64,000 nucleotides of DNA from Syntrophomonadaceae bacterium (GTDB lineage Bacteria > Bacillota > PH28-bin88), in assembly GCA_018333865.1 (NCBI GenBank), contig JAGXSE010000065.1, forward strand, positions 48,794 through 112,793, in the 5' to 3' direction. The notes under the pieces are model-generated. The model ran no database searches. It was not told where the DNA came from and worked only from the letters and a program-made list of their open reading frames with translations. Positions 1 through 64,000 of this stretch are shown here, piece by piece; position 1 is the first letter of the stretch, and each line of letters opens with the position of its first letter. The translations under genes were made by a program, and so were the position numbers.

Positions 1-57
1 GCCCAGGGGCTTAAAGAATTAATTGCAGCTTACCGGGAAAAAGAGGGGAATAAATAG
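1..57 (+). CDS. 3' end of an upstream gene (partial, product unknown)
   Basis: Open frame running in from the window edge to TAG at 55-57; too short to assign. Confidence 0.2.
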   Translation, partial: AQGLKELIAAYREKEGNK

Positions 58-91
58 ATGTTCAATTTTAGGATGCAGGTGGTGAGTAATA

Positions 92-205
92 ATGGCAGTA
101 TGGAAGTGTTCTCAATGCGGCTACGAAAAGGACACCAGGTGTAAGCCCCAAAAGTGTCCGGAATGCACCGCGAAGGATTCTTTTGCCAAGAAAGAACAGA
201 AATAA
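92..205 (+). CDS. small zinc-ribbon (rubredoxin-like) protein, 37 aa
   Basis: ATG at 92 preceded by AGGTGGTGA RBS; translation MAVWKCSQCGYEKDTRCKPQKCPECTAKDSFAKKEQK has two CxxC pairs; followed by a strong terminator. Below the 60-aa cutoff of the ORF track. Confidence 0.45.
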   Translation: MAVWKCSQCGYEKDTRCKPQKCPECTAKDSFAKKEQK

Positions 206-220
206 TAGCATTTTTGTTAA

Positions 221-249
221 GGTTGTTTCTGGCGAAACAACCTTTTTTT
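221..249 (+). terminator. rho-independent terminator
   Basis: 9-bp stem GGTTGTTTC/GAAACAACC with a 4-nt loop, followed by TTTTTTT. Confidence 0.55.
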
Positions 250-280
250 CCAAAAAATTAAAAGGAGGACCAGAAATTAA

Positions 281-1237
281 TTGCATTGGGCAATTGGCAT
301 AGATCTCGGTGGTACAAATATAAAGGCAGCGGCGGTAGATGTTTTTGGCCAACCTTTTAACCAGGTGAGGGTTCCAACCCTGGTTGAACAAGGTGTGGAC
401 GGGGTTGTGGAACAGCTAGCTGCCCTGGTAGGTGAACTGTGCGGCCGGGTTCAGGTTGGAGGACCCCCGGTAGGAATCGGCTTGGGGGTGCCTGGAACCG
501 TTGATAGAGAAAATGGTTTTGTGGTCCTGGCCCCCAATCTCAAGTGGCAGGCCGTACCTCTGGGAGAGTTGTTAAACAGAAGATATGATCTGCAAGTGGT
601 TTTTGAAAACGATGCGCAAGCTGCGGCAATAGGCGAACATTGGGCTGGCGCCGGAAAAAGCGTTCGCCACCTGCTGATGGTTACCATCGGCACCGGCATT
701 GGATCTGGCCTGATTTTAAACGGGAGGCCCCACCGTGGCTACACAGGCAGGGGACCTGAATTGGGTCATACCAAACTGCTGCTTGGCCAGGACTGTTTGT
801 GTGGCTGCGGCAATACGGGTTGCATGGAGACCATGGCATCTGGCAGTGCTATGGTCAGAGCCTTGTCAGGAGTCGAGCGGGAGACAGGCGAAAAAACCCT
901 GAATAAACTGAGTAGCAGGAGCATAATTGAAAGATCGGATGCCGGTGAACCTCTGGCCGTTAAGGCAGTTGAACTTGCGATGTTAAGCCTTGGAAGCGCT
1001 ATTGCAAATTTGAGCCTGGCCCTTGACCTGGAGCTTGTCTTGATTGGCGGAGGAGTAGCCGAAGCCGGTGAATATTTGCTAACTTCACTGCGGGAAAAAA
1101 TTACCGGGGCTATGTTCCCATATGCCCCGCCCAGAGTGGAAAAAGGAGCATTGGGTAACTGGGCAGGGGCAATTGGGGCTGCTCGCCTGGCTTTTCCAGA
1201 GGATACAAAAGTTAGCGTTAGAGGAGCAGATCTATGA
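281..1237 (+). CDS. ROK family sugar kinase (glucokinase-like)
   Basis: N-terminal IGIDLGGTNIK ATP-binding motif and a Cys cluster CLCGCGNTGC typical of ROK kinases; TTG start with AAAGGAGGA RBS. Confidence 0.8.
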   Translation: MHWAIGIDLGGTNIKAAAVDVFGQPFNQVRVPTLVEQGVDGVVEQLAALVGELCGRVQVGGPPVGIGLGVPGTVDRENGFVVLAPNLKWQAVPLGELLNRRYDLQVVFENDAQAAAIGEHWAGAGKSVRHLLMVTIGTGIGSGLILNGRPHRGYTGRGPELGHTKLLLGQDCLCGCGNTGCMETMASGSAMVRALSGVERETGEKTLNKLSSRSIIERSDAGEPLAVKAVELAMLSLGSAIANLSLALDLELVLIGGGVAEAGEYLLTSLREKITGAMFPYAPPRVEKGALGNWAGAIGAARLAFPEDTKVSVRGADL

Positions 1238-1839
1238 TCGATAAAATGGTTAAATATGGCAGGGATCTCTATCTGACTGGTCTGGTCACCTCTCATGGCG
1301 GAAATATGAGTTTGCGTATAGATGATAAAATCATGATTACACGGCGGGGAGCCATGTTGGGATACCTGGAATTCCAGGACTTTGTCGAGACTCCCCTGGA
1401 CGCAGAAATTCCGCAGCATCCTCTGGCTTCCCGGGAACTTATTGTCCACCGGGCTATCTATCTTAATTCTTCTGCCCAGGCAGTATTGCATGCCCATCCT
1501 CCTTATACTGTCGCGCTTTCTTTTTCCACCGAATCCATTAAACCCTGCGATTCCGAAGGCCAGTATCTCTTGCCAATTGTTCCTGTCATTGCAGTTGCTG
1601 ATACTGTTGGTTCAAAAGAGGTGGCCGAGGCCTTAGGGCTTTTAGCAGAGCAGCATAAAATCATAGTGGTAAGAGGCCACGGAACATTTGCAGCCGGAAA
1701 GTGTATTGAAGAGGTGCTGCAGTGGACGTCTATTTTAGAGGCCTCATGCAAAATCATGCATCTGCATGAACTATTAGGAGAAACGGTAGCGAGGGGTAAC
1801 GGAAGGGCAGGTGCCGTTGTTAATGGACATCAGACCTGA
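1234..1839 (+). CDS. class II aldolase/adducin family protein
   Basis: 201 aa with GGNMS and His-rich metal-site pattern of fuculose-phosphate-aldolase-like proteins; start overlaps kinase stop (ATGA). Confidence 0.7.
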   Translation: MIDKMVKYGRDLYLTGLVTSHGGNMSLRIDDKIMITRRGAMLGYLEFQDFVETPLDAEIPQHPLASRELIVHRAIYLNSSAQAVLHAHPPYTVALSFSTESIKPCDSEGQYLLPIVPVIAVADTVGSKEVAEALGLLAEQHKIIVVRGHGTFAAGKCIEEVLQWTSILEASCKIMHLHELLGETVARGNGRAGAVVNGHQT

Positions 1840-3028
1840 TTTTTTGCAGGCTGCGTTGAACATTGCCGCAGAAATAATTGAAGTGCGGCGGAAAGTGCAT
1901 CAATACCCTGAACTCGGTTTTGAGGAAAATGAGACAGCCGGATTAATTGCCGGAAAGCTCCAAACAATTGGGCTGGATGTAGTTCAGGGAGTTGGGAAGA
2001 CAGGCGTTGTGGGGCTTCTTCGGGGAGGATTTCCTGGACCCACCCTGGCCGTCAGGGCTGATATGGATGCCTTGCCCATCATGGAAAATACGGGGCTGTC
2101 GTATGCGTCTGTTCGCCCCGGGTTGATGCATGCCTGCGGTCATGATGCCCATATAGCTGTGGTGTTAGGTGCGGCCATGATCTTAAACAGGTTTCGACCT
2201 CTCTTGAGGGGTAACCTGAAATTTATCTTTCAGCCGTGTGAAGAGACACCTCCTGGGGGGGCGCTGGAAATGATCGCCATGGGAGTATTGGGGGACCCCA
2301 AAGTAGACGGGATTCTGGGTTTGCATGTTAATCCGCTGTTGCCTGCTGGCACTATCGGGATAAAACATGGGACGGTTATGGCGGCAGCTGATATGTTTAA
2401 GATTATTATTCGGGGTAAAGGAGGGCATGGAGCAGCTCCCCACCAGGCGGCAGACGCTATAGTAGCTGCTGCGGCAGTAATTCAAGCCCTGCAAACCCTG
2501 GTCAGCAGAAGGGTGGACCCGGTACAGCCGGCGGTTATAACAGTTGGGACAATCGCAGGCGGTAATAAGTCCAATATAATTGCGGATCGGGTAGAAATGA
2601 AGGGAACGGTCCGAACTCTCTGTCCGGAATTACGGGTCCGGCTGCCTGCCCTGATGGAGGAGATTATCAAAAGCTCTGCTCAGGCATATAACACAGAAGC
2701 TGATTTAGCATATGAATTTGGCTATCCCCCGCTGGAGAATAGCCCAGGGATGGTTGAACTGGTTCGGGAAGCCGCATCTTTAGTGGTCGGTCCCGGGAGG
2801 GTTATCGAAGTTCAGCATTCTTCTATGGGCGGTGAAGACTTTGCCTACTTCTTGCGGCATTCTCCCGGCGCTTACTTTTATCTCGGAGTCGGGAAAGATA
2901 ATGCTCCCAATTATCCCTGGCATCACCCCCAATTTGATATCTCAGAAACGGCATTGACTGATGGTGCTGCAACCCTGGCCGCAGCGTCTTTCAACTTCCT
3001 AAACCCCTGTGGGGGATTAATTGGCTGA
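1811..3028 (+). CDS. M20 family amidohydrolase (N-acyl-amino-acid deacylase / hippurate hydrolase type)
   Basis: 405 aa; MHACGHDAH metal-binding motif and overall M20D pattern; overlaps aldolase 3' end. Start could be ATG 1823. Confidence 0.8.
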   Translation: MPLLMDIRPDFLQAALNIAAEIIEVRRKVHQYPELGFEENETAGLIAGKLQTIGLDVVQGVGKTGVVGLLRGGFPGPTLAVRADMDALPIMENTGLSYASVRPGLMHACGHDAHIAVVLGAAMILNRFRPLLRGNLKFIFQPCEETPPGGALEMIAMGVLGDPKVDGILGLHVNPLLPAGTIGIKHGTVMAAADMFKIIIRGKGGHGAAPHQAADAIVAAAAVIQALQTLVSRRVDPVQPAVITVGTIAGGNKSNIIADRVEMKGTVRTLCPELRVRLPALMEEIIKSSAQAYNTEADLAYEFGYPPLENSPGMVELVREAASLVVGPGRVIEVQHSSMGGEDFAYFLRHSPGAYFYLGVGKDNAPNYPWHHPQFDISETALTDGAATLAAASFNFLNPCGGLIG

Positions 3029-3053
3029 AGCTCATTAGAATTGAGGTGTAATT

Positions 3054-4133
3054 ATGAAGTGGCCTTATCCACTTGCTGCTTGTGGGATTGGAAGTCTTCC
3101 TTACCAGGAGCCTGAGCAGGCAATCGAGTTAATCGCACGGTACCTGCCGGAAATCCCTCACTGGCCTCAATTGCCAAAAAGAGGCCATCAGGAACACTTT
3201 ATAAATCAAAACCTATTTATTTTGAAAAAAATTGCTTTGCTGGCAGAGGAGAATGGATCGTCCCCGCGAATGGACCCAGAGGCTCCCGGATGGGTCGATG
3301 GAATTGTAGAGTTCTACGACATCTACCTGGCTGCATCTGAGGGGGATGAAAAGGCTTTGCAGAGCTTTGCTACCCCTGAAGAGGCGGCTGTAGGTTTTTA
3401 TAATTTTTTAGCAGCAATGGCTGACCGGGATCAACGGAAACCTTTAATGGTCAAGACTCAGATCGCCGGCCCTCTGTCGGTGGGCTTAAATATTTATGAT
3501 CCTAAGCGGATACCGGTATATTATCATCACCAATTGCGGGACATCATTTTAAAAACCCTCTCGATGCAGATCAAATGGCAGGTTTCTGAGCTGCAAAAAC
3601 TTGGGCTGCCGGTACTTATTTTTGTAGACGACCCTGCTGTTTCATCTTATGGTGCTTCTGTCTATATTGCATTATCCAAGGAACAAATTATAGAGGATTT
3701 GAAGGAAATAATTCAGGTAATTGAGGCTCTTGGCGTCATTCCTGGTGTTCATTGCTGCGCAGGAGCGGATTGGTCAATTTTTATTGAGGCAGGGTTTCGG
3801 GTAATTAGTTTTGATGCGTATAACTATTTTGATTCTCTCTTGCCGTATATCGCCGAAATTAATGCTTTTCTGGAACAAGGGGGAGTATTGGCTTGGGGCC
3901 TGGTTCCCACCACCGAAGACGCGCTCCGGGAATCCCCTCAGTCCCTGAAAGGGTTCTTCGAGGATAAAATTACACATCTGACTAAAAAAGGTGTCGACCA
4001 ATTGAGACTATACCAGCAGTCGCTGGTGACTCCTGCGTGCGGTCTGGGGACTCTGGACCCTGGGTTGGCGGAACATATTTATCAGGTTAATCTGGAGTTA
4101 TCCAATCTTCTGCGAAGGAGTTTCCCCGGGTAA
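3054..4133 (+). CDS. MetE-like / URO-D-superfamily TIM-barrel protein (putative Zn-dependent methyltransferase)
   Basis: 359 aa; N-terminal GIGSLP and C-terminal HCCAGADW / PACGLG resemble cobalamin-independent methionine synthase catalytic domain proteins; family assignment uncertain. Confidence 0.4.
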   Translation: MKWPYPLAACGIGSLPYQEPEQAIELIARYLPEIPHWPQLPKRGHQEHFINQNLFILKKIALLAEENGSSPRMDPEAPGWVDGIVEFYDIYLAASEGDEKALQSFATPEEAAVGFYNFLAAMADRDQRKPLMVKTQIAGPLSVGLNIYDPKRIPVYYHHQLRDIILKTLSMQIKWQVSELQKLGLPVLIFVDDPAVSSYGASVYIALSKEQIIEDLKEIIQVIEALGVIPGVHCCAGADWSIFIEAGFRVISFDAYNYFDSLLPYIAEINAFLEQGGVLAWGLVPTTEDALRESPQSLKGFFEDKITHLTKKGVDQLRLYQQSLVTPACGLGTLDPGLAEHIYQVNLELSNLLRRSFPG

Positions 4134-4167
4134 TACTTTTCAAAAGGATGTGCTGGAGGAAATAGCC

Positions 4168-5217
4168 ATGTGGGAATATATCGCCAACCTGCATGTTCAT
4201 ACAAATTATTCTGATGGCAGCGGGTCAGTCAGGGATATTGTTCATGCGGCAGAGAATGCCGGTATTGATGTGGTAGGGATAACAGACCATTCAACCTTGG
4301 CGGCTTGGGAAAGAGGAGAAGAGGGTTGGCACGGTGCGGTGTTTGTTCTGGTAGGGGTGGAGATAAACCAGGCTATTAACCACTATCTGGCCTTTGGCAT
4401 CGAAAACCTGGTTGCGGATGATGACGCTTTGCCCCAAAATGTCATTAATAAGGTACACCAAATGGGCGGCATTGGTTTTATAGCGCATCCATATGAAAAG
4501 GGCAGCCCGCTGATAGAATCCGGCCGGAGTTTTCCTTGGACAGACTGGCAGGTTAAGGATTATACCGGCATCTGCATTTGGAATTATACCTCCCAATGGC
4601 GAGACAGCATCAGGTCGGCCTCTGAAGCCCTGTGGAGGGTATATATTGCTCCAAACAATCCCATCAAGTCTGCCTGCCCCGGGGCACTCTGGCGCTGGGA
4701 CCAGGAGAACCTGAAGCGGCAGGTGGTAGCTATAGGCGGTTCTGATGCCCATGCAGTCCAGGTCAAATATGGCCCTTTTAAGCCGGTGATCTTTCCGTAT
4801 GAGTTTTTGTTCAGGTGCATTAATACCCACATCCTTACCGGCACCCCTCTTGCGGGTAATCACCCGAACGACAGGCAGATCCTCCTGACTGCATTAGCCC
4901 AGGGCCATTGTTTTATCGCTTTTGATTATTACTATCCAGCCAGAGGATTTCGCTTTCAGGCTGTAAATGATCACCAGTTGCTGTCTGTAATGGGGGACAC
5001 CTGCCCATTAAGTCCAGGGGTTGCTTTGGAGGTTGCCCTGCCGTATCCGGGTGAAATCAGGTTGATAAAAAACGGCCAGCTGACCGTTGTGCAAAAAGGC
5101 TCGAAAGCGGGATGGAGGATTGCTGAGCCCGGTGTTTACCGGGTTGAGGTATGGAAAAGGGTATATGGCCTTAAGTCCATGGCCTGGATTTATTCCAACC
5201 CCATTTATGTCTGCTAG
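4168..5217 (+). CDS. PHP-domain metal-dependent phosphoesterase
   Basis: NLHVHTNYSDGSG and GITDHS motifs; ATG 4168 chosen over upstream GTG because of GGAGG spacing. Confidence 0.6.
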   Translation: MWEYIANLHVHTNYSDGSGSVRDIVHAAENAGIDVVGITDHSTLAAWERGEEGWHGAVFVLVGVEINQAINHYLAFGIENLVADDDALPQNVINKVHQMGGIGFIAHPYEKGSPLIESGRSFPWTDWQVKDYTGICIWNYTSQWRDSIRSASEALWRVYIAPNNPIKSACPGALWRWDQENLKRQVVAIGGSDAHAVQVKYGPFKPVIFPYEFLFRCINTHILTGTPLAGNHPNDRQILLTALAQGHCFIAFDYYYPARGFRFQAVNDHQLLSVMGDTCPLSPGVALEVALPYPGEIRLIKNGQLTVVQKGSKAGWRIAEPGVYRVEVWKRVYGLKSMAWIYSNPIYVC

Positions 5218-5263
5218 GACAGCCGCCGGTTGATTGCAGCAGACTTGAGGAGGGAGAATATTT

Positions 5264-5683
5264 TTGTTAAATTACCGGAGTTACGCTATGGCTGTGGCAA
5301 TTGGCCTTGCTATATTGCTCTATCTGGCAGCCGGCAGCCTGACTTACCTGAGTTCACCGGAGTATAAAAGGATTTCTCCTCAAGATGCAAAACAGAGACT
5401 GGAGACGGAAAAAACAATCGTGCTTTTGGATGTAAGAACACAGGAAGAACATCAAGAAAAGCGCATTCCGGGCAGCACTTTAATCCCGGTAGATAATCTG
5501 GCGGCGAATGTCTTGAATGTTATCCCCGATAAACAGACAGTTATCATCATATACTGCCGCAGCGGACGCCGCAGCGAGATTGCCGCCAGGATGCTTTTAA
5601 AGCTGGGGTACAGGGAAGTCTTCGATTTAGGCGGCATCAATGACTGGCCTTATGAGGTACAGCAAAATAAATTGCACAAGTAA
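5264..5683 (+). CDS. rhodanese-like domain protein with N-terminal membrane anchor
   Basis: 139 aa; hydrophobic N-terminus then rhodanese active-site loop CRSGRRS. Confidence 0.75.
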   Translation: MLNYRSYAMAVAIGLAILLYLAAGSLTYLSSPEYKRISPQDAKQRLETEKTIVLLDVRTQEEHQEKRIPGSTLIPVDNLAANVLNVIPDKQTVIIIYCRSGRRSEIAARMLLKLGYREVFDLGGINDWPYEVQQNKLHK

Positions 5684-5701
5684 CTTAATGACATGACAAG
5701 C

Positions 5702-5735
5702 AAGAGGGGAGATACCCCCTCTTGAATTTTTTTTT
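5702..5735 (+). terminator. rho-independent terminator
   Basis: Stem AAGAGGGG/CCCCTCTT followed by a 9-T run; separates the rhodanese gene from the dcw cluster. Confidence 0.6.
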
Positions 5736-5830
5736 AGGAATTGCAGGAGTTTTATCGTCTGGGGCGAATACTAAGTGGGGAATAGTGGGTAAAAGTGGGT
5801 CATAAGGCTTGCTTTGTGGGGTGAATTAAC

Positions 5831-6262
5831 ATGTTTATGGGAGAATTCCATCACTCCATCGATGAAAAAGGCCGGTTAACCTTGCCGGCCAGGTTTCGTG
5901 ACGGTCTGGGCGAGCGCTTTGTGATCACCAAAGGGTTGGATAACTGCCTGTTTGTCTATCCCATGGATGAATGGGCCAATCTGGAGCAAAAGCTGCGGGT
6001 CCTGCCATTTACTAATGGCGATGCCAGGGCCTTTGTGCGTTTTTTTCTCTCTGGCGCTGCTGAATGTGAGTTGGACAGGCAGGGAAGAATACTACTCCCC
6101 GCAAACCTGAGGGAATACGGTCAATTGGAAAAAGATGCCGTCGTGATTGGAGTATCTTCCCGGGTGGAAATCTGGGCTAAAGAGGCTTGGGAGGTTTACA
6201 GTCAGAAGGCCCAAATCAACTATGAGGGGCTGGCCGAAAAAATTGTTGATCTTGGTATTTAA
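5831..6262 (+). CDS. mraZ: transcriptional regulator MraZ
   Basis: 143 aa; [16 protein letters not shown] start and duplicated SpoVT/AbrB-like halves; first gene of the dcw cluster. Confidence 0.95.
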
Positions 6263-6298
6263 TCACACCGGCTTTTTTGGTTAAGGAGGTGGCAAGGA

Positions 6299-7237
6299 TT
6301 GGAGTTTGCCCATACCCCGGTGCTGCTCAGAGAAACCATTGAGCATTTGAATATTATTCCAGATGGAGTGTATGTTGACTGCACGGTCGGAGGGGCTGGC
6401 CATAGTCATGCCATAGCAAGACGACTTAACCAGTCAGGGGTTTTAGTGGGTATCGATCAGGATCCGGCTGCCATCAGAGCGGCAGGGCAGCAGTTAGCTG
6501 CAAGCGCAGCCAGGGTCCATCTGGTCCATGCCAACTTTTCAGAGGTGTCTGAAGTGTTAAGAGCACTAAACCTAAAGAAAGCAAACGGGTTTATTTTTGA
6601 TTTAGGTGTGTCATCCCATCAGTTGGATGAATTGGAACGAGGATTTGCCTATATGCAGGAGGCCCCCCTGGACATGAGAATGGATCCGGTGCGTCAAACC
6701 AAGACAGCAAAGGATCTGGTCAATAATCTATCTGAAGAAGAAATAGCTCATCTTTTATGGCAATATGGTGAGGAGAGATGGGCTAAGCGGATAGCAGCCT
6801 TTGTTGTTGAGCATAGGGCTCTGTCTCCGGTTGAAACGACCAGTCGCCTGGTAAACATAATTAAGGCCGCTATTCCAAAAGGAGCCAGAAAAGACGGGCC
6901 CCATCCCGCAAAGCGGACTTTTCAGGCCTTACGGATTGCTGTTAACGACGAATTAGAACATCTGAGGAAAGCGTTGGACCAGGTAGCTCATTTTCTGATC
7001 CGGGGCGGCCGCTTATGTGTAATTACTTTCCACTCCCTGGAAGACAGAATAGTGAAACATAAAATCAACGAGTTGGCCAGATCCTGCTCTTGTCCTGGAG
7101 AAATACCTTTTTGTGTGTGCAATCAGGAACCACTATTAAAACCGGTTTTCAGGAAACCGATTGTCCCGTCTGCCGGAGAAATTGCTGAAAATCCCAGAGC
7201 CCGCAGCGCCAAACTGCGGGTAGCTGAGCGGGTATAA
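6299..7237 (+). CDS. rsmH: 16S rRNA (cytosine1402-N4)-methyltransferase RsmH
   Basis: 312 aa; HTPVLL start and GGAGHS SAM motif; position after mraZ. Confidence 0.95.
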   Translation: MEFAHTPVLLRETIEHLNIIPDGVYVDCTVGGAGHSHAIARRLNQSGVLVGIDQDPAAIRAAGQQLAASAARVHLVHANFSEVSEVLRALNLKKANGFIFDLGVSSHQLDELERGFAYMQEAPLDMRMDPVRQTKTAKDLVNNLSEEEIAHLLWQYGEERWAKRIAAFVVEHRALSPVETTSRLVNIIKAAIPKGARKDGPHPAKRTFQALRIAVNDELEHLRKALDQVAHFLIRGGRLCVITFHSLEDRIVKHKINELARSCSCPGEIPFCVCNQEPLLKPVFRKPIVPSAGEIAENPRARSAKLRVAERV

Positions 7238-7272
7238 TTTTTCGTTCTATTTGGTGAGGAGGCAGAATAATT

Positions 7273-7785
7273 ATGTCACTAGCTCAAGCCAAGCAAGATT
7301 ATTCATACCGCTATCAGATTTCGCCGCAAACACAGGATTTGGGACAGCAAAACAGAAAAAAAAGATGCGCTGGGTCGCGGCATGGTCATGTCATTGTATT
7401 CGGTTTCGTGCTGATCTGTTTTGCACTGGGTTTGTCCATTGTGGCCCAAACCGCCAGGCTCAATGCCAAGGGCTATTATCTGTATAAACTGCAAAATGAA
7501 GTGCAAAGTCTAGGGAGAGAGGCAGATATTATCCGGCTGGAAATCGCTCAGATGCGTACCTTAGCAAGGGTAGAAAATATTGCTGTTGCGCAGTTGGGCA
7601 TGCGAAGGCCGGGAACCGCAGACTGGGGTGTATTGCCTGAAAGTCAAAGACTGGAATTGCCAAATCAAGCTGTTGCGTCAGCCTCAGTGTTGCCACCTGG
7701 TCAGAAACCAGTAGCCGGAATGCTGAATAAATTGCTGGCCAGTTGGTTTGGACTCGGGTCGCATGCTAAGGCTTCCGAAAATTAA
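7273..7785 (+). CDS. ftsL: cell division protein FtsL (septum formation initiator family)
   Basis: 170 aa bitopic protein with one TM helix then a coiled-coil-like segment; canonical position between rsmH and the PBP gene. Confidence 0.7.
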   Translation: MSLAQAKQDYSYRYQISPQTQDLGQQNRKKRCAGSRHGHVIVFGFVLICFALGLSIVAQTARLNAKGYYLYKLQNEVQSLGREADIIRLEIAQMRTLARVENIAVAQLGMRRPGTADWGVLPESQRLELPNQAVASASVLPPGQKPVAGMLNKLLASWFGLGSHAKASEN

Positions 7786-7847
7786 AGGCCAACCAGACTA
7801 AGAGTTCTGTTAGGAGCCCGGGCCGAGAGCGGAGGTTAATTGGCGGG

Positions 7848-9998
7848 ATGCTAAGCAAAGTTAATATCAACAAAAGAGTAACCGTCCTATTTCTGCTCTT
7901 AATTGCGGTGTTGTCAGGCCTTAATTTGCGGATGGCATGGATTCAGCTCGTTAAGGGCAGTGAATACCAACAACGCGCGTTGGATAACAGATTGAGGGAG
8001 ATCCCTGTCGAGGCCAAGCGGGGTAAGATTCTTGACCGCAACGATAAAGAACTGGCAGTCAGTATTACTACTCCCTCAATTGGAGCTTTTCCACTTGAGG
8101 TCAGGCGTTCTGGCAAAGCAGAAGAAATTGCGGCAAAACTGGCTCCGCTTTTGGAGTTAACTGAGGATGAAGTATTAAAAAGTATTACCAGGAAAGAGTA
8201 CTTCTGGTGGATTAAGCGGAAAGTGCCTTTTAATGTGGGTGCCATGATTAAAGAGTTGGACCTGCCTGGCATCAGGGTAGTGGAAGAGAGCCAGCGCCAT
8301 TACCCTAACAGTTCCCTTGCCTCTCACATAATTGGGATTGCAGGGATAGACAATCAGGGTTTAGAAGGCCTGGAATGGTTTTATGACAAGGTCTTAAGGG
8401 GTACCACCGGCTACCTTGCGATTGAAAAGGATGCCGGCGGAAGAAGTATTCCCCATGCAAAACACTCTTTCATTCCGCCTACAGATGGAAATACCCTGGT
8501 TTTAACTATTGATGAAACCATTCAGTATATTGTGGAGCGGGAACTTGATAAGCTTTTTAATAGCCCAACTAACCCCAAAGCTGCTACAATTGTAGTAATG
8601 GACCCAAAAACCGGCGACGTTTTGGCCTTGGCCAACCGGCCAACTTTTAACCCAAATAACTTTGCGGCCTACCCTCAGAGAAACCGTCGCAACATAGCGG
8701 TATCCGATGTGTATGAACCAGGCTCAACATTTAAAATAATCACTGCGGCTGCTGCCCTTGAAGAAGGGGTGGTAGCGGAGCAGGAGCGCTTTTACGATCC
8801 GGGTTATATAAGGGTTGGCAGAGAAATAATAAACTGCTGGCGGCGTGGCCGGCCGCACGGCAGCCAATCCTTTGTTGAGGCGGTACTAAATTCCTGCAAC
8901 CCTGCGTTTGTTACGATAGGGTTGCGGCTGGAAGAACGCCGGAGAGGAAGCTTTTACGAATATATTCATGGTTTTGGTTTCGGAAGCCCTACTGGTCTGG
9001 ATTTGAGCGGAGAGGCAAAAGGCCTTTTGCGTCCTGCTGACAGATTGAGACAAATCAATATTGCTACCATTTCAATTGGTCAAGGTATTGCGGTGACACC
9101 TATTCAGCTGGCTACTGCTATGTCTGCCCTGATGAACGATGGTGTGTTAATGAAGCCACGTTTAGTTAAGGAAATCCGGGACAGTGAGGGGAAAGTGGCA
9201 AGAACTTTTGAGCCGAAACCAGTGCGTCAGGTAGTTTCAAAGGAAACAGCATTGCAGATGGCCAGTATTCTGGAACATGTAGTGAGCAGAGGCACCGGCC
9301 GCAGGGCTTACATACCAGGTTACCGTGCTGGTGGGAAAACAGGTACTGCCCAGAAGGTAGAGGGGGGCAAGTATGTTGAAGGCAGGTACATTGCATCTTT
9401 TTTAGGAGTTGCTCCGGTAAATGACCCCAGGCTGGTGTGCCTGGTAATAGTTGATGAACCACAGGGAGTTTATTATGGCGGTGTTGTTGCCGCTCCGATT
9501 TTTAAAAACGTTGTTGAGGATGCCCTGCGGTATTTAAATGTTCCTACTCAGTATGATCCCCGGTCAGAAAGGCCAAAAACAGAACCTCAAGCAGTTGAAG
9601 TGTCGGTGCCAGATGTTAACGGAATGTCCTTGGAAAGAGCGCAGGCTGTAATCAATGCCGCCGGTTTATTGGCTCAGGTTCAAGGCAATGGGCCCATAGT
9701 AATCAATCAGGTTCCGAAAGGTGCAGCAAGGGTAAAAGCAGGTACCAGGGTGATCATCTACGCCGGTTCAGGAGCGGCGGGCGCTGGGTCCCGCTTGGTT
9801 GTGCCAGATGTGACGGGCCGCCGGATCAGTGAATCTGTAATCCTGCTGGAGGCAATGGGACTGAAGCTTTTACCTGAGGGAACCGCGGGCGAGGCTGTTA
9901 AGCAGCACCCTATTCCAGGCACGATAGTTGAGCAGGGGTCTGCGATCAGGGTGAAGTTTCAGGAGCCCCCCCAAGTTGTTGAGAGCATTAGTCCGTAA
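7848..9998 (+). CDS. spoVD: class B penicillin-binding protein with C-terminal PASTA domains (SpoVD/FtsI type)
   Basis: 716 aa; transpeptidase motifs STFK, SCN and KTGT (SxxK/SxN/KTG); two C-terminal PASTA-like repeats; dcw position. Confidence 0.9.
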   Translation: MLSKVNINKRVTVLFLLLIAVLSGLNLRMAWIQLVKGSEYQQRALDNRLREIPVEAKRGKILDRNDKELAVSITTPSIGAFPLEVRRSGKAEEIAAKLAPLLELTEDEVLKSITRKEYFWWIKRKVPFNVGAMIKELDLPGIRVVEESQRHYPNSSLASHIIGIAGIDNQGLEGLEWFYDKVLRGTTGYLAIEKDAGGRSIPHAKHSFIPPTDGNTLVLTIDETIQYIVERELDKLFNSPTNPKAATIVVMDPKTGDVLALANRPTFNPNNFAAYPQRNRRNIAVSDVYEPGSTFKIITAAAALEEGVVAEQERFYDPGYIRVGREIINCWRRGRPHGSQSFVEAVLNSCNPAFVTIGLRLEERRRGSFYEYIHGFGFGSPTGLDLSGEAKGLLRPADRLRQINIATISIGQGIAVTPIQLATAMSALMNDGVLMKPRLVKEIRDSEGKVARTFEPKPVRQVVSKETALQMASILEHVVSRGTGRRAYIPGYRAGGKTGTAQKVEGGKYVEGRYIASFLGVAPVNDPRLVCLVIVDEPQGVYYGGVVAAPIFKNVVEDALRYLNVPTQYDPRSERPKTEPQAVEVSVPDVNGMSLERAQAVINAAGLLAQVQGNGPIVINQVPKGAARVKAGTRVIIYAGSGAAGAGSRLVVPDVTGRRISESVILLEAMGLKLLPEGTAGEAVKQHPIPGTIVEQGSAIRVKFQEPPQVVESISP

Positions 9999-10161
9999 AA
10001 GTTGATAAATGAATCTGAGGCGATGAATATCGCCTCTATTCATAATTGTAGTCTGCCTGGCATTGTATTTAAGTTGCTCAAGGATTAAAATGTGGCTGTG
10101 CAGTGTATAATTTTATTAATGGTCGTTTCTGGAATCATTTCGGGGGGTGAAGAGGTTGGGA

Positions 10162-11652
10162 ATGAAACTGCCTGAGCTGTTAAAAGGCTTGCCGGTATTG
10201 GCTTCAAAAGGGGATCTGGAAGTTTTTATTCAATCCATCACTTATGATTCCCGCAAAGTTTGCTCCGGAGCCCTTTTTGTTGCTGTGAAGGGATTCAAAG
10301 TCGATGGTCATATATTCACTTCTGCTGCCGCAAGGGCCGGGGCCGCAGCCCTGGTGGTCCAGGAACCTATAGAAAACATTGATGACAGTGTGCCTGTGAT
10401 CAGGGTTGCTGACACCCGTTTTGCTCTGGGAATTTTATCGGCAAATTTCTACCGGTATCCCAGCCGGGAATTCCGGTTGGTTGGTGTAACCGGAACCAAT
10501 GGCAAGACAACCGTCACCCATCTGATTGAGGCAATTGCAGCTTACCATGGCATGCGGACCGGGCTAATTGGTACGGTTGGCAACAGAATTGCGGGCCGAT
10601 TGCTGTCATCAACTCATACCACGCCCGAGTCCCTGGATCTTCAGGACTTATTCCGGAAAATGGCTGATGAGAAGGTTCAGTATGTATCCATGGAAGTTTC
10701 ATCCCATGCGCTGGAGCTAAATCGAGTTGTGGGCTCTGAGTTTGATGCTGCTGTCTTCACTAACCTGACCCAGGATCACCTGGACTTCCATTCTGATATG
10801 GAGGCCTATTTTGCGGCGAAGGCTAAATTATTTTCCTCTTTAGACCAGGAAGCTTTTAAGCCAGGCCATAAATACGCTGTCATAAATGCTGATAGTGACT
10901 GGGGGAGGCGGCTGGCTGCAATGTCACCGGTTCCGGTTTATTCCTATAGCATTGAATCTGCCGCAGATGTTTCGGCCAGGGATATTTCCATCAATCTCAC
11001 AGGAGCTGCCTTTGATGTGGTTTGCAAAGAAGGATCTTTCCCTGTGAAATTGAAACTAACCGGAAAGTTCAGTGTTTACAACGCCCTGGCTGCCTTCGCC
11101 TGGGGCCTTGGCGAGGGCTTTCCTCCTGAGAGCATCTGTCAGGCTTTGGCAGGAGTGGCAGGTGCGCCGGGGCGTTTTGAAATGGTGAACTGCGGGCAGC
11201 TCTTTGGGGTTATTATTGATTACGCCCATACTCCTGATGGGCTGGTGAATATTCTTCAGACAGCTAAGGATGTTGCCCAGGGGAGGATTATAACCTTATT
11301 TGGCTGTGGAGGAGACCGGGACCGTAAAAAGCGGCCTCTTATGGGGGAGGCAGCTGCCCGTCTCAGCAATATTGTCATTGTAACATCCGATAATCCTCGC
11401 AGTGAAGATCCAGTGGGGATCATTGAAGAGATCCTGCCAGGGATTAAAGCCGCCGGCAATGAGGATTATCATGTAATACCAGATCGCTATCAAGCCATTG
11501 CGGCAGCAATAGATTTGGCTCAGCCAGGGGATCTGGTGATCATAGCTGGCAAAGGACACGAGAATTATCAAATAATTGGCCAGCAGACCCTGCCCTTTGA
11601 TGATAAAGAGGTGGCCTGTCGACTGTTAAAGGAAAAGGGGTATCAGTGTTGA
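10162..11652 (+). CDS. murE: UDP-N-acetylmuramoyl-L-alanyl-D-glutamate--2,6-diaminopimelate ligase
   Basis: Mur ligase P-loop GVTGTNGKTT; DNPR motif typical of meso-DAP-adding MurE; ATG 10162 chosen for AAGAGG RBS. Confidence 0.9.
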   Translation: MKLPELLKGLPVLASKGDLEVFIQSITYDSRKVCSGALFVAVKGFKVDGHIFTSAAARAGAAALVVQEPIENIDDSVPVIRVADTRFALGILSANFYRYPSREFRLVGVTGTNGKTTVTHLIEAIAAYHGMRTGLIGTVGNRIAGRLLSSTHTTPESLDLQDLFRKMADEKVQYVSMEVSSHALELNRVVGSEFDAAVFTNLTQDHLDFHSDMEAYFAAKAKLFSSLDQEAFKPGHKYAVINADSDWGRRLAAMSPVPVYSYSIESAADVSARDISINLTGAAFDVVCKEGSFPVKLKLTGKFSVYNALAAFAWGLGEGFPPESICQALAGVAGAPGRFEMVNCGQLFGVIIDYAHTPDGLVNILQTAKDVAQGRIITLFGCGGDRDRKKRPLMGEAAARLSNIVIVTSDNPRSEDPVGIIEEILPGIKAAGNEDYHVIPDRYQAIAAAIDLAQPGDLVIIAGKGHENYQIIGQQTLPFDDKEVACRLLKEKGYQC

Positions 11653-13028
11653 ATATCAGGGAGGTAGCAGAAGCTGTTAAAGGTTGTCTGCTAGCAGGGG
11701 ATAGCACTCAGGTTTTTGGCGGTGTGAGCACTGATAGCCGGCGAGTTGTTCCTGATACCATATTTGTAGCTCTGGCAGGGCAGAAGTATGATGGTCACCG
11801 CTTTGTAATTGAAGCGTTGGATAGGGGCGCGGCTGGGGCAATAGTATCCCGGCAGGCAGACCTGCCTCCCCATTATAGAGAACGGGTGCTGATCAGAGTG
11901 GAAAATACTCTGAAAGCTCTGCAAGACCTTGCTGTTGCGTGGAGACAGCAGTTTCAAGTCCCTGTTGTGGGAGTTACGGGCTCAAACGGCAAAACCACAA
12001 CCAAGGATATGATTGCCGATGTGCTTGGTATTAAGCTGCCTACCCTGAAAACCGAAGCTAACCTCAACAATGAAATTGGTTTGCCTTTAACCCTCCTGCA
12101 ACTGCAACCGCATCATAAAGCAGTGGTGGTTGAGATGGGCATGCGCGGCCTGGGGCAGATCAGTCAGCTTTGTGAGATTGCTAGGCCGCGTATTGGTGTG
12201 ATAACCAATATCGGGGTTGCCCATCTGGAACTCCTAGGAACCGTTGAAAATATTGCCAGGGCAAAAGGGGAATTGATTGAACAGATCCCTGTTGAAGGAT
12301 ATGCCGTACTAAACGGTGATGACCCATGGTGCAGGAAAATCAGCCAAAGGTGCAGCGGGAAGACAATCTTTTACGGTTTAGAATCTCCTGTGCAGGTGAA
12401 AGCAAGAAACATCCGTTACCGGGGTGAAGCCGGGATGGAGTTTGAGGCTGATATCGAGGGAGAGAGGGCTCCTGCCTTTTTGCCGGCGATGGGTGAGCAT
12501 AATGTAAGAAATGCCATCGCTGCTATCGGTGTGGGCTATTGTTTGGGCCTCACCCTGGAGGAGGCGGTTCGGGGATTAGCCAGCCTATCTTTAAGCTCCA
12601 TGCGACTGCAGATAGTGCCTTCTTCCCATGGGGGGATGATCATAAACGATGCTTATAATGCAAATCCGGATTCTACTGTCGCATCCCTTGAAGTGCTTAG
12701 CAAGATCAGGAAAAATAGGGCGATTGCAGTGCTAGGCGATATGTATGAACTGGGGCCTTTGGTTGAAAGGGGGCATTATCAGGTGGGAGAGACTGCCGCT
12801 CATTTGGGTATTGATATTTTGGTGGCGGTGGGTCCCCTTTCCCGGCACACAGTTGCAGGAGCTATTGCTGCTGGAATGGATGCAAAGAGGGTAGCATACT
12901 GCAAAACCAAGGAAGAAGCCCTTGCATTTTTACTGGGGATATTGCTGGAAGGAGATACAGTGCTTGTTAAAGCGTCCAGAGGAATGGCCATGGAACAAAT
13001 AGTGCAGGGACTGACAAGAATGAGGTGA
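11646..13028 (+). CDS. murF: UDP-N-acetylmuramoyl-tripeptide--D-alanyl-D-alanine ligase
   Basis: Mur ligase P-loop GVTGSNGKTTTK; dcw position after murE. Confidence 0.9.
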   Translation: MLNIREVAEAVKGCLLAGDSTQVFGGVSTDSRRVVPDTIFVALAGQKYDGHRFVIEALDRGAAGAIVSRQADLPPHYRERVLIRVENTLKALQDLAVAWRQQFQVPVVGVTGSNGKTTTKDMIADVLGIKLPTLKTEANLNNEIGLPLTLLQLQPHHKAVVVEMGMRGLGQISQLCEIARPRIGVITNIGVAHLELLGTVENIARAKGELIEQIPVEGYAVLNGDDPWCRKISQRCSGKTIFYGLESPVQVKARNIRYRGEAGMEFEADIEGERAPAFLPAMGEHNVRNAIAAIGVGYCLGLTLEEAVRGLASLSLSSMRLQIVPSSHGGMIINDAYNANPDSTVASLEVLSKIRKNRAIAVLGDMYELGPLVERGHYQVGETAAHLGIDILVAVGPLSRHTVAGAIAAGMDAKRVAYCKTKEEALAFLLGILLEGDTVLVKASRGMAMEQIVQGLTRMR

Positions 13029-13987
13029 TTTATCTGCACCCGGCAATAACTGCCTTTTTACTGTCTTTAGTTTTGTGTCTCTTAAGCGGACCCATCTTGA
13101 TACCCCTACTGCGCAGGCTGAAACTCGGCCAGAGTGTGCGCAGTGATGGACCACGGAGGCATTTACTTAAAACAGGCACTCCGACCATGGGCGGCATTAT
13201 GTTTTTACTTTCTACTACCGTGGCAACCCTGAGTGTTGCTCCTGCGGCAACTCTGGCGGGGACGGCGCTCCTGGTTACTTTGGGCCATGGGCTGATTGGC
13301 TTTGCAGATGATTTTTTTAAAATTGTCTTGCGGCGCCCTTTAGGTTTAAAAGCAAGGCATAAATTACTCGGGCAGGCCCTATTAGGCATTGTTTTGGCAA
13401 TAACTGTTGCAACTTATTTGGGACGGGAAACAGAGCTAACCATACCCTTTTGGGAGACAGTAATTCCTTTAGGGACTTTTTACTATTTTTTTGTAGTACT
13501 GATGGTTATGGGTTTATCAAATGCTGTAAACTTAACTGACGGACTGGATGGTTTGGCAGCAGGGGCTGCGTTTTTCGCTGCCTTAACCTATGCCGTCTTA
13601 ATGGCCTGGCAGGGACATAATGAATTGGCTATTTTTGCTGCGGCCTTGGCCGGTGGCTGCCTGGGGTTTTTAGGTTTCAACCGTCACCCTGCCAAGGTCT
13701 TTATGGGTGATACCGGGTCCTTGGCGCTCGGCGCAGGGTTGGCTGCTCTGGCCGTCCTATCAGGTACCGAGCTTTTGATGCTGATTGTGGGCGGGGTTTT
13801 TGTCGTTGAAACCGTTTCAGTGATCATTCAGGTATTAAGTTTCCGCTTAACCGGCAGGCGAGTTTTTCGCATGAGCCCCCTGCACCACCATTTTGAACTG
13901 ACCGGTTGGCCGGAAACCAAAGTAGTCAGGGCTTTTTGGCTTTGGGGAATCGGCTTTGGCCTAGCTGGATTAGCTGCCTATATTTAG
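13025..13987 (+). CDS. mraY: phospho-N-acetylmuramoyl-pentapeptide transferase
   Basis: 320 aa polytopic membrane protein with NAVNLTDGLDGLA motif; start overlaps murF stop. Confidence 0.95.
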   Translation: MIYLHPAITAFLLSLVLCLLSGPILIPLLRRLKLGQSVRSDGPRRHLLKTGTPTMGGIMFLLSTTVATLSVAPAATLAGTALLVTLGHGLIGFADDFFKIVLRRPLGLKARHKLLGQALLGIVLAITVATYLGRETELTIPFWETVIPLGTFYYFFVVLMVMGLSNAVNLTDGLDGLAAGAAFFAALTYAVLMAWQGHNELAIFAAALAGGCLGFLGFNRHPAKVFMGDTGSLALGAGLAALAVLSGTELLMLIVGGVFVVETVSVIIQVLSFRLTGRRVFRMSPLHHHFELTGWPETKVVRAFWLWGIGFGLAGLAAYI

Positions 13988-14018
13988 CTTTTTCCTATTA
14001 GATGCGGAGGAATTCTTA

Positions 14019-15398
14019 ATGAAGTGGGAAGGAACCAGAGTTGTTATTTTCGGGATGGCCCGCAGCGGTGCTGCTGCGGCTAAAGTCTTGGCGCAATTAG
14101 GCGCAGTCGTCACTTTGTGTGACCAGAAATCAAGTGACGAATTAACTGCAGTAATCAGGGACCTGGCCGGGACTGGTATTAAAGCTGTGACCGGAGGATA
14201 TCCGACAGATATTTCGTCAGCGACCGACCTGATTATCATCAGTCCGGGGGTCCCCCTGACAATTCCTCCTCTAGTTAAGGCTGCGGAGGCAGGGGTTCCC
14301 ATTTGGGGCGAATTGGAGCTTGCTTACCGGTTGGCAAAGGCGTCTATAGTAGCAATCACCGGCACAAACGGAAAAACCACTACAACTGCCCTGATCGGGC
14401 AGATGTTTAAAGATGGGGATCGAGAAGTGAGGGTTGGGGGTAATATAGGGGTGCCTTTATGCCAACTTGCGGTGGAAGCGGCCCCGCCAGAGGTCCTGGT
14501 AGCTGAAGTTAGCAGTTTTCAGCTGGAGACCATTCACCAATTTAAGCCCCGGGTGGCCGTCATTTTAAATGTAACTCCTGACCACTTAGACCGGCATGGC
14601 ACTTTTGCCAATTACCTCAATGCCAAGAGTATGATTTTTAGCCAGCAGTCAGAAGAGGACTATACTATTCTGAATTTTGACGACCATGAGACCCGGGCGT
14701 TAGCCGAAAAAACTTCCGCCAGTGTGATTTTTTTTAGCAGACAATCGGACTTGAACGAAGGAATCTGTGTAGTCGACGGTGAGGTCAGGGTGCGGCTCAA
14801 GGGTAGAGAAACAGGGGTCATCCCTGTTAAAGACATCGCTATTCCAGGCAGCCATAATCTGGAAAATGCTCTGGCAGCAGTAGCGGCAGGGTGGGTGATG
14901 GGGCTTGAGGCACCGTCCCTTGCTCATACCCTGAAGACTTTTCCTGGTGTGCCCCACCGGTTGGAGTTTGCCGGGGAGTATCAGGGGATCAGGTTTATCA
15001 ATGATTCCAAAGGCACCAACCCTGATGCTGCCATCAAGGCGTTGATGTCCTACCGGCAGCCAATAGTGCTTATTGCAGGCGGAAGAAACAAAGGCGGAGA
15101 GTTTTCCTCCTATGCAAAACTAATCCGGCAAAAGGTTAAGGCCCTGGTGTTGGTAGGAGAAGCTGCCGGCCAAATAGAAGAGGCCATAGTCAACGAGGGG
15201 TATGCAAATTATTACAGGGCTGATACTTTTCCAGCGGCTGTCCGGAAAGCAGCTGAACTTGCTGCCGCTGGGGATATAGTGCTTCTGTCCCCTGCTTGCG
15301 CTAGCTGGGATATGTTTAACAATTTTGAGGAACGAGGAGATGTCTTTAAGAAAACTGTGAGTGAAATAATAGAGGAATGGAAAGCCCAAATCTCCTAA
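14019..15398 (+). CDS. murD: UDP-N-acetylmuramoylalanine--D-glutamate ligase
   Basis: Mur ligase P-loop ITGTNGKTTT; dcw position. Confidence 0.9.
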   Translation: MKWEGTRVVIFGMARSGAAAAKVLAQLGAVVTLCDQKSSDELTAVIRDLAGTGIKAVTGGYPTDISSATDLIIISPGVPLTIPPLVKAAEAGVPIWGELELAYRLAKASIVAITGTNGKTTTTALIGQMFKDGDREVRVGGNIGVPLCQLAVEAAPPEVLVAEVSSFQLETIHQFKPRVAVILNVTPDHLDRHGTFANYLNAKSMIFSQQSEEDYTILNFDDHETRALAEKTSASVIFFSRQSDLNEGICVVDGEVRVRLKGRETGVIPVKDIAIPGSHNLENALAAVAAGWVMGLEAPSLAHTLKTFPGVPHRLEFAGEYQGIRFINDSKGTNPDAAIKALMSYRQPIVLIAGGRNKGGEFSSYAKLIRQKVKALVLVGEAAGQIEEAIVNEGYANYYRADTFPAAVRKAAELAAAGDIVLLSPACASWDMFNNFEERGDVFKKTVSEIIEEWKAQIS

Positions 15399-15426
15399 GG
15401 TTAAGATAGGCTGGAGGTTATGCAAA

Positions 15427-16524
15427 ATGCGTTGGAAGAAGGGTTCTCCTGATTATATACTTATCTTGACTATTTTATTGTTGTTAAGTATAGGAATTAT
15501 AATGGTATTCAGCGCTAGTGCCTATTCGGCCATGCTGGACAAAGGAGACCGCTTTTTCTATTTAAAACGCCAAGTGCTGTGGACACTGATCAGTCTCCCG
15601 ATAATGGCTTTTGTAATGAACATCGATTATTTCCGACTGAAAAGATTTGCCGGTTTATTTTTGATAATTTCCTTAGTAATCCTTTTTTTGGTACCGGTAA
15701 TAGGTGTTTCCAAGTACGGGGCTACCCGCAGTATTGACCTTGGGGTCATTGCTTTTCAGCCATCTGAACTGGTAAAACCAATCGCAGCGATGTTTATGGC
15801 CAAAAGTTTAAGCGATAACCAGGCTTACCTGCACCAGTTATTCAAGGGACTTTTCCCCCAATTGCTCACCCTGGCAATTATTGTCGGCTTAATAATGGCC
15901 CAGCCCGACCTGGGGACAGCAGTCGCGGTAGCCGGTGCCTGTTTTGTGATGTTTATCGCGGCTGGAGTGCGGCTGGCCCATTTATTTCCCTTGGGTCTGA
16001 TCGGGCTTGGTGGCACTGCCATTTTGATAGCCAGCGAGGAATACCGTATGCGCCGGATTCTGGCTTTTTTAGCTCCGGAAAAAGACCCAACAGGCGCAGG
16101 GTTTCAAATCATTCAATCTTTAATGGCTTTGGGTTCAGGCGGGCTTTTTGGCATGGGTCTGGGGGAAGGAAGACAAAAGCTCCTGTATATTCCTGAAAGA
16201 CATACAGATTTTATTTTTGCTATAATCGGTGAAGAGCTGGGCTTTATAGGCATTACCGTAGTTATAATTTTGTTTGCCATTTTAGTCTGGCGGGGATTCA
16301 GGATTGCTGTCAATGCGCCAGATATTTACGGAAGCTTGCTTGCGGTTGGCTTGACAACAATGGTGGTTCTGCCGGCTGTGATCAATATGGGTGTTGTTAG
16401 CGGTTCTCTGCCTATTACAGGGATTGCACTTCCGTTTATCAGTTATGGGGGCTCTTCCCTTTTATTTACCCTGATAGGTATGGGTATGCTGCTAAACATC
16501 TCCTGTTACGGGACACAACGTTGA
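15427..16524 (+). CDS. ftsW: SEDS family peptidoglycan polymerase FtsW/SpoVE
   Basis: 365 aa, about 10 TM segments, SEDS core motifs; dcw position between murD and murG. Confidence 0.9.
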   Translation: MRWKKGSPDYILILTILLLLSIGIIMVFSASAYSAMLDKGDRFFYLKRQVLWTLISLPIMAFVMNIDYFRLKRFAGLFLIISLVILFLVPVIGVSKYGATRSIDLGVIAFQPSELVKPIAAMFMAKSLSDNQAYLHQLFKGLFPQLLTLAIIVGLIMAQPDLGTAVAVAGACFVMFIAAGVRLAHLFPLGLIGLGGTAILIASEEYRMRRILAFLAPEKDPTGAGFQIIQSLMALGSGGLFGMGLGEGRQKLLYIPERHTDFIFAIIGEELGFIGITVVIILFAILVWRGFRIAVNAPDIYGSLLAVGLTTMVVLPAVINMGVVSGSLPITGIALPFISYGGSSLLFTLIGMGMLLNISCYGTQR

Positions 16525-16543
16525 CTGTTAGGGGGAGTAACGC

Positions 16544-17695
16544 TTGCGTATTGTGATTACAGGTGGGGGAACAGGGGGACATATTTATCCCGCCATAGCT
16601 ATTGCTAAGGGCCTACTCTCCCGCTGCCGGCAGACAAAAGTGTTGTATTTAGGGACACCAAAAGGGATGGAGGCAGAACTCGTCCCCAGAGAAGGTATTG
16701 ATTTCTATCCAGTGGCTAGCGAGGGTTGGAACAGAAAGCTGTCCTTGCAGACACCCCTCTTAGGAATTCGCCTGTTCCAAGGGATAATGCAGGCATGGTC
16801 AGTTCTAGGGAAGTTCAAACCTCATGTGGTGGTAGGCACCGGCGGTTTTGTTTGCGGGCCGGTAGTGCTGGCCGCAGCCCTCAGAGGATTCCCCATCGTG
16901 TTACATGAGCAAAATGCATGGCCCGGCCTGACTAATCGATATCTTTCTGGATTAGCCCAAGCTGTTTGCCTTACTTTTCCAGAAGCTTCCCAGTATCTTA
17001 GCCGGAAGGATCATCTTCATATAACAGGGATGCCTGTTCGAGAGGAAATATGTTCCGTTTCCCGGCAAGAAAGCGCCAAAAAACCAAATCTGAACCCCGA
17101 TGTATTCTCCGTGCTGGTTGTGGGAGGGAGCCGCGGGGCAAAGAGCATTAACAAGGCCGTCGTTATGCTTGCTAAAGAAATACAGGGTCGCTCAGGAATT
17201 AAACTGCTCCATGTTACCGGACAAGCTGGATATAAGGAAGTGCTGGCATGGATGGCAGAAGCAGGAATAACCCTGTCGGAAAAAGGGAACATTACTATCG
17301 TACCCTATATTTACCAAATGGAGAATGCCCTGGCAGCTGCTGACCTGATTGTTTCCCGGGCAGGTGCAGCGTTTATTTCCGAGCTTTTAGTTTGCGGGCG
17401 GCCGTCGATCCTGGTACCCTATCCTCATGCGGCCGAGAATCACCAGGAGTACAATGCCAGGGTACTGGAAAAGGTAAAGGCGGCTGTCGTAATCCTTGAC
17501 AAGGAGCTGGATGGCAACAGACTGTGTTTCGAGGTCAGTCGTTTGATGAATAGTCCGGAACTGCTGCGAGAGATGGGGGAACAGGCCGTAGCCCTCGCCA
17601 GGCCAGATGCCCTCAATTCAATTTTGGACATCATTAAACAAGTTGAGAAGGAATACCGGCAAAGAAAGTTCCGGCAGGCCTGCAAAATGAACTAG
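16544..17695 (+). CDS. murG: undecaprenyldiphospho-muramoylpentapeptide beta-N-acetylglucosaminyltransferase
   Basis: ITGGGTGGHIYPA start, GT28 fold pattern; TTG start. Confidence 0.9.
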   Translation: MRIVITGGGTGGHIYPAIAIAKGLLSRCRQTKVLYLGTPKGMEAELVPREGIDFYPVASEGWNRKLSLQTPLLGIRLFQGIMQAWSVLGKFKPHVVVGTGGFVCGPVVLAAALRGFPIVLHEQNAWPGLTNRYLSGLAQAVCLTFPEASQYLSRKDHLHITGMPVREEICSVSRQESAKKPNLNPDVFSVLVVGGSRGAKSINKAVVMLAKEIQGRSGIKLLHVTGQAGYKEVLAWMAEAGITLSEKGNITIVPYIYQMENALAAADLIVSRAGAAFISELLVCGRPSILVPYPHAAENHQEYNARVLEKVKAAVVILDKELDGNRLCFEVSRLMNSPELLREMGEQAVALARPDALNSILDIIKQVEKEYRQRKFRQACKMN

Positions 17696-17815
17696 GCTGC
17701 AGCTTTTTTACGGACAAGCTTTAACAGGAACACTTTCAACATTGCTGCATAGTATAAAGATGTGTTTGTGCAGGATAAATAGTAATATATGCCGCTCAAA
17801 AAAGGGGTGGGTTAA

Positions 17816-19246
17816 TTGACCGAAGGTCATGAATGGACACATTTTGTTGGTATCGGGGGCGCAGGAATGAGCGGGTTAGCCAAGATACTATTAGCCTTGG
17901 GCTACCCTGTTTCTGGGTCCGATTTGAAAAAATCTAAAGTTACGGATAGGTTGGAGCGAGCAGGTGCAATTATTGTTGAGGGGCATTCAGCTGAAAACTT
18001 GCGCGGTGAAGTTAATCTGGTAGTAGTTTCCTCTGCTATTCCAAAAGATAACCCGGAAATGATGGCAGCACAGGCCAAAGGAATTCCTGTCATCCAGCGG
18101 GCCGAACTCTTGGCACGCTTGATGAAAAGACAAAGGGCGATTGCAGTGGCAGGTGCCCATGGAAAAACGACAACTACTTCAATGATTGCTATGGTACTGG
18201 ACAAAAATGGTTTAGACCCAACTGTGATTGTAGGAGGCGAGTTAAACGATATCGGAGGTAATGCCAGGCTTGGTCATGGCCGATATCTGGTCGCCGAAGC
18301 GGATGAAAGTGATAAATCTTTTCTGAAGCTATACCCTTACATAGCCGTCATCACCAACATCGAAAACGATCACTTGGACCACTACGGGACCTTTGCCAAT
18401 ATTGTCGAAAGTTTTGAGGAATTCATCGAAAAGGTGCCGGAAGAAGGTTTTGTTGTGGCCTGCACTGATGACCCCGAATTAAAACGGATTTCGAAGGAGG
18501 GACGACGGAAGTTTATTACTTACGGGTTGAGCGGCGGTCCAGATTATTCTGCGAAAAAAGTAAAAATCAGGGGAATCGGCTCTGCGGCAGAAGTATATTT
18601 TCGCAAAGAGAAATTGGGAATTTTAAAACTTACAGTTCCTGGTAAACACAATGTAAGCAATGCCCTGGCCGCTGTAGCTGTGGGTCATGAGCTTGGGTTG
18701 CCTTTTGAGGATATTGCCGCTGCCTTGACCACCTTCCGCGGAGTTGACCGGCGTTTTCAAATCCTGGGAATATCTGATGGTATTCAGGTGGTAGATGATT
18801 ATGGTCATCATCCGACAGAGGTTCGGGTAACTCTGGCTGCAGCTAAGGCCACCAATCCCCGGCGGCTGATTGTTGTTTTTCAACCCCACAGGTATTCAAG
18901 GACTAAATTTTTAGCAACAGAATTTGGCCCAGCCTTTCAGGAAGCTGACCTTGCAATTATCACCGGTATTTATGCTGCGGGCGAAGCTCCAATTGAAGGG
19001 ATCTCGGGTGAAGTAATAGCAAAAGAAGCTGCAAATTATTGCCCTCATGTTGAGTATATTCCGTGCCTGGAGGAAGTAGTACTTTATCTGTTGCGGGAGT
19101 GTAAGCCTGGTGATCTGGTGCTCACCATGGGTGCCGGAAATATTCATCAGGCAGGCGAGGCTTTGGTAGAACATCTGACTGCTAAAAACGAGGTCACAAT
19201 CACATTACCAGCCGGCAGCATGGCTGGGGGTGGCAAGATTGGTTAG
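17816..19246 (+). CDS. murC: UDP-N-acetylmuramate--L-alanine ligase
   Basis: HFVGIGGAGMSGLA and GAHGKTTTTS motifs. Confidence 0.9.
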   Translation: MTEGHEWTHFVGIGGAGMSGLAKILLALGYPVSGSDLKKSKVTDRLERAGAIIVEGHSAENLRGEVNLVVVSSAIPKDNPEMMAAQAKGIPVIQRAELLARLMKRQRAIAVAGAHGKTTTTSMIAMVLDKNGLDPTVIVGGELNDIGGNARLGHGRYLVAEADESDKSFLKLYPYIAVITNIENDHLDHYGTFANIVESFEEFIEKVPEEGFVVACTDDPELKRISKEGRRKFITYGLSGGPDYSAKKVKIRGIGSAAEVYFRKEKLGILKLTVPGKHNVSNALAAVAVGHELGLPFEDIAAALTTFRGVDRRFQILGISDGIQVVDDYGHHPTEVRVTLAAAKATNPRRLIVVFQPHRYSRTKFLATEFGPAFQEADLAIITGIYAAGEAPIEGISGEVIAKEAANYCPHVEYIPCLEEVVLYLLRECKPGDLVLTMGAGNIHQAGEALVEHLTAKNEVTITLPAGSMAGGGKIG

Positions 19247-20141
19247 GCATCAAGTACTGCAGGAATTAGCCCAACTAGAGGGTGAGATCATGGTCAATGA
19301 ACCAATGTTCCGCCATACGACTTGGCGCATCGGTGGCTCTGCAGATATCTTGGTGATGCCAAAATCCATACCGGCTTTGAAAAACTGTCTGGAACTGGCA
19401 GAAAGGCATCAATTAGCGGTTACTGTTATCGGCAATGGATCAAATGTATTGGTTAGAGACGGTGGCATCAGGGGAATGGTGATCAAGACCACCCTTTTGA
19501 CTGCTGTAGAGTTGGATGGGACCATTATTAAGGCGGAGGGGGGCTTTCCTCTCCCTGCTCTGGTACAGGTATCCGCAAAGGCAGGTCTTCAAGGACTGGA
19601 ATTTGCAGCTGGAATCCCGGGAACTCTGGGTGGTGCCCTGGCCATGAATGCCGGGGCCGGGCAAGGCAGTTTCAATGATATTTTAAGGGAAGTCACCGTG
19701 ATAAAAGAAAATGGTACCATTGAAACCCTTTCACCGCACCAGATTTCCTTTGGTTACCGAAAAAGCAGCCTGAAAAAACCTGGTCAAATTATAGTCGCTG
19801 CTGTTTTGGCCCTTGCACCTGGATCCCCGGCAGAGATCCAGCAAAAGATAAAAGAATTGTTGCAAAGCCGCCGGGCGAAACAGCCCTTAAATTGGCCAAA
19901 CGCTGGCAGTGTCTTTGCTAATCCTGCAGGTTATGCTGCCGGGTATCTGATTGAACAGACCGGAGCAAAGGGTTTGACCAGGGGCAGAGCTCAAGTATCT
20001 GAGCTTCATGCCAATTTTATCATTAATCTTGGCGGAGCAACTGCCGGGGATGTGGAGGGGCTGATTGAAGAAGTTCGCCGCAGAGTAATGGATAAATATG
20101 GCATAGAACTCTGGCTGGAAATACAGATCTTTGGTGAATAA
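19230..20141 (+). CDS. murB: UDP-N-acetylenolpyruvoylglucosamine reductase
   Basis: 303 aa FAD-binding MurB pattern (GNGSNVL etc.). Confidence 0.9.
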   Translation: MARLVRHQVLQELAQLEGEIMVNEPMFRHTTWRIGGSADILVMPKSIPALKNCLELAERHQLAVTVIGNGSNVLVRDGGIRGMVIKTTLLTAVELDGTIIKAEGGFPLPALVQVSAKAGLQGLEFAAGIPGTLGGALAMNAGAGQGSFNDILREVTVIKENGTIETLSPHQISFGYRKSSLKKPGQIIVAAVLALAPGSPAEIQQKIKELLQSRRAKQPLNWPNAGSVFANPAGYAAGYLIEQTGAKGLTRGRAQVSELHANFIINLGGATAGDVEGLIEEVRRRVMDKYGIELWLEIQIFGE

Positions 20142-20170
20142 CATGGAATGGAACCGGGGGGAGTGACAAC

Positions 20171-21430
20171 ATGGGTAAATTCATCATCTTGGGAGGATCC
20201 CGCCTGGAAGGAAAAGTGCGAATCAGTGGCTCAAAGAATGCAGTTTTGCCCATTATGGCAGCCAGTTTGCTGAGCGGGCAAGCTAGTGTCCTGTACCAGG
20301 TGCCTGAACTGGCAGATGTCCTGACTATGAAAAAGGTTTTGGAGAGCCTTGGAGCTAAAGCGAATTTTGCAGGGAACAGGGCCGAGATTGAGACCAGAGG
20401 CGTTGCCCGCATGGAGGTGCCGGAGCTTTTGACAAGGCAAATGCGAGCCTCCAACCTGGTCATGGGGCCTTTGTTGGGGCGTTTTGGATACTGCAAAGTG
20501 AGCTATCCGGGCGGATGTGAAATCGGCTCCAGGCCAATGGACCTGCATCTAAAAGGATTTAAAGCGATGGGGGCTTTGGTTCAGGAAAAATTTGGTTATG
20601 TGGAGGCTGAATGCCGTCAATTAAAAGGGGCCGACATCCACCTGGATTTTCCCAGCGTAGGGGCTACCGAAAACCTAATGATGGCAGCAGTTCTTGCTTT
20701 GGGCCAAACAGTCATCCGCAATGCGGCCAAAGAGCCTGAGATTGTTGATCTGCAAAACTATTTGAATCGCATGGGCGCGAAGGTTAAAGGGGCGGGACTT
20801 GATGTGATCAGGGTTCAGGGGGTATCGACCTTGTATCCTGTTGAACATAACATTATCCCAGATCGAATAGAGGCCGGAACATTTATGGTTGCGGCAGCTA
20901 TCACAAATGGAGATGTAACTTTAGAAAACGTGATCCCGGAGCACTTAGAGCCGGTCACGGCAAAACTTCGGGAAGCGGGCGTGGAAATAACCGTTCTTGG
21001 GGATGCCTTGCGCATAACTTGTCCTGCAAGGATAAGTGCAGTTGATGTGAAAACAATGCCTTATCCAGGCTTCCCTACCGATATGCAGCCCCAGATGGTG
21101 GCTCTCCTGACAAAGTCTCAGGGGACCAGCATTGTATCCGAAAGTATTTTTGAAAACCGTTTTAAATATGTAGACGAATTAAGGCGAATGGGTGCCCAGA
21201 TTAAACTGGAAGGGCGGGTAGCCATTGTCAGTGGAGTGCCACGGCTCACCGGGGCAATAGTGGAGACTGCTGATTTAAGGGCCGGAGCAGCTCTTGTCCT
21301 TGCGGCGTTGGCAGCCCATGAGGCAACAATTGTTGAAAATACCAATCATATTGAGCGGGGCTACGAGAAGCTGGACAATAAACTCAATTATCTCGGCGCC
21401 CGGGTAATGAAGGTTAACGGCGGGCAGTAG
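20171..21430 (+). CDS. murA: UDP-N-acetylglucosamine 1-carboxyvinyltransferase
   Basis: 419 aa EPSP-synthase-fold protein with MurA N-terminus and a catalytic Cys in the GGCEIGSRP loop. Confidence 0.9.
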   Translation: MGKFIILGGSRLEGKVRISGSKNAVLPIMAASLLSGQASVLYQVPELADVLTMKKVLESLGAKANFAGNRAEIETRGVARMEVPELLTRQMRASNLVMGPLLGRFGYCKVSYPGGCEIGSRPMDLHLKGFKAMGALVQEKFGYVEAECRQLKGADIHLDFPSVGATENLMMAAVLALGQTVIRNAAKEPEIVDLQNYLNRMGAKVKGAGLDVIRVQGVSTLYPVEHNIIPDRIEAGTFMVAAAITNGDVTLENVIPEHLEPVTAKLREAGVEITVLGDALRITCPARISAVDVKTMPYPGFPTDMQPQMVALLTKSQGTSIVSESIFENRFKYVDELRRMGAQIKLEGRVAIVSGVPRLTGAIVETADLRAGAALVLAALAAHEATIVENTNHIERGYEKLDNKLNYLGARVMKVNGGQ

Positions 21431-21461
21431 GCAGCATCAGTTAGCTGCTTTTTTTACTGTC
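21431..21461 (+). terminator. candidate terminator after murA
   Basis: Short stem GCAGC/GCTGC followed by TTTTTTT. Confidence 0.35.
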
Positions 21462-21582
21462 ATCTTGGACAACCAGTCAAATTCTGTTATAATGAGCAAG
21501 GCCACTAATTATGGATTATTTTACTGTGTTTTGAAGCGGTGATTTGACCGCATCCGGCGATTGTTATGAAACGGGTGGTGCC

Positions 21583-22329
21583 ATGACAAAGCCTGTCAGG
21601 TCTCATAACCGTAAGGGTTTAGCCATTCAAGCAGTGCTTTTTGTTTTGATGAGCACGGCTGGACTCTACGGGTTCATTCATTCAGGTTTTTTTGCCTTGA
21701 CTCACATTGAAGTGGTAGGCGCAGAACAGCTGAAGCCAAACGAAGTTAGAAAATTAGCTGCCTTGCCGATTGGGAGCAATCTTTGGCGTATTGATGAAAT
21801 CCAGGTAATCAAAAACGTTAAGGCTCATCCAAAGATTAGCTTGGTTCAGGTTGCCAGGCAGTTGCCGGGAACCCTGGTTATTTCCATTCGGGAAAGGAAG
21901 GCATCTTGTTTAATTCCCACTGATAGAGGATTTGTTGAAGTAGATTCAACCGGGGTTGCCTTGCGCATTCTTGACCAGATATCTGGCAGCCGACTCCCCA
22001 TAATTACTGGCATCACAGTAAAACAACATCCTTTGCCAGGTGAACGAGTAGTTGCAGCTAACCTGGAAATAGGTTTGAGAATGGTTGGTTATCTGCCCCA
22101 AACGCTGATCCAGTCAATTGCCGAATTAGATGTGTCAAATGAAGAAAGCATTATTCTATTTACTACCGGCGGTATCAGGGTGAAAATGGGAGCCTCTCAG
22201 CTTTTACCGGAAAAGTACCAGGCACTGAAGGATGTTTTGTCCTTTAAAGATCAGGCGGGTTCAGGGAGGGCTATCGACTACATTGATTTGACCTTTCCGG
22301 AGCGACCTGCGGTAAAATACGCCAAATAA
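21583..22329 (+). CDS. divIB: cell division protein FtsQ/DivIB (POTRA domain)
   Basis: Single TM helix then POTRA-like domain; position before ftsA. Start may lie up to 39 nt upstream (TTG 21544). Confidence 0.75.
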   Translation: MTKPVRSHNRKGLAIQAVLFVLMSTAGLYGFIHSGFFALTHIEVVGAEQLKPNEVRKLAALPIGSNLWRIDEIQVIKNVKAHPKISLVQVARQLPGTLVISIRERKASCLIPTDRGFVEVDSTGVALRILDQISGSRLPIITGITVKQHPLPGERVVAANLEIGLRMVGYLPQTLIQSIAELDVSNEESIILFTTGGIRVKMGASQLLPEKYQALKDVLSFKDQAGSGRAIDYIDLTFPERPAVKYAK

Positions 22330-22347
22330 TGGAGAGGGTGCTGGGTT

Positions 22348-22677
22348 GTGTGGTTACCTTTATTGGGTTTAGCGATCGGAATTATATTAGGATTGCAGTT
22401 CCCCTTGCACCTGCCGGTAGCATATGCCAAATATATGTCAGTGGCAGTATTGGCAGCATTGGACTCAATTTTCGGCGGTCTCCGGGCTGGTTTGGAGGAT
22501 CGGTTCGATAATGCAGTATTTGTCACCGGGTTTTTTAGTAATACCTTATTGGCAGGAATATTGGCGTATATCGGCGATCAGCTGGGGGTTGAGCTTTACC
22601 TGGCGGCTGTGTTTGCCTTTGGCGTTCGTCTATTTCAAAACCTGGCCATTATCAGGCGTTTTTTGCTGAAAAAATAA
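22348..22677 (+). CDS. sbp: small basic membrane protein (Sbp/DUF1290-like)
   Basis: 109 aa hydrophobic protein between divIB and ftsA, as for sbp in Bacillus; GTG start. Confidence 0.55.
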   Translation: MWLPLLGLAIGIILGLQFPLHLPVAYAKYMSVAVLAALDSIFGGLRAGLEDRFDNAVFVTGFFSNTLLAGILAYIGDQLGVELYLAAVFAFGVRLFQNLAIIRRFLLKK

Positions 22678-22863
22678 TGAAAAGTCCCGATACAAAAAAA
22701 AGGAAATACAATCCCGGTGTGGTATTTCTTAAACTAAGAGCCGAAGCAGCTTGTTCCTTAGGTTTAAAAAGTCAACCATAGTTCAAAAATTTGCTTGGAA
22801 TAGTATTAATTATTCACAAAATCGGTGCTTCCATTATATGACTGAATAGGGCATGGTCTGGAG

Positions 22864-24108
22864 GTGCATAAATTGCCCAGAAAGAACATTGTGGCTGGGG
22901 TAGACATAGGGAGCACCAAGGTAACAGTACTGGTGGGGGAAATTACTCCGCCAGGTTTCTTGGAAATTATAGGGATTGGGGAGAGCCAGGTTTCAGGCTT
23001 GCGCCGGGGAGTAATCGTTGATATTGAACATACAAGCAGGGCTGTTCAGGCGGCTGCTGAACAGGCTGAACGGATGAGCGGCATCCGGCTCCAAACTGTT
23101 TATGCGGGGTTAACAGGACCCCATATTGCTTCTTTTAGCAACCGGGGTGTCGTTGCCGTTTCTAGCACCGACAAGGAAATCAGCATCGAAGATGTCAACC
23201 GGGTACTGGATGCTGCGAGAGTTATAACCTTACCGGCCGACAAAAGAATAATTCATGTTCTTCCCAGGGAATTCATAGTTGATGGATATGGTGGAGTTGT
23301 GGATCCGGTAGGCATGTCCGGATCAAGGCTTGAAGTGGAAACCCATATTGTTACAGCTTCTGCAGCAGCTGTACTAAACCTATTAAAAAGTATCCAGCGG
23401 GCTGGCCTGTCGGTATTGGAACTGGTTCTAAACCCATTGGCGTCTGCTGAGGCAGTACTTTTGCCGGCAGAGAGGGAATTAGGGGTGGTATTAGCCGATA
23501 TCGGCGGCGGAACAACTGAGATTGCACTGTTCGACCGGGGGGGGATGTGTTTTACCTCAGTGCTTCCAATAGGCGGAGAGCATATTACCAGCGATCTGGC
23601 GGTTGGTTTAAGGACACCCCTTCAATATGCGGAAAAAATTAAGCGGGAAAATGGCTGTGTTCTGGCATCGTTGATGCCCGACGCTGCGGATATAGATGTC
23701 GAGACAATCGGCCAGCAACAATGGCGTAAGGTTTCCCGTAAAACGGTAGCAAATATTATAGAGCCAAGGGTGCAGGAAATATTTGCGCTAATAAAATATG
23801 AGATGAAAAAGTCAGGTGTTAAGGGTATACTGCCTGGCGGAGTTGTTATTACCGGCGGCACAGCCTTAATGGATGGGTTTGTTAATTTAGCCTCCGAGGA
23901 ACTTGGCCTGCCGGTTCGAATTGGACAACCTCTTAACCTTGGAGGGCTTTCAGACATGGTGGCAGGTCCACAATACGCTACTGCGGCTGGATTGCTTCAT
24001 TACGCCGTCAAAAAGGGAACGGGCGGGGCTGAAGCAGGAGACGGCCCTATTTGGGAAAATGCTTGGTTTCGAGTTCGGGACTGGGTTCGCAATATTTTGG
24101 GAGCTTGA
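22864..24108 (+). CDS. ftsA: cell division protein FtsA
   Basis: 414 aa actin-fold protein, VAGVDIGSTKV start. Confidence 0.95.
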   Translation: MHKLPRKNIVAGVDIGSTKVTVLVGEITPPGFLEIIGIGESQVSGLRRGVIVDIEHTSRAVQAAAEQAERMSGIRLQTVYAGLTGPHIASFSNRGVVAVSSTDKEISIEDVNRVLDAARVITLPADKRIIHVLPREFIVDGYGGVVDPVGMSGSRLEVETHIVTASAAAVLNLLKSIQRAGLSVLELVLNPLASAEAVLLPAERELGVVLADIGGGTTEIALFDRGGMCFTSVLPIGGEHITSDLAVGLRTPLQYAEKIKRENGCVLASLMPDAADIDVETIGQQQWRKVSRKTVANIIEPRVQEIFALIKYEMKKSGVKGILPGGVVITGGTALMDGFVNLASEELGLPVRIGQPLNLGGLSDMVAGPQYATAAGLLHYAVKKGTGGAEAGDGPIWENAWFRVRDWVRNILGA

Positions 24109-24133
24109 CTGCCTATAAGGGAGGGGAACGCAT

Positions 24134-25180
24134 TTGTTTGAATTGGAAGACTATGAATTAGAGCAATTTGCGGCAATTAAGGTCGTTGGTGTTGGAGGCG
24201 GAGGTAATAATGCCGTTAACCGGATGATCTCTGCCGGCCTGCAAGGGGTAGATTTTATTACAGTAAATACTGATGCGCAGGCTTTGCGTTTATCCCGGGC
24301 AGAACAGAAAATACAGATTGGAGTAAAACTTACCAAAGGGTTGGGTGCTGGCGCAAACCCTGATACCGGAAAGAAGGCTGCTGAGGAGAACAAGGAAGAC
24401 CTTGCCAGGACACTAAAGGGTGCCGATATGGTATTTGTTACTGCTGGAATGGGGGGAGGGACAGGCACAGGTGCTGCTCCGATAGTGGCCGAAGTAGCTA
24501 AGGAAATTGGTGCCTTAACCGTTGGAGTGGTAACCAGACCCTTTACCTTTGAAGGCAGAAAAAGGGCCGAACAGGCAGAAGCAGGAATCAATGAACTTCG
24601 TAGCAAAGTTGATACCCTGATTATAATACCCAATGACCGTCTGCTGCAGGTAGCAGACAATAAGACATCAATTACGGAAGCTTTCCGCATCGCGGATGAT
24701 GTTTTGCGACAAGGTGTCCAGGGTATTTCTGACCTGATTGCGGTTCCCGGGTTAATTAATTTGGATTTTGCGGATGTTAAAACTATCATGCTCAATACTG
24801 GTTCCGCCCTGATGGGAATAGGTCGCGCTTCCGGCGAAAAGCGGGCATCGGAAGCTGCAAAGATGGCTATTTCCAGTCCGCTGCTGGAAACATCTATTGA
24901 AGGCGCAAGGGGAGTATTGTTGAACATTACAGGCGGTGCCAATTTGGGGTTGTTTGAGGTGAATGAAGCGGCCGAAATAATTGCCTCAGCTGCTGATCCG
25001 GATGCCAATATTATTTTCGGCGCGGTAATAGACGAATGTCTGCAGGACGAAATAAGAGTAACGGTTATTGCCACAGGTTTTGACCTTTACCGGACTAACA
25101 GGGTGATCCAGGACAAGATCCCGGAAATGAAACCTTTTTCTGATGACCTGGACATCCCCGCTTTTTTAAGACGGAAGTAA
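24134..25180 (+). CDS. ftsZ: cell division GTPase FtsZ
   Basis: Tubulin signature GGGTGTG and [13 protein letters not shown]-terminus; TTG start with GGGAGGGG RBS. Confidence 0.95.
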
Positions 25181-25231
25181 TTTTCCTCGTCTGTTCTCCC
25201 TGCTAGGGTTCAGGGGTCCATATTAGTGAAA

Positions 25232-25268
25232 AAAGCCTATCCCTTTTTGTTTGGGGTAGGCTTTTATA
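25232..25268 (+). terminator. candidate terminator after ftsZ
   Basis: Imperfect hairpin AGCCTATCCC/GGGGTAGGCT followed by a T-rich tract. Confidence 0.4.
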
Positions 25269-25290
25269 TGTTGGGCCGCCAAACCAGGAA

Positions 25291-25323
25291 CTGACAAGTT
25301 TTACCACAAGCTTATTGTATAAT
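25291..25323 (+). promoter_or_regulatory. putative spoIIGA promoter with overlong (21-nt) spacer
   Basis: cTGACA at 25291-25296, TATAAT at 25318-25323; the long spacer resembles the Spo0A-activated spoIIG promoter of Bacillus. Confidence 0.4.
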
Positions 25324-25409
25324 ATAGGAGGTTATCCAGTCATAGTCAGGAAAATTATTCATATGTATGGTAATAATTAGTTGCATTCTCTCTTTTTGGG
25401 GGATATGGC

Positions 25410-26342
25410 ATGGGCGATAGGCCGTACGTTTATCTTGATATCCTTTTTTGCATCAACTTTTTAATGGATTATGTTATCTTGTGGGCAGCCGCTCGCTTTG
25501 GTCAATTCCGAACTACTTTTCAACGGTTAGTTCTGGCATCATCTATAGGTGCCCTTTACTCTCTAAGCATTTTGCTGCCGGGAGCCGATTACCTGTTAAC
25601 CATCTTTGTCCGAATTATTATGTCGATAATAATGGTTCTGATTGCCTATGGCAGGCTGTCCCTGAAAAAGACAGCCCAAGCCCTGGGTTACTTTTACATG
25701 GTCGCCTTCGTGACTGGTGGAGCAATGCTTGGCACTATCTATTTATTTAGCCGCGAGATACAGGCAACTCCTGTCATGAGCGGGATGTTTTCCTTTTCCG
25801 TCAATATCAGATACACCTGGCTTTTAGCCGGATTGGCAACAGCAGTTTTGTTGGGAAAATGGGGATCGGGCTATCTCAAACGCAATATTTTTCGCAGTCT
25901 TTTGCGGTTACCTGTGATCCTCTGTTTTGGTCAGGTTCGCATACCGGTTAAGGCATTGATTGATACCGGGAATAACCTTAAAGACCCTCTTACAGCCAGA
26001 CCGGTAGTAATTGTAGAGTATGAACTGCTTCGTCCTTTCTTGCCACAAACTACTAGAAATCTGTACGATAATAAGCTGGAGCCTGATGTGCAGGAGCTAA
26101 TCAAGAGCCTGGCTGAATCCAGTTGGGCGCCCCGGGTGCGCATGATCCCCTTTTCAAGCATCGGCAAGCAAAAAGGGATGCTATTAGGTTTACGACCTGA
26201 CGAAATCATTGTTGTTGCCGAAGGTAAGCCGGTGCGGGTGCGAGAGGTGGTTTTGGGAATTTACCAGAAAAGGTTAGCCTTGGATCGAACATACCAGGCC
26301 TTGTTGCATCCAGATATTTTGCAAACTGCAATTGGCAGATGA
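25410..26342 (+). CDS. spoIIGA: sigma-E processing peptidase SpoIIGA
   Basis: 310 aa; N-terminal membrane domain and C-terminal aspartic protease motif LIDTGN. Confidence 0.85.
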
Positions 26343-26386
26343 GGTCACTGTTTTTGATCTACACAGTTGAGAGGAGGCCTAGTGCA

Positions 26387-27115
26387 ATGAGGCAATTGAT
26401 ATTATCCGTCAAATGGACAATAAAACTTGCTCTGCTCCGTCTTTTTAACCATTTTGGCATTCCAGGGGAACTCTGGTATGTCGGCAGCAGCGAGGCTTTG
26501 CCTCCGCCCCTGTCCAATGACGAGGAAAACCAGCTTTTAATCCGGTTAGAAAAAGGAGACGGGGCAGTAAAAGGTGTTCTTATTGAGCGCAACCTGCGGT
26601 TAGTAGTATACATTGCCAAAAAGTTCGAAAATACTGGTGTTGGGATTGAGGACCTGGTTTCTATTGGTACCATTGGACTGATTAAAGCTGTAAACACCTT
26701 TGACCCGACAAAAAAGATAAAACTGGCAACTTATGCCTCGCGCTGCATTGAGAATGAAATACTAATGCATTTGCGGCGGAACAACAAGACCAAGGTAGAG
26801 GTCAGTTTTGATGAGCCCCTCAATATTGATTGGGATGGAAATGAACTGCTCTTATCGGATATCCTTGGCACTGATAATGATATTATTTATAAGTGCATTG
26901 AAGAGGAAGTAGATAAAAAACTCCTGTACTCTGCCATGAAAAAGCTTTCCCCCAGGGAAAAAAAAATCATGGAATGCCGCTTCGGCCTGTATGATGGTGA
27001 AGAAAAGACCCAAAAGGAAGTTGCGGATCTGTTGGGAATATCCCAGTCTTATATCTCCCGGCTGGAAAAAAGAATTATCAAAAGGCTGAGAAAAGAAATA
27101 ATCAGGATGGAATAA
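26387..27115 (+). CDS. sigE: RNA polymerase sporulation sigma factor SigE (pro-sigma-E)
   Basis: Pro-sequence followed by [13 protein letters not shown] and sigma-70 regions 2-4; ATG 26387 with GAGAGGAGG RBS. Confidence 0.9.
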
Positions 27116-27132
27116 CGGTCTTTATAATAAGT

Positions 27133-27158
27133 ACTGCTGCGCAAGCAGTTTTTTTTTG
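27133..27158 (+). terminator. rho-independent terminator between sigE and sigG
   Basis: Stem ACTGCT/AGCAGT with a 5-nt loop, followed by a 9-T run. Confidence 0.6.
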
Positions 27159-27192
27159 TTTTTTTGCCAGATTCCTGATGGCGGGATAGTGG

Positions 27193-27222
27193 GTATAAAT
27201 GAAAAAAGGGTTGGACATAATT
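27193..27222 (+). promoter_or_regulatory. putative forespore-type (sigma-F/G) promoter upstream of sigG
   Basis: GTATA at 27193-27197, 18-nt spacer, CATAATT at 27216-27222, close to GnATA-N18-CATnnTA. Confidence 0.35.
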
Positions 27223-27294
27223 TTGGGTGACAGTGTCAAAACTGCCTTTTGAGGAGGGGTTCGCCTGATAGTCAACAAAGTCGAGATTTGTGGT

Positions 27295-28041
27295 GTGAAT
27301 ACCTCCAAACTCCCGGTGTTAACCAATGAAGAAATGCGGGAGTTATTTATTGCAATGCAAAACAGAACAAATCCCGGGGCGCGGGAAAAAATAATTAACG
27401 GGAATCTGCGCCTGGTGCTAAGTGTCATTCAACGCTTTATTAACAGGGGAGAATATGTTGATGACTTGTTCCAGGTTGGTTGTATAGGACTGATGAAAGC
27501 TATTGATAATTTTGATCTGGGACATGACGTTAAGTTTTCCACTTATGCCGTACCAATGATTATTGGGGAAATCCGCCGCTATTTAAGAGACAATAACCCC
27601 ATTAGAGTTAGCCGCTCTTTAAGGGATATTGCCTACAAAGCTTTGCAAGTACGGGATGCTCTTGTGAACAAATATTCCAGAGAACCCTCAATAACTGAAA
27701 TTGCAGGCGAATTAAAACTGCCCCGGGAAGAAGTCATTTTTGCCCTTGATGCTATTCAAGAGCCCATCTCCCTGTTTGAACCGATTTATCATGACGGGGG
27801 GGATCCGATTTTTGTGATGGACCAAATCGGTGATGATAAAAACTTGGATGCAAACTGGCTGGAAGATATTGCAGTCAGAGAGGCACTTGGCAAACTGAAT
27901 GACAGAGAGAAGCTAATTTTATCCCTAAGGTTTTTTGAGGGCAAAACTCAAATGGAAGTGGCAGACGAAATTGGCATTTCCCAAGCTCAGGTATCAAGGC
28001 TGGAAAAGGCTGCCCTTAACCATATGCGCAAGCACATTTAA
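27295..28041 (+). CDS. sigG: RNA polymerase sporulation sigma factor SigG
   Basis: TSKLPVLTNEEMRELF N-terminal pattern and sigma-70 regions; conserved KVEICGV residues are encoded in-frame upstream without ATG/GTG/TTG, so the true start may be non-canonical near 27265. Confidence 0.85.
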   Translation: MNTSKLPVLTNEEMRELFIAMQNRTNPGAREKIINGNLRLVLSVIQRFINRGEYVDDLFQVGCIGLMKAIDNFDLGHDVKFSTYAVPMIIGEIRRYLRDNNPIRVSRSLRDIAYKALQVRDALVNKYSREPSITEIAGELKLPREEVIFALDAIQEPISLFEPIYHDGGDPIFVMDQIGDDKNLDANWLEDIAVREALGKLNDREKLILSLRFFEGKTQMEVADEIGISQAQVSRLEKAALNHMRKHI

Positions 28042-28101
28042 TGACACGCGTGGTGTCTTGTTTCTGAATATCTAAATAGACTGTTACCCGAGGTGATTGA
28101 A

Positions 28102-28740
28102 ATGTTGGATAAAAAAAAATACATGGCATTGTTCATCCTGTTGCTCATTCCGATAGGACTTGGTCGCTATTTATACCCGGAACCGGCAGTCGAAGCTTTT
28201 AACACCAACAATCTGATCCGCTTCCATGTCGTAGCTAATAGCGATCTCCCCTTGGACCAGAGCATTAAAGGCCAGGTGCGGAATGCGGCCCTGGCTGTTT
28301 TGGCAGGTGAGTTTAGCGGGGTTTCCAGTCATGAGGAAGCCCGGAAAGTTATCACTGATTCACTGCCAAAACTAGAACAAGCAGCAAAAGCTAAGCTATC
28401 TCAGGCCGGTCTGAATTACCGACCCCGGGCAGAATTCGGATTTTATAACTTCCCTACCCGATCTTATCTGGGACTTAACCTTCCAGCCGGCCGCTACGAG
28501 GCAGTGAGGCTAGTCTTAGGCGAGGGACAAGGCGAAAATTGGTGGTGCGTCCTCTTCCCCCCCCTTTGTTTTGTCGATATTTCCGGCACATTGGGTATGT
28601 TGAATCCCAGGAACCAGGCTCAGCCGGTAATTAAAAAAAACCGAACAGATCTTGAAGAGCGGGCCGAGGGAGTAGAAGTAAGATTTAAGATTTTAGAAGT
28701 GTGGAAACGTTCAAAAGACTTCCTGGCAAACAGCAAATAG
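28102..28740 (+). CDS. spoIIR: stage II sporulation protein R-like (SpoIIR)
   Basis: Signal/anchor sequence then motif NWWCVLFPPLCF that I recall as characteristic of SpoIIR; identification from memory only. Confidence 0.5.
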   Translation: MLDKKKYMALFILLLIPIGLGRYLYPEPAVEAFNTNNLIRFHVVANSDLPLDQSIKGQVRNAALAVLAGEFSGVSSHEEARKVITDSLPKLEQAAKAKLSQAGLNYRPRAEFGFYNFPTRSYLGLNLPAGRYEAVRLVLGEGQGENWWCVLFPPLCFVDISGTLGMLNPRNQAQPVIKKNRTDLEERAEGVEVRFKILEVWKRSKDFLANSK

Positions 28741-28765
28741 CCCCTGGAGAGCAGATCCCTGAACA

Positions 28766-28792
28766 CCCCTGATCAAGAAGGGGTTTTTTTAT
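28766..28792 (+). terminator. rho-independent terminator
   Basis: Stem CCCCT/AGGGG followed by TTTTTTT. Confidence 0.5.
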
Positions 28793-28895
28793 GGAAAGAA
28801 TCCTCCCTTCCCGTCATATATTTTAGTTAGCCCGGCCTTCTTGCTGCAATGGGTTGGACAAGGAATTACGTTTATCTTGGAGGTGTGCATAAAAA

Positions 28896-29156
28896 ATGAT
28901 AAAAATAAGTGATCTGCGGCTGCGGGAAGTAGTAAATATTGTTGATGGCAGACGCCTGGGGGTGATCAAAGACATTGAACTTGACCTGGAAGTGGGAAAG
29001 GTAAAAGCTTTAATCCTGCCCGGCACTAACAGGCTGATGAGTTTTTTCGGCCGTAACGAGGATGTGATTGTGCCGTGGGAGAAAATTAGGACCATTGGAG
29101 TTGATGTGATCCTGGTAGAAATCCACGGCTTTGCAGATGTCGGCCACCCCGCATAA
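28896..29156 (+). CDS. ylmC: YlmC/YmxH family sporulation protein (PRC-barrel)
   Basis: 86 aa; MIKISDLRLREVVNIVDGRRLG pattern typical of YlmC/YmxH. Confidence 0.85.
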   Translation: MIKISDLRLREVVNIVDGRRLGVIKDIELDLEVGKVKALILPGTNRLMSFFGRNEDVIVPWEKIRTIGVDVILVEIHGFADVGHPA

Positions 29157-29301
29157 AAATAGATTAATGCCTGGGAATTTATGGAAAGAAATAGATCTGT
29201 GGATATAAAAGGTTCGTGCTAGAATTGACGGTAGTGCTTAAGCAAGGGATCCATCAGGTCCCTTTTCCCATTTAAAAGGATGTTTCTCAGATAGTAGGAA
29301 T

Positions 29302-29310
29302 CCTGGTTTT
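29302..29310 (+). promoter_or_regulatory. extended -10 element (TGgTATAAT) upstream of pgeF
   Basis: TG at 29302-29303 and TATAAT at 29305-29310; weak -35. Confidence 0.3.
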
Positions 29311-29382
29311 GTGGTATAATTTTGTTACTTTTAACTTGTTTGGAGGCTCTGCCGCAAGGTTCACTTTGGAGGTGTAAACTTC

Positions 29383-30210
29383 TTGGGCCAGGAGTTTAAA
29401 TTAATGGAAGACCAATCAGGCATTGCTTACCTTTCAATACCTGTTTTTGACAGAACCGGTTTAACTGTCAGCGCCTTTTCGACCAGAACAGGTGGCTTTA
29501 GTTTGCCGCCATATCACGGCTTAAACCTGGCTTTTCATGTAGGCGATGACTGGGTTAATGTAACAGAGAACCGGCGACTTTTGTGCCAGGCCCTTGATCT
29601 AAGGCTGGAGAACCTGGTCTCGGGCAACCAGGTTCATGGAGATGAAATAGCCGTTGTCAAGAGGCAGCACCAGGGCCGGGGATCTGTAGATATGATTGGA
29701 GCCCTGCCCGACACGGACGGCTTAATCTGCATGGAACCGGAAATCCCGTTAGCGGCTTTTTTTGCAGACTGCGTTCCCGTTTTTTTGTTTGACCCTGTCA
29801 GGAGAGCTATTGGTCTTTCTCATGCAGGCTGGAAAGGAACAGTATTGGAAGTAGCAAAAAAGACGCTGCAAAAAATGCGGGATGAATTCGATACAAAACC
29901 CGCTGACTGTTTGGCGGCAATTGGGCCATCAATAGGTCCTTGCTGCTATGAAGTAGACAAACCGGTGCTGGATATGGTAAAACAGTATTTAACCTACGCA
30001 GAGGATATAATTTTGCCTTTATCCAACGAAAAGGGCATGCTGAACCTATGGCAAGCTAACGCCTTTGCCTTGCAAAAAGCGGGAATCGCTGCAGAATCGA
30101 TTTTTGTTAGCGGCCTTTGCACCTCCTGCCATACCCAGATGTTTTTTTCCCACCGCAAGGAGGGAGGCCGTACCGGCAGGATGGCGGCTCTGTTAATGCT
30201 GAAAAAATAA
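29383..30210 (+). CDS. pgeF: peptidoglycan editing factor PgeF (YfiH/YlmD, laccase-domain protein)
   Basis: 275 aa with His/Cys ligand pattern (HAGWKG, SGLCTSCH) of the YfiH family; TTG start with GGAGGTG RBS. Confidence 0.85.
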   Translation: MGQEFKLMEDQSGIAYLSIPVFDRTGLTVSAFSTRTGGFSLPPYHGLNLAFHVGDDWVNVTENRRLLCQALDLRLENLVSGNQVHGDEIAVVKRQHQGRGSVDMIGALPDTDGLICMEPEIPLAAFFADCVPVFLFDPVRRAIGLSHAGWKGTVLEVAKKTLQKMRDEFDTKPADCLAAIGPSIGPCCYEVDKPVLDMVKQYLTYAEDIILPLSNEKGMLNLWQANAFALQKAGIAAESIFVSGLCTSCHTQMFFSHRKEGGRTGRMAALLMLKK

Positions 30211-30233
30211 TCTTCGAGAGGACCGAGGTTAGG

Positions 30234-31232
30234 GTGGCCACGATTATAAAACATCCCAATCAACAAAAGCAACCCGGCCTGAACAGACTGGCAAAACCTT
30301 GGAAAAAAAGAAAGAGCATCATTCTATTATTAATTGCAGTTATCCTCAGCTGGGCAATATGGACCAATGTAAAAGAAGCAGTTCTAAGCCGGATGGTTCC
30401 TGCTGTAGTTGTCTCAGAGGGCACCTTGCGGCGGCAGGTGCCTGTAGAAATATTGATTATCCGCGAGGAAAAAGTGGTTACAGCTCCTGCTGCCGGGATT
30501 TGGAGCCCATCTGCCAGGGATGGAGAGCGGGTCAAGGCTGGTGGAGTTTTGGCAAGCATTTCCCCTGTGCCAGGGATCACTTCCGGTGTTTCTGGTCCAG
30601 TACCGGTAATTGCTCCTGTGGCAGGAATTGTCCGCTATACCGTCGATGGGAAAGAAGAAGTGCTTTCGCCAAAAACAATTCTAACTTACGACTGGAACGC
30701 CATCAAAGAGATAGGAGCTTCTTACAGTCCAATTCAGCGCAAACCTGGAGAAGCTGTTATGCTCGGGCAAACAGTTGCCAAAATTGTTAATAATCTAGCT
30801 CCGCCGCTCTTTTTTGTGACTGCTCAGGAAGGCAGCTCGGCAGTGCCGCTTAAAGAGGGCAGGTCTGTAAAACTGGAGTGGCATGATGGTGCCTCTGTCG
30901 AGGCAAATGTGGTAAGATTTAGGAAGAGTGGGGCGGAGATTGATTATTTGCTGCAGGCCGTATCCTGGGATGAAACCCCCTCGGAGCGTAGGGCGGCAGG
31001 GAAAATGGTTATCGAACAGTGGCCCGGGGTTATTGTGCCGGAAGAGGCCATTGTAGTCAAACAGGGGAATGACGGAGTTTTGCTTGTTCGACCCCATGGT
31101 GTCATTTGGCATCCCGTTGAAATTAAGGGTAAGGTTGAAGGACAGGCAGCAGTTGTTGGATTGGCCGCAAAAACCAGGATAATTGCTGATCCGGCTATAT
31201 TTTTACGGAGCAATCAGCTGGAAGATGAATAA
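30234..31232 (+). CDS. membrane-anchored HlyD-like (barrel-sandwich) protein
   Basis: N-terminal TM helix then beta-rich lipoyl-like segments; GTG 30234 chosen just after pgeF stop. Confidence 0.4.
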   Translation: MATIIKHPNQQKQPGLNRLAKPWKKRKSIILLLIAVILSWAIWTNVKEAVLSRMVPAVVVSEGTLRRQVPVEILIIREEKVVTAPAAGIWSPSARDGERVKAGGVLASISPVPGITSGVSGPVPVIAPVAGIVRYTVDGKEEVLSPKTILTYDWNAIKEIGASYSPIQRKPGEAVMLGQTVAKIVNNLAPPLFFVTAQEGSSAVPLKEGRSVKLEWHDGASVEANVVRFRKSGAEIDYLLQAVSWDETPSERRAAGKMVIEQWPGVIVPEEAIVVKQGNDGVLLVRPHGVIWHPVEIKGKVEGQAAVVGLAAKTRIIADPAIFLRSNQLEDE

Positions 31233-31317
31233 TCTGCTATAAAAGCTTTTTCATAGGCGGCAGAAGGAAAAACAAGGTATGCCGTAGAAAAAAACAACAG
31301 CCTGGAGTGATGTCTGA

Positions 31318-32013
31318 ATGACAGGGCATCTGTCAGCAAACCTGTCTGATGTCAGGGAGCAGGTAAAAGAGGCCGCCTGCCGGTCAGGAATAATGCCTGA
31401 AGACATTGAGATAGTGGCGGTTACTAAAAATATTGGCATTCCTATCATGCAAGAAGCTCAGCTTTTGGGCATCAATTCTTTTGGAGAAAACCGGGCGCAG
31501 GAATTTGTGCAAAAATACCCCTCATTTAATGATTCTGTCCGCTGGCATTTTATTGGCCATCTGCAAACCAATAAAGCAAAACTGTTGATTGATAAGGTTG
31601 AATTGATTCATTCCCTTGACCGGCTTGCTTTGGCCAAGGAATTAAACTTGCGGGCTGCAGAAAAAGGGTTGTTGCTCAAGGTTCTTCTGCAGGTAAACAT
31701 TTCCGGCGAGGGCACCAAGTTTGGCCTGAAAGAAAAAGAAGTCTTGCCATTATTAGAGACTTTGCTGCCGATGACTAATTTGCGGGTGATGGGTCTAATG
31801 ACCATGGCGCCTGTTTCGGACCGGCCCGAAGAAGTAAGACCTGTGTTTACAGGCTTAAGAAAAATGGCAGAAAAGATTAGCCGTGAGGGCTTTCCGTTAG
31901 TGAAAATGAAATATCTTTCCATGGGAATGAGTCAGGACTATCAAGTGGCCATAGAAGAAGGGGCTAATATTATCAGAATCGGCAGCGGCATATTTGGTGC
32001 GCGCGGGGGATAA
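31318..32013 (+). CDS. yggS: YggS family pyridoxal phosphate homeostasis protein (YlmE)
   Basis: 231 aa; VAVTKN PLP-lysine motif and HFIGHLQTNK. Confidence 0.9.
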   Translation: MTGHLSANLSDVREQVKEAACRSGIMPEDIEIVAVTKNIGIPIMQEAQLLGINSFGENRAQEFVQKYPSFNDSVRWHFIGHLQTNKAKLLIDKVELIHSLDRLALAKELNLRAAEKGLLLKVLLQVNISGEGTKFGLKEKEVLPLLETLLPMTNLRVMGLMTMAPVSDRPEEVRPVFTGLRKMAEKISREGFPLVKMKYLSMGMSQDYQVAIEEGANIIRIGSGIFGARGG

Positions 32014-32030
32014 CTAAGGGGGGCAGGAAG

Positions 32031-32468
32031 ATGGGCAAATTAATGGACAAAGTATTGGGCTTTATGGGGGTAGAGGTAAAAGAAGCAGAGGATTTTGAAG
32101 AGGAGAGCCAGTCGTGGAGCGATGGATCTGTAAAACCTAACCGCAATAATGTTGTTGCCTTGCACAATTCCAGGCCGATCAAGATGATTGTAGTCAAACC
32201 AGTTGTTTTTGAACAGGTGCAGGTGATTTCCGATCACCTGAAGGCTCGTCGCCCGGTGATTATTAACCTTGAGGGGACAGAAAAGGACATTGCAAAACGG
32301 ATTTTGGATTTTGTCAGCGGTACAGCCTATGCCTTAAACGGCAGTATGCAAAAAATATCTCAATACATTTTTTTGTTTGTCCCGACTAACGTAGAAGTAA
32401 GTGGGGAGATGGCCGAGGAGGCTCGCAGCTACGGAGCATTTCACTGGGAAAGCCTGACTCGACCCTAA
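32031..32468 (+). CDS. sepF: cell division protein SepF
   Basis: 145 aa; conserved C-terminal SepF domain pattern. Confidence 0.9.
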   Translation: MGKLMDKVLGFMGVEVKEAEDFEEESQSWSDGSVKPNRNNVVALHNSRPIKMIVVKPVVFEQVQVISDHLKARRPVIINLEGTEKDIAKRILDFVSGTAYALNGSMQKISQYIFLFVPTNVEVSGEMAEEARSYGAFHWESLTRP

Positions 32469-32490
32469 TCAGCTGAAAGGATCAGAAAAA

Positions 32491-33303
32491 ATGGATGCTA
32501 AGATAGGCTTTATCGGGGCCGGGGCAATGGCTGAAGCACTGATCAGCGGACTTCTGCAGGCAAGAACTGTAGAACCCTCAAATATAATCATCAGTGAAAT
32601 AGCAGCTTCACGGCTTAACATCATGACAAAGCGTTACGGGATTTTGGCTGCAGACTCCAATTCCGACCTGGTACAAAAGGCTAGGACTGTGATATTGGCT
32701 GTTAAGCCCCAGGATCTCCGTGGGGTTTTGCATGGTTTAAACGGCAGTTTCTCAAATTGCCAGTTGGTTATTTCTATAGTAACAGGCATTACAATTGCAG
32801 AAATGGAGAGAATGTTGCCGGAAAAAACTGGCGTAATAAGGGTGGTTCCGAATACGCCTTGCCTTGTGGGAGAAGGGGTTTCTGTGATTTCTCTGGGCAG
32901 CAAAGCATTGCCGGAGCATCAGGAGATAGCGGAAAAATTGCTCCGCTCTGTTGGTCCGGTTTTTACCTTGCCTGAGAGAGATTTGGATGCAGTGACTGGT
33001 TTGAGTGGCAGTGGTCCTGCTTACATTTACTTGGTTATTGAAGCTTTAACTGATGCCGGAGTAAGGGTTGGGCTTAGCCGTCAGGCTGCCGGTATCCTTG
33101 CATACCAAACTGTTTTAGGTGCAGCCAAGATGGTAAGGGATACAGGGAAACACCCGGCAGAATTGAAAGATATGGTAACTTCTCCAGGCGGCACCACTAT
33201 TACCGGGCTGCACGTCCTTGAAGCTCGCGGAGTACGGGCAGCTTTAATGGATGCGGTTGTAGCAGCAACAGATAAAGCACGGGAATTACGCCAAAAGACA
33301 TGA
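32491..33303 (+). CDS. proC: pyrroline-5-carboxylate reductase
   Basis: IGFIGAGAMAEAL Rossmann start and ProC dimerisation-domain pattern. Confidence 0.9.
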   Translation: MDAKIGFIGAGAMAEALISGLLQARTVEPSNIIISEIAASRLNIMTKRYGILAADSNSDLVQKARTVILAVKPQDLRGVLHGLNGSFSNCQLVISIVTGITIAEMERMLPEKTGVIRVVPNTPCLVGEGVSVISLGSKALPEHQEIAEKLLRSVGPVFTLPERDLDAVTGLSGSGPAYIYLVIEALTDAGVRVGLSRQAAGILAYQTVLGAAKMVRDTGKHPAELKDMVTSPGGTTITGLHVLEARGVRAALMDAVVAATDKARELRQKT

Positions 33304-33321
33304 GATGGGGTGTGAATTTAA

Positions 33322-33585
33322 TTGGCTGATTTTATCAGGCTTGTAATGGTAGCTTTCCAGGTACTTTATTGGCTGATTATTGCCCGGGTAATCCTTTCTT
33401 TTTTCCGTTCACCATATAACCCGGTGACACGTTTTATTTATGAAATTACTGAACCAGTACTTGCTCCTTTTCGCCGGATCCTGCCAAAGGGGGGCATGAT
33501 CGATTTTTCCCCTTTTCTGGCTATTTTGTCCTTGAACCTGTTAGAATGGCTTTTGCTAAACCTCATTAGAAATATCTCTTATTAA
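33322..33585 (+). CDS. yggT: YggT family membrane protein (YlmG)
   Basis: 87 aa, two TM helices; position after proC/sepF. Confidence 0.75.
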   Translation: MADFIRLVMVAFQVLYWLIIARVILSFFRSPYNPVTRFIYEITEPVLAPFRRILPKGGMIDFSPFLAILSLNLLEWLLLNLIRNISY

Positions 33586-33757
33586 AAAGAGATTACAATT
33601 GGATTACCGGGAAAAACTACTAAGCCATGTTTGGGATCACCGTCTAACAATAGCAGGCTCGAATTGGAATCCTGTTCAGGAGTACTCCTGATTTTCTGGA
33701 GGAATCGGTAGCGCAATGTCGAATAAGTAAATAATCCCTGGTAAGGAGGTGTTGGTT

Positions 33758-34258
33758 TTGCCGTTAACTCCTGTGGACCTTCAGAGTGTTCAGTTCAGAA
33801 AGTCTTGGCGAGGCTATTGCTGTGACCAGGTAGATAGCTTCCTGCACAAGGCTACAAGGGATTATGAACTGGTTTATAAAGAAAACCTGGAGCTCAAGGA
33901 AAACGTCAGCAATATCCATGCTCTCCTAGATACTTATCGCCAAATGGAGGATACTTTAAAAAACACCTTGATTTTGGCGCAAAAATCTGCTGATGAGATC
34001 AGGAAACTAGCTGACCAGGAAGCTGAACTTATCATCAGGGAGGCTAAATCCCAGGCTGAAAATACTAAGGCATCGGCTGCCGCGCAAGTTGAAGAAAGAA
34101 TGCGTAAATACGAGGAAATGGTTAACAGAGCCGAAGCGTTTCGTGCCAATATGCGGGGTTTCTTATTAGCCCAACTGGATCTTTGGGATCCGGGCAGGCA
34201 GTCTTGCCAGGAAGCCGCTGCGGGCCGTTCGTCATGCCTCACTGACAGCAATGGGTAG
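33758..34258 (+). CDS. divIVA: cell division/polar scaffold protein DivIVA
   Basis: TTG 33758 gives canonical N-terminus (M)PLTPVDLQSVQF; coiled-coil body; AAGGAGG RBS 8 nt upstream. Confidence 0.85.
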   Translation: MPLTPVDLQSVQFRKSWRGYCCDQVDSFLHKATRDYELVYKENLELKENVSNIHALLDTYRQMEDTLKNTLILAQKSADEIRKLADQEAELIIREAKSQAENTKASAAAQVEERMRKYEEMVNRAEAFRANMRGFLLAQLDLWDPGRQSCQEAAAGRSSCLTDSNG

Positions 34259-34281
34259 GAAGGAGAATTAATAACACCTTA

Positions 34282-34923
34282 ATGGGCAACGAAAAAAAAA
34301 TTGGAGTTATATATGGTCCTGTACCAAGCGGAGAGCTATTAATGGATTACCTTTCCAATAAACAAGAGATAGCTTCATACACAGGTGTTTGGCGCGGACG
34401 GATTCTTGGCGAAGAAACTATCCTGGTTAGCTTGCCTCAGTGCGTTATCGAGCTGGAGGAAGTACTGAGGCTATTAATTTCCGAGGGAGTTGACAGGATT
34501 ATTTTCCTCGGCACTGCTCCGGTTTGTATGGCGTCTGCTGAAGAGTCCACAGGCCGTCCGGTAGAATTTATGATCAGCAATGAAGTGGTTTTTGCAGTTC
34601 AGGGAGAACTGGTAACAGTGCCAGCAGATAAGAAACTGGTTGATTTAGGTTTAGCTGCGGCGGAAAATATAGCCGAAACATGGAATATCCGTCTTCTGGC
34701 TGGCAAGCTGATCTCACCGGATATTCCGTTTAGTGTTGCAGAGGGGCCCTACTGTACAGATCGGGAGGCTATTACGGTGCATGAATCATGCTGGCGCAAT
34801 AACCTGTCCTTTGTAACGGTTATCATTAATCAGGACTTTATTCCCGAAGAGAATCAAACCAGCACAAAAGGGTTTTTGCTTATCAAGGGAATATTTGAAG
34901 GCATTCGAGACCTGCAACAATAG
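34282..34923 (+). CDS. hypothetical protein, distant PNP/UDP-phosphorylase-like pattern
   Basis: 213 aa; KIGVIYG start and spacing reminiscent of MTA/SAH nucleosidase N-termini; weak. Confidence 0.3.
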   Translation: MGNEKKIGVIYGPVPSGELLMDYLSNKQEIASYTGVWRGRILGEETILVSLPQCVIELEEVLRLLISEGVDRIIFLGTAPVCMASAEESTGRPVEFMISNEVVFAVQGELVTVPADKKLVDLGLAAAENIAETWNIRLLAGKLISPDIPFSVAEGPYCTDREAITVHESCWRNNLSFVTVIINQDFIPEENQTSTKGFLLIKGIFEGIRDLQQ

Positions 34924-34924
34924 T

Positions 34925-34953
34925 TTGACTATTCCCTCGCAGCTTAGTATAAT
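34925..34953 (+). promoter_or_regulatory. sigma-A-type promoter of ileS
   Basis: TTGACT at 34925-34930, 17-nt spacer, TATAAT at 34948-34953. Confidence 0.5.
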
Positions 34954-34985
34954 ACCTCTTATTGTACTTAGGAGTGGGTAGAGAA

Positions 34986-37772
34986 ATGGGATATGATCAG
35001 ACGCTGAATCTGCCAAAAACAGACTTTCCCATGCGGGGAAATCTGCCGCTAAAAGAACCGGAGATATTGCAGTTCTGGGAAGAAAAGAACATCTATCAGC
35101 TCGTGCAGCAATCAACTGCCGGCAAACCTAAGTTCATCCTGCATGACGGTCCTCCCTACGCCAATGGGGATATTCACTTAGGGACAACACTTAACAAAAT
35201 ACTGAAAGACATTATTGTTAAATTCCATTCCCTGACGGGGCATGATACTCCCTATGTGCCGGGTTGGGATACCCATGGTTTGCCGATTGAACAGCAAGTG
35301 ATCAAGAAACTCGGGATTGACCGCCACCGGGTAGATGTACAGGAATTCCGCAAGAATTGCAAGGATTATGCAATGAAATATGTGGGTGTTCAGCGGGAGC
35401 AGTTTAAGCGGTTAGGAGTTAGAGGGGACTGGGATCGGCCCTACCTGACCTTGGCGCCTGAATTCGAGGCAGTTCAGGTCGGCGTTTTTGGTGAAATGGC
35501 AAAAAAAGGGTTTATTTATAAAGGACTAAAACCTGTTTACTGGTGTACAGACTGTGAAACAGCCCTGGCTGAAGCCGAGGTTGATTACAGTGACAGGCGC
35601 TCACCCTCCGTTTATGTCAGGTTCCCGGTGAAAGCGGCTAATGGCCTGTTTTCCGAACAGGATGCCTATGTGGTGATCTGGACAACCACCCCATGGACTC
35701 TGCCTGCTAATGTCGCCATCGCGGTACATCCTGATTATGATTATGTGCTGGTTGAAGCTGGCAATCAGCGGTTAGTGATGGCAAAGCTTTTATATCAAGC
35801 TGTCCTGAAACTGACGGGGCAGGAGGAGACCAAGGTTTTGGCAGAGTGGAAAGGAAGTCAATTAGAAGGCATCGTCTGCCAGAACCCCCTCATGGAGAGG
35901 GATTCTGTGGTGGTATTGGGGGAACATGTTACCCTTGATCAGGGTACCGGCTGTGTACATACTGCCCCAGGCCATGGACAGGATGACTTTGAAATTGGCA
36001 AAAAATATAACCTGCCAGTAATTTCACCCCTCGATAACCGGGGCAGATTTACACATGAAGGCAAGCAATTCCAGGGGCTTTTTGTGGAAGATGCCAACAA
36101 GGCAATAGGTAAAGAATTGCAGGAAAAGGGAATGCTGCTTCACCTCGGTTTCGTGCAGCATCAATATCCCCATTGCTGGCGATGCAAAAAGCCTGTTCTA
36201 TTCAGGGCTACAGAGCAGTGGTTTGCATCGATTGACGGCTTCAGGCAGGAAGCACTGGAAGCAATAAAAAATGTCAGGTGGATTCCTGCCTGGGGACAAG
36301 AGCGAATTCACAGCATGGTTGCCGAGCGGGGAGATTGGTGCATTTCCAGACAGCGGACCTGGGGTGTCCCGATTCCGATCTTCTATTGCGACGCATGCAA
36401 TGAGGTCATTATTAACGATCAGACAATCACTCACATCCAAAACCTGTTCCGCCAGCATGGTTCAGATATCTGGTTCAGTTCCAAGGCAGATGACCTGACA
36501 CCGTCCGGCTTAAGGTGCGGCAACTGCAGCCACACCCAATTCAGAAAAGAAACAGATATTATGGATGTCTGGTTTGATTCCGGTTCCAGCCATGCTGCTG
36601 TCCTGGAAACCCGTCCGGATCTGCAGTGGCCGGCAGACCTTTACCTGGAGGGAAGCGATCAACACAGGGGTTGGTTTAACTCATCCCTGTCCACCTCGGT
36701 AGCAACCAGAGGGCTTCCTCCCTACCATGCAGTCTTAACCCATGGATATGTGGTGGATGAGCAGGGCCGCAAAATGTCCAAGTCTCTGGGTAATGGCATC
36801 GACCCAATGGATGTCATCAAGGAAATGGGTGCTGATATTTTACGATTATGGGTAGCCTCCGCCGACTACAGGAGAGATGTGGCTGCTTCTCCCAACATCA
36901 TGAAACAGATGGTGGAAGCCTACCGGAAAATACGCAATACCTGCCGCTTTCTTTTAAGCAACCTTTATGATTTCGACCCTGTTCGCTACCAGGTTTCTTA
37001 CCACGAAATGGAAGAGCTTGACCGATGGGCTTTAATGCGCTTGCACCAGTTGATCCGCCGGGTTACCCAAGCCTACCGTGATTATGAATTCCATGTCGTT
37101 TATCATGCAATGCATAACTTTTGTGTAGTTGATATGAGCGCTGTTTACCTGGATATCATCAAAGACAGACTGTATATCATGCCACCAGGTAGCAAAGCCC
37201 GCCGGGCTGCCCAGACTGTAATCCACGAAATAATCACTTCCCTGGTCAGGATGCTAACCCCTGTACTTGCTTTTACCAGCGAGGAGATCTGGCAGCACCT
37301 GCCTGAAACCAAAGGAAAGCCGGAAAGCGTTCAACTGGCTGGCTGGCCTGAGGTTAAACAGGAGTATTTTTCGGAGGAGTTAGAGCATAAGTGGGGCCGC
37401 TTAATGGAGGTCCGCAGCGAAGTAGCCCGTTGCCTGGAAAAGGCTCGAAAGGAAAAGCTGATCGGCAGTTCATTGCAAGCTGAGGTGCTTCTCTACGCCC
37501 TGGATGAAACAGCATACGGTTTTTTGAAATCTAATGAAGGCCTGCTAAATACCCTTTTTATTACCTCCCATGTCCATGTCTACCGGCCGGGTTCCGAGGT
37601 GCCGGAAGCTCTTGAGAACTCTGAGGAAATAAGCGGCTTTAAAGTTTTAGTCCAAAAGGCCAAAGGCGAGAAATGCGAGCGCTGCTGGATGTTTAGCCAG
37701 ACCGTTGGCGGGGATGCGAAACATCCTGTCCTTTGCTCCAGGTGTGCTCAGGTAGTGCAATCCCTGGCTTAA
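34986..37772 (+). CDS. ileS: isoleucine--tRNA ligase
   Basis: Class I HIGH motif (PPYANGDIHLGT), KMSKS, C-terminal zinc knuckle CERCW...CSRC; start could be TTG 34962. Confidence 0.95.
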   Translation: MGYDQTLNLPKTDFPMRGNLPLKEPEILQFWEEKNIYQLVQQSTAGKPKFILHDGPPYANGDIHLGTTLNKILKDIIVKFHSLTGHDTPYVPGWDTHGLPIEQQVIKKLGIDRHRVDVQEFRKNCKDYAMKYVGVQREQFKRLGVRGDWDRPYLTLAPEFEAVQVGVFGEMAKKGFIYKGLKPVYWCTDCETALAEAEVDYSDRRSPSVYVRFPVKAANGLFSEQDAYVVIWTTTPWTLPANVAIAVHPDYDYVLVEAGNQRLVMAKLLYQAVLKLTGQEETKVLAEWKGSQLEGIVCQNPLMERDSVVVLGEHVTLDQGTGCVHTAPGHGQDDFEIGKKYNLPVISPLDNRGRFTHEGKQFQGLFVEDANKAIGKELQEKGMLLHLGFVQHQYPHCWRCKKPVLFRATEQWFASIDGFRQEALEAIKNVRWIPAWGQERIHSMVAERGDWCISRQRTWGVPIPIFYCDACNEVIINDQTITHIQNLFRQHGSDIWFSSKADDLTPSGLRCGNCSHTQFRKETDIMDVWFDSGSSHAAVLETRPDLQWPADLYLEGSDQHRGWFNSSLSTSVATRGLPPYHAVLTHGYVVDEQGRKMSKSLGNGIDPMDVIKEMGADILRLWVASADYRRDVAASPNIMKQMVEAYRKIRNTCRFLLSNLYDFDPVRYQVSYHEMEELDRWALMRLHQLIRRVTQAYRDYEFHVVYHAMHNFCVVDMSAVYLDIIKDRLYIMPPGSKARRAAQTVIHEIITSLVRMLTPVLAFTSEEIWQHLPETKGKPESVQLAGWPEVKQEYFSEELEHKWGRLMEVRSEVARCLEKARKEKLIGSSLQAEVLLYALDETAYGFLKSNEGLLNTLFITSHVHVYRPGSEVPEALENSEEISGFKVLVQKAKGEKCERCWMFSQTVGGDAKHPVLCSRCAQVVQSLA

Positions 37773-37786
37773 AATTTTTAAACCTT

Positions 37787-37814
37787 CTCCGGCTCTTGGC
37801 CGGAGTTTTTTTTT
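37787..37814 (+). terminator. rho-independent terminator after ileS
   Basis: Stem CTCCGGC/GCCGGAG followed by a 9-T run. Confidence 0.7.
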
Positions 37815-37911
37815 GGTGAAATAAAGCCAAATGTTTAAACGACTTAACTGAATTACTTTATTTTTGACCGAGCATACTAATTATCAGCAGCTGGCGGAAG
37901 GTGAAATCGGC

Positions 37912-38544
37912 ATGCTCAATTGCAAGGACCAGAATTTTGATAAAAGGCTCATCCCCATAGGTATCCCCGTTGGAATATCCAACAGGCATGTCCATTTGAC
38001 CCAACAGGATCTGGATGAACTGTTTGGTTCTAACCATCAATTAACTGCCTTTAAAAAGCTTTCCCAACCGGGAGAATATGCTTCCCAGGAAGTAGTCACT
38101 CTTGTTGGTCCCCGGGGAGTTTTGGAGGGCGTCAGGATCCTTGGACCTCCCCGCAGCTACAGCCAGATAGAAATTTCCATGACCGATGCCTATCGAATAG
38201 GGTTGCGTCCTCCGGTAAGGGATTCCGGAGAACTGGCAGGAACTCCCGGTATTGCCATTGTTGGGCAAAAAGGAGCCCAGGCTCTGAAAGAAGGAGTGAT
38301 CCTGGCCGCACGCCATATCCATATGAGTCCTGCCCAAGCTAAAGAACTGGGAGTACAAAAGGGTGACAAAGTTCTGGTCTACGTTAATGGGAAGCGAGGC
38401 TGCATTTTGGAAAATGTGCTGATTAGGGTCCACGAAAAATTTGTGCTGGAAATGCATATCGATACCGATGAAGCAAACTGTTCCCTGATCAAGAATGGCG
38501 ATGAAGTCCACATTGTCAGAAACGGCAATATTCTTCTGCAATGA
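37912..38544 (+). CDS. pduL: phosphate acyltransferase PduL family (paralog 1)
   Basis: Two PduL repeats with GISNRHVHL and ARHIHMS motifs; ATG 37912 with AAGGTG RBS (ORF track start 37864). Confidence 0.8.
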   Translation: MLNCKDQNFDKRLIPIGIPVGISNRHVHLTQQDLDELFGSNHQLTAFKKLSQPGEYASQEVVTLVGPRGVLEGVRILGPPRSYSQIEISMTDAYRIGLRPPVRDSGELAGTPGIAIVGQKGAQALKEGVILAARHIHMSPAQAKELGVQKGDKVLVYVNGKRGCILENVLIRVHEKFVLEMHIDTDEANCSLIKNGDEVHIVRNGNILLQ

Positions 38545-38837
38545 CACAGACGAATAGTCTATTGGATGAATTGAATAAAAAAATAGATATGGTTATGATT
38601 GAACTCCATAAAGCCGGTATAGCCGAATATGTGGAAATGATGCATAGGCCAGGAAGGGTTTTAGCAGTTAATTTTCTGGCGGGTATTGCCCGGGGAATTG
38701 GCATGGCGATAGGTTTCGCCCTTTTAGGGGCTTTGGCAATCATTATACTAAGGAAGCTGGTTGTTTTGAACTTACCTGTAATCAGTGATTTTATTGCCGA
38801 ATTAATCAAAATGGTCCAGTTCCAGATGAAACTATAA
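38541..38837 (+). CDS. hypothetical small membrane protein
   Basis: 98 aa with one hydrophobic stretch; start overlaps pduL stop. Confidence 0.4.
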   Translation: MTQTNSLLDELNKKIDMVMIELHKAGIAEYVEMMHRPGRVLAVNFLAGIARGIGMAIGFALLGALAIIILRKLVVLNLPVISDFIAELIKMVQFQMKL

Positions 38838-38858
38838 AATGGGGAGACGGGGTGTTTT

Positions 38859-39611
38859 GTGAACTACCAGAAACGTCATCGGCAGCAATTAATTATGGCG
38901 AAAAAAGAAGCCGGCAGAATTATTCAGGGTCTTGACTGGCAGGGGCTTTCCCTTCCATTGCAGGAAACTGTTTCAGAACTTTCCGGCTACGATAACCACC
39001 CGGGAGATTTAGCCAGCGAAACCTTTGAACGGAGCAAGGATTTGGCTTTGCGAGCCTTGGCCGTAAAAAGGATGGAAAAAATTGAAAAGGCACTGGATCG
39101 CATGGATGCCGGTATTTATGGCAAATGCCTTGCTTGTGGAAAAGAAATACCAGAAGCCCGGCTGGAAGCTGAACCCGAAGCCGAGTTTTGTATTCAATGC
39201 TTTGACGGGATGGATTTGCCGGACCGGCACCTAAGGCCGATCGAGGAAGATGTCATTAGCCCTCCCTATGGCGGCCTCAACCATGATCGCTCTGCCAGGG
39301 AAGAGCCCGATGGAGAAGATGAAGTAATGTTTGACGGTGAAGACACCTGGCAAATCCTGGCCCGCTGGAATGAACATGCAGAAACCGCCCAATCCGGCTC
39401 TTATTATGGCGGATCAGATCTGGATGAAGACCAGGGTAGTGTGGATAATGTGGAGGCTATTCCTTATTATAAGGGTGCGGATGGCATGTTTTATGAGAGT
39501 CTTGGCGATTATAACGATGAAGATGCCCCCGGTGAAAAAACGGTTGGAGATGAGGGGTGGGACCGGGCTCGGAAAAAACCGCAAGCTAGAAAATTCAGGG
39601 TAGAAAAATAA
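38859..39611 (+). CDS. yteA: TraR/DksA family zinc-finger protein (YteA-like)
   Basis: C4 zinc finger CLACGKEIP...CIQCF; acidic C-terminal tail. Confidence 0.7.
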   Translation: MNYQKRHRQQLIMAKKEAGRIIQGLDWQGLSLPLQETVSELSGYDNHPGDLASETFERSKDLALRALAVKRMEKIEKALDRMDAGIYGKCLACGKEIPEARLEAEPEAEFCIQCFDGMDLPDRHLRPIEEDVISPPYGGLNHDRSAREEPDGEDEVMFDGEDTWQILARWNEHAETAQSGSYYGGSDLDEDQGSVDNVEAIPYYKGADGMFYESLGDYNDEDAPGEKTVGDEGWDRARKKPQARKFRVEK

Positions 39612-39850
39612 TTAAAGAGTCTGAATGAATAGTATAAAGGATGGAATCACACTCAGGGGAGCGGCTCACGGCCCCTTTTCTTATGCATTCAACTTGGCTT
39701 TGGCTGCAGGGGGGGAAGTAGAGTGGCTAGCTACCCATGATAAATGCGTGCTATTTAATTAAGGATAGTTGGGCTTTCATCAGTTATGCTTTGTTGTTTA
39801 TCCTTTTACGGTATGGTAAAATTAACACACTGATCTTGCCGTGGGGAGAG

Positions 39851-40312
39851 ATGGAAGTGTCAGCTTTACTTATAGCTGCAGCAGTATTATTATTTGATCA
39901 GTTAAGTAAATGGATTATCCAGCATACGATGGAAATCGGCCAATCCATCCCGGTGATTACAAATATTTTTCACATCACATACTGGCGCAATCCTGGGGCT
40001 GCTTTCGGCATCCTGGCATTTCATACTAATTTTTTTATCATTGTAGGCATCCTGGTGTCTCTGGTTCTGATCGTAGTTTTGCTGAAACTGCCTCCGGGCA
40101 GAAGCCTGCTTAAAATAGCTTTATCCCTGCAGTTGGGAGGCGCAGCCGGCAATCTAATTGATAGAATGCGTACAGGTTATGTAACAGATTTTTTTGATTT
40201 CCGTGTCTGGCCTGTTTTTAATATCGCTGACAGCGCAATTGTTGTTGGCGTGATACTTCTGTCCTGGGTTCTCCTGATTGCGCCAGAAACAAACCCGAAC
40301 CCAAATGGTTGA
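39851..40312 (+). CDS. lspA: lipoprotein signal peptidase II
   Basis: N-terminus matches Bacillus LspA layout; NPGAAFGIL and FNIADSAIVVG motifs; ORF track start 39737 would add a 38-aa extension. Confidence 0.85.
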   Translation: MEVSALLIAAAVLLFDQLSKWIIQHTMEIGQSIPVITNIFHITYWRNPGAAFGILAFHTNFFIIVGILVSLVLIVVLLKLPPGRSLLKIALSLQLGGAAGNLIDRMRTGYVTDFFDFRVWPVFNIADSAIVVGVILLSWVLLIAPETNPNPNG

Positions 40313-40325
40313 GGTGAAAAAATTG

Positions 40326-41261
40326 ATGATGGATGATGCCGGTGTATTTGTATGCCAGGTATTGCCAGCGGAAGCTGGGGCGCGGTTAGATCTTTTCCTG
40401 GCGGAAAAATACCCTGATCTGTCCAGATCTCGCATCCAAGGGATTATTAGCGATAGATTGCTCACGGTGAACCAGAAAATAGAAAAGCCCAGTTATCGTA
40501 TCCGTTCTGGTGACAGAATTGAATTTAAGATGCCGGAACCTACTCCTTTGGAGGCTGAACCTGAACAGATACCTTTGGAAGTGCTGTATGAGGACCAGGA
40601 TCTGGTTGTGGTCAATAAACCTCAGGGGATGGTAGTCCACCCTGCTGAGGGTAATTACTCCGGCACCCTGGTAAATGCTTTGCTTTTTCACTGCCGGGAT
40701 CTCTCCGGCATCAATGGTCGTTTAAGGCCAGGAATTGTCCACCGCATTGATAAGGACACATCCGGGGTCCTCGTAGTGGCCAAGACAGATTTCGCCCATC
40801 AGGGGTTAGCAGAACAAATAAAGCGGCATTCGGTAGCCAGGATTTATACTGCTCTGGTCCGGGGTAATTTAGCCGATGAACGGGGGACTGTTGATGCCCC
40901 AATTGGCCGCCACCCAGTTGACAGAAAAAGAATGGCTGTTGTTCATGGCGGGCGAAGAGCTGTTACTCATTACCGAGTGCTGAAAAGATTTCGCGGTTAC
41001 GATCTGATCGAAGCCCGTTTGGAAACCGGCCGTACCCATCAAATTCGTGTTCACATGGCTTATATCGGCCACCCTCTGGTGGGTGACTTAAGGTATGGTC
41101 CAGCCGATAATAAGCTGGGCTTGCAAGGGCAGGCCCTTCATGCAACTACCCTCGGATTTGTCCATCCTCGCACTGGCGATTACATTGAATTTTCTGTTTC
41201 ATTACCAGGGAGGATGGAACTGGCATTGCGGCAGTTAGAGGAAAACAGTTTAAAAGAGTGA
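40326..41261 (+). CDS. rluD: RluA-family 23S rRNA pseudouridine synthase (RluD-like)
   Basis: S4-like N-terminus, catalytic HRIDKDTSGVLVVAK motif; ATG 40326 with GAGGTG RBS. Confidence 0.85.
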   Translation: MMDDAGVFVCQVLPAEAGARLDLFLAEKYPDLSRSRIQGIISDRLLTVNQKIEKPSYRIRSGDRIEFKMPEPTPLEAEPEQIPLEVLYEDQDLVVVNKPQGMVVHPAEGNYSGTLVNALLFHCRDLSGINGRLRPGIVHRIDKDTSGVLVVAKTDFAHQGLAEQIKRHSVARIYTALVRGNLADERGTVDAPIGRHPVDRKRMAVVHGGRRAVTHYRVLKRFRGYDLIEARLETGRTHQIRVHMAYIGHPLVGDLRYGPADNKLGLQGQALHATTLGFVHPRTGDYIEFSVSLPGRMELALRQLEENSLKE

Positions 41262-41271
41262 GGGATAGACA

Positions 41272-41517
41272 TTGGGAATAGAATTAGAAGACTGGGACCT
41301 GGTTCTTGTGGCTCCGAGCAGGCTTCAGGCGGAGTTTGTCCGGGCTTTCCTTGAATCGGCAGGATTTTTAGTTCGCCTTGAGGGGGAATCCCTGGGGGCT
41401 ATTTATGGTCTGCAGGTTGGTCCACTGGCTGAGGTTAAGGTTTTTGTTCCCAAGGATCAAGTTGTAGAGGCTAGAGAATTGCTAAATGAAGTTCCCCCGG
41501 AGCAGGAGGAACTCTGA
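41272..41517 (+). CDS. DUF2007-like small protein
   Basis: 81 aa; pattern typical of DUF2007 proteins. Confidence 0.5.
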   Translation: MGIELEDWDLVLVAPSRLQAEFVRAFLESAGFLVRLEGESLGAIYGLQVGPLAEVKVFVPKDQVVEARELLNEVPPEQEEL

Positions 41518-42197
41518 TGAGCTCCAAGGTAATTGCCTGTCCGGTTGATATTAAAGGAAGAACTGGCCTGGATATTTTGGTCCTAAACCCGGCCGCCTCT
41601 GTTGCAGATTATATTGCCGCTGTTGATGCGTTTATCCGCGAGGCTCAGATTGAGCGACCAAGAAGCCAGGGATCCCCTGACTGTTTTGGGTGTTATGCCT
41701 GCTGCCAGGAACGGATTCCCTTAACTTCCATTGATTATGCCCGGCTATATAGCCACTACCTGTTCAGATCAGAAGGCCGACACTGGCACCATTTTTTGGA
41801 CAAGATCAGTCTTATTTCAGTAGCGGGCAGACAGGTGGATATTACCATGAGACTTGAAGAGGACGGGATATGTTCTTTTTTGGAGCGGAATAAAGGGTTG
41901 TGTAGTATTTATCCCATCCGCCCTTTGGTCTGTCATTTGTATATTTGTGTTCCTCTGACAAAAAATGCCATGGATCTGAGGGAATTAGTTGTTAATTTGG
42001 GAGAGGACGATCTGGTAAGGTTATGGCTTGAAGAGGCCTCTCAAGTGGGGGAAGAACCAGCCTACCATGAAGGAGACCAACCTGATTTGCATATTGAAGA
42101 TTGGGCGGATAACCCTTTCAGCGGGAAGAAAGACTACCAGGATGTATTGCTGAAGGATCTTTGCCCTCCTGAATTGTGGTCACGATTATTATCTTAA
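41517..42197 (+). CDS. YkgJ family cysteine-cluster protein
   Basis: CFGCYACC motif (CxxCxxCC); start overlaps upstream stop. Confidence 0.6.
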   Translation: MSSKVIACPVDIKGRTGLDILVLNPAASVADYIAAVDAFIREAQIERPRSQGSPDCFGCYACCQERIPLTSIDYARLYSHYLFRSEGRHWHHFLDKISLISVAGRQVDITMRLEEDGICSFLERNKGLCSIYPIRPLVCHLYICVPLTKNAMDLRELVVNLGEDDLVRLWLEEASQVGEEPAYHEGDQPDLHIEDWADNPFSGKKDYQDVLLKDLCPPELWSRLLS

Positions 42198-42230
42198 TAA
42201 ATCCAGACATTATTTAATTGAGGGGTGTTG

Positions 42231-42953
42231 CCGATGCAAATTGGGGTAGGGGTGTCTGCCAGGCATATTCATTTATCACAGCAGGATCTGGATAGTATAT
42301 TTGGAGCTGGTTACCAGCTGCAGCCAGAACGGCCGTTATCATTCACTACGCAGTTTATTGCCCGGGAACGGTTGCTCCTGAGAGGACCTAAAGGTGAATT
42401 GCGAAATGTTGCTTTGATTGGTCCGCCAAGACCAGCTACCCAAATAGAAATAACGAAATCTGATGGTTATGCCTTGGGGATTATTCCTCCGGTTCGCTTA
42501 TCCGGTAATTTACAGGGTTCTCCAGGGGTTACTCTTGTTAGCACCGAACGGGAAATATCTATATCGGCGGGACTGATTATTGCCATGCGGCATATCCACA
42601 TGACGGAAGATGATGCCGGGGAGCTGGGATTTCAACACAGAGACTTTGCGATGGTGGTTGCAAAAGGAGACCGTTCTTTGGTCTTTGACTTTGTTGTGGT
42701 CAGGGTGGATCCAGCCAATACCCACACAGAATTTCATATTGATACCGATGAGGCTAATGCTTCTGATTTGAAAACCGGTGATATGGTGGATTTACTCCAT
42801 GTTAATGACAAGAAACTCAGGTTAGAGCAGCTTATTAATATGTTTGATGAAAGGCAGCTAAAAATCTTGGAACAATCGATTTCAGTAATTGTTCAGGATG
42901 AAAAAAGACGCCTCACCATGATGGAGGATATGTTAAAACTGCTGCAGAGGTAG
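42231..42953 (+). CDS. pduL: phosphate acyltransferase PduL family (paralog 2)
   Basis: GVSARHIHLSQ and AMRHIHMT repeats; extra ~45-aa C-terminal helical tail. Confidence 0.8.
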   Translation, partial: PMQIGVGVSARHIHLSQQDLDSIFGAGYQLQPERPLSFTTQFIARERLLLRGPKGELRNVALIGPPRPATQIEITKSDGYALGIIPPVRLSGNLQGSPGVTLVSTEREISISAGLIIAMRHIHMTEDDAGELGFQHRDFAMVVAKGDRSLVFDFVVVRVDPANTHTEFHIDTDEANASDLKTGDMVDLLHVNDKKLRLEQLINMFDERQLKILEQSISVIVQDEKRRLTMMEDMLKLLQR

Positions 42954-43094
42954 GGCCGGTTAGGTTTTCCGGCGGAGGAATTAGATCAGCTGAGAGCGGA
43001 AACGGCGGATTAATCCATTTTTGGTTTTGTTGGGATGACATTAAAACTAATCTGGAACTATGTTTTTGAGATGATAAACGGAAGGAGGAGACCG

Positions 43095-43628
43095 ATGGCG
43101 ATAGATTTATCCTGTAAAATCGCTGAGCCGACAAACCAGAAGCTGAAATACATTGCCATAGAGTGGCTGCAAGAGAGAGGGGTAAGCATTGAGGACATTG
43201 CCCGTTTGGTTTATGAGATCCAAAAATGCTATATTCCCGGCCTGAGCCTGGAAGATTGTTTTTGTAGTGTCGACAGGGTAATGGATAAGCGGGAAGTTCA
43301 GAATACAATTTTTACCGGCCTTTCCCTGGACGAGCTGGTGGAAAAAGGGCTTATCCGGGAACCACTTTTAGCCATGATCAGGAAAGATGACGGGCTGTAT
43401 GGAATTGATGAGATCCTGGCTTTAAGCATTGTAAATGTTTACGGTTCAATTGGGCTGACTAATTTTGGCTATTTGGACAAAGTAAAGCTAGGCAAAATTG
43501 CAGAGCTAAATACGCACCAAAACGGGGTTATAAACACCTTTTTAGACGATATTGTGGCCGCGCTCGCTGCGGCTGCTGCAGCAAGACTTGCCCACCAAAC
43601 CAGGGACCAATTGGAAAACTTGGCTTAA
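43095..43628 (+). CDS. PgpA-like phosphatidylglycerophosphatase A family protein
   Basis: C-terminal NTFLDDIVAALAAA resembles the PgpA DDIVAG motif; ATG 43095 with GGAAGGAGGAG RBS. Confidence 0.4.
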   Translation: MAIDLSCKIAEPTNQKLKYIAIEWLQERGVSIEDIARLVYEIQKCYIPGLSLEDCFCSVDRVMDKREVQNTIFTGLSLDELVEKGLIREPLLAMIRKDDGLYGIDEILALSIVNVYGSIGLTNFGYLDKVKLGKIAELNTHQNGVINTFLDDIVAALAAAAAARLAHQTRDQLENLA

Positions 43629-43653
43629 GTTATCTCGACAGGGGGCAGGCCTT

Positions 43654-44508
43654 GTGGGCAGAAAAAAAGAGAATAAACTGAATGATTTGAACGGGTCGCA
43701 ATGGCTGTATTGGACTGATAGCATTTACCTTACAAATATCCCCGTTGATGCTACCCATCCCTTGCGGAAAAAGCATGGGGCAATAAAGCCGCCGGAGGTA
43801 ATGGCTGAAGTAATAAAGTTTTTTACCAAAAAGGGAGAGATGGTCCTTGATCCTTTCGCTGGGGTAGGCGGGACATTGCTGGGTGCAGCCTTGGCCAGGC
43901 GACTTTCCTTTGGTTTTGAACTAAACCCCATCTGGGTAGAAGTATACAGGGAAATATGCCGGCGATTTGTAGTGCGGGGGGAGAAACTGGAACCCAGATC
44001 GTCATCCAGTACAGGTCTTGAACCCTGCGTGGAAATTGATGGAGTAATGGAACAGGGAGATTGTATAACGCTGATTAGCCGGTTACAGCCGTTATCAATT
44101 GACGCAGTAATTACAGACCCTCCCTATGGCTGCCAGCATGGGATTGCCGGTTTTAAAAACGAAACAAACTTCAACATGTTCAACGGAGACGAACCGCTAG
44201 ACTTTGCCAATGCCAGGAGCTTTGACGATTACCTGGTCATGATGTCCTTGCTGGGAAAAGAAGTATGGCGAGTCTTAAAAGATGGTCGCTATTTTGTTCT
44301 GATTATTGGCGATCGTTATCAAAAAGGGGAATATATCCCTCTTGCCGCTATGGTAGGACGGACAATGCAGGATATAGGGTTCAAGCTGAAGGGGATCAAG
44401 ATTTGGTGCAATAAGGCGACTCAGCGGCCGCTGAAGCCGTATGGCATCATGTCTGCTTTTGTTCCTAACATAAATCATCAAAACATTGTGATCTTGCGCA
44501 AACAGTAG
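43654..44508 (+). CDS. SAM-dependent DPPY-motif methyltransferase (N4/N6 DNA-methylase-like)
   Basis: HPLRKKHGAIKPPEVMAEVIKFF...VLDPFAGVGGT (motifs X/I) then ITDPPYG (motif IV); GTG 43654 just after the PgpA-like stop. Confidence 0.6.
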   Translation: MGRKKENKLNDLNGSQWLYWTDSIYLTNIPVDATHPLRKKHGAIKPPEVMAEVIKFFTKKGEMVLDPFAGVGGTLLGAALARRLSFGFELNPIWVEVYREICRRFVVRGEKLEPRSSSSTGLEPCVEIDGVMEQGDCITLISRLQPLSIDAVITDPPYGCQHGIAGFKNETNFNMFNGDEPLDFANARSFDDYLVMMSLLGKEVWRVLKDGRYFVLIIGDRYQKGEYIPLAAMVGRTMQDIGFKLKGIKIWCNKATQRPLKPYGIMSAFVPNINHQNIVILRKQ

Positions 44509-44527
44509 ATATAAAGGAGGGAATGGC

Positions 44528-45181
44528 ATGGAGATTAATCAGCTGGAGGAATTGATCAAAACCAGGCGGTCGATCCGAAAATGGCAGGATCAGGCGATTC
44601 CTGATGCTTTGCTGGAAAAGGCACTGGAGCTGGCCACATGGGCACCTAACGGCGGAAATCACCAGGCCTGGCATTTCTATGTGGTTAAAAGCCGGTCAGT
44701 CATCAACAGTATTGCAGAAGCGGTGGAGGCCAGGACAGAGCTGATGGCCGGTTGGCCCGAAGCCGGGCCTCATCATGACACTGTGGTCAGATGGAAAAAG
44801 ACATCAGGTTTTTTCCGGCATGCCCCAGTGCTCATCGCGGTGACTGTTGGACGATACCAGTCAATTACCGATGTCCTGGTCAGCGCCAGAAAAGATTTTG
44901 ATCATGTGGCTGCGGAAATTTATGCCAATCGACAATTCTGCTGCACCAAGATGCAGAATATAGCTGCAGCTATTACTAATATGCTCCTGGCATTCCACCA
45001 GCTGGGGCTGGGTGCCTGCTGGATGACCGGCCCGGCTCAGGCTAAGCAGGAGATCGAAAAGATACTGGGGATTCCGCAAGATTATGAATTTGCAGCATTA
45101 ATTCCTGTTGGATTTCCGAGAGAACAACCTGAACCGCTAAATCGGAAACCACTGTCCCAGGTTGTGACGGTAATTGGGTAA
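44528..45181 (+). CDS. nitroreductase family protein
   Basis: 217 aa; RRSIRKW start motif and nitroreductase-fold pattern. Confidence 0.8.
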   Translation: MEINQLEELIKTRRSIRKWQDQAIPDALLEKALELATWAPNGGNHQAWHFYVVKSRSVINSIAEAVEARTELMAGWPEAGPHHDTVVRWKKTSGFFRHAPVLIAVTVGRYQSITDVLVSARKDFDHVAAEIYANRQFCCTKMQNIAAAITNMLLAFHQLGLGACWMTGPAQAKQEIEKILGIPQDYEFAALIPVGFPREQPEPLNRKPLSQVVTVIG

Positions 45182-45203
45182 TATTCAATAAAAAATGGTA
45201 AAA

Positions 45204-45238
45204 AGCGGGGACCATGTCGCAAGGTCCCCGCTTTATCT
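45204..45238 (+). terminator. candidate terminator
   Basis: Stem GCGGGGACC/GGTCCCCGC with short loop, then TTTATCTT. Confidence 0.5.
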
Positions 45239-45325
45239 TCCAAAACCTTACAAAATTCCCGAAGGAAAACAGGAAGCATCTGTCAAATCATCGCCCCATG
45301 CATTTAGTATAGACAAAAGATTGGG

Positions 45326-47266
45326 GTGAAGATTTTGAAAAAGCAAAAAGTAATTCGGGTACGGGTTAATGGAAGTCTGGATGCTTTGACTGACATGCTA
45401 AAATACTATTTGTACCAGCAGCCTGGGCAAACAGCAGATAATCTTGTAGCCAGAGTCCTTGGGCGGTTAGTTACAAATCAAACTGCAGCAAAATTGGAGA
45501 AGCATGTCAGCCGGTGTCTGCATAAAAACCCAGCCTTTGAACAAACTTCCAATAACCGGTGGTTGTTGGATGCCAGGGGACAAAGGGGTAATGATCAGCT
45601 CTACCAGTGGCTGCAAACGGCGGGACAAGCTATGAATATAACGGAATTTAGACTCAAAGCTAAGGAGAGAGGAATTGACCCCGAACTGATTCAGGAAAAA
45701 GAACTGGTTACCGACAGCCGCTTTTTGCGCCTGAAAAATGGCAAATGGGCCTTGATCCACTGGGAAATCATCAGGCAGGCTTCTGCAAAGGAATTAGATA
45801 AAGCGATAGAGCAGATGCGCACTACCAGGCAGCCGATGGGTGTAGAAGAGATCGCCCGCAATATCTTAGGTCACGGTGCGGAAGGGACAGATCTTTTGGC
45901 ATGCCTGCAAAAAGATCCCAGGTTCGTATGGGTTGGTGGACATCATTGGTATTTAAGAGAAGCACTGCCAACCCCTGCAGATAGCGGTTCAGTTAGGGCC
46001 TTTGCCTTGGAACCATTCCGCAAGGCTGAAATCACGGCATTAGGTGAAGCAGAGCTGATGTTAATTTTGAACGATACCGATCCTAACTGCCGCGAATATA
46101 TCTTGTCTTCTGTAGATCTTGAGCGCGGCTCCTTAAGGATTACCAAACGGATGGACAGGTTATTTGCCGGGTTGCCGCCTGTAGCTTGGATTTCTTTCAA
46201 CACTCAGACTGGCCCTTTAGAGGCATGGTATCTCCGGATGGGCGGTTCAATACTGGGCTTTGCGCACTGGTTTCTGCAGAACGGCCTCGAGCCTGGCAGC
46301 AAGCTGCGATTAAAACGGGTAATGGGAGAAGAACGGGTATTTAACATAGAAATCACTGGAGAAAGAGAGGCCGAGGTATTTACTGAAGGGTCAAGGGTGC
46401 GTAAACTGGAGGATCTGTGGCGGAAGGCCCAAACAGAAAACTTTGCCTTGGAGCAATTGCTCTTAGAAGTCATGGAACTCTTCCCTGCCGGATTGCCGCA
46501 GGAAGAAGTTGCGCAGTTGATGGCAGCCTTTAAGACTGTTTCCCCGGAAGAGATCGGGCGGTTTATGGAAACAACACCATATTTTGAACGGACAAGTTCA
46601 GGAAATTGGCGCTTTAATCAGGCAATTTTTGAAACCTATCATAAGCTGACCAGAGAACTTTCTTTTATTAAGGATGAAATATCCCGCTCCCAGCAGGAGA
46701 TTGCCGCTACCCTGCAGGAGAACCAACAGCTGATTATGGAAAAAGAGGGCCTGTATGGTGAATTGATTTATCTTAAGAACCATCATCGGGATCAGGAATC
46801 TCAACTGCAGGAAAAAATACGCCGCTTAAAGGATCATCTGGAGGAATTGCAGCGGGAACATGCCAAGGCAAGGGCTGAACTGGAGAAACAGCTAAAACAG
46901 CGGGAAACACTGCAACAGGAACTGGAAAAGTCTAAGCAGCAGCTTCAGGTCCTCCGGGCGGATAGAGATAGCCTGAAGATAAAGACTGAGCAGCTTGAGT
47001 CAAGAATCTTGCAGCTTCAGGGCAATCTAAGCCGCTCCCGGGAAGAAATCGAGGAGCAGCATTTGCGGGTAAACCAGCGGTTAAAGGAACTGGAAGCAAA
47101 GCTCCATAACTCCGTCATATCTAACGATGACCTTGAGCGGACAGTGGTAAAGCTCCAGGAGGAGCGGCGCTTGTTAAAACGCCGGATGAACCATTGGCTG
47201 GTGCGCTGGGCCATCGCCCTCACCTCTGGGTGGCGGCAAAACGGCAATAACTTTTTGAAATCCTAA
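45326..47266 (+). CDS. hypothetical protein with tandem winged-helix (HARE-HTH-like) repeats and C-terminal coiled coil
   Basis: 646 aa; three to four repeats ending in RFLRLKNGKWALIHWE, RFVWVGGHHWYLRE, YFERTSSGNWRF; last ~200 aa heptad-rich. Confidence 0.5.
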   Translation: MKILKKQKVIRVRVNGSLDALTDMLKYYLYQQPGQTADNLVARVLGRLVTNQTAAKLEKHVSRCLHKNPAFEQTSNNRWLLDARGQRGNDQLYQWLQTAGQAMNITEFRLKAKERGIDPELIQEKELVTDSRFLRLKNGKWALIHWEIIRQASAKELDKAIEQMRTTRQPMGVEEIARNILGHGAEGTDLLACLQKDPRFVWVGGHHWYLREALPTPADSGSVRAFALEPFRKAEITALGEAELMLILNDTDPNCREYILSSVDLERGSLRITKRMDRLFAGLPPVAWISFNTQTGPLEAWYLRMGGSILGFAHWFLQNGLEPGSKLRLKRVMGEERVFNIEITGEREAEVFTEGSRVRKLEDLWRKAQTENFALEQLLLEVMELFPAGLPQEEVAQLMAAFKTVSPEEIGRFMETTPYFERTSSGNWRFNQAIFETYHKLTRELSFIKDEISRSQQEIAATLQENQQLIMEKEGLYGELIYLKNHHRDQESQLQEKIRRLKDHLEELQREHAKARAELEKQLKQRETLQQELEKSKQQLQVLRADRDSLKIKTEQLESRILQLQGNLSRSREEIEEQHLRVNQRLKELEAKLHNSVISNDDLERTVVKLQEERRLLKRRMNHWLVRWAIALTSGWRQNGNNFLKS

Positions 47267-47278
47267 CCGGGCTGAAAA

Positions 47279-49078
47279 TTAAAGTTCTCCGGTAAGGATA
47301 ATTCCTCCAAAACCCTGTACCCGGGGCAGTGCCAGCTGGTTGCCGGAAACCGGGTAGGAATAGCCCGTGCTGCAATCTGAAAAAACAATGTCCGGCGGTA
47401 CCTGAGGCAGGGTGATCACTAGACCGTGTAGTTCCTGGTGCTTATTTAAAACAACAATGGCAATCTCCTGTTCGTTGCGCCTCAGGTAGTAATATAGCCC
47501 CCTGTGATCATCAGCAAATAATGTTTCAAAAGTACCGGTTTTTAGAACCGGGTGCTTGTGCCGTATAGTGATGAGGGTTTTGTATAGTGAGAAGAGCTCT
47601 TGATCATGGCAGTCCTTTACCCAGCCCATGGTGCTGCGGCAGCCTGGGTCCGGGCCCCCGGTCATTCCTACCTCATCGCCATAATAAACCATTGGCGCTC
47701 CTAGATAAGTCATTTGAAATATCAGGGCAGGCCGCAGACGGTCCTTTGCAGTCTGATATGCTTCTTTTTCAGTCAGCCCATGGGGCAGATGGCTGATGAA
47801 CTCTGTGATAATTCTGGCTGTGTCGTGGCTTCCAAGCAAGTTTAGCAGGCAACCATGCACCTGCTCCGGGTAGCGCAGGCGAATCAGGCCCAAAAGATAG
47901 TCAAAGGTCTTGAGCCCAATTCTGTCTTTGGCAAAGCAATCGATGACAAGATCGCGGAAAAGGTAATTCATCACCCCGTCGAACTGGTCGCCCTGCAGCC
48001 AAGGCCTGCCATCCCGCCATATTTCGCCAACAATGTAGGTTTCCGGGTCAATCCCTTTTACCACCTGGCGAAACTCCTGCCAAAACTTGTGCTCCACTTC
48101 ATTAGGCACATCCAGGCGCCAGCCGTCCGCGCCTCTTTTTGTCCATAAGGCGGCAGTCTCTAATAAATATTTTCTCACTTCGGGGTTTTTTACATTTAAT
48201 TTGGGCAGGTCGGCAAAATCCCACCAACAGGCGTAGTTGGGCGGGTGTTTGCAGATGGGGCAATCGTAAATATAATACCAGTCTATATAGCGGGAGGCAT
48301 ATCCATGCTGCACAATATCCTCAAAGGCCCAGAACTCGTCACCGGTATGATTAAATACACAATCCAGAACCAATTTAATTTGATGCTGCCGAAAGATATC
48401 TACCAGATGATCAAAAGTAGCCAGATCCCCGAAATGAGGATCTACTTTCCTGAAATCCATGGTATCATACTTGTGATTAGAAACCGAGGCAAAAATAGGA
48501 TTTAACCAAACAGCATTAACACCGAGTTCAGCCAGGTAGCGGATTTTAGCAGCAATTCCTTGCAGGTCCCCGCCAAAGAAATTTGTTCTGGTTGGTATCC
48601 CGCCCCAGGGTTCAGTATTTGGCGGGTCGTTGCTGGGATCTCCGTTATAAAACCTTTCCGGAAATATCTGATAGAAGACAGCTGACTGAACCCAGTCCGG
48701 TACAACAAAAACCTGTTCAGGCTGCCAGGAGCCGCAAAACGGTTGCAGGTCCTCGGGGAAGTCAATTCCTGCCTCTACCCCGCTTGATCCAACCCAGTAA
48801 CTGAAACCATTACAAACAAGTTGAAAAAAATATTTCAGCTGAGGTTTGCTGGTTGTAACAAAGGTTTGATAATATACGGACTTGGGGGTATATGCAAAGG
48901 GATACATAATTTTGGGCTGCCAATCTTCCTCCAAGTACCAGACCTGGCAGGTTGCCTCGGATTTCGGTCTGACCCGCAATTTAAGGGATACCATATTTGG
49001 TTTAACCGGGTTAAAGTATCGTGTGACTTGGCGGTGGTAAAACCGGAAGGGTAACATACCGTTCTCTTTTCTGTTCAA
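47279..49078 (-). CDS. GH13 alpha-amylase family glycosidase (cyclomaltodextrinase/neopullulanase-like)
   Basis: 599 aa on the reverse strand with GH13 motifs WLNPIF, DGWRLDVPNEV, GEIW, LLGSHD. Confidence 0.85.
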   Translation of the reverse strand: MNRKENGMLPFRFYHRQVTRYFNPVKPNMVSLKLRVRPKSEATCQVWYLEEDWQPKIMYPFAYTPKSVYYQTFVTTSKPQLKYFFQLVCNGFSYWVGSSGVEAGIDFPEDLQPFCGSWQPEQVFVVPDWVQSAVFYQIFPERFYNGDPSNDPPNTEPWGGIPTRTNFFGGDLQGIAAKIRYLAELGVNAVWLNPIFASVSNHKYDTMDFRKVDPHFGDLATFDHLVDIFRQHQIKLVLDCVFNHTGDEFWAFEDIVQHGYASRYIDWYYIYDCPICKHPPNYACWWDFADLPKLNVKNPEVRKYLLETAALWTKRGADGWRLDVPNEVEHKFWQEFRQVVKGIDPETYIVGEIWRDGRPWLQGDQFDGVMNYLFRDLVIDCFAKDRIGLKTFDYLLGLIRLRYPEQVHGCLLNLLGSHDTARIITEFISHLPHGLTEKEAYQTAKDRLRPALIFQMTYLGAPMVYYGDEVGMTGGPDPGCRSTMGWVKDCHDQELFSLYKTLITIRHKHPVLKTGTFETLFADDHRGLYYYLRRNEQEIAIVVLNKHQELHGLVITLPQVPPDIVFSDCSTGYSYPVSGNQLALPRVQGFGGIILTGEL

Positions 49079-49201
49079 CCTTAGCTCACTCCATTCAACT
49101 TTAGATCAGGGAGGGTTTTGTTTTAAGCCTTATTTATGGTATTATTTGATAGACAGGTAAAAAATATGTTCTTCCAGGATAAGTGATGAGGGATGAATTG
49201 G

Positions 49202-50269
49202 ATGGTTAAGGTACGGGCCAGAATACTCAAAACAGGGATTGCTATAGCTTTAGCGCTAACTTTCGCCTCATGGATGGAGCTAAAGCCTGGTACTCTGGCA
49301 GCTGTTGCTGCTGTAATTGCCATGCAGCCCTCGATCGGCAAATCATATGATAACACCAAGATCCAACTGGTGGCCAATATTTTTGGCGCGGCAGTAGGAA
49401 TGGTCTTTGCCCTTTATATCGGGTATCATCCTGTGCTAATTGGTATCGCCGCCGTTTTAGTGATGACAGTTGTGATCAGGTTGGGGTTTGCTGATGCGGT
49501 AATCATGGCAGCCATTACCGTAATTGCGATCATGGACAACCCGGATCCTAATATGCTTCAATTTGCACTAAACAGGCTGGCCTTAGTAACATTGGGGTTA
49601 GCGACAGCTTTCGCCGTTAATATAGTAATCATGCCGCCTGATTATAGATCCCGATTGTTGGAGGAAATCGACCATGCCCGCAAAAAACTGGAGGGACTGA
49701 TGGAGGCTGTCAATGCTGAGGCTGCCGGTTCTAACCTTGATAATAAGTACCTTGTTAAACAAATGGCTGACAATATAAGATCAGAAATCAATAAGTGCCG
49801 GGAATTATCTAGCCTGGCAACAGAAAACAGGCTGCCTTTTTTGCAGCCTGGAAAACAGCTGGAAGATGCTGACCGCTGGATCAATGCCATGTATACCAAC
49901 CTGGAGCGACTGTTAGAAGTCCACCACAGCGGGGTTCTGATCGCTGCCGAAGATAAAATGGCGGAACAAAGACAGGAACTGGCAGAACTTGGCCGGCTTG
50001 CCCTGGAAATCCACCGCCAAGTATACAACCATCTGATTTTTGACCAGGATCTGGATTCTAATCTAGCAAACGAATATAGCATAAAACAAATGCAAATCAA
50101 AAGGAGTATTATGCAGGTCTACCGCACTAAAGATATGTTTGAATACCACAATATTCTAATGGAGTATAACCGGCTGGTGCGAAAAACCTGCAAATTGACC
50201 CCAGTCTTAGCCCTAGAACTCGATAATTTGAGTGTTGCGCCGGTCCAACAGGAGCCGGCTTCCCTTTAA
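49202..50269 (+). CDS. FUSC / aromatic-acid-exporter family membrane protein
   Basis: N-terminal multi-TM domain then long helical cytoplasmic domain, as in YgaE-type FUSC proteins. Confidence 0.7.
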   Translation: MVKVRARILKTGIAIALALTFASWMELKPGTLAAVAAVIAMQPSIGKSYDNTKIQLVANIFGAAVGMVFALYIGYHPVLIGIAAVLVMTVVIRLGFADAVIMAAITVIAIMDNPDPNMLQFALNRLALVTLGLATAFAVNIVIMPPDYRSRLLEEIDHARKKLEGLMEAVNAEAAGSNLDNKYLVKQMADNIRSEINKCRELSSLATENRLPFLQPGKQLEDADRWINAMYTNLERLLEVHHSGVLIAAEDKMAEQRQELAELGRLALEIHRQVYNHLIFDQDLDSNLANEYSIKQMQIKRSIMQVYRTKDMFEYHNILMEYNRLVRKTCKLTPVLALELDNLSVAPVQQEPASL

Positions 50270-50292
50270 TATTCTTAACAAATGGTTTGGTG

Positions 50293-51453
50293 CTAAAAAA
50301 TACTGGTCTCCTTAGGTTTATCGTTTCCACTACAGGAAAATCTGGCTGGGGACAGGCTCTTGATTTCCATGGAACGTACCTTTCTATCAACCAGCAGTTC
50401 AGCCAGTAGCAAGCCAATAGCTGGCGCATGCATGAAACCATGGCCGGTAAAGCCGTTAGCACAATAAAAACCTTCTGCCTCCTGCGCCTCCCCCAGGACA
50501 GGCTGGAAGTCGGGGGTAACTGACCTGAGCCCGGCATAGGCCTTGCTGATCTTTGCTTCGTTCAGGAGAGGTATTCGCTTAATTGCGGCTTGGGCGACCG
50601 TTTCCAAGCCGCTCCAATCGACAGAAATATCCATGCCCGGGGCTGTTGTTTTATCAGTACCCCCCATTAAAAGCTGCCCGTTTAGTTCTTGATGCAGGTA
50701 AAATCCGCTGTCCATATCAACTGTTAGGGGTATATTCCTGGGCAAGCTAGGGATGGGCTCGGCTACAAAAACCTGCCGCCGGTAGGGTGTTACCGGCAGG
50801 TTTACCCCTGCTAAACCGGCCACACTGGCGGCATAGGGGCCACCGGCATTGATGATCCTTGTTGTCGAGACAGTTTGTTTGCTGGTAATCACACGCCGGA
50901 CCTTCCCTTTTTCAACGCCAATGCCAATAACTGGTTCTTCAAAAAAATATTTGACACCAAGCCTTTTCCCGCTATTCAAATAGCCTTTAACCATTTCCGA
51001 TGGATCTGCAGATCCGTCAATAGAGCAAAAACTGCCCCCCTGAAGGTCAGTGGTGATCAGGTATGGAAACCGCCGGGCGATTTCATCCCTGTATAAAAGT
51101 TCAGAGGGTACGCCCAATTCTTGCTGTAGCAGAATATCCTTGGCAAACAATTCCATTTGCGCAGGGCAAGCAGTAACAAATAGGTAGCCGTTTTGCCGGT
51201 AGTTGATGTGATAGCCCATTTCTTCTGCAAAGGATTGAAAAAATGGGACACTCAGGAGAGAAAGCTGAATGTTTTCCCTGGCGGAAAATTGGTAGCGGAT
51301 GCCGCCGGTGCAGGCCGCCGTGGAACCGGTTCCTTCAAACTTTTCTTTTTCCAAAACAATGACCTTTAAGCCAGGGTCTTTTTTCTTCAAGTTATAGGCA
51401 ACGCTTAACCCAATGATTCCGGCTCCAATCACGACTACATCGGCCATATGCAC
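50293..51453 (-). CDS. FAD-dependent oxidoreductase (DAO family)
   Basis: N-terminal VVVIGAGIIGLSVAY dinucleotide fold, about 386 aa. Confidence 0.8.
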   Translation of the reverse strand: MHMADVVVIGAGIIGLSVAYNLKKKDPGLKVIVLEKEKFEGTGSTAACTGGIRYQFSARENIQLSLLSVPFFQSFAEEMGYHINYRQNGYLFVTACPAQMELFAKDILLQQELGVPSELLYRDEIARRFPYLITTDLQGGSFCSIDGSADPSEMVKGYLNSGKRLGVKYFFEEPVIGIGVEKGKVRRVITSKQTVSTTRIINAGGPYAASVAGLAGVNLPVTPYRRQVFVAEPIPSLPRNIPLTVDMDSGFYLHQELNGQLLMGGTDKTTAPGMDISVDWSGLETVAQAAIKRIPLLNEAKISKAYAGLRSVTPDFQPVLGEAQEAEGFYCANGFTGHGFMHAPAIGLLLAELLVDRKVRSMEIKSLSPARFSCSGNDKPKETSIF

Positions 51454-51650
51454 TGTGCGTCACTCCTAATCGACATGATATCCTCATCTTATACTTTACA
51501 ATGCTTTCCCGTCAACCCAATGTAATTCAGCATGATTAGATCAAACTCGCCTGGATCAGTCCGGACATTGGCTTGAGGCATGAAAGGATTTCGATTGCCG
51601 GATGCAGAAGTAACTATTAACGTCATTATTCTGGAGGGTGCAGATAAAAT

Positions 51651-52694
51651 ATGCAGTTTGATAAACCAGTACTGGCCATAGACGTGGGCGGAGGGACCCA
51701 GGATATTTTTTTATTTCAACCCGGTCAATCCGTGGAAAACTCTGTGCAGATGGTCCTGCCTTCCCAGACCCAGGTAATTGCCCGTCAGATCAGGGAAATC
51801 ACCGACAGACGAGAAGACCTGTTCCTGACGGGGAGTTTAATGGGCGGGGGGGCTTCCAGTTCAGCCATCCGAAAACACCTTGCCGCCGGGTGCCGGGTTT
51901 ATGCTAACCCTGAGGCCGCCAAAACCCTGGACGATGACCTGCATAAGGTGCGGGCAACGGGAGTTATAATTACTGAAAGCCAACCCAGAAACACTGTCTC
52001 AGTTACAATGGGCGATATCAACCTGCCGGCCCTGGCAGCGGCTCTAAAGACTTTTGCCGTTGAACTGCCGGAACAGATTGTGGTTGCTGTGCAGGACCAT
52101 GGGGAAAGCCCGGGCTTCAGCAACAGGTTATTCCGCTTCCAGCACTGGCAGCGTTTTGTAGCTGAAGGTGGTGATATCAGACGGCTTTTATACAGTGAGG
52201 TTCCCTCATACCTGACCAGGATGCTGGCAGTTAAAGCTTTGCTACCCCAGGCTTATCTGGCCGATACGGGTACCGCTGCCATTTGGGGGGCATTGGAAGA
52301 CCCGCAGGTGGCCGTAAAACAGGCTGAAGGGGTAATCCTGCTCAATGTGGGAAATCAGCATACGGTGGGAGTGCTGCTGAAAAAATGGCAAGTCTATGGG
52401 CTGTTTGAACACCATACCGGCTTGCTGAATTCTGGAAAGTTGATTGACTATATCGAAAGGCTCCGCATGGGAGCATTAACCCATGCCGAAGTATACCAGG
52501 ATGGCGGTCATGGCTGTTATATCAGCCCAGACTATAATCCGGCGTCAGGGTTTAATCTGGTAGCCGTCACCGGGCCAAGACGAGCCATGACATGGGGAGC
52601 TGGGTATTATTTGGCTGTGCCCCACGGCAACATGATGCTGGCCGGCGCCTTCGGACTGGTAGCAGCATTGGCTGCCCGACAAATAGAGCAATAA
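51651..52694 (+). CDS. ASKHA-fold protein (possibly DUF1786-like)
   Basis: N-terminal LAIDVGGGTQDIF phosphate-1-like motif; no Fe-S Cys motifs; assignment from memory. Confidence 0.4.
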   Translation: MQFDKPVLAIDVGGGTQDIFLFQPGQSVENSVQMVLPSQTQVIARQIREITDRREDLFLTGSLMGGGASSSAIRKHLAAGCRVYANPEAAKTLDDDLHKVRATGVIITESQPRNTVSVTMGDINLPALAAALKTFAVELPEQIVVAVQDHGESPGFSNRLFRFQHWQRFVAEGGDIRRLLYSEVPSYLTRMLAVKALLPQAYLADTGTAAIWGALEDPQVAVKQAEGVILLNVGNQHTVGVLLKKWQVYGLFEHHTGLLNSGKLIDYIERLRMGALTHAEVYQDGGHGCYISPDYNPASGFNLVAVTGPRRAMTWGAGYYLAVPHGNMMLAGAFGLVAALAARQIEQ

Positions 52695-53415
52695 AGCATA
52701 CAAATCGCAATATTTTATACTTGTCTGGGAAAAACATAAATAATAAGCTTAAAATTAAGAAGGATACAAGGAGGTTTTCACTATGTCTGTATTGGAGGAT
52801 ATCAAACAAGCAGTGATTGACGGGAACGCTCCCAAGGTGAAAGCTATAACTGAAAGAGCTCTGGTCGAAGGAATCAGTATTAACGACATCATCAACGAAG
52901 GCTTAATCGGTGGGATGAGCTATATCGGCGTCAGGTTTAAAAACAACGAAGTCTATGTGCCCGAGGTCTTGATTGCCGCCAGGGCGATGCATGCGGGCAT
53001 GGGTGTGATGAAACCTTTGTTAACGGGTGAAAATTTTCAATCTAAAGGCACCTTTGTAATCGGCACCGTAAAAGGTGATCTCCACGACATCGGCAAGAAC
53101 CTGGTGATCATGATGATGGAAGGAGCTGGCTTTAAGGTTGTTGACCTGGGGATAGATGTGCCAACGGAAAAGTTCATTAAAGCCATTGAGGAGCATAAAC
53201 CCCAGATTGTCGGGCTTTCAGCCTTGTTGACTACAACCATGGTCCAGATGAAAAACACCATTCAAGAACTTAAGCCTTACCGCAATGAAATCAAAGTGAT
53301 GATCGGCGGAGCGCCGCTAACCCAAAAGTTTGCCGATGAAATCGGCGCCGATGCCTATGCTCCGGATGCGGCTACTGCTGTCGAACTGGCGACAGAACTT
53401 CTGGCTTCATAGCTG
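52695..53415 (+). repeat. direct repeat copy 1 (corrinoid-protein gene plus upstream element)
   Basis: About 95% nucleotide identity by eye to 56480-57193 across the coding region; upstream shares ACAAATCGCAATAT...ACTTGTCT. Confidence 0.8.
52783..53412 (+). CDS. cobalamin-binding corrinoid protein
   Basis: 209 aa; B12-binding motif GDLHDIGKNLV (DxHxxG) and Rossmann-like domain; AAGGAGG RBS. Confidence 0.85.
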   Translation: MSVLEDIKQAVIDGNAPKVKAITERALVEGISINDIINEGLIGGMSYIGVRFKNNEVYVPEVLIAARAMHAGMGVMKPLLTGENFQSKGTFVIGTVKGDLHDIGKNLVIMMMEGAGFKVVDLGIDVPTEKFIKAIEEHKPQIVGLSALLTTTMVQMKNTIQELKPYRNEIKVMIGGAPLTQKFADEIGADAYAPDAATAVELATELLAS

Positions 53416-53432
53416 AAAGGAGGCCGACCTCA

Positions 53433-54227
53433 GTGCTGGTTGTCGGCGAATTAATCAATTCTACCCGTAAAGCCATTGCCCAGGCCCTGGAGCAAAGAGA
53501 CCAGGCTTACCTGCAGGATTTGGCCCGGCGCCAGGTAGAGGCTGGCGCTTTGATCATCGATGTCAATGCGGCAATCGGTGGTAATGAAGCTGATCGCATG
53601 AAGTGGCTGGTAGAAATCGTGCAGGAAGCGGTGGGGGTGCCTCTTTGTATTGACAGTCCAAGTGCTGCTGCTATTGAGGCCGGTCTGGCCGTCTGCCGGG
53701 AAAAAGCCATGCTGAACTCCATTACGGCAGAAGACTACCGTTGGAACGAACTCTTGCCAGTTGTGCAAAAGTACAAGCCCCGCGTAATCGCCCTTTGTAT
53801 GGGTGACGGACCAATGCCTGAAACTACCCTTGACCGCCTGCGGGAAGCAGAAAAACTGGTGCCAGGCCTGGTGGCTGCGGGCATCCCGATTGAGGACATT
53901 TACCTTGATCCATTAATTAAACCCCTGGGGGTTAATACTAAACATGCTATGGAAGCCTTAGAAAGCACCCGTGCCTTACGCCTGGAATATCCCGGTGTAC
54001 ATATTATCTGTGGTTTATCCAATGTTTCTTTTGGCCTGCCAGAGCGTCGCCTGTTAAACAGAGCCTTTATGGTGATGGCAATTTCCTCTGGCATGGATGC
54101 CCTTATTATGGATCCCCTGGATCACCCTACCATGTCCTTCTTAGCGGCTGCCAGGGCTTTAGTTGGGCAGGACGAATACTGCCTGGAATACATTGCCGGT
54201 GTCAGGTCAGGAAGGGTTAAGGCTTAG
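53433..54227 (+). CDS. pterin-binding methyltransferase (methylcorrinoid:tetrahydrofolate type, MtrH/AcsE-like)
   Basis: 264 aa DHPS-like barrel; GELINS start, IDVNAA and HIICGLSNVSFGLP segments. Confidence 0.7.
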   Translation: MLVVGELINSTRKAIAQALEQRDQAYLQDLARRQVEAGALIIDVNAAIGGNEADRMKWLVEIVQEAVGVPLCIDSPSAAAIEAGLAVCREKAMLNSITAEDYRWNELLPVVQKYKPRVIALCMGDGPMPETTLDRLREAEKLVPGLVAAGIPIEDIYLDPLIKPLGVNTKHAMEALESTRALRLEYPGVHIICGLSNVSFGLPERRLLNRAFMVMAISSGMDALIMDPLDHPTMSFLAAARALVGQDEYCLEYIAGVRSGRVKA

Positions 54228-54259
54228 AGAAAGGTAATAAAAAATGGGGGTGGCTAAAA

Positions 54260-55405
54260 ATGGGAGCACTAACCCCGCGGGAACGGGTCCGGCGGGCACT
54301 AAGTTTCCAGGAGCCTGACCGGGTTCCCACCGATGTGGGAACCAGTGCAGCGACAGGGATCACCCTGGGGGCTTATGAGCAATTAAAGCAGTATCTAAAG
54401 ATGCCTGATGCTACTGGGAGCGTAAATCACTTGATGTTTCAGACGGTAACGGCAGATCACCGGGTGCTGGAAAGGCTGGGAGTGGATTTCCGTCCGGTAT
54501 ACTATCGCCCGCCTGCCGAAAACAAGGGTATTTGGGGGCCTGATGACACTTTTGTCACAGAATGGGGGTTTACTGTCAAACGGCCTGAAGGCGGCCTGTA
54601 TTATGACATTATTAAAAGCCCATTGCTAGAGGCAGAAATAGAAGACCTGGACAGGTATCCCTGGCCGGATCCCCATGACCCAGGCCGGATCGCCGGAGTG
54701 GCTAAAGAGGCCAAGGAACTCTACGAGCAGACAGATTATGCAATATTTGGCCCGGGCATGGAAGGCGGATTTTTCGAGCTTTCCTGGTATTTAAGAGGAA
54801 TAGAGCGCTTTTTTATGGACCTAATCGAAAACAAAGAGTTTGTCCACGCCCTGTTCCGGAAGCTTTTGGATTATCGCAAGGCTTTATTGGGACGTTATCT
54901 TGATGCAGCAGGAAAATACCTGGATGTAGTGTATTACGGGGACGACATCGCCATGCAGACCGGCCCTTTGATGTCTTTAGGGCTCTACCGGGAGCTGGTC
55001 AAGCCCTATCAAAAAGAGCTGTTCAGTTTTATTAAAGAAAAGACCGAGGCCAAGCTCTTCTACCACACCTGTGGCAGCGTGGTAAAGTACTTGGACGATC
55101 TGATCGAGATCGGGGTTGATATCATTAACCCCGTTCAGGTCAGCGCCAAGGATATGGATACTGCCAGGTTAAAGCAAAGCTATGGCCATCGGCTGGTATT
55201 CTGGGGCGGGATCGATACCCAGCATGTCTTGCCTTTTGGTACAGAAGAAGAAGTAGAGGAAGAGGTAAAAAGGCGGATTAAAGACCTGGCTCCGGGCGGC
55301 GGCTATGTCTTGGGGCCTGTGCATAACGTCCAGCCTGACGTGCCTCCCCAGAACCTGGTGCGAGTTTTCCAGGCCGCCAGCCAGTACGGTGTTTATCATA
55401 GATAG
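54260..55405 (+). CDS. URO-D/MtaA-family methyltransferase (substrate:corrinoid type), copy 1
   Basis: 381 aa with PDRVP near N-terminus and HTCGS, GGGYVLGPVHNV segments. Confidence 0.8.
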   Translation: MGALTPRERVRRALSFQEPDRVPTDVGTSAATGITLGAYEQLKQYLKMPDATGSVNHLMFQTVTADHRVLERLGVDFRPVYYRPPAENKGIWGPDDTFVTEWGFTVKRPEGGLYYDIIKSPLLEAEIEDLDRYPWPDPHDPGRIAGVAKEAKELYEQTDYAIFGPGMEGGFFELSWYLRGIERFFMDLIENKEFVHALFRKLLDYRKALLGRYLDAAGKYLDVVYYGDDIAMQTGPLMSLGLYRELVKPYQKELFSFIKEKTEAKLFYHTCGSVVKYLDDLIEIGVDIINPVQVSAKDMDTARLKQSYGHRLVFWGGIDTQHVLPFGTEEEVEEEVKRRIKDLAPGGGYVLGPVHNVQPDVPPQNLVRVFQAASQYGVYHR

Positions 55406-55659
55406 CTACCCGCTCTAATCCCCCCACTAGTTGGGACATTCCTTTAAAGCGGCGGGATAAGAGCGGTTACGCTACACAAAGTTGGGGACATTCCTGTCCC
55501 AAAAAAATGGCCTGAGCTTCAGCAGGTGTGTCCCCGTTCCTTTTATCTGGCTCTAAGCTTCAGTGGGGGTAGTAATCCCCCCTCTGAAGCCAAGACCCAG
55601 TTGAACCAATCAGATTATAGCCCCTTCGATAGCTTAAAATAACCCAAGTATAAAACAGG

Positions 55660-55695
55660 CTGGAAGTGCCTTCGCCTAGGCGAAGGCACTTCCAG
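55660..55695 (+). repeat. 36-nt perfect inverted repeat (hairpin)
   Basis: CTGGAAGTGCCTTCGCC-TA-GGCGAAGGCACTTCCAG; no T-run on the plus side, T-rich on the minus side. Confidence 0.7.
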
Positions 55696-55723
55696 CAATT
55701 CTCATGGCCTCTAGCAACGCAGA

Positions 55724-55751
55724 TTGCATTTTTCGCCATTTCCTTTATAAT
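55724..55751 (+). promoter_or_regulatory. sigma-A-type promoter for the small two-gene cassette
   Basis: TTGCAT at 55724-55729, 16-nt spacer, TATAAT at 55746-55751. Confidence 0.45.
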
Positions 55752-55809
55752 CTAAGATAGCAGTGGTATGATGTCAAGCAACTAAATAGTATACCAAGGG
55801 GGTGTTTTT

Positions 55810-56067
55810 ATGGTTCCGTCACCCAAAGTTAAGAAACATCTCAGTGAGATCAAAAGAGAGCAGTGGACAGAGGCGGAATTGAGAGAGCTGCTCAAAGCCA
55901 TTGCCCGGGATTTCCAATTGCAAATCGAGATATCCGGCGAATCTGCAGATGATGATTTTTGGGCACTCACCCCGGATGAGGATCAGCATTTCAATGACCT
56001 GCTGGTCAAATCAGCGAGAGACACCAAAAATAAGTGTTTTACCGAATACAGTAGGCCGCAGCTCTAA
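55810..56067 (+). CDS. small acidic protein (antitoxin-like)
   Basis: 85 aa; acidic C-terminal half; ATG with AAGGGGG RBS; 2 nt from the next ORF. Confidence 0.3.
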   Translation: MVPSPKVKKHLSEIKREQWTEAELRELLKAIARDFQLQIEISGESADDDFWALTPDEDQHFNDLLVKSARDTKNKCFTEYSRPQL

Positions 56068-56069
56068 TC

Positions 56070-56396
56070 ATGCGCAGAAAGATCAGATTTCGCAGAACTC
56101 ATACCTATAATGAGGAATTGTTAAACATCCGGGAATTCAACCGGGAATTGGCCGAACAGATTGAAGAAAAGCGAGAGTATTTTGAGCGTTGCCTGACCAA
56201 TCCCCCTTACCTTCCGTCACCAGGCCTCAACATGGAGACACTGGAGGGTAAAATTACCCGGCCCGATTGGCTGAGAGGGTACCCTAAACTATACAGCTTC
56301 AGGGTGAATAAATATGCCCGAGTAATTTTCTGGTGGGCTGAAGACGGAACATGCGAGTATTTATTTCCTTTTGCCAAGCATTACAGAAGAAGTTGA
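56070..56396 (+). CDS. small basic protein with RelE/YoeB-like C-terminal pattern (toxin-like)
   Basis: 108 aa; C-terminus YSFRVNKYARVIFWWAEDGTCEYLFPFAKHYRR fits the RelE/ParE/YoeB core pattern. Confidence 0.3.
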   Translation: MRRKIRFRRTHTYNEELLNIREFNRELAEQIEEKREYFERCLTNPPYLPSPGLNMETLEGKITRPDWLRGYPKLYSFRVNKYARVIFWWAEDGTCEYLFPFAKHYRRS

Positions 56397-56423
56397 AGCT
56401 TCCTGCGAGGGAGGCTTTTTTTT
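56397..56423 (+). terminator. rho-independent terminator
   Basis: Stem AGCTTCC/GGAGGCT (one G-U) followed by TTTTTTTT. Confidence 0.6.
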
Positions 56424-56479
56424 CAGTTCTTCAAAATGCTGGCTAACATTAAACACCAAAAAAGCAAAATAACAAACAA

Positions 56480-57193
56480 ATCGCAATATATTGAACTTGT
56501 CTTATGGAAGGCAAAGGCAGTAGTATTAGATTAAGGAAAGGACTACAAAGGAGGTATTTGATACCAGTGTTGGAAGATATCAAGCAAGCAGTGATTGACG
56601 GGAACGCTCCCAAGATGAAAGCTATTACTGAAAGAGCACTGGCCGAAGGAATCAGTATTAATGACATCATCAACGAAGGCTTAATCGGCGGGATGAGCTA
56701 TATCGGTGTCAAGTTTAAAAACAACGAAGTATATGTGCCCGAGGTCTTGATTGCCGCCAGGGCAATGCATGCAGGCATGGGTGTGATTAAGCCCTTGTTA
56801 ACTGGTGAAAATTTTCAATCTAAAGGCACCTTCGTAATCGGCACCGTAAAAGGTGATCTCCACGACATCGGCAAGAACCTGGTGATCATGATGATGGAAG
56901 GCGCCGGCTTTAAGGTAGTTGACCTGGGGATAGATGTACCAACGGAAAAGTTTATTCAAGCGATCGAGGAGCACAAACCCCAAATTGTCGGGCTTTCAGC
57001 CTTGTTGACCACAACCATGGTCCAGATGAAAAACACCATTCAAGAACTGAAGCCTTACCGCAATGAAATCAAGGTGATGATCGGCGGAGCGCCGGTTACC
57101 CAAAAGTTTGCCGATGAAATCGGAGCCGATGCCTATGCCCCCGATGCGGCCACAGCTGTAGAACTGGCGACAGATCTACTGGCTTCATAGCTA
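56480..57193 (+). repeat. direct repeat copy 2 (corrinoid-protein gene plus upstream element)
   Basis: Near-identical to 52695-53415; see copy 1. Confidence 0.8.
56567..57190 (+). CDS. cobalamin-binding corrinoid protein, copy 2
   Basis: GTG 56567 aligns with copy 1 N-terminus (VLEDIKQAVIDG); same GDLHDIGKNLV motif; AAGGAGG RBS. Confidence 0.85.
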   Translation: MLEDIKQAVIDGNAPKMKAITERALAEGISINDIINEGLIGGMSYIGVKFKNNEVYVPEVLIAARAMHAGMGVIKPLLTGENFQSKGTFVIGTVKGDLHDIGKNLVIMMMEGAGFKVVDLGIDVPTEKFIQAIEEHKPQIVGLSALLTTTMVQMKNTIQELKPYRNEIKVMIGGAPVTQKFADEIGADAYAPDAATAVELATDLLAS

Positions 57194-57337
57194 TTGTTGA
57201 CATTAATCTGACTGCGCCATCCATCGTTAAGCACCAAAATTTCTTGTGTTGCCAATGTCTGATTATAAAGGATTTCTTAAAAGAGAAATTTGTGCGCCAG
57301 GATCTAACTTGTGATCGTGATAGTGTTTAAGTTGAAA

Positions 57338-57360
57338 GAAGTATTTGCACAGAATACTTC
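57338..57360 (+). promoter_or_regulatory. 8-bp-stem hairpin between corrinoid gene 2 and the methyltransferase
   Basis: GAAGTATT-tgcacag-AATACTTC; not followed by a T-run. Confidence 0.3.
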
Positions 57361-57415
57361 TATGCAATAAAAAGTTTGAATATTATGAGATTTTAAGAAC
57401 GGAGGCTTGCTAGGC

Positions 57416-58513
57416 ATGACCGAAATGAAACCTAGGCAACGTGTCTTAACAGCATTAAACTTAGGAGTTCCAGATAGGGTTCCATTTATGGAAAGTGCTA
57501 TAGATGAGATTTTACAGGTTCAATTAATGGGCAGAGATAATTTTACCCCAGATGAGCTATGTGAAAAATTGGGATTGGATGCTTTTGGTTATGACTATCC
57601 TGCTACCGGTGGAGAGCTAGGAACAGGGGAAGTTGCAAGGGGTATAACCACCCATGATGTATATTACTTTCCTAAAAGAATAACTTTTGATTTCCTGCCT
57701 CCGTGGATCGCTGATAAAGGAGAGGGGGTGGCGGGGCGTAGTTTTATAAAAAAAGGATTGCTAACCGATAATGATTCCATTGCACTATTTGATAAATTTC
57801 TTCCCGATCCCCATCACCTAGCCCGATACGACATTGTTTCTGATTGGATATCAAAATACAAAAAAGACTATGCGGTTTTTGCCCGCATTCGGCTGGGTGC
57901 AGCTCCCACGATTAATAGCATGGGCTTTGAGGAGTTGTGTTACAAAATTTTCGACAACCCCAATTTAGTTAAGGAAGTACACAGGAGGTTTTCTGAATGG
58001 ACGGCTCAGGTTATTCAGCACCTAAATAAAATGGACTTTGATTTTATTTGGGCGGCTGACGATATAGCCGATAATAAAGGTCCTTGGTTTTCACCAGCGA
58101 TTTTTCAAGAATTCTTTTTACCGTATATGAAGATTGCAGCCGATGAAATTAAGAAACCATGGGTCTTTCACAGTGACGGTAATTTGTTCCCTATTATGGA
58201 TGATTTGTTATCCTTGGGGATGCAAGGCATCCACCCATTGCAGCCTGCTGCAATGGACATTGTAAAAATGAAGGAAGATTACGGCCACAGGGTATGCCTT
58301 GTTGGTAATATCGATCTTGATTATACATTGACCCGGGGAACACCTGAAGAAGTGGAAGAGGAGGTTAAACAGCGGATTGAAACGATTGGCCAGAAAGGAG
58401 GTTATATTGTTAGCAGTGCTAATAGTCTAGCTTCATATGTAAAACCGGAGAATGCCTTAGCTTTGGGGCAAGCAGTCAAAAAGTACGGAAAGTATCCCTT
58501 AATTATTGATTGA
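57416..58513 (+). CDS. URO-D/MtaA-family methyltransferase, copy 2 (divergent paralog)
   Basis: PDRVP N-terminal motif, HSDGN and GGYIVSSANS segments; distant from copy 1. Confidence 0.8.
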   Translation: MTEMKPRQRVLTALNLGVPDRVPFMESAIDEILQVQLMGRDNFTPDELCEKLGLDAFGYDYPATGGELGTGEVARGITTHDVYYFPKRITFDFLPPWIADKGEGVAGRSFIKKGLLTDNDSIALFDKFLPDPHHLARYDIVSDWISKYKKDYAVFARIRLGAAPTINSMGFEELCYKIFDNPNLVKEVHRRFSEWTAQVIQHLNKMDFDFIWAADDIADNKGPWFSPAIFQEFFLPYMKIAADEIKKPWVFHSDGNLFPIMDDLLSLGMQGIHPLQPAAMDIVKMKEDYGHRVCLVGNIDLDYTLTRGTPEEVEEEVKQRIETIGQKGGYIVSSANSLASYVKPENALALGQAVKKYGKYPLIID

Positions 58514-58614
58514 TTAAAACGAGGGGGGGGAGATTTTATATAAGTGTTCGGTGTAGTAACTTTTGTGTTGTGGAATAACAGCTAAAACATGATATTTGAA
58601 AGGGGGAGGGTTAG

Positions 58615-59712
58615 ATGAGTAAACCTGAAAAAAGAAAATATATGTTAGCTTTATTGTTAATGGTTTTGTTAACAGTAGTGTTTTTTAGTGCAGGCTGTGC
58701 ACCCAGAGATCAGAAAGCTGCGGAAGGACCACCAGCACCAGCTCAAAAAGAGAAACATACCTGGGAAATGCAGTCTTGGACTTGGCCTGGCTTGGAACCT
58801 AAGCATAGTATAGTCCATGATTTTGCCAAAAGAGTGTACGAGGCATCTGGTGGTCGCCTTGAAATCATCATGCATCCACGGGAAGCGGTTGTGCCGGGTT
58901 GGGAGGCTACTGAAGCAGTAGGAAGGGGCATATTAGACATGTCCTTTGAGTGGCCAGGAGTTATGGCAGGGAGATGGGGGGATGTAGGCTTTAATCTTTT
59001 TTCGCCTCCTCCCATGTCCCTCCGAGAAGGTTGGCAGGTAACTTCCTGGTTTTACGACTGGGGTGTGCTAGATATAATGCGGGAAGCATTCGCTAAACAC
59101 AATGTTTATGTTGCTGGTATAACCTTTTGGCAACAAGAGAGCTTACATTCCAAAAAGCCAATTCGAGGAATCGCAGATCTACGAGGAGTAAAAGTCAGAA
59201 CCCCTCCAGGCATAACTTCGGACTTTTTTAGAGCGTTGGGAGCCTCTCCAGTTGTTTTGCCTCCGCCTGAAATTTATTCATCATTGGATAGAGGGGTAAT
59301 TGACGCTGCTGAGTGGGTAACTCCAGTCGGAAACTTTGCCTCAGGTTTCCAAGAAGTGACTGAATACGTGCTTTGGCCATCACCACATCAAGAATTTGCT
59401 ACTGTATATGTAGCAGTAAACATGGATTCCTGGAATGCATTATCTCCTGAACTCAAAGCTATATTTAAGGGAGCTTTAGCGGAGTTTTCCTGGAGGCATG
59501 CATACGAACCTTATTTAGCGGATTATCAAACAATTAAGAAATATATTGCAGCAGGAAATGAACATATTCAGTGGTCTGATGCAGAATTAAAAAAGGCACG
59601 AATAATTGCCAGAGATTTATGGCGTTCTTATGGTAAACAAAGCCCACTTGCAGCAAAATTGGTAGAAAAGCTTGAGTCATATCTGAAAACGATCGGAGAA
59701 ATGCCTGAATAG
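58615..59712 (+). CDS. TRAP transporter substrate-binding lipoprotein
   Basis: Signal peptide with lipobox FSAGC; about 340-aa mature domain; directly upstream of DctQ/DctM-type permease genes. Confidence 0.65.
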   Translation: MSKPEKRKYMLALLLMVLLTVVFFSAGCAPRDQKAAEGPPAPAQKEKHTWEMQSWTWPGLEPKHSIVHDFAKRVYEASGGRLEIIMHPREAVVPGWEATEAVGRGILDMSFEWPGVMAGRWGDVGFNLFSPPPMSLREGWQVTSWFYDWGVLDIMREAFAKHNVYVAGITFWQQESLHSKKPIRGIADLRGVKVRTPPGITSDFFRALGASPVVLPPPEIYSSLDRGVIDAAEWVTPVGNFASGFQEVTEYVLWPSPHQEFATVYVAVNMDSWNALSPELKAIFKGALAEFSWRHAYEPYLADYQTIKKYIAAGNEHIQWSDAELKKARIIARDLWRSYGKQSPLAAKLVEKLESYLKTIGEMPE

Positions 59713-59747
59713 CAACTTGTTTTTAGCTCAAATCAAGTAGAACTATT

Positions 59748-59788
59748 GGAGGAGGGAAGGGATGCCTTGTCATTTTTATCCCTCCTCC
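59748..59788 (+). other. intercistronic stem-loop
   Basis: 10-bp perfect stem GGAGGAGGGA/TCCCTCCTCC with a 21-nt loop. Confidence 0.5.
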
Positions 59789-59885
59789 AAACTCTAAGTT
59801 TAGCGGTTGAAAGGAAGTCCTGCTAAAAATATTTTCAAAGCACCCGATGGGCATCTTTGAGTAAAACAGAGGAGGGATGAATAAC

Positions 59886-60383
59886 ATGGGGTATTTTTTT
59901 CGCCTCGTAGATATGACAAACGAATTGGTCGGCAAATTGATGAGCATCATCGTTGTTGCAACAGTGTTGATTATTACTTTTGGAGTGATCATGCGGTATA
60001 TTTTTAAGTCACCTATTCCGGTAGTTTTTGAGTTAACCATATATCCTCTTGCAGCAGTATATGCACTTTCGACTGGTTACGCACTTCTCCACAACGCCCA
60101 TGTAAATGTCGACGCAATAATCCACAGATTATCGCCTAGACACAGACTTATACTGGCCTTTGCGACCTTTCCGGTTTTTTTGGTTTTTTGTGCTGCGCTG
60201 ATTTGGAGCGGATTCCCGTGGGCATGGCATTCGTTTTTAATAAATGAAACAAGCGGGTCGTCGTGGAGCCTAAAATTATACCCATATAAGTTTGCACTGC
60301 CAATTGGAGCAGTATTGTTGCTCCTTCAAGGTACGGTTAACTTGATCCGTCAGATGGATCTAACTAAGAAAGCTTCAAAATAA
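59886..60383 (+). CDS. TRAP transporter small permease (DctQ-like)
   Basis: About 165 aa, four TM helices; ATG 59886 chosen for GGAGGG spacing. Confidence 0.65.
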   Translation: MGYFFRLVDMTNELVGKLMSIIVVATVLIITFGVIMRYIFKSPIPVVFELTIYPLAAVYALSTGYALLHNAHVNVDAIIHRLSPRHRLILAFATFPVFLVFCAALIWSGFPWAWHSFLINETSGSSWSLKLYPYKFALPIGAVLLLLQGTVNLIRQMDLTKKASK

Positions 60384-60457
60384 TGGCAGTGTCGAGTATG
60401 GTGTATGTTTGGGATCCGGGTAAGGTTGCAGTGTTAGAAAGGTAGGCATCGGATGAA

Positions 60458-61777
60458 ATGAATATTGAATTGATTACATTAGTTGTTATTATATCTTTCC
60501 TAGGTCTATTAATGGCGGGAGTGCCCATGGCCTTTACTATGGGTGGGAGTGCGATAGTTTTAACCCTTATTTTGTGGGGGCCAGACTTTATTCCCCTGAT
60601 TCTTATGCGCATTTTTGAACAGATGGCAAGTTATACTTTTGTGGCAGCACCAATGTTTATTTTTATGGCTTCGGTCTTAGAGCGAATTGGTGTCGCAGAG
60701 GAATTGTTTGAAGGGATATACTCCTGGATCGGCTCTATCCGCGGAGGTTTAGCGATAACTGTTGTGATCGCATGTACTATTCTAGCTGCTATGGTGGGCA
60801 TTATTGGGGCGGGTATTGTATTAATGGGGTTAATTGCCCTACCTCAGATGCTGAAACGTGGGTACGATAAAAACCTAGCAACGGGAACCATCATGGCCTC
60901 AGGTTGTCTAGGAATTCTAATTCCCCCCAGTATATTATTCGTCGTCTATTCTATGGTTGCTGGCGTATCTGTAGGGAAGCTGTTTGCAGGAGCTATAATC
61001 CCTGGGCTCATGCTTTCTTTCGCGTACGTATTATATATTACTATCAGATGTTATTTAAATCCAAAAATAGGTCCTGCTGCCAATGAGAAAAACTTGGAAC
61101 CTATTTCTATAAAAAAGAAGTTAATGCTTTTGAAAAATCTTATTGCCCCCATGCTTTTAATAGTAACTGTTATGGGCAGCATTTTTTTTGGGATTGCAAC
61201 CCCTACAGAAGCAGCCGGCGTAGGAAGTTTTTGCGCGCTTTTAATCGCGGTTGCCCGGGGTAAGCTTAGTTTTCTTATGCTGAAAGAAACTGCGATGCAA
61301 ACAGTCAAGGTATCAGCGATGATCATGTGGATAATTTTTGGTGCAACAGCCCTAATTTCTGTGTATACCCGCGCCGGTGGAGCTAGATTTATGGAAGAGG
61401 TTATCCATGCATTGCCTCTAGGACCATGGGAACTTTTTATTGCGGTACAAATGCTATTTTTTATTATGGGATTTTTTCTCGATTGGATTGGCATTCTTAT
61501 GTTAACAGGCCCACTTTTAATACCGATAATGGCTGAGATAGGATTTGATCCTCTATGGTTTGGTATCGTGTTTGCGCTTAATATGCAAATGGCTTTTTTA
61601 ACACCGCCATTTGGCCCAGCGATGTTTTATATGAAAGGTGTAGTGCCTGCCGAGATTAAAATTACAGATTTGTATCGGGCTGTCATTCCTTTTATTTGTC
61701 TGCAGTTGCTAGTTCTGATTATCGTCATTTTATATCCATCACTTGCCCTATGGCTGCCAGCGAAGTTATTCCCTTAA
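60458..61777 (+). CDS. TRAP transporter large permease (DctM family)
   Basis: 439 aa, about 12 TM helices, typical DctM pattern. Confidence 0.9.
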   Translation: MNIELITLVVIISFLGLLMAGVPMAFTMGGSAIVLTLILWGPDFIPLILMRIFEQMASYTFVAAPMFIFMASVLERIGVAEELFEGIYSWIGSIRGGLAITVVIACTILAAMVGIIGAGIVLMGLIALPQMLKRGYDKNLATGTIMASGCLGILIPPSILFVVYSMVAGVSVGKLFAGAIIPGLMLSFAYVLYITIRCYLNPKIGPAANEKNLEPISIKKKLMLLKNLIAPMLLIVTVMGSIFFGIATPTEAAGVGSFCALLIAVARGKLSFLMLKETAMQTVKVSAMIMWIIFGATALISVYTRAGGARFMEEVIHALPLGPWELFIAVQMLFFIMGFFLDWIGILMLTGPLLIPIMAEIGFDPLWFGIVFALNMQMAFLTPPFGPAMFYMKGVVPAEIKITDLYRAVIPFICLQLLVLIIVILYPSLALWLPAKLFP

Positions 61778-61942
61778 TTCTAGTTATGGCCCGAAGTGGA
61801 ACCAAGATCGTGGTATGTGAACATAAATTTTTTTACAGCAGAATCATATATTTTAATTAACAAGGCTAGCAAATATTATTGTTAGAATTTATGCTGATAC
61901 TTAGTAAAATATAGTTAACAGGAGCCAGGAGGGGTTATCGCG

Positions 61943-62899
61943 GTGAAATTGCATGTGGTGATTGCAGATTTTCGTTGGGAAGATTTATCCTGCGAACAAA
62001 ACATCTTTTCCCCTAACGGTATCGAGATAGCTGGTTTCCAATGTGACACAGAAGAAGAAGTGCTATCTGCCTGTAAGGAGGCGGACGGAATTATTACTAC
62101 TGCTAGCCCAATTTCGGCGCGAGTCATCCAGGGAATGAAAAAATGCAAGGTTATTTCCAGATACGGGATCGGTTATGATAATGTGGATATTAAGGCTGCT
62201 TCGGCCCAAGGTATTATTGTGTGCAATGTCCCAGATTATTGCATTGACGAAGTAGCCGATCATGCCTTCACTTTAATAATGGCCTTGGTAAGAAAACTAA
62301 ACCCATATGCTCAAAGTGTTAGGGATGGTTTATGGGATTACCCCTTGTATAAACCAATCTTTAGGTTGAAAGGCAAGGTCTTAGGCCTTGTTGGTTTTGG
62401 AAATATTGCTCGTAACCTTGCGCGAAAAGCTCAGTGTTTCGGCCTGGAAATTATTGCTTTTGATCCCCATGTCTCCGGTGCGGAAATGGAACAATTAGGA
62501 GTTTCCCCTGTGAGTTTAGATCAACTATGTCGTGTTTCTGATATTATTTCTGTACATGTACCATTGGCAGATTCAACCAGGGGCATCATTGGTCAGCAAC
62601 AGCTCGAAAAAATGAAGCCCACTGCGATCTTGATCAATACCGCCCGCGGGCCGGTGGTGAATGAAGATGCCTTAATAAGTGCTTTGGAAGCAAAAACAAT
62701 TGCAGGTGCAGGTTTGGATGTAGTCACGAAAGAACCTATTGATATTAATAATCCCTTGCTAATGATGCCGAATGTTATTGTGACCCCTCATATGAGTTGG
62801 TATTCCAAAGAGGCAGAAGAAGAACTACGAATAAAAGCCGCAAATAATGTTCTTTCCGTTTTGAAAGGTGAAAACCCTAAGTACAGGGTCAACAGCTGA
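61943..62899 (+). CDS. D-isomer-specific 2-hydroxyacid dehydrogenase (NAD-binding)
   Basis: GLVGFGNIARNLARKA NAD-binding motif and catalytic Arg/Glu/His arrangement; GTG start with GGAGGGG RBS. Confidence 0.9.
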   Translation: MKLHVVIADFRWEDLSCEQNIFSPNGIEIAGFQCDTEEEVLSACKEADGIITTASPISARVIQGMKKCKVISRYGIGYDNVDIKAASAQGIIVCNVPDYCIDEVADHAFTLIMALVRKLNPYAQSVRDGLWDYPLYKPIFRLKGKVLGLVGFGNIARNLARKAQCFGLEIIAFDPHVSGAEMEQLGVSPVSLDQLCRVSDIISVHVPLADSTRGIIGQQQLEKMKPTAILINTARGPVVNEDALISALEAKTIAGAGLDVVTKEPIDINNPLLMMPNVIVTPHMSWYSKEAEEELRIKAANNVLSVLKGENPKYRVNS

Positions 62900-63088
62900 A
62901 TAAAACACAAATGTTTTGTGCCTGAGCGCCATGAAAGGATAGCTGATTACTATCGTGTCAAGCAGTAGGAACGCCTTGGAATTCTTTCCTCCAACAATGG
63001 ATTTGAGAATATAGGCAATAATTGCATTGGCTACACTTCCTACCTTCCACCGGCCACTGAGAGCGGTATCGGCGCCAAAATCGCTGAC

Positions 63089-63541
63089 ATGTGGGGGGAA
63101 AACAGTGATCAGATCCTGACCAGTGTTTCACCGGAAATGACTGAGGAGTTTGCCTTTGTATATGAGAAGAAATGGGCAGATATGTTCGGACTTCACTCCT
63201 ATGGCTGTTGTGAGCGGCTGGATCACAAGCTGGGGATCCTGACAAAAAGTTTTCCCAACCTGCGAAAGGTATCGTGCTCTCCTTTCAGTAATCTGGAGTT
63301 TACCATGGAGCAATTAGGTGACAGGTATATTATCAGCTTTAAGCCAAATTCTAACTATCTTGCGGGCAGCACTCCTGATATGGAGTATCTAAAGCGGGAA
63401 ATTATTTGCGCATTAAACCTGGCTCGAAAGTATAAGGCCAACCTTGTATTAAATATGAAGACAATGATTTCTCTCAACGGTGATCCCACCCGGCTGTGGA
63501 AATGGTGTGACATGGCTAGTGACATATTAACAAATTATTGA
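63089..63541 (+). CDS. hypothetical protein, possible gene remnant
   Basis: 150 aa from the only canonical start; frame stays open upstream to an in-frame TAG at 62966-62968; no convincing RBS. Confidence 0.3.
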   Translation: MWGENSDQILTSVSPEMTEEFAFVYEKKWADMFGLHSYGCCERLDHKLGILTKSFPNLRKVSCSPFSNLEFTMEQLGDRYIISFKPNSNYLAGSTPDMEYLKREIICALNLARKYKANLVLNMKTMISLNGDPTRLWKWCDMASDILTNY

Positions 63542-63624
63542 TTCCAATGAATTTATAGACCCTTTAATTCTGCAATCGCAATAGCAATAGGAAAAACTAA
63601 TTGACAAAGAGAGGTGCTTGGTTA

Positions 63625-64000
63625 GTGAGACCAGATAAGCCTGATTTTGAAAGAATAAAAACAGCTCTATATTGCAAAGAGCCTGACAGGGTACCATTGG
63701 CCGAGTTAATTATAGATCCTAAAGTAAGAGCTGGATTTATGGGCAAACCGGTTGACGACATCAAGACGAATGTGGAATTTTGGGCCGCAGCTGGATATGA
63801 TTATATTATACTATCGAAAGGATTGCTTGAACCTGGGCATGTGTTGGAAGGTACAGCAGTCCAAAAAACAAGAAGTGAAACAAGCCTTTATGGAAATGGA
63901 GTTGAAGAGAGAGATTGGGCTAATTTGCATGAAGGTGTCATAAAAACCGAAGCAGATTTTGAAAAATTTAATTGGCCTGATCCTGATTCATTGGATTACT
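63625..64000 (+). CDS. URO-D/MtaA-family methyltransferase, copy 3 (5' partial, runs off window)
   Basis: GTG 63625 with AGAGAGGTG RBS; N-terminus VRPDKPDFERIKTALYCKEPDRVP parallels the other URO-D paralogs. Confidence 0.6.
   Translation, partial: MRPDKPDFERIKTALYCKEPDRVPLAELIIDPKVRAGFMGKPVDDIKTNVEFWAAAGYDYIILSKGLLEPGHVLEGTAVQKTRSETSLYGNGVEERDWANLHEGVIKTEADFEKFNWPDPDSLDY

Follow-up and report, generated by a model that had tools for sequence, protein, structure and literature searches.

What do two PduL genes do at a locus that carries no microcompartment? Two PduL-type phosphotransacylases, here called PduL-1 and PduL-2, lie close together in the window, the whole 64-kb stretch of DNA that was analysed, which comes from a contig some 320 kb long. 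All the window-level negatives given below refer to those 64 kb.

Two intact PduL proteins and their neighbourhood

The original prediction of two PduL paralogs about 4 kb apart was upheld. Both are full PF06130 proteins encoded on the + strand, with 3.7 kb between them (Table 1). PduL-1 scores 254.7 bits against PF06130 (cut-off 25) and 267.6 bits against NF011652 (cut-off 209), the corresponding values for PduL-2 being 210.2 and 221.6 bits. The paralogs share 42% identity across 195 residues (E = 3e-52), and both keep Arg103, Ser127 and the six zinc ligands (His48, His50, Glu109, His157, His159 and His204), which in the numbering of PduL-2 itself are H11, H13, E72, H120, H122 and H168. With phmmer, PduL-2 matches the solved PduL structure 5CUO at E = 1.4e-46. 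The AF2 model of PduL-2 (mean pLDDT 84) has the two-beta-barrel fold of PduL, and its core superposes on 5CUO with a TM score of 0.93-0.94 and an rmsd of 1.5 A (Foldseek E = 6.6e-23).

For PduL-1, the ATG at 37912 is favoured as the start, with the Shine-Dalgarno sequence AAGGTGA 9 nt upstream; the TTG at 37864, chosen by some gene callers, lacks such a sequence, and the NCBI call in the same metagenome-assembled genome (MAG) is likewise 210 aa. The open reading frame of PduL-2 spans 42225-42953, and the true start is the ATG at 42234, which is preceded by GAGGGG and is common to all the homologs.

The ileS neighbourhood is syntenic across loci L002, L083 and the Moorella locus L086. As a terminator-like hairpin follows ileS, PduL-1 probably begins its own transcription unit; the total of terminator-like sites in the region is not above that of shuffled sequences, so this site is judged by its position and strength only. 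The adjacency of PduL-1 and the DUF5665 gene is also found in Moorella and in the MAG PH28_bin88. The DUF2007 and CxxCxxCC genes are closely spaced and probably co-transcribed with PduL-2, and the adjacency of DUF2007 and PduL-2 is retained in L002 and L083. The two-paralog arrangement as a whole is conserved in PH28_bin88 and another MAG at 60-70% protein identity.

Table 1. Features of the PduL region (positions in the window)
Feature	Position	Strand	Evidence and remarks
ileS (isoleucyl-tRNA synthetase)	34962..37772	+	Precomputed Pfam matches tRNA-synt_1, Anticodon_1, zf-FPG_IleRS; upstream anchor of the conserved neighbourhood
Intrinsic-terminator-like hairpin and T-run 3' of ileS	37787..37815	+	8-bp stem with 6 G-C pairs, then a T run
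PduL-1, PduL-type phosphotransacylase, 210 aa	37912..38544	+	PF06130 E = 5.5e-76; no encapsulation peptide, no tail
DUF5665 small protein	38541..38837	+	PF18910 E = 3.9e-20; 4-nt overlap of its start with the PduL-1 stop
yteA/ylyA-like DksA/TraR zinc-finger protein, lspA, rluD	38859..41261	+	TIGR02890, PF01258, PF01252, PF00849; housekeeping block separating the paralogs
DUF2007 and CxxCxxCC (YkgJ-type) genes	41272..42197	+	PF09413, PF03692; directly 5' of PduL-2
PduL-2, tailed PduL, 239 aa	42234..42953	+	PF06130 E = 2.6e-62; catalytic core is residues 1-187
PduL-2 C-terminal tail, residues 188-239	42795..42950	+	Past the end of the alignment to rPduL
Best-conserved part of the tail, NDKKLRLEQLINMFDERQ, residues 191-208	42804..42857	+	Invariant columns

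No sign of a microcompartment link in the window

The genes had been described as lying in a housekeeping setting devoid of microcompartment genes, and the searches agree. A tblastn search of every frame of the 64-kb window turned up neither BMC-H or BMC-P shell genes (PF00936, PF03319) nor AckA or Pta; among 80 other PduL loci, the same queries picked up shell genes at 22 and AckA at 7. When the larger open reading frames were scanned with Pfam and the precomputed Pfam matches over 32.2-53 kb were added, no signature-enzyme genes were seen in the window; the content consists of dcw, sporulation, housekeeping, methyltransferase and transport genes only.

The N-termini point in the same direction. 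Fourteen shell-linked loci with a delimitable N-terminal region served as positive controls for encapsulation peptides, and their PduLs carry extensions of 22-129 residues with helical hydrophobic moments of 1.15-2.32. PduL-2 has 7 residues ahead of the Ser45-equivalent, or 5 when counted to the active-site motif. PduL-1 has about 20 residues there, with a best moment of 0.57. Judged against these controls, an encapsulation peptide is missing from PduL-2, as had been noted, and from PduL-1 as well. Neither protein is, most likely, microcompartment cargo.

PduL-1, a Moorella-type housekeeping form

PduL-1 is canonical at all zinc-ligand and CoA-contact positions (Ser45, Lys70, Arg97, Leu99, His204 and Asn211). 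It is 58% identical to Moorella thermoacetica P0136, and both genes are positioned after ileS. In a neighbour-joining (NJ) tree, it falls in a clade of 31 tips, none of which is BMC-linked. By position and grouping alike, PduL-1 and the ileS-linked PduL of M. thermoacetica are positional orthologs; PduL-2 is not of this type. By exclusion, the ileS-linked Moorella gene is probably Moth_0864, i.e. pduL1.

PduL-2, a member of a tailed subfamily

PduL-2 is a member of a rare PduL subfamily that appears to be undescribed. Its members have no N-terminal extension, bear a C-terminal module, and show Gln74 replaced by a hydrophobic residue along with Arg97 replaced by Ala or Gly. PduL-2 and 25 further cluster representatives show all three features, among them those of Heliorestis, Heliophilum, Heliobacterium and Heliomicrobium. 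The clade comprises about 25 clusters from Clostridia MAGs, Desulfitibacter and all the heliobacterial genera sampled. In the NJ tree, it is monophyletic with no untailed member inside, and it forms the deepest branch of the sampled PduL family. To judge from this tree, PduL-2 represents an old, narrow subfamily and is not a recent duplicate of PduL-1. To our knowledge, the homologs with published phosphotransacylase activity (Salmonella, R. palustris and Moorella) are all untailed.

The catalytic machinery is kept throughout this subfamily. The zinc ligands, Arg103, Gln107, Ser127, Arg194, His204 and Asn211 are invariant in the tailed clade, apart from one assembly variant in which the His157-equivalent is Leu. 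The CoA-contact set, on the other hand, is not fully kept in PduL-2, where Arg97 is changed to Ala, Leu99 to Ile and Lys70 to Arg. The substitutions specific to the tailed clade are Q74F, G76T, R97A and L99I. Of 215 other PduLs, 212 have Gln74 and 212 have Arg97. None of the 26 tailed proteins has either residue: Gln74 gives way to Ile, Phe, Leu or Met and Arg97 to Ala or Gly (26/26). No untailed sequence was found in which both are changed. Arg97 is among the CoA-binding residues of the solved PduL structure (PMC4784909); without it, binding could be weaker or the substrate another one, instead of the tail making up for the loss.

It had also been suggested that the paralogs differ in acyl specificity. 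The residues of the proposed acyl pocket (Ser45 and Ala154) are identical in both, and neither paralog is unusual at position 77, which is Gln or Glu; such a difference is therefore not supported by the sequences. The paralogs differ instead at the CoA-side residues (Gln74, Gly76, Arg97 and Leu99) and in the tail.

The C-terminal tail

The tail of PduL-2 extends 52 residues past the last residue that can be aligned to the solved PduL, which is longer than the approximately 45 residues first proposed. Its helical nature stands as a model prediction, since the AF2 model places one helix at residues 197-203 and another at 206-238. Nine columns are invariant (N191, D192, K193, K194, R196, E198, I201, D205 and Q208), giving the signature NDKKxRxExxI..D[ED][RQ]Q followed by a long amphipathic helix. 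The confidence of the AF2 monomer model is lowest at residues 191-208, with block means of 54-63. The tail is conserved in 26 of 26 clade members, with a length of 51-53 residues in 24 of them. A profile of the tail by itself, run against 1.84 billion representative proteins, gave no match outside the tailed clade. The distal part has a heptad-like pattern and weakly resembles a designed self-associating four-helix-bundle peptide; the two features are suggestive of a tail that may associate with itself.

Proposed function

The reading best consistent with these observations, at a probability of roughly 0.7, is that both genes encode free cytosolic PduL-type phosphotransacylases that would replace Pta, with PduL-2 coming from a tailed subfamily whose CoA side is remodelled. 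The di-zinc enzymes would interconvert acyl-CoA and phosphate with acyl-phosphate and CoA, and an acetate kinase with its gene elsewhere would take up their products to make ATP by substrate-level phosphorylation. The two PduLs would in this way fill the place that Pta has in other bacteria. PduL-1 would be the ordinary housekeeping form, with ancestry and position in common with the M. thermoacetica PduL. The tailed subfamily has kept the catalytic machinery, replaced two CoA-side residues and gained a 52-residue module. The distal amphipathic helix of this module may drive self-association as a helical bundle or coiled coil, while the invariant basic proximal segment NDKKxR may lie close to the remodelled CoA site, perhaps in trans, and may stand in for Arg97. 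In that case, what sets the paralogs apart would be affinity, oligomeric state or regulation, not acyl-chain preference.

The substitution of PduL for Pta, as originally predicted, is plausible in view of the intact enzymes, the housekeeping setting and the Moorella ortholog. The use of PduL in place of Pta outside microcompartments is already known: the idea is in print for Moorella and was also brought up in the paper on the structure of PduL (PMC4784909).

Alternative explanations

PduL-2 may instead have diverged in function. Its substrate could be an acyl-phosphate or thiol carrier of another kind, it could run chiefly in reverse, or it could be a regulated or moonlighting enzyme, with the tail docking it to a partner (acetate kinase, PFOR or CODH/ACS, for instance). 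In favour are the positions of the clade-specific changes, which the structure paper counts among those binding CoA or lying close to the active site (PMC4784909), and a strongly conserved tail that is restricted to the clade. Covalent Ack-PduL fusions also show that coupling to Ack has been selected elsewhere (PMC4784909). However, the six metal ligands and the six other residues listed above are invariant in the clade, and H. modesticaldum has ordinary PTA activity with no other PduL or pta detected. As for docking, no conserved neighbour gene that would point to a partner was found across five different contexts of the tailed gene. Such a divergence is considered rather unlikely.

On another view, one or both PduLs would belong with a microcompartment locus elsewhere in the genome, and PduL-2 would use its C-terminal helix as a non-canonical encapsulation peptide; this is highly improbable. 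The tail does contain an amphipathic helix, and some BMC enzymes have C-terminal targeting helices. Encapsulation peptides, however, are short, poorly conserved and set behind a linker, whereas this tail has 52 highly conserved residues and no variable linker. The tailed gene lies beside shell genes in none of six contexts. In Heliomicrobium undosum, the complete Pdu microcompartment locus includes a PduL of its own that bears a canonical N-terminal peptide, and the tailed PduL is encoded elsewhere without BMC genes. Furthermore, H. modesticaldum and Heliorestis have tailed PduLs, and no BMC-type PduL was found for either.

Least probable of all is that PduL-2 is a redundant duplicate with a neutral extension, for although the catalytic residues are the same in both paralogs and Moorella also retains two PduLs, the paralogs are just 42% identical, the tailed clade branches deepest, and the tail holds its length and nine invariant positions across proteins whose overall identity is only about 55-70%.

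A candidate phosphotransacetylase of heliobacteria

The free cytosolic role preferred here bears on a gap in heliobacterial metabolism. In H. modesticaldum, PTA activity was measured in 2010 with no pta annotated (PMC2887804), and the heliobacterial pta gene was still listed as unidentified in 2020 (PMC7143216). The protein ABZ85062.1 of H. modesticaldum Ice1 is a tailed PduL, and the searches made here detected no second PduL in this organism. Judged by sequence, the tailed PduL ranks as the best candidate for the unassigned phosphotransacetylase gene of heliobacteria, and ABZ85062.1 is a specific candidate for the activity left unassigned by these two genome and physiology papers. The activity lies at the centre of ATP synthesis by dark fermentation in these phototrophs. 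A wider proposal can be made only tentatively, at somewhat less than even odds: the tailed PduLs may form a distinct, undescribed subfamily that supplies the phosphotransacetylase reported missing in heliobacteria and some related Clostridia, with a module that oligomerises the enzyme and gives basic residues to the CoA site lacking Arg97. If true, the tailed PduL would be a structural solution distinct from both Pta and canonical PduL.

The subfamily is, moreover, a defined set of sequences with a remodelled CoA site, and bears on cofactor binding by a convergent di-zinc enzyme. In reconstructions of anaerobic Bacillota, the acetyl-phosphate route to acetate should not be scored as missing where pta is absent and a PduL, tailed or untailed, is present. 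Nor should a PduL gene be read as evidence of a microcompartment.

Comparison with known systems

Moorella resembles the window in having two PduL paralogs outside any microcompartment locus in a spore-forming anaerobe, and its ileS-linked copy shares with PduL-1 the gene order ileS-PduL-DUF5665-yteA...lspA-rluD. According to PMC8065083 (citing Breitkopf 2016) and PMC5039349, M. thermoacetica is without pta and both of its PduLs have phosphotransacetylase activity; the Km values for acetyl-CoA of PduL1 and PduL2 acting as Pta are given there as 0.49 and 0.04 mM (PMC8065083). The second Moorella copy does not correspond to PduL-2, as it is untailed, groups with ordinary PduLs and, in M. mulderi, is flanked by feoB and IclR-type regulators. 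No member of the tailed clade was seen in Moorella.

The PduL of Rhodopseudomonas palustris (rPduL; 5CUO/5CUP; Erbilgin et al. 2016, PMC4784909) has the same fold as PduL-2, with 44% identity, and shares its di-zinc site, Arg103 and Ser127. It is, however, microcompartment cargo with an N-terminal encapsulation peptide, which both window proteins lack, and PduL-2 has lost Gln74 and Arg97 and carries the 52-residue C-terminal module. The acetate kinase-PduL fusions (PMC4784909; here found in Roseinatronobacter and Natronohydrobacter) resemble the window PduLs in having no encapsulation peptide and in pointing to a Pta-Ack-type pathway outside microcompartments. In these fusions the coupling is covalent, whereas the window has neither a fusion nor an ack gene. 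Pta (PF01515), lastly, catalyses the same reaction as PduL and has the same presumed physiological role; the folds are unrelated and the sequences bear no similarity, PduL being a convergent di-metal enzyme (PMC4784909).

Two PduL genes in a housekeeping neighbourhood

The window was predicted to hold two PduL-type phosphotransacylase paralogs, and both are real and correctly located. PduL-1 (E = 5.5e-76) and PduL-2 (E = 2.6e-62) are whole-length matches to PF06130, lie above the NCBIfam PRK15070 cut-off and share 42% identity. The ATG of PduL-1 (37912) has AAGGTGA upstream at a 9-nt spacing; no ribosome-binding site precedes the alternative TTG at 37864, and PGAP likewise calls a 210-aa protein in this MAG. 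The ATG of PduL-2 (42234; 239 aa) is preceded by GAGGGG, and the same start is used in every homolog. The protein pair is present on 13 contigs (up to 320 kb) in JGI, ENA and Logan assemblies, including the ~320-kb contigs ERZ27300240 k141_3477 and JGI 3300001774 JGI24119J20153_100002, and its NCBI records are MBS3977681.1 and MBS3977688.1 ('MAG: Syntrophomonadaceae bacterium'). In exact-sequence look-ups, the 239-aa form of PduL-2 was matched on 13 contigs, while neither a 242-aa form of it nor a 210-aa form had any match.

An ENA contig (ERZ27300254 k141_45726) matches the window with a single base different in 20.7 kb. Base 42592 is A in the window, so that residue 120 is His (the Zn2 ligand, within RHIHM), and T in the ENA record, which changes the codon to Leu. 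Thirteen contigs from other samples carry the His120 form; the Leu form may reflect a misassembly or be a rare variant that inactivates the enzyme.

The gene content was derived from Pfam scans of the larger ORFs along with precomputed Pfam hits for 32.2-53 kb. As predicted, no microcompartment (BMC) genes accompany the paralogs within these 64 kb: tblastn with PduA, EutM, EutN, PduN, AckA and Pta queries gave zero matches across the window. The shell queries detected shell genes in 22 of the 80 other PduL loci listed, and AckA matched in seven of them. The Pta query matched neither the window nor any control locus; the absence of Pta from the window is thus taken from the Pfam ORF scans, which show none. 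An Rfam scan of the entire window (1-64000) returned no family at gathering score, including no T-box leader upstream of ileS (34923-34985), where the gap to the preceding ORF is only about 60 nt. Downstream, the corrinoid-dependent methyltransferase cluster suggests methyl-group metabolism feeding methyl-THF. Such a supply would be in keeping with conversion of acetyl-CoA to acetate, which needs a phosphotransacylase.

Features of the window (Pfam assignments unless stated otherwise)
Feature	Coordinates	Remarks
ROK kinase, aldolase, M20 peptidase		
Complete dcw cluster		mraW, PBP, murE/F, mraY, murD, ftsW, murG, murC, murB, murA, ftsQ/A/Z
Sporulation genes		spoIIGA, two sporulation-type sigma factors, spoIIR
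ylm/sepF/proC/divIVA block		
ORF without Pfam match	34282-34923	213 residues, between divIVA and ileS; conserved; 32% identity in PH28_bin88
PduL region, in order		ileS, PduL-1, DUF5665, yteA/ylyA-type zinc-finger protein, lspA, rluD, DUF2007, CxxCxxCC protein, PduL-2, PgpA-like protein, DNA methylase, nitroreductase
Strong hairpin and T-run	37787-37815	3' of ileS
PduL-1	37912-38544 (+)	210 aa, untailed
Overlap of PduL-1 stop and DUF5665 start	38541-38544	4 nt
PduL-2	42234-42953 (+)	239 aa; C-terminal tail, residues 188-239
ORF without Pfam match	45326-47266	646 residues; conserved; long coiled-coil-like C-terminal half
Amylase-family gene		farther downstream of nitroreductase
Corrinoid-dependent methyltransferase cluster	51651-58513 and 58615-61777	DUF1786, two B12-binding proteins, pterin-binding methyltransferase, two URO-D/MtaA-like proteins, then TRAP transporter

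PduL-2 belongs to a tailed subfamily

Searching with PduL-2 gave about 25 clusters whose members are 230-242 residues long and align, tail included, over 84-100% of the query; beyond these are untailed ordinary PduLs, with identity of at most 51% and coverage of about 77%. The tailed members come from uncultured Clostridia (including Clostridiales bacterium PH28_bin88), Desulfitibacter sp. BRH_c19 and Peptococcaceae bacterium DYL19, and from the heliobacteria Heliorestis convoluta, Heliorestis acidaminivorans, Heliophilum fasciatum, Heliobacterium chlorum, Heliobacterium mobile, Heliomicrobium undosum and Heliomicrobium modesticaldum Ice1 (ABZ85062.1). In the neighbour-joining tree they are monophyletic with no untailed sequence within, and midpoint rooting makes them sister to all of the other sampled PduLs (236/236). 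Mean core identity is 66% inside the clade and 47% between it and other PduLs. The C-terminal extension measures 51-53 residues in 24 of the 26 tailed members as against fewer than 10 in 189 of 215 other PduLs. Leaving aside N-terminally truncated sequences, the tailed members all start 7-10 residues ahead of the Ser45 equivalent (R. palustris PduL 5CUO numbering, also used below for the active site). That PduL-2 is a recent duplicate of PduL-1 is ruled out by their 42% identity and by the position of the tailed clade outside all other sampled PduLs.

The tailed proteins also differ on the CoA side of the active site. The residues of both paralogs and of the clade were mapped from 5CUO. Gln74, present in 212 of 215 other PduLs, gives way to a hydrophobic residue (Ile, Phe, Leu or Met; Phe37 in PduL-2) in every one of the 26 tailed members. 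Similarly, Arg97, which is listed as CoA-binding (PMC4784909) and is kept in 212/215 others, is Ala or Gly in 26/26 (Ala60 in PduL-2). Gly76 (209/215) becomes Thr or Ser in 22/26, and Leu99 (198/215) is Ile or Val throughout the 26. No untailed sequence carries the Gln74 and Arg97 changes together; the two traits, tail and remodelled CoA side, thus occur jointly. We infer that the two may be functionally linked, a link that in these sequences is inseparable from shared ancestry. The tail and the altered CoA site are what distinguish PduL-2, and they mark out a narrow and apparently undescribed subfamily.

Elsewhere in the active site, both paralogs retain His48, His50, Glu109, His157, His159, His204, Arg103, Gln107, Ser127, Arg194 and Asn211, along with the proposed acyl-pocket residues Ser45 and Ala154. 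At position 77, where Tyr or Phe is the mark of lactyl-CoA enzymes, PduL-1 has Glu and PduL-2 has Gln, both of which are ordinary. The suggestion that the paralogs differ in acyl specificity therefore finds no basis in their sequences.

The C-terminal tail

In an alignment of 18 members, N191, D192, K193, K194, R196, E198, I201, D205 and Q208 of the tail (PduL-2 numbering) are invariant. Distal of Q208 there is a more variable amphipathic stretch in which Glu223 is invariant. The AlphaFold2 model of PduL-2 has a mean pLDDT of 84, and its core superposes on 5CUO with a TM of 0.93 and an rmsd of 1.5 A. The tail is modelled as a coil leading into a short helix at 197-203 and then one of 33 residues at 206-238; confidence is at its minimum, 54-63, over residues 190-210 and is 75-88 along the long helix.

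A tail-only profile run against 1.84 billion representative proteins gave three matches, namely the representative of the clade and two fragmentary copies of PduL-2 itself, and the tail is therefore not a domain common to other proteins. Against Pfam at E up to 10, only sub-threshold noise was obtained (DBD_HTH at 18.8 bits with a cut-off of 25; Secretin_N). Against PDB sequences, the distal half bears a weak likeness to a designed self-associating four-helix-bundle peptide (per-stretch E 0.05-0.9). Homology with such designed peptides was set aside, the likeness being read as compositional or heptad-related. A self-association module would fit the heptad-like hydrophobic pattern and the weak bundle likeness, though it is unproven.

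Neither paralog has an encapsulation peptide

The original prediction that PduL-2 lacks an N-terminal encapsulation peptide (EP) was borne out against 14 shell-linked loci with a delimitable PduL N-terminal region, and the same is true for PduL-1. In these controls the N-terminal extension is 22-129 residues long and includes a helix (e.g., IRRIVLEVEKKLEE) that is amphipathic, its hydrophobic moment being 1.15-2.32; in PduLs from loci without shell genes it is mostly 4-14 residues. The extension of PduL-2 is 5 residues. That of PduL-1 is about 20, with a best hydrophobic moment of 0.57, and its sequence (MLNCKDQNFDKR...) is similar to that of the Moorella ortholog (MIKFRDEDF...). One further small PduL group (P0028, P0030, P0031 and P0036) has both an EP-like N-terminal helix and a C-terminal extension of about 70 residues (...TPLARDTIKELG...), unrelated to the PduL-2 tail.

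The tail itself was also considered as an encapsulation peptide, and this is ruled out by its length, its conservation, the absence of a linker and the situation in H. undosum. This organism has a complete Pdu microcompartment locus (L092 1650-16523) comprising shell genes, diol dehydratase and reactivase, aldehyde dehydrogenase, PduO, PduS, EutN and a separate PduL whose N-terminus has the canonical amphipathic helix; the tailed PduL of this organism is on a different contig. A Pdu locus that has its own EP-bearing PduL argues directly against the tail as a targeting signal for that compartment.

Genomic contexts were compared for two tailed loci (among the 80 PduL loci listed) and through five exact-protein look-ups. 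The ileS-PduL-1...lspA-rluD-DUF2007-(CxxCxxCC)-PduL-2 arrangement is whole in PH28_bin88 and in one other MAG contig. The tailed gene is solitary in Desulfitibacter, Heliorestis acidaminivorans and a JGI contig, each time in an unrelated neighbourhood, and as its flanks differ between contexts, no partner gene is suggested. PH28_bin88 also has a third PduL, untailed and without an EP (P0185, His at 74; L093 2249-2863), in a context unrelated to BMCs; relatives of the window organism may thus have three PduLs.

A candidate phosphotransacetylase for heliobacteria

Extracts of H. modesticaldum show a phosphotransacetylase (PTA) activity of 400-500 nmol/min/mg, as reported by Tang et al., and yet no pta gene is annotated in this organism (PMC2887804); in 2020 the gene was still described as unidentified (PMC7143216). 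The tailed PduL is found in H. modesticaldum and in Heliorestis, and the BMC-type PduL in H. undosum, H. gestii, H. chlorum and H. mobilis. No protein of H. modesticaldum or Heliorestis is among the best 120 relatives of the BMC-type PduL or among the listed relatives of PduL-1, near the top of which such an ortholog, if present, would be expected. With no pta annotated and no other H. modesticaldum PduL among these relatives, the tailed PduL is the leading candidate for this activity and may be the sole one. The database annotation of the protein is already 'phosphate propanoyltransferase'. A link between heliobacteria and PduL was not found in the literature searched, which lay mostly outside subscription journals and hence gives no proof of priority. 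A role of the tailed PduL as the 'missing' phosphotransacetylase of heliobacteria and their relatives is directly testable.

Comparison with the Moorella-type PduL

The use of PduL in place of Pta is a reasonable reading, and one already published, since the Moorella data and the PduL structure paper precede it. The latter recorded that PduL occurs in genomes devoid of shell genes and is fused to Ack in proteins without encapsulation peptides (PMC4784909). Roseinatronobacter bogoriensis and a Natronohydrobacter MAG (L053 8792-10558 and L065 2623-4359) also encode Ack-PduL fusions, about 595 residues long with the acetate kinase part first. M. thermoacetica lacks pta; its two PduLs are reported to have Pta activity, and when they are deleted, carbon is diverted from acetate (PMC8065083; PMC5039349); their Km values for acetyl-CoA are 0.49 and 0.04 mM (PMC8065083). 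Primer names identify pduL2 as Moth_1181 (PMC8065083), so that by exclusion the ileS-linked gene would be Moth_0864 (pduL1). In M. mulderi, the second Moorella paralog is flanked by feoB on one side and IclR-type regulators on the other.

The closest named relatives of PduL-1 are from Calderihabitans (66% identity), a Thermoanaerobacteraceae MAG (65%) and Moorella thermoacetica (58%). In the neighbour-joining tree it groups with Moorella in a clade of 31 tips, none of them BMC-linked. The succession of PduL, DUF5665 and a yteA-like gene recurs in M. thermoacetica (L086 8733-9026) and PH28_bin88 (L002 5770-6039). By its sequence affinities, PduL-1 is a Moorella-type housekeeping enzyme. The M. 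thermoacetica gene order is divIVA-ileS-PduL-DUF5665-yteA-...-lspA-rluD-small ORF-methylase, and the neighbourhood of this ileS-linked PduL is that of PduL-1 in the window.

Follow-up and report, generated by a model that had tools for sequence, protein, structure and literature searches.

A TRAP transporter-associated corrinoid methyltransferase block with a candidate role in demethylation of a small carboxylate

Related corrinoid systems and extent of the block

The mec cassette of dichloromethane degraders shares much of its layout with the locus described here: a PocR histidine kinase with a response regulator, one corrinoid protein, three URO-D-superfamily proteins, one MT II and one transporter. 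In mec, however, the transporter is an antiporter for cations, whereas the present locus encodes a TRAP transporter with a carboxylate-type binding protein. DUF1638, also present at our locus, has been tied genetically to corrinoid methyltransferase function (PMC5764234; PMC12478193).

We analyzed a 64,000-nucleotide window (contig JAGXSE010000065.1, positions 48,794 to 112,793) from an uncultured anaerobic Firmicute assigned to Syntrophomonadaceae, which carries an extra gene block of ~14 kb encoding B12-dependent methyl-transfer enzymes and an organic-acid importer. Gene-order comparison with a sister genome revealed that the pterin methyltransferase gene directly adjoins pyrR there; because nothing lies between these two genes in the sister, the ~13.9 kb from 54224 to ~68085 are particular to the present genome. 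URO-D#1 is the opening gene of this genome-specific block. The block extends ~4 kb beyond the window, and this outer part holds the rest of URO-D#3, a soluble histidine kinase with B12 and PocR domains, an AraC response regulator and DUF1638. At the other side, the first gene within the initially proposed coordinates (51651-52694) encodes DUF1786, a conserved backbone gene outside the island, so that both proposed boundaries had to be moved. The gene content proposed at the same time (two corrinoid proteins, one pterin-binding and three URO-D-family methyltransferases, DctPQM and a D-2-hydroxyacid dehydrogenase) was confirmed in full, with all members passing HMM searches and all genes intact on the + strand. 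The island is a mosaic featuring a GC break, one duplicated gene and one pseudogene. RACo/RamA activase, MTHFR and Wood-Ljungdahl genes were found neither in the window nor in the 9 kb beyond, which counts against a demethylation function. The kinase bears a corrinoid-protein-like domain with 47-48% identity to the island corrinoid proteins and an intact DxHxxG motif; a search for a membrane segment in this protein found none.

Corrinoid proteins and methyltransferases

Corrinoid proteins A (209 aa; 52783..53412, +) and B (207 aa; 56567..57190, +) both consist of B12-binding_2 and B12-binding domains (Pfam E values of 1e-20 to 1e-31) and carry the expected DxHxxG loop in the identical form GDLHDIGKN. 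The nearest NCBIfam models for protein A are MtgC-type corrinoid proteins, with scores below cutoff. Its region is colinear with the sister genome (L094); since protein A is thus present there too, it belongs here to an older pair of corrinoid protein and pterin methyltransferase. Protein B, which starts with GTG preceded by AAAGGAGG, shares 96% amino-acid and 92% nucleotide identity with A (666 bp aligned, versus 52754-53414) and is its recent duplicate. The pterin-binding methyltransferase (264 aa; 53433..54227, +; Pterin_bind E 1e-27) scores 332 bits against NCBIfam NF005719 (cutoff 259) and is a candidate methylcorrinoid:tetrahydrofolate methyltransferase (MT II).

Three proteins belong to the URO-D fold family PF01208: URO-D#1 (381 aa; 54260..55405, +; E 4e-29), URO-D#2 (365 aa; 57416..58513, +; E 2e-25) and URO-D#3 (355 aa; E 3e-27 in its full form). 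URO-D#3 crosses the window end, with its first 125 codons at 63625..64000 (+) and the complete gene read on the same contig (L001 11683-12750). An identity with HemE was ruled out by TIGR01464 scores of at most 15 bits versus a cutoff of 303, in line with the initial annotation. URO-D#2 represents a clade of 779 homologues, the best of which share 55-73% identity across phyla including Bacillota, Thermodesulfobacteriota, Chloroflexi and many Proteobacteria, and conservation within the clade is strong (mean column identity of 70%). The AlphaFold2 model of URO-D#2 (pLDDT 89.7) has MtaA (4ay7) as its top PDB fold match. URO-D#3, with 33% identity to URO-D#2, shares with it an H-S-D...N site; the corresponding residues of URO-D#2, H252, D254 and N336, are invariant in the clade and fall at the alignment positions of the MtaA zinc ligands. 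MtaA holds two zinc-binding cysteines, whereas Asp and Asn occupy these places in URO-D#2 and URO-D#3. For these two proteins, which lack the Cys2 zinc site of thiol-methylating MtaA enzymes, a function as substrate-side methyltransferase fits better than one as methylcobamide:thiol enzyme. We regard URO-D#2 as a candidate substrate:corrinoid methyltransferase (MT I) of a TRAP-linked clade.

The TRAP transporter and its conserved linkage

The transporter comprises the solute-binding lipoprotein DctP (365 aa; 58615..59712, +; DctP E 1e-35), the small membrane subunit DctQ (59877..60383, +; PF04290 E 1e-25) and the large membrane subunit DctM (60458..61777, +; PF06808 E 4e-80; TIGR00786 338 bits, cutoff 268). 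All three pass Pfam thresholds, in agreement with their first assignment as TRAP components, and the DctP N-terminus shows a single hydrophobic segment followed by SAGC. The top PDB match of DctP is the Ca-lactate binder TTHA0766 (2zzv, E 8e-51), with pyruvate/2-oxoacid binders next, and it belongs to the lactate/2-oxoacid (TTHA0766/TakP) subfamily. Compared at published ligand residues (PMC1839085), DctP retains the carboxylate arginine, the E-W cation site and a Glu at the position of TTHA0766 N158. Tyr101 is replaced by Val; in TakP and TTHA0766 this tyrosine hydrogen-bonds the ligand carboxylate, a difference that counts against the demethylation reading. Binding proteins linked to the URO-D#2 clade in Firmicutes and Proteobacteria likewise have TTHA0766/TakP as best match and keep the carboxylate-salt-bridging arginine as well as the E/D-W and Glu residues that ligate the cation, which counts in favor of the demethylation reading. 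DctP could be assigned to no known aromatic-acid binder. A methoxylated aromatic acid, one of the methyl donors initially proposed, becomes less likely given the TTHA0766/TakP affiliation; the initial caution that sequence alone does not reveal the substrate still holds.

For information about gene linkage, we examined neighborhoods of the URO-D#2 clade at 80 genome loci, 44 of which were long and were used for counting RACo, MTHFR and TRAP genes. Corrinoid proteins occurred at 66 of the 80 loci, homologues of the pterin methyltransferase at 55 and DUF1638 at 48; the long loci contained RACo (30/44), MTHFR (27/44) and TRAP DctM (24/44). The TRAP linkage contrasts with that of the URO-D#1 clade (2/36; Fisher p = 2e-6). 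URO-D#2-TRAP adjacency was observed in at least four phyla, often within one same-strand cluster with corrinoid genes, as in a Hyphomicrobiaceae genome with the order GntR-DctPQM-CP-URO-D-pterin MT-RACo-MTHFR-DUF1638 on one strand. We read clusters of this type as one uptake-plus-C1 pathway, although MTHFR and RACo, where they occur in Proteobacteria, are also compatible with an anabolic context of the split-methionine-synthase type. Desulfitibacter alkalitolerans has an orthologous URO-D-DctP-DctQ-DctM block (73, 65, 68 and 74% identity, respectively). This block and the TRAP frequencies in the two clades support the earlier suggestion that the transporter feeds corrinoid demethylation. Against it stands the lack of TRAP genes at 20 of the 44 long loci, with an MFS transporter in some relatives.

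Candidate pathway and alternative explanations

Because the URO-D#2 family adjoins the same importer type in many phyla, demethylation of a small carboxylic acid is probable, and on balance we favor the block as a TRAP-fed, corrinoid-dependent demethylation system. The best reading of the methyl donor is a small alpha-substituted carboxylate. Family assignments of all components, their motifs, the insertion boundaries and the conserved linkage are established by the comparisons above; for methyl-flow direction, the role of each URO-D paralog, substrate class and sensing, we infer the following scheme. DctP would capture a small monocarboxylate with an oxygen or nitrogen function beside the carboxylate, probably held as a cation chelate like lactate or pyruvate in TTHA0766/TakP, and DctQM would import it. 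URO-D#2, probably together with URO-D#3, would act as substrate-specific methyltransferase I, passing the methyl group to Co(I) of corrinoid protein B or A, from which the pterin-binding methyltransferase would transfer it to tetrahydrofolate and into C1 metabolism. Upkeep of the active corrinoid would fall to DUF1638 together with a RACo/RamA-type activase whose gene lies elsewhere, the soluble B12-domain/PocR kinase and the AraC-type response regulator would induce the genes and, in the present lineage only, the D-2-hydroxyacid dehydrogenase might process the demethylated acid.

This enzyme (D-isomer type, 318 aa; 61943..62899, +; 2-Hacid_dh_C E 2e-60) falls under every NCBIfam equivalog cutoff. 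It had been listed among the island genes, but none of the 80 related URO-D#2-clade loci encodes one and it is, therefore, no conserved partner but a lineage-specific accessory gene. Its position directly after DctM is relevant to an unlikely alternative, in which these genes merely take up and oxidize lactate or 2-oxoacids, as an ordinary module that lies by chance within the methyltransferase island. The imported acid would then be a carbon or electron co-substrate only, and the methyl donors would either cross the membrane unaided or be taken up by other means (methanol, methyl sulfides, methoxylated aromatics or halomethanes). That the closest solved relative of DctP binds plain lactate and that the island is a mosaic agree with this view; the recurrence of the URO-D#2-TRAP pairing across phyla without the dehydrogenase, its retention as a block in D. 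alkalitolerans and the rarity of TRAP genes near URO-D#1 relatives argue for the demethylation system instead.

We consider it improbable that the system works in reverse or is anabolic, with methyl-tetrahydrofolate as donor, the corrinoid protein as carrier and an acceptor held by the URO-D proteins, which would then be MT2-like enzymes. The acceptor could be a thiol, as for MtaA, or homocysteine, as for split methionine synthase. This explanation draws on the fold match of URO-D#2 to MtaA, a methylcobalamin:CoM methyltransferase, on the H-x-C...H site of URO-D#1, which could bind zinc, and on proteobacterial clusters that hold a split-MetH set of corrinoid protein, pterin methyltransferase, RACo, DUF1638 and MTHFR (PMC5764234, PMC12478193), some with a homocysteine S-methyltransferase. 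The latter (PF02574) occurs at just 3 of the 44 long loci, however, and the window island contains neither a homocysteine methyltransferase nor an MttB gene. The replaced zinc cysteines in URO-D#2 and URO-D#3 also disagree with this direction, and the fact that the clusters pair an importer with GntR or two-component regulators points to the breakdown of a compound taken up from outside.

There is little to recommend the notion that the URO-D genes are HemE paralogs or non-methyltransferase TIM-barrel sugar/acid enzymes lying near corrinoid genes by chance; it is most plausible for URO-D#1. This protein belongs to a separate clade with an H-T-C...H putative metal site, of which H269, C271 and H355 are invariant across the family and align with MtaA zinc-ligand positions. 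Relatives at 40-56% identity reside mainly in sugar-utilization loci without corrinoid genes, surrounded by sugar ABC transporters, sugar kinases, isomerases and dehydrogenases (corrinoid protein at 6/80 loci, pterin methyltransferase at 0/80), and URO-D#1 is missing from the sister genome, which does have the corrinoid protein and the pterin methyltransferase. Closer relatives (50-58%), by contrast, neighbor corrinoid, MttB-family and pterin-binding genes. URO-D#1 itself shares its strand with the pterin methyltransferase gene, starts 33 bp 3′ of it and is followed, in a 405-bp gap, by a palindromic hairpin with a perfect 17-bp stem (55659..55696), probably a terminator between two transcription units. 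HemE models remain unmatched, and the linkage of URO-D#2 to corrinoid genes is overwhelming. With its different metal site and sugar-locus context, URO-D#1 makes it doubtful that the three paralogs serve related substrates, as originally suggested.

A halomethane/dichloromethane-type (mec/Cdm/Cmu-like) cassette, with PocR sensing a small volatile C1 halide and the transporter unconnected with the donor, is very improbable despite the common layout and the presence of CdmB among the few PDB sequence matches, since this match is a weak one that covers just the C-terminal part (E 1e-7 and 6e-4), the H...D residues are missing from CdmB where the proteins align, and Mec homologues above ~35% identity are reported absent outside dichloromethane/chloroform degraders, whereas URO-D#2 has hundreds at 55-73%.

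Further features of the block include two passenger-like small ORFs (85 and 108 aa; 55810..56396, +) with zero Pfam or NCBIfam matches, followed by a terminator-like hairpin (56395-56418); the 108-aa ORF shows a weak likeness to RelE-like toxins in PHROGs (E 0.005 and 0.014). The dehydrogenase and URO-D#3 flank a 5′-truncated, stop-interrupted pseudogene (62900..63541, +) without a Pfam match. Its ORF at 63089-63541 covers residues ~275-426 of 410-440-aa proteins, and homology upstream runs across a stop codon. The parent family (~420 aa) is Pfam-less and aligns with the URO-D#2 profile in hhalign (93% probability, E 3e-7); the pseudogene is the remnant of a fourth, distant and remotely URO-D-like family.

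Gene content and boundaries of the island

HMM searches confirmed each gene listed for this region in the initial annotation, and every family-matching open reading frame (ORF) of ≥100 aa between 51.6 kb and the window end lies on the + strand. Two genes encode corrinoid proteins (CPs), A at 52783-53412 and B at 56567-57190. Both products combine a B12 cap with a Rossmann domain (PF02607, B12-binding_2, and PF02310, B12-binding), and their sequences contain the expected DxHxxG loop, present as GDLHDIGKN, as well as SALL and GG motifs. A pterin-binding methyltransferase at 53433-54227, of the methylcorrinoid:tetrahydrofolate type (MT II), matched PF00809 (E = 1e-27) and NF005719 (332 bits versus a cutoff of 259). 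The genes for three UroD-fold proteins comprise URO-D#1 (54260-55405), which begins 33 bp after the pterin methyltransferase gene, URO-D#2 (57416-58513) and URO-D#3 (63625 onward, 355 aa), which crosses the window end. URO-D#2 adjoins the TRAP transporter genes for DctP, DctQ and DctM (58615-61777), and a D-isomer 2-hydroxyacid dehydrogenase is encoded at 61943-62899. Every transporter component passed its TRAP models: DctP, DctQ and DctM matched PF03480, PF04290 and PF06808, respectively, with further support for DctP from NF037995 (75.5 versus a cutoff of 50) and for DctM from TIGR00786 (338 versus 268 bits), and membrane segments are present in DctQ and DctM.

Accessory functions were searched for over defined ranges. 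No Rfam RNA, including the cobalamin riboswitch, was detected between 47 and 64 kb at E values up to 0.1. With a RACo query, tblastn found no RACo/RamA activase in the window and the 9 kb beyond it; the activase gene may lie elsewhere in the genome. MttB-family (PF06253) and homocysteine methyltransferase (PF02574) genes likewise gave no tblastn match in the window or this extension, and there is no MTHFR gene within the window. A promoter scan was uninformative, as the site count was no higher than in shuffled sequence.

Past the window end, the 320-kb metagenome contig that carries this sequence continues with the rest of URO-D#3, a 622-aa histidine kinase, a 272-aa response regulator with an AraC DNA-binding domain, DUF1638 and then pyrR-pyrB-pyrC-pyrF. 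The response regulator gene overlaps that of the kinase, and the DUF1638 gene is overlapping as well. A sister metagenome-assembled genome (MAG; GCA_049323775.1) shares this backbone at 81-87% nucleotide identity, with the order amylase, ArAE exporter, DAO-family oxidoreductase, DUF1786, corrinoid protein and pterin methyltransferase, and pyrR directly after. Colinearity ends at window position 54223 and restarts at the equivalent of 68086, a break that marks the ~13.9 kb from URO-D#1 through DUF1638 as genome-specific; insertion here and deletion in the sister are both compatible with the alignment. The sister MAG also has two ABC-transporter genes between amylase and ArAE exporter that are absent here, and carries carA-carB between pyrC and pyrF, which is missing from the pyr operon of this genome.

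DUF1786 (51651-52694), with which the initial annotation had opened the island, falls outside it, being found beside the pyr operon with or without methyltransferase genes. Its candidacy as an island part or novel activase was rejected because in Moorella naiadis, Clostridiales PH28_bin88 and the sister MAG alike its neighbors are a divergent DAO gene and the pyr operon. In M. naiadis, it lies directly 5' of pyrR, and in Clostridiales PH28_bin88 between the divergent DAO gene and the pyr operon. It was missing from all 160 related loci (80 of the URO-D#2 clade and 80 of URO-D#1 relatives), and we found no mention of it in the literature searched. Also discarded was the DAO-family oxidoreductase (50293-51453, - strand) as a sarcosine/glycine oxidase-like partner, since it is a backbone gene unrelated to the FAD_oxidored genes of 14 proteobacterial clusters. 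In several Firmicutes (loci L092, L093 and L094), DUF1786 is paired with the divergent gene of a DAO-family FAD oxidoreductase, and this conserved pair sits directly upstream of pyrR-pyrB-pyrC. The oxidoreductase is glycine oxidase/sarcosine oxidase beta-like, with scores under cutoffs. The DUF1786 proteins of Moorella, Calderihabitans and Chloroflexi share ~55% identity, and a homologue with a fused ThiS domain exists.

The GC content is 37-44% from URO-D#2 through URO-D#3 versus 48-53% in the flanks. Together with ~30 bp of upstream DNA, the two corrinoid genes are 92% identical (52754-53414 versus 56530-57192), with their surrounding genes 10 GC points apart; this suggests a recent duplication or gene conversion, and the pair could mediate rearrangement of the block. 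The 405-bp gap 3' of URO-D#1 contains a perfect palindromic hairpin (55659-55696) with a 17-bp stem including 11 GC pairs. Two small ORFs of 85 and 108 aa and then a terminator-like hairpin occupy 55810-56418, the second ORF being weakly RelE-like (PHROGs E = 0.005 and 0.014). Small ORFs and palindrome are possibly a toxin-antitoxin or mobile-DNA remnant at an intra-island junction. At 62900-63541 lies a truncated, stop-interrupted pseudogene of a ~420-aa family; orf150, considered there as a new small gene, corresponds to the C-terminal third of this family and was thus dismissed. The family has no Pfam model, 807 matches in a representative library and an invariant G-C-C motif, and one of its members carries a fused NPCBM carbohydrate-binding domain. 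When profiles were compared with hhalign, the family proved remotely related to the URO-D#2 clade (93%, E = 3e-7), and it may represent another unrecognized branch of the UroD/MtaA superfamily.

UroD-fold proteins and their genomic neighborhoods

The URO-D proteins scored 90-102 bits against PF01208 (gathering cutoff of 23.9). As the initial annotation had supposed, they are not genuine uroporphyrinogen decarboxylases: HemE identity was ruled out by NCBIfam score, with TIGR01464 reaching at most 15 bits versus a cutoff of 303 and matching URO-D#2 alone (E = 0.009). Assignment to the MtaA/CmuA equivalog (TIGR01463, cutoff of 235 bits) was also rejected, with 74.6 bits for URO-D#1, 54.5 bits for URO-D#2, no match for the URO-D#3 fragment and replaced zinc ligands. 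An AlphaFold2 model of URO-D#2 (pLDDT 89.7) gave MtaA (4ay7) as the best Foldseek hit (E = 2.5e-17, TM 0.70-0.76), followed by UroD structures, and MtaA is the best fold and sequence match in the PDB for both URO-D#2 and URO-D#3. These PDB sequence matches are weak (36 bits for MtaA, 35 bits for CdmB and 23 bits for UroD), which places all three proteins in uncharacterized parts of the UroD superfamily.

In alignments to 4ay7, we take the residues of H-I-C and P-G-C to be the three zinc ligands of MtaA. At these positions, URO-D#1 has H-T-C...H, the second Cys being replaced by His, whereas URO-D#2 and URO-D#3 have H-S-D...N, with Asp and Asn in place of the two zinc-binding Cys. Site residues are invariant within the clade alignments (H252, D254 and N336 in URO-D#2; H269, C271 and H355 in URO-D#1). 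The H-S-D...N difference is no alignment artifact, because genuine H-x-C...C URO-D genes occur near the orthologs of Desulfitibacter alkalitolerans and Thermanaeromonas toyohensis. Since the Cys2 site is missing in URO-D#2 and URO-D#3, a thiol-methylating (MT2) role is disfavored, which does not thereby identify the donor atom.

Homologues of URO-D#2 number at least 779 at E values up to 1e-10, and the best 120 share 55-73% identity with it. These 120 derive from Bacillota (Desulfitibacter, Thermanaeromonas, Moorella/Neomoorella, Desulfosporosinus and Desulfotomaculum), Thermodesulfobacteriota, Chloroflexi, Actinomycetes and many Burkholderiales, Hyphomicrobiales and Rhodospirillales MAGs, and their sole annotation is 'uroporphyrinogen decarboxylase family'. 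By tblastn, 66 of 80 loci of the clade contain a corrinoid protein, 55 a pterin methyltransferase and 48 DUF1638. The 44 loci with ≥18 kb of sequence additionally contained RACo (30/44), MTHFR (27/44), TRAP DctM (24/44), homocysteine S-methyltransferase (3/44) and an MttB-family gene (1/44). From the frequent corrinoid linkage of URO-D#2 and the presence of three adjacent UroD-fold genes beside a corrinoid protein, we infer that these proteins may be substrate methyltransferases (MT I). The TRAP linkage is clade-specific, as it occurred in only 2 of 36 long loci of URO-D#1 relatives (Fisher p = 2e-6).

Gene order varies among clade members, from pterin MT-DUF1638-URO-D-CP in Desulfosporosinus to GntR-DctPQM-CP-URO-D-pterin MT-RACo-MTHFR-DUF1638 in Hyphomicrobiaceae. 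A betaproteobacterial MAG (locus L095, 16060-17097) has the latter arrangement without TRAP, plus homocysteine methyltransferase and B12-uptake genes, so that its URO-D gene looks embedded in a split methionine synthase operon; the homocysteine S-methyltransferase ends this cluster, and TonB-dependent B12 uptake and salvage genes precede it. Proteobacterial loci further contain GntR regulators, an FAD_oxidored gene and, judged from sequence alone, phytanoyl-CoA-dioxygenase-like genes. The nearest named relative, D. alkalitolerans, has an orthologous URO-D-DctP-DctQ-DctM block (73, 65, 68 and 74% identity, respectively) with genes for a B12-domain kinase, for a response regulator and for a further URO-D of the H-S-D type divergently upstream; separate corrinoid protein and pterin methyltransferase genes are absent within 10 kb. 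Nearby genes for a 2-oxopent-4-enoate hydratase-like protein, a DHDPS-family protein and an aldehyde:ferredoxin oxidoreductase hint that a catabolic route for 2-oxoacids lies downstream of transport. This locus also contains two MtaA-like URO-D genes in which the H-x-C...C site is complete. We abandoned the naming of a substrate from neighboring genes, as the D. alkalitolerans and proteobacterial neighborhoods do not converge. In Burkholderiales, a ~640-aa fusion of URO-D, B12-binding_2 and B12-binding domains, recognized from sequence and tblastn similarity to corrinoid proteins, occurs in L038 (10478-12409) and 23 other loci of the clade; the chloromethane enzyme CmuA has the same architecture.

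Binding-protein site and sensor kinase

DctP contains a single N-terminal hydrophobic segment ending in SAGC, consistent with the lipoprotein form that a monoderm would be expected to use. Among solved structures, the best matches were TTHA0766 (E = 8e-51), an apo Rhodobacter protein, Bordetella BB0280 and TakP (E = 4e-23). Arg177 and Tyr100 of TakP pair with the carboxylate of the ligand, and a cation bridges the carboxylate and 2-oxo group via Gln156, Glu214, Trp215 and Glu240 (PMC1839085); TTHA0766 uses Ca2+ in the same manner. We aligned DctP with its D. alkalitolerans ortholog and thirteen further binding proteins linked to URO-D#2. The Arg of GVKVRTPPG aligns with R178 of TTHA0766 and R177 of TakP. 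Except for a second, divergent copy in L016, the aligned proteins keep this Arg, the acidic residue and Trp corresponding to Glu214/Trp215, and a Glu in the place of Gln156/N158; an H-Q-E sequence is found close to where TakP has Glu240. Where TakP has Tyr100 and TTHA0766 Tyr101, Val is present in the window and D. alkalitolerans proteins and Tyr in the proteobacterial ones. The binding protein of the Hyphomicrobiaceae cluster is 29% identical to DctP, with unchanged best matches. Compared to TTHA0766 (Ca-lactate) and TakP (Na-2-oxoacid), DctP shows ~30-35% identity and conserves the Arg, the acidic and aromatic pair and the third cation-ligand position but differs in the domain-I Tyr-to-Val replacement, its lipoprotein nature and its genomic association with corrinoid methyltransferase genes instead of genes for amino-acid or lactate metabolism.

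The site suggests that DctP binds a small monocarboxylate, held as a cation chelate, in which an oxygen or nitrogen function is adjacent to the carboxylate. Large methoxylated aromatic acids, put forward as methyl donors in the initial annotation, would therefore be less likely for this lactate/2-oxoacid-type site. The ligand classes left may be 2-methoxy acids, N-methyl amino acids and 2-oxo or 2-hydroxy acids that bear methylthio or methoxy at a distal position.

The domains of the kinase are B12-binding_2, B12-binding, PocR, His_kinase and HATPase_c. Over the first 210 residues, it shares 47-48% identity with the island corrinoid proteins and has an intact DxHxxG loop; the PocR domain comes next. 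As the kinase contains no hydrophobic segment, it should sense something cytoplasmic; speculatively, it might detect the substrate through methylation of its own corrinoid. The adjoining DUF1638 belongs to a family with known ties to corrinoid chemistry: Phaeobacter DUF1638 mutants are methionine auxotrophs, like mutants of the split corrinoid methionine synthase, and DUF1638 distribution tracks a RamA-like activase (PMC5764234). In Ruegeria, DUF1638 is induced together with the corrinoid glycine betaine system (PMC12478193).

Proposed pathway, related systems and alternatives

We consider it likely that the island couples TRAP import of a small alpha-substituted carboxylate to corrinoid methyl transfer to tetrahydrofolate. 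The importer would bring in the carboxylate, URO-D#2 (and URO-D#3) would move its methyl group to a corrinoid protein, and the pterin methyltransferase would hand it on to tetrahydrofolate. DUF1638 and an unlinked activase would act in support, with the B12/PocR two-component system in control.

A broader reading is more tentative. URO-D#2 might stand for a large, unrecognized UroD-fold MT I family with a His/Asp/Asn site that demethylates a TRAP-imported, cation-chelating carboxylate in anaerobic Firmicutes, sulfate-reducer lineages, Chloroflexi and many aerobic or facultative Alphaproteobacteria and Betaproteobacteria. Candidate substrates are methoxyacetate and other 2-methoxy acids, sarcosine-type N-methyl amino acids and 2-oxo- or 2-hydroxy-4-methylthiobutyrate. 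Via the corrinoid/pterin methyltransferase/RamA/DUF1638 chassis of split methionine synthase and glycine betaine demethylation, the methyl group would enter the folate pool, and the soluble kinase, as a B12-based chemosensor, would perceive substrate when the corrinoid domain that it carries becomes methylated or changes its redox state.

Methylated compounds enter anaerobic C1 metabolism through corrinoid-dependent methyl transfer, which has lately been shown in abundant aerobic marine bacteria as well. Substrate-side enzymes are known for methanol, methylamines, quaternary amines, methyl sulfides, aromatic methyl ethers and halomethanes. A family acting on small methylated carboxylates with a high-affinity TRAP importer would, if real, add a new substrate class and provide a function for hundreds of genes annotated as 'uroporphyrinogen decarboxylase family'. 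The chassis of MT I, corrinoid protein, MT II, DUF1638 and activase is already known, and the finding is unsurprising in principle, yet it defines a concrete, widely distributed family. In the literature searched, we found no description of a TRAP-coupled corrinoid demethylase, an incomplete search that is weak evidence of novelty; nor did it describe a UroD-fold substrate methyltransferase clade that has a His/Asp/Asn site and ranges from strictly anaerobic bacteria to aerobic Proteobacteria, the repeated coupling of this clade to a lactate/2-oxoacid-subfamily TRAP importer or a corrinoid-domain histidine kinase adjoining such a clade. Since there are cultured carriers (D. alkalitolerans, Neomoorella stamsii, Desulfosporosinus paludis and T. 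toyohensis) and a soluble, screenable binding protein, the substrate question is directly testable. The kinase provides a second lead as a possible B12-based chemosensor.

With MtvABC of Moorella, OdmABCD/Vdm of Acetobacterium, archaeal Mto and the chloromethane system CdmBCA, the island shares a UroD-superfamily MT I, a ~210-aa DxHxxG corrinoid protein and a pterin-binding MT II. Compared to the O-demethylase systems, it adds a TRAP importer and a B12-domain kinase and has no activase gene, and its clade reaches aerobic Proteobacteria. No close relationship is detectable; CdmB, the only solved member, aligned over the C-terminal part only (E = 1e-7 for URO-D#2 and 6e-4 for URO-D#3), and it lacks the invariant His/Asp/Asn triad of URO-D#2 and URO-D#3 at those positions. 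The CdmBCA study noted that the UroD superfamily holds many clades of unknown substrate (PMC13222342). The expected methyl acceptor here is tetrahydrofolate, as opposed to coenzyme M in systems of the MtaA/MtbA/MtsA type. A precedent for corrinoid demethylation of a methylated carboxylate is MtpA, the methylmercaptopropionate:cob(I)alamin methyltransferase of Methanosarcina (bioRxiv 10.1101/548461). The corrinoid protein, bidirectional pterin methyltransferase, DUF1638 and RACo/RamA chassis is common to MtgBCDE and split methionine synthase from Phaeobacter inhibens and Ruegeria pomeroyi (PMC5764234, PMC12478193); the substrate methyltransferase is UroD-fold here versus MttB-fold (PF06253) in MtgBCDE, and the transporter here belongs to the lactate/2-oxoacid subfamily of TRAP systems.

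Of the alternatives to TRAP-coupled demethylation, the one that survives best, unlikely as we consider it, is that transporter and dehydrogenase constitute a plain lactate/2-oxoacid module beside the methyltransferases. The closest solved DctP relatives would suit such a function; the D-2-hydroxyacid dehydrogenase, evaluated as a conserved partner, was found in none of the 80 URO-D#2-clade loci. We regard it as improbable that the system runs in the methylating or methionine-synthase direction. The MtgBCDE-type chassis takes a substrate-specific MT I, and proteobacterial URO-D#2 members occur in such clusters, one with a homocysteine methyltransferase, but URO-D#2 and URO-D#3 are without the Cys2 site.

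There is a slighter chance still that the URO-D genes, mainly URO-D#1, do not encode corrinoid methyltransferases. The URO-D#1 family is very large (>6000 matches), and 80 metagenome loci at 40-56% identity contained a corrinoid protein in six cases and a pterin methyltransferase in none. Judged from sequence alone, their recurrent neighbors include sugar ABC transporters, FGGY and PfkB kinases, SDR and zinc alcohol dehydrogenases, Gfo/Idh/MocA oxidoreductases and fucose-isomerase-like genes. Three loci with closer relatives (50-58% identity) contain MttB-family genes and an EamA transporter, one of the three also corrinoid and pterin-binding genes; catabolic genes there are of the KDG-kinase and KDPG-aldolase type (one Chloroflexi-like locus) or serine dehydratases (Desulfosarcina widdelii). 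URO-D#1 could conceivably be a further MT I, possibly for an O-methylated sugar or sugar acid, a role less well supported than that of URO-D#2; demethylation of O-methylated sugars or uronic acids by this family is a testable idea.

Least probable by our estimate is a halomethane or mec-like cassette, as the architecture parallels mec but the broad distribution of URO-D#2, unlike that of mec genes, argues against membership. Architecture is the sole basis of comparison with the dichloromethane cassette mec (bioRxiv 10.1101/2021.08.30.458270; PMC9768040): both feature a PocR histidine kinase, a 272-aa response regulator, a single MT II and a single transporter. The mec cassette has one corrinoid protein and a cation antiporter instead of TRAP; DUF1638 is present here, and the island kinase (622 aa versus 430 aa for MecA) has an extra N-terminal corrinoid-binding domain. 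Both also contain three URO-D-superfamily proteins, which in mec serve dichloromethane, so that the three paralogs do not require the several related substrates that the initial annotation had proposed.

Follow-up and report, generated by a model that had tools for sequence, protein, structure and literature searches.

The ASKHA protein encoded immediately upstream of the corrinoid methyltransferase genes belongs to the DUF1786 family (PF08735) and is an ordinary representative of it. This ASKHA family is distinct from the RACE activators of corrinoid proteins and has no detectable profile relationship to them. The adjacency of its gene to the corrinoid genes is positional and is not conserved. 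Family-wide, the only neighbours concentrated beside DUF1786 genes are those of the Mo/W cofactor. By combining these observations it is possible to arrive at a joint reading, towards which we lean slightly: the protein is an orthodox DUF1786 member that lies beside the corrinoid genes by position, the RACE that serves these genes is encoded elsewhere, and DUF1786 has a role connected with the Mo/W-pterin cofactor.

The first half of the window (the whole stretch of DNA analysed, 64 kb in length) corresponds to a Firmicute dcw/sporulation-sigma/ileS region. The features that are relevant to the argument are collected in Table 1. The coordinates and the sequence of the open reading frame with its IDVGGGTQD motif, and its divergent orientation relative to an FAD oxidoreductase gene, have been confirmed as the preliminary description gave them. 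A ribosome-binding site (GGAGG, positions 51633-51637) lies 13 nt 5' of the start codon. In the divergent intergenic region, promoter-like matches are no commoner than in shuffled sequences and an Rfam scan found no element; a scan for promoters and terminators around the DUF1786 gene likewise did no better than shuffled sequence. On the other side, a spacer of 88 bp separates the end of the gene from the first corrinoid gene. The island that begins there is of the ordinary three-component kind (MT1, corrinoid protein and MeTr) with a TRAP transporter, which is followed by a 2-hydroxyacid dehydrogenase gene. The second corrinoid copy is a recent duplicate of the first (96% amino acid and 89% nucleotide identity).

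Table 1. Features in and around the DUF1786 gene and the corrinoid island (positions of the window)
Feature	Position	Strand	Remarks
DAO-family FAD oxidoreductase, ThiO / sarcosine-oxidase-beta-like	50293..51453	-	below all NCBIfam cut-offs
Divergent intergenic region, DAO gene / DUF1786, 197 bp	51454..51650	.	sequence
DUF1786-family ASKHA protein	51651..52694	+	ATG start, 347 aa
ASKHA phosphate-1 loop AIDVGGGTQD, residues 9-18	51675..51704	+	alignments
Imperfect inverted repeat, 26 nt, in the DUF1786/corrinoid spacer	52700..52725	+	alignment
Corrinoid (B12-binding) protein, copy 1	52783..53412	+	PF02310 + PF02607; MtgC/pyl_corrinoid-like, below cut-offs
Methyl-THF:corrinoid methyltransferase (MT2, MeTr)	53433..54227	+	Pterin_bind; NF005719 331.9 bits, cut-off 259
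URO-D-family (MtaA/CmuA-like) methyltransferase, probable substrate-specific MT1	54260..55405	+	missing from L010
Corrinoid protein, copy 2	56561..57190	+	start probably GTG at 56561
URO-D-family methyltransferase, second	57407..58513	+	Pfam, NCBIfam
TRAP transporter DctP/DctQ/DctM, probable substrate uptake for the island	58615..61777	+	

The protein matches the PF08735 HMM with 293 bits (cut-off 25, E 2.2e-87) along the entire profile (1-252 of 252), a positive outcome for a model that had been named beforehand for checking. The ASKHA fold that had been deduced from the letters is correct, and the protein has the two-lobed, duplicated RNase-H-like fold of the superfamily. Every family-invariant residue is present in the protein when it is aligned with 25 close homologs and 107 divergent representatives, the latter being 28-48% identical to it. 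The invariant core (D11, G13, T16, D18, D149-H150-G151, R162, R190, D205, G234-N235-H237, E253/H255, G286/G288 and G308-P309) is unusually rich in His, Asp and Arg, which gives the family a polar active-site signature. The phosphate-1 loop, D11-x-G-x-G-T16-x-D18, is invariant family-wide (its four named residues are at least 95% conserved among the 107 representatives), and the phosphate-2 region is atypical (NxGNQHT). We infer that the protein uses ATP, most likely as an enzyme that depends on it.

The family is large. A 90% database holds 2,284 matches at E<=1e-5, the number of clusters at 50% identity is 1,196, and a relative is present in at least 535 species. DUF1786 proteins come from anaerobic Bacteria and Archaea and nearly always consist of a single domain of 340-370 residues. 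The single-domain window protein has the length, the architecture and the invariant residues of the rest of the family and differs from it solely by having a corrinoid gene as its neighbour. No solved structure and no NCBIfam model was found for DUF1786, and searches of the PDB with the sequence and with a profile (alignment A1) returned noise only (Hsp31, E about 0.3). DUF1786, PF08735 and COG3894 are nowhere mentioned in the searchable full-text literature.

In Pfam, PF08735 is placed in the Actin_ATPase/ASKHA superfamily and carries the label 'putative pyruvate formate-lyase activating enzyme'. A radical-SAM Fe-S cluster requires Cys ligands. None of the Cys columns is conserved across the 107 representatives, and therefore the family is unable to bind an Fe-S cluster and the label is without support. 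The window protein itself has two Cys residues, neither of them conserved, and no Fe-S motif, which bears out the earlier observation that it has no Fe-S module. A His-rich tract preceding the domain in one homolog (P0141) was considered as a hint of a metallochaperone and was set aside, the tract being unique among 270 sequences.

The preliminary description proposed that the protein might be a ferredoxin-less variant of the corrinoid activators. Its use of ATP would then allow bound Co(II) corrinoid protein to be reduced by another protein, a ferredoxin or a flavoprotein such as the product of the divergent DAO gene; the Co(II) to Co(I) activation of corrinoids is followed by UV-vis spectroscopy at about 387-390 nm (PMC8630106). 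This function is very unlikely. The known corrinoid activators have an Fe-S electron-input domain as their defining feature (PMC8630106), whereas DUF1786 has neither a redox cofactor site nor a conserved Cys. RACE, RamA and RACo share the ASKHA superfamily fold with the window protein, but they combine an N-terminal 2Fe-2S domain (Fer2) or two C-terminal [4Fe-4S] clusters with the RACo_linker, Raco_middle and RACo_C_ter domains. The window protein lacks the Fe-S, linker and middle domains and measures 347 residues against 517-637 in RACE.

The match to PF08735 assigns the protein with confidence to an ASKHA family that is unrelated to RACE (COG3894), an outcome which the preliminary description had named as one that would refute the activator. 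The RACo_C_ter domain (PF14574) has no match in it even at E<=10, and at that threshold the other ASKHA Pfam families give weak 25-residue similarities of the phosphate-1 region only, to EutA and FtsA. An hhalign comparison of the DUF1786 profile (A1) with ten verified RACE proteins gave a probability of 0.9%. These controls were taken from corrinoid loci and are of the Fer2 type, with Raco_middle in all ten and RACo_linker in five. The electron activators of the HgdC/BcrAD type have cysteines that bridge a [4Fe-4S] cluster, which are missing from the window protein. Scores against HgdC/BcrAD and against DdrA, the diol-dehydratase reactivase, are at best equal to those against FtsA, PilM and PanK-III, so that the likeness to both is at the level of the superfamily only.

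The genomic neighbourhoods lead to the same outcome. The census comprised 80 DUF1786 loci, each from a different GTDB species, the neighbours being located by targeted tblastn; unbiased clustering of the open reading frames in these loci revealed no dominant neighbour. Genes of corrinoid systems (B12-binding, MeTr, URO-D, MttB) lie within 300 bp of DUF1786 in a single locus (L010) and within 3 kb in three (L010, L035 and L066). At 77 of the 80 species-level loci, Moorella spp. included, there is no such adjacency. In L035 and L066 an unrelated gene, for a GntR regulator or a solute-binding protein, stands in between, and the direct neighbour of DUF1786 is MoaB or MoeA. RACE genes recurrently co-localise with corrinoid genes, and across the relatives of the window protein DUF1786 genes do not. 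The reciprocal set consisted of 80 metagenomic loci (595 kb in total, only 28 of the loci being at least 8 kb long), each with a homolog of the corrinoid protein of the island at its centre. In this set there are 11 RACE genes of the canonical type but not one DUF1786 gene. Conversely, neither the window nor any of the DUF1786 neighbourhoods (L001-L089) has a RACE-like open reading frame.

In the closest relative (L005/L010, 85% identity), the order is DAO (minus strand), DUF1786, corrinoid protein and MeTr, followed by pyrR-pyrB-pyrC-carAB-pyrF. BLASTN shows colinearity between the window and L010, at about 82% nucleotide identity, over the stretch that runs from 43.8 kb to position 54,223 at the end of MeTr; the URO-D gene, the second module and the TRAP transporter past this point are extra in the window. 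At 63% identity (L001/L011), DAO (minus strand) and DUF1786 are followed by genes for a CoA-transferase and a lactamase_B protein and then by pyrR. In Moorella and Neomoorella species (54-56%), the order is ABC-2, in some cases TatA, DUF1786 and pyrR, and corrinoid genes are missing. The divergent pairing with DAO occurs in the window, L010, L011 and L015 only and is restricted to this lineage. The upstream order dksA-lspA-rluD...N6_N4_Mtase...coiled-coil protein is common to the window and Moorella, and the ileS-lspA-rluD-pyrR interval is a classical region of Firmicutes, as in B. subtilis. From this synteny it follows that DUF1786 is a vertically inherited backbone gene of the ileS-dksA-lspA-rluD...pyrR interval in Moorella-like Bacillota, and that the corrinoid cassette has its place between DUF1786 and pyrR in one sub-lineage.

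The corrinoid genes moreover carry a conserved upstream element of their own. The 26-nt inverted repeat in the spacer recurs at 56476-56501, 5' of the second corrinoid gene (two matches in a pattern search against none expected), and in L010 the repeat and the ribosome-binding site are perfectly conserved. It is probably the operator or promoter of the corrinoid unit. The second corrinoid copy, together with its repeat, sits behind a terminator-like hairpin, and the duplication of the element along with the gene is a further argument against DUF1786 being the activator. Because the cassette lies between DUF1786 and pyrR and has its own 5' element, its adjacency to DUF1786 is one of position and not of function. 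No terminator was detected in the spacer between DUF1786 and corrinoid copy 1, and the two may thus be co-transcribed in this genome.

The preliminary description noted that no Fe-S activator of the RACE/RamA type and no ferredoxin gene could be seen in the island, and this holds for the whole 64 kb. A Pfam scan of all window open reading frames of at least 225 residues found no RACE/RamA or ferredoxin gene, and when all six frames were scanned for motifs, no real open reading frame showed the Fe-S signature of a ferredoxin. The Rfam scan of the window yielded no B12 or Moco riboswitch and no other cis-regulatory RNA. For operons of this kind an activator encoded elsewhere is nothing unusual: the cdmBCA operon of A. 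dehalogenans uses one of four AEs encoded away from the MT1-CP-MT2 genes (PMC13222342). A canonical Fe-S RACE whose gene lies at another place in the genome probably carries out the reactivation of Co(II) for the island. Of the first interpretation, the ASKHA fold, the missing Fe-S module and the lack of an activator in the window thus stand, but the function as a corrinoid activator is not supported. The evidence agrees better with its fallback of an unrelated, kinase-like protein.

What distinguishes the DUF1786 neighbourhoods is the Mo/W cofactor. Its genes lie within 300 bp of DUF1786 in 16 of the 80 census loci. The bin from 0 to 300 bp holds 19 such genes, which corresponds to 4.07 per 10 kb of the flank available, and further out the density is 0-0.25. 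All 16 loci belong to Chloroflexota and the independent events are few, about five arrangements with the archaea counted. MoeA stands beside DUF1786 on the same strand, in both gene orders and at distances of -41 to +122 bp. In other Chloroflexota, AOR and two ThiS/MoaD-like genes precede DUF1786. In Dehalococcoidales a MoaD-like domain (...FPPVGGG) is fused to the N-terminus of DUF1786 (P0022), and in L008 a MoaD gene (...FPPVAGG, then the stop codon) ends 4 nt before it. A GG-ending MoaD-like partner is found in L060 as well. Such partners are confirmed for P0022/L006, L008, L060 and L090 only; when the 80 loci were searched for small GG-terminated open reading frames beside DUF1786, all the matches were spurious.

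Five distant contexts were examined besides the census. Two are archaeal Moco clusters with DUF1786 (L090 and L094). In Methanohalarchaeum thermophilum, DUF1786 is followed by MobB-MoaE, MoaD (...FPPVSGG), ModE and a molybdate/tungstate ABC transporter, with MoaC and MoaB 7 kb upstream. The DUF1786 gene of a Hodarchaeales MAG lies at 46 bp from the cluster moeA-moeA/PBP-ABC transporter-moaC-moaB-moaE and is divergent from it. A further contig has MoaB at a distance of 2.5 kb, and the remaining two (Helarchaeota and Muiribacteriota) have no Moco genes. The partners in Chloroflexota and archaea coincide with genes of the 'tungsten cofactor biosynthesis' neighbourhood described by Iyer et al. in 2006 (MoaD, AOR, MoeB, MoaE, MoeA and others; PMC1779556), whereas neither DUF1786 nor another ASKHA component is among the parts listed there. 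The association of DUF1786 with the Mo/W cofactor appears to be unreported in the searchable literature.

In the lineage of the window itself the picture is different. No Mo/W-cofactor gene stands beside DUF1786 in the window or in its Bacillota relatives, and the 64 kb of the window contain no Moco gene at all; in three Bacillota loci (L011, L014 and L027) AOR is found 2-8 kb away. As no Moco riboswitch was found in the window or in 36 DUF1786 loci of Bacillota and Desulfobacterota, the lineage shows no link to Moco at the level of regulation either. The Bacillota neighbours are pyrR, an ABC-2 transporter, the DAO oxidoreductase and a thioredoxin reductase, and those in Desulfobacterota are PNP_UDP_1, acylphosphatase and LigA. 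The TrxB-like neighbour was considered as the pyridine-disulfide oxidoreductase associated with AOR; since its nearest match is an FFTR-type thioredoxin reductase (6gna, E 1e-82), it was left out of the Mo/W count.

DUF1786 might instead be a small-molecule kinase, a phosphotransferase or another ASKHA enzyme with a housekeeping role apart from corrinoid and Mo/W-cofactor metabolism, for example in nucleoside/5-deoxyribose salvage or acyl-phosphate metabolism, and its adjacency to Moco genes in Chloroflexota and archaea a lineage-specific coincidence or secondary. The neighbourhoods are heterogeneous: pyrR directly follows DUF1786 in 7-9 loci of Bacillota; in Desulfobacterota, PNP_UDP_1 precedes it in 6 loci and acylphosphatase is no more than 3 kb away in 12; and FFTR-type thioredoxin reductase stands beside it in 9. 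PanK-III and ROK sugar kinases are among the nearest solved folds. The very high conservation, at least 50% identity among the proteins of Bacillota, Chloroflexota and Desulfobacterota, would also fit an enzyme of central metabolism. However, these neighbours never cross phylum boundaries, and pyrR stands where it does because of the ancestral rluD-pyrR synteny. Mo/W genes, in contrast, recur in Chloroflexota (in two gene orders and in the AOR/MoaD type), in a halophilic methanogen and in an Asgard archaeon, a domain fusion included. A housekeeping enzyme is possible, but less probable than the Mo/W role.

Orthologs at the level of 55-58% identity are fused or adjacent to MoaD, MoeA, MoaB and AOR. 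This argues against an activator of corrinoid proteins and is the reason for assigning DUF1786 to the synthesis or maturation of the Mo/W-pterin cofactor. We infer both this role and its transfer to the Bacillota ortholog described here, and consider the chances of the role being right to be about even. DUF1786 is a stand-alone ASKHA protein with an intact phosphate-1 loop and no cysteine ligands, and it would perform an ATP-dependent step of the synthesis or maturation of the cofactor.

It is possible to speculate on what this step might be, with little confidence in the particular chemistry. The most specific proposal that agrees with the fusions is that DUF1786, as an ASKHA kinase, might convert the C-terminal Gly-Gly carboxylate of MoaD into an acyl-phosphate and thereby activate it in preparation for thiocarboxylate formation. 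This would take place in the manner of the acetate and butyrate kinases, and such chemistry is typical of the ASKHA acid kinases. In strict anaerobes, such an enzyme would represent a non-E1 alternative or adjunct to MoeB. Activation of MoaD would offer a common explanation of the fusions of MoaD(...FPPVGGG) with DUF1786, the DUF1786-MoaE-MoaD cluster of Methanohalarchaeum, the acylphosphatase of Desulfobacterota and the thioredoxin reductase of Bacillota.

For the window, the result is mainly a correction. The ASKHA gene next to the corrinoid genes is not to be annotated as a new activase, and the island is one without a local activator, as are many such operons. For the family, the label 'PFL-activating enzyme' is misleading, and the link between DUF1786 and the Mo/W cofactor is a modest, testable lead. 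If the Mo/W-pterin role is true, DUF1786 would be an added component in a pathway that is deemed essentially complete, and it would bear on the maturation of tungsten enzymes (AOR and FDH) in acetogens, syntrophs, Chloroflexota and archaea.

The segment of the window that lies beyond the DUF1786 gene is much longer than the corresponding segment of its closest relative. In that 85%-identical relative (locus L010), the interval between DUF1786 and pyrR contains only a corrinoid protein gene and a methyltransferase gene (MeTr), and lacks MT1. The window, compared over 54224-64000, carries at least 9.8 kb of additional DNA with two URO-D methyltransferases, a TRAP transporter and a 2-hydroxyacid dehydrogenase, and pyrR has still not been reached at position 64000. 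Conversely, an ABC/ABC-2 transporter pair is located between the amylase and ArAE genes of this relative (L005/L010) and is absent from the window.

The corrinoid protein gene, together with about 100 bp upstream of it, is present twice in the window, the two copies being 89% identical in nucleotide and 96% in amino acid sequence. The listed start of the second copy (56504) is probably over-extended, the homologous start being the GTG at 56561. Upstream of each copy stands an imperfect inverted repeat of 26 nt, ACAAATCGCAATAT(N)TT(NN)ACTTGTC, which is perfectly conserved before both genes and in the 85%-identical relative; the flanking sequence has diverged. The pattern has two matches against zero expected. 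The repeat is a candidate operator or promoter for some regulator. The spacer separating the two methyltransferase modules holds two adjoining small ORFs, possibly a toxin-antitoxin-like pair, and two hairpins, and looks like a junction remaining from an insertion or a duplication.

Features of the window and of the repeat in its closest relative
Feature	Position	Strand	Remark
ileS	34962-37772
PduL-type phosphate propanoyltransferase (PTAC)	37864-38544		within 5 kb of the next
PduL-type PTAC	42225-42953
646-aa protein	45326-47266		C-terminal half a long coiled coil
FAD oxidoreductase	50293-51453	-	divergent to DUF1786
Corrinoid gene with upstream region, copy 1	52679-53414
Corrinoid gene with upstream region, copy 2	56455-57192
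Inverted repeat, copy 1	52700-52725		5' of corrinoid gene
Inverted repeat, copy 2	56476-56501		5' of corrinoid gene
Inverted repeat, L010	about 11060-11085		5' of corrinoid gene
Spacer	55406-56503		1.1 kb
Hairpin in spacer	55659-55696	-	perfect 17-bp stem
Small ORF in spacer	55810-56067		85 aa
Small ORF in spacer	56070-56396		108 aa
Terminator-like hairpin in spacer	56395-56418	+

The coiled-coil protein has no Pfam domain and keeps its syntenic position in the relatives, with 643 aa in L005, 640 aa in L001 and 546 aa in the Moorella locus L002. No microcompartment genes were seen besides the two PTAC genes. A T-box leader before ileS is usual in Firmicutes. At the gathering threshold, Rfam gave no match in the entire 64 kb (1-64000), including the region in front of ileS.

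In nine loci, mostly of Bacillota, DUF1786 adjoins a thioredoxin reductase gene that lies either downstream of it (L033, L039, L051, L056, L072, L087, L089) or divergent from it (L052, L076); the enzyme most resembles the ferredoxin-dependent flavin type (PDB 6gna, E 1e-82). Locus L003 encodes a glutaredoxin together with the catalytic subunit of FTR 4 kb upstream. These neighbors form a recurrent thiol-redox theme. In the typical Desulfobacterota arrangement, a PNP_UDP_1 nucleoside phosphorylase/hydrolase gene precedes DUF1786, and acylphosphatase, or LigA and then acylphosphatase, comes after it (L037, L040, L044, L045, L048, L049 and others; also L003); acylphosphatase is within 3 kb of DUF1786 in 12 of the 80 loci. 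One family representative, P0141 (614 aa), has a His-rich tract, HDHDHDHGHSHGHDHGHSHGHDHDHDHHHHH, directly N-terminal of its DUF1786 domain, which resembles metallochaperone tails and was seen in no other of the 270 sequences compared.

The FAD oxidoreductase scores highest with glycine oxidase ThiO (143 bits, below the cut-off of 251) and sarcosine oxidase beta, and its pairing with DUF1786 is kept only in the sub-lineage of the window (the window, L010, L011 and L015). The usual partner of ThiO is the sulfur carrier ThiS. A ThiO-like oxidoreductase beside DUF1786 would be an intriguing echo of the link between this family and MoaD/ThiS.
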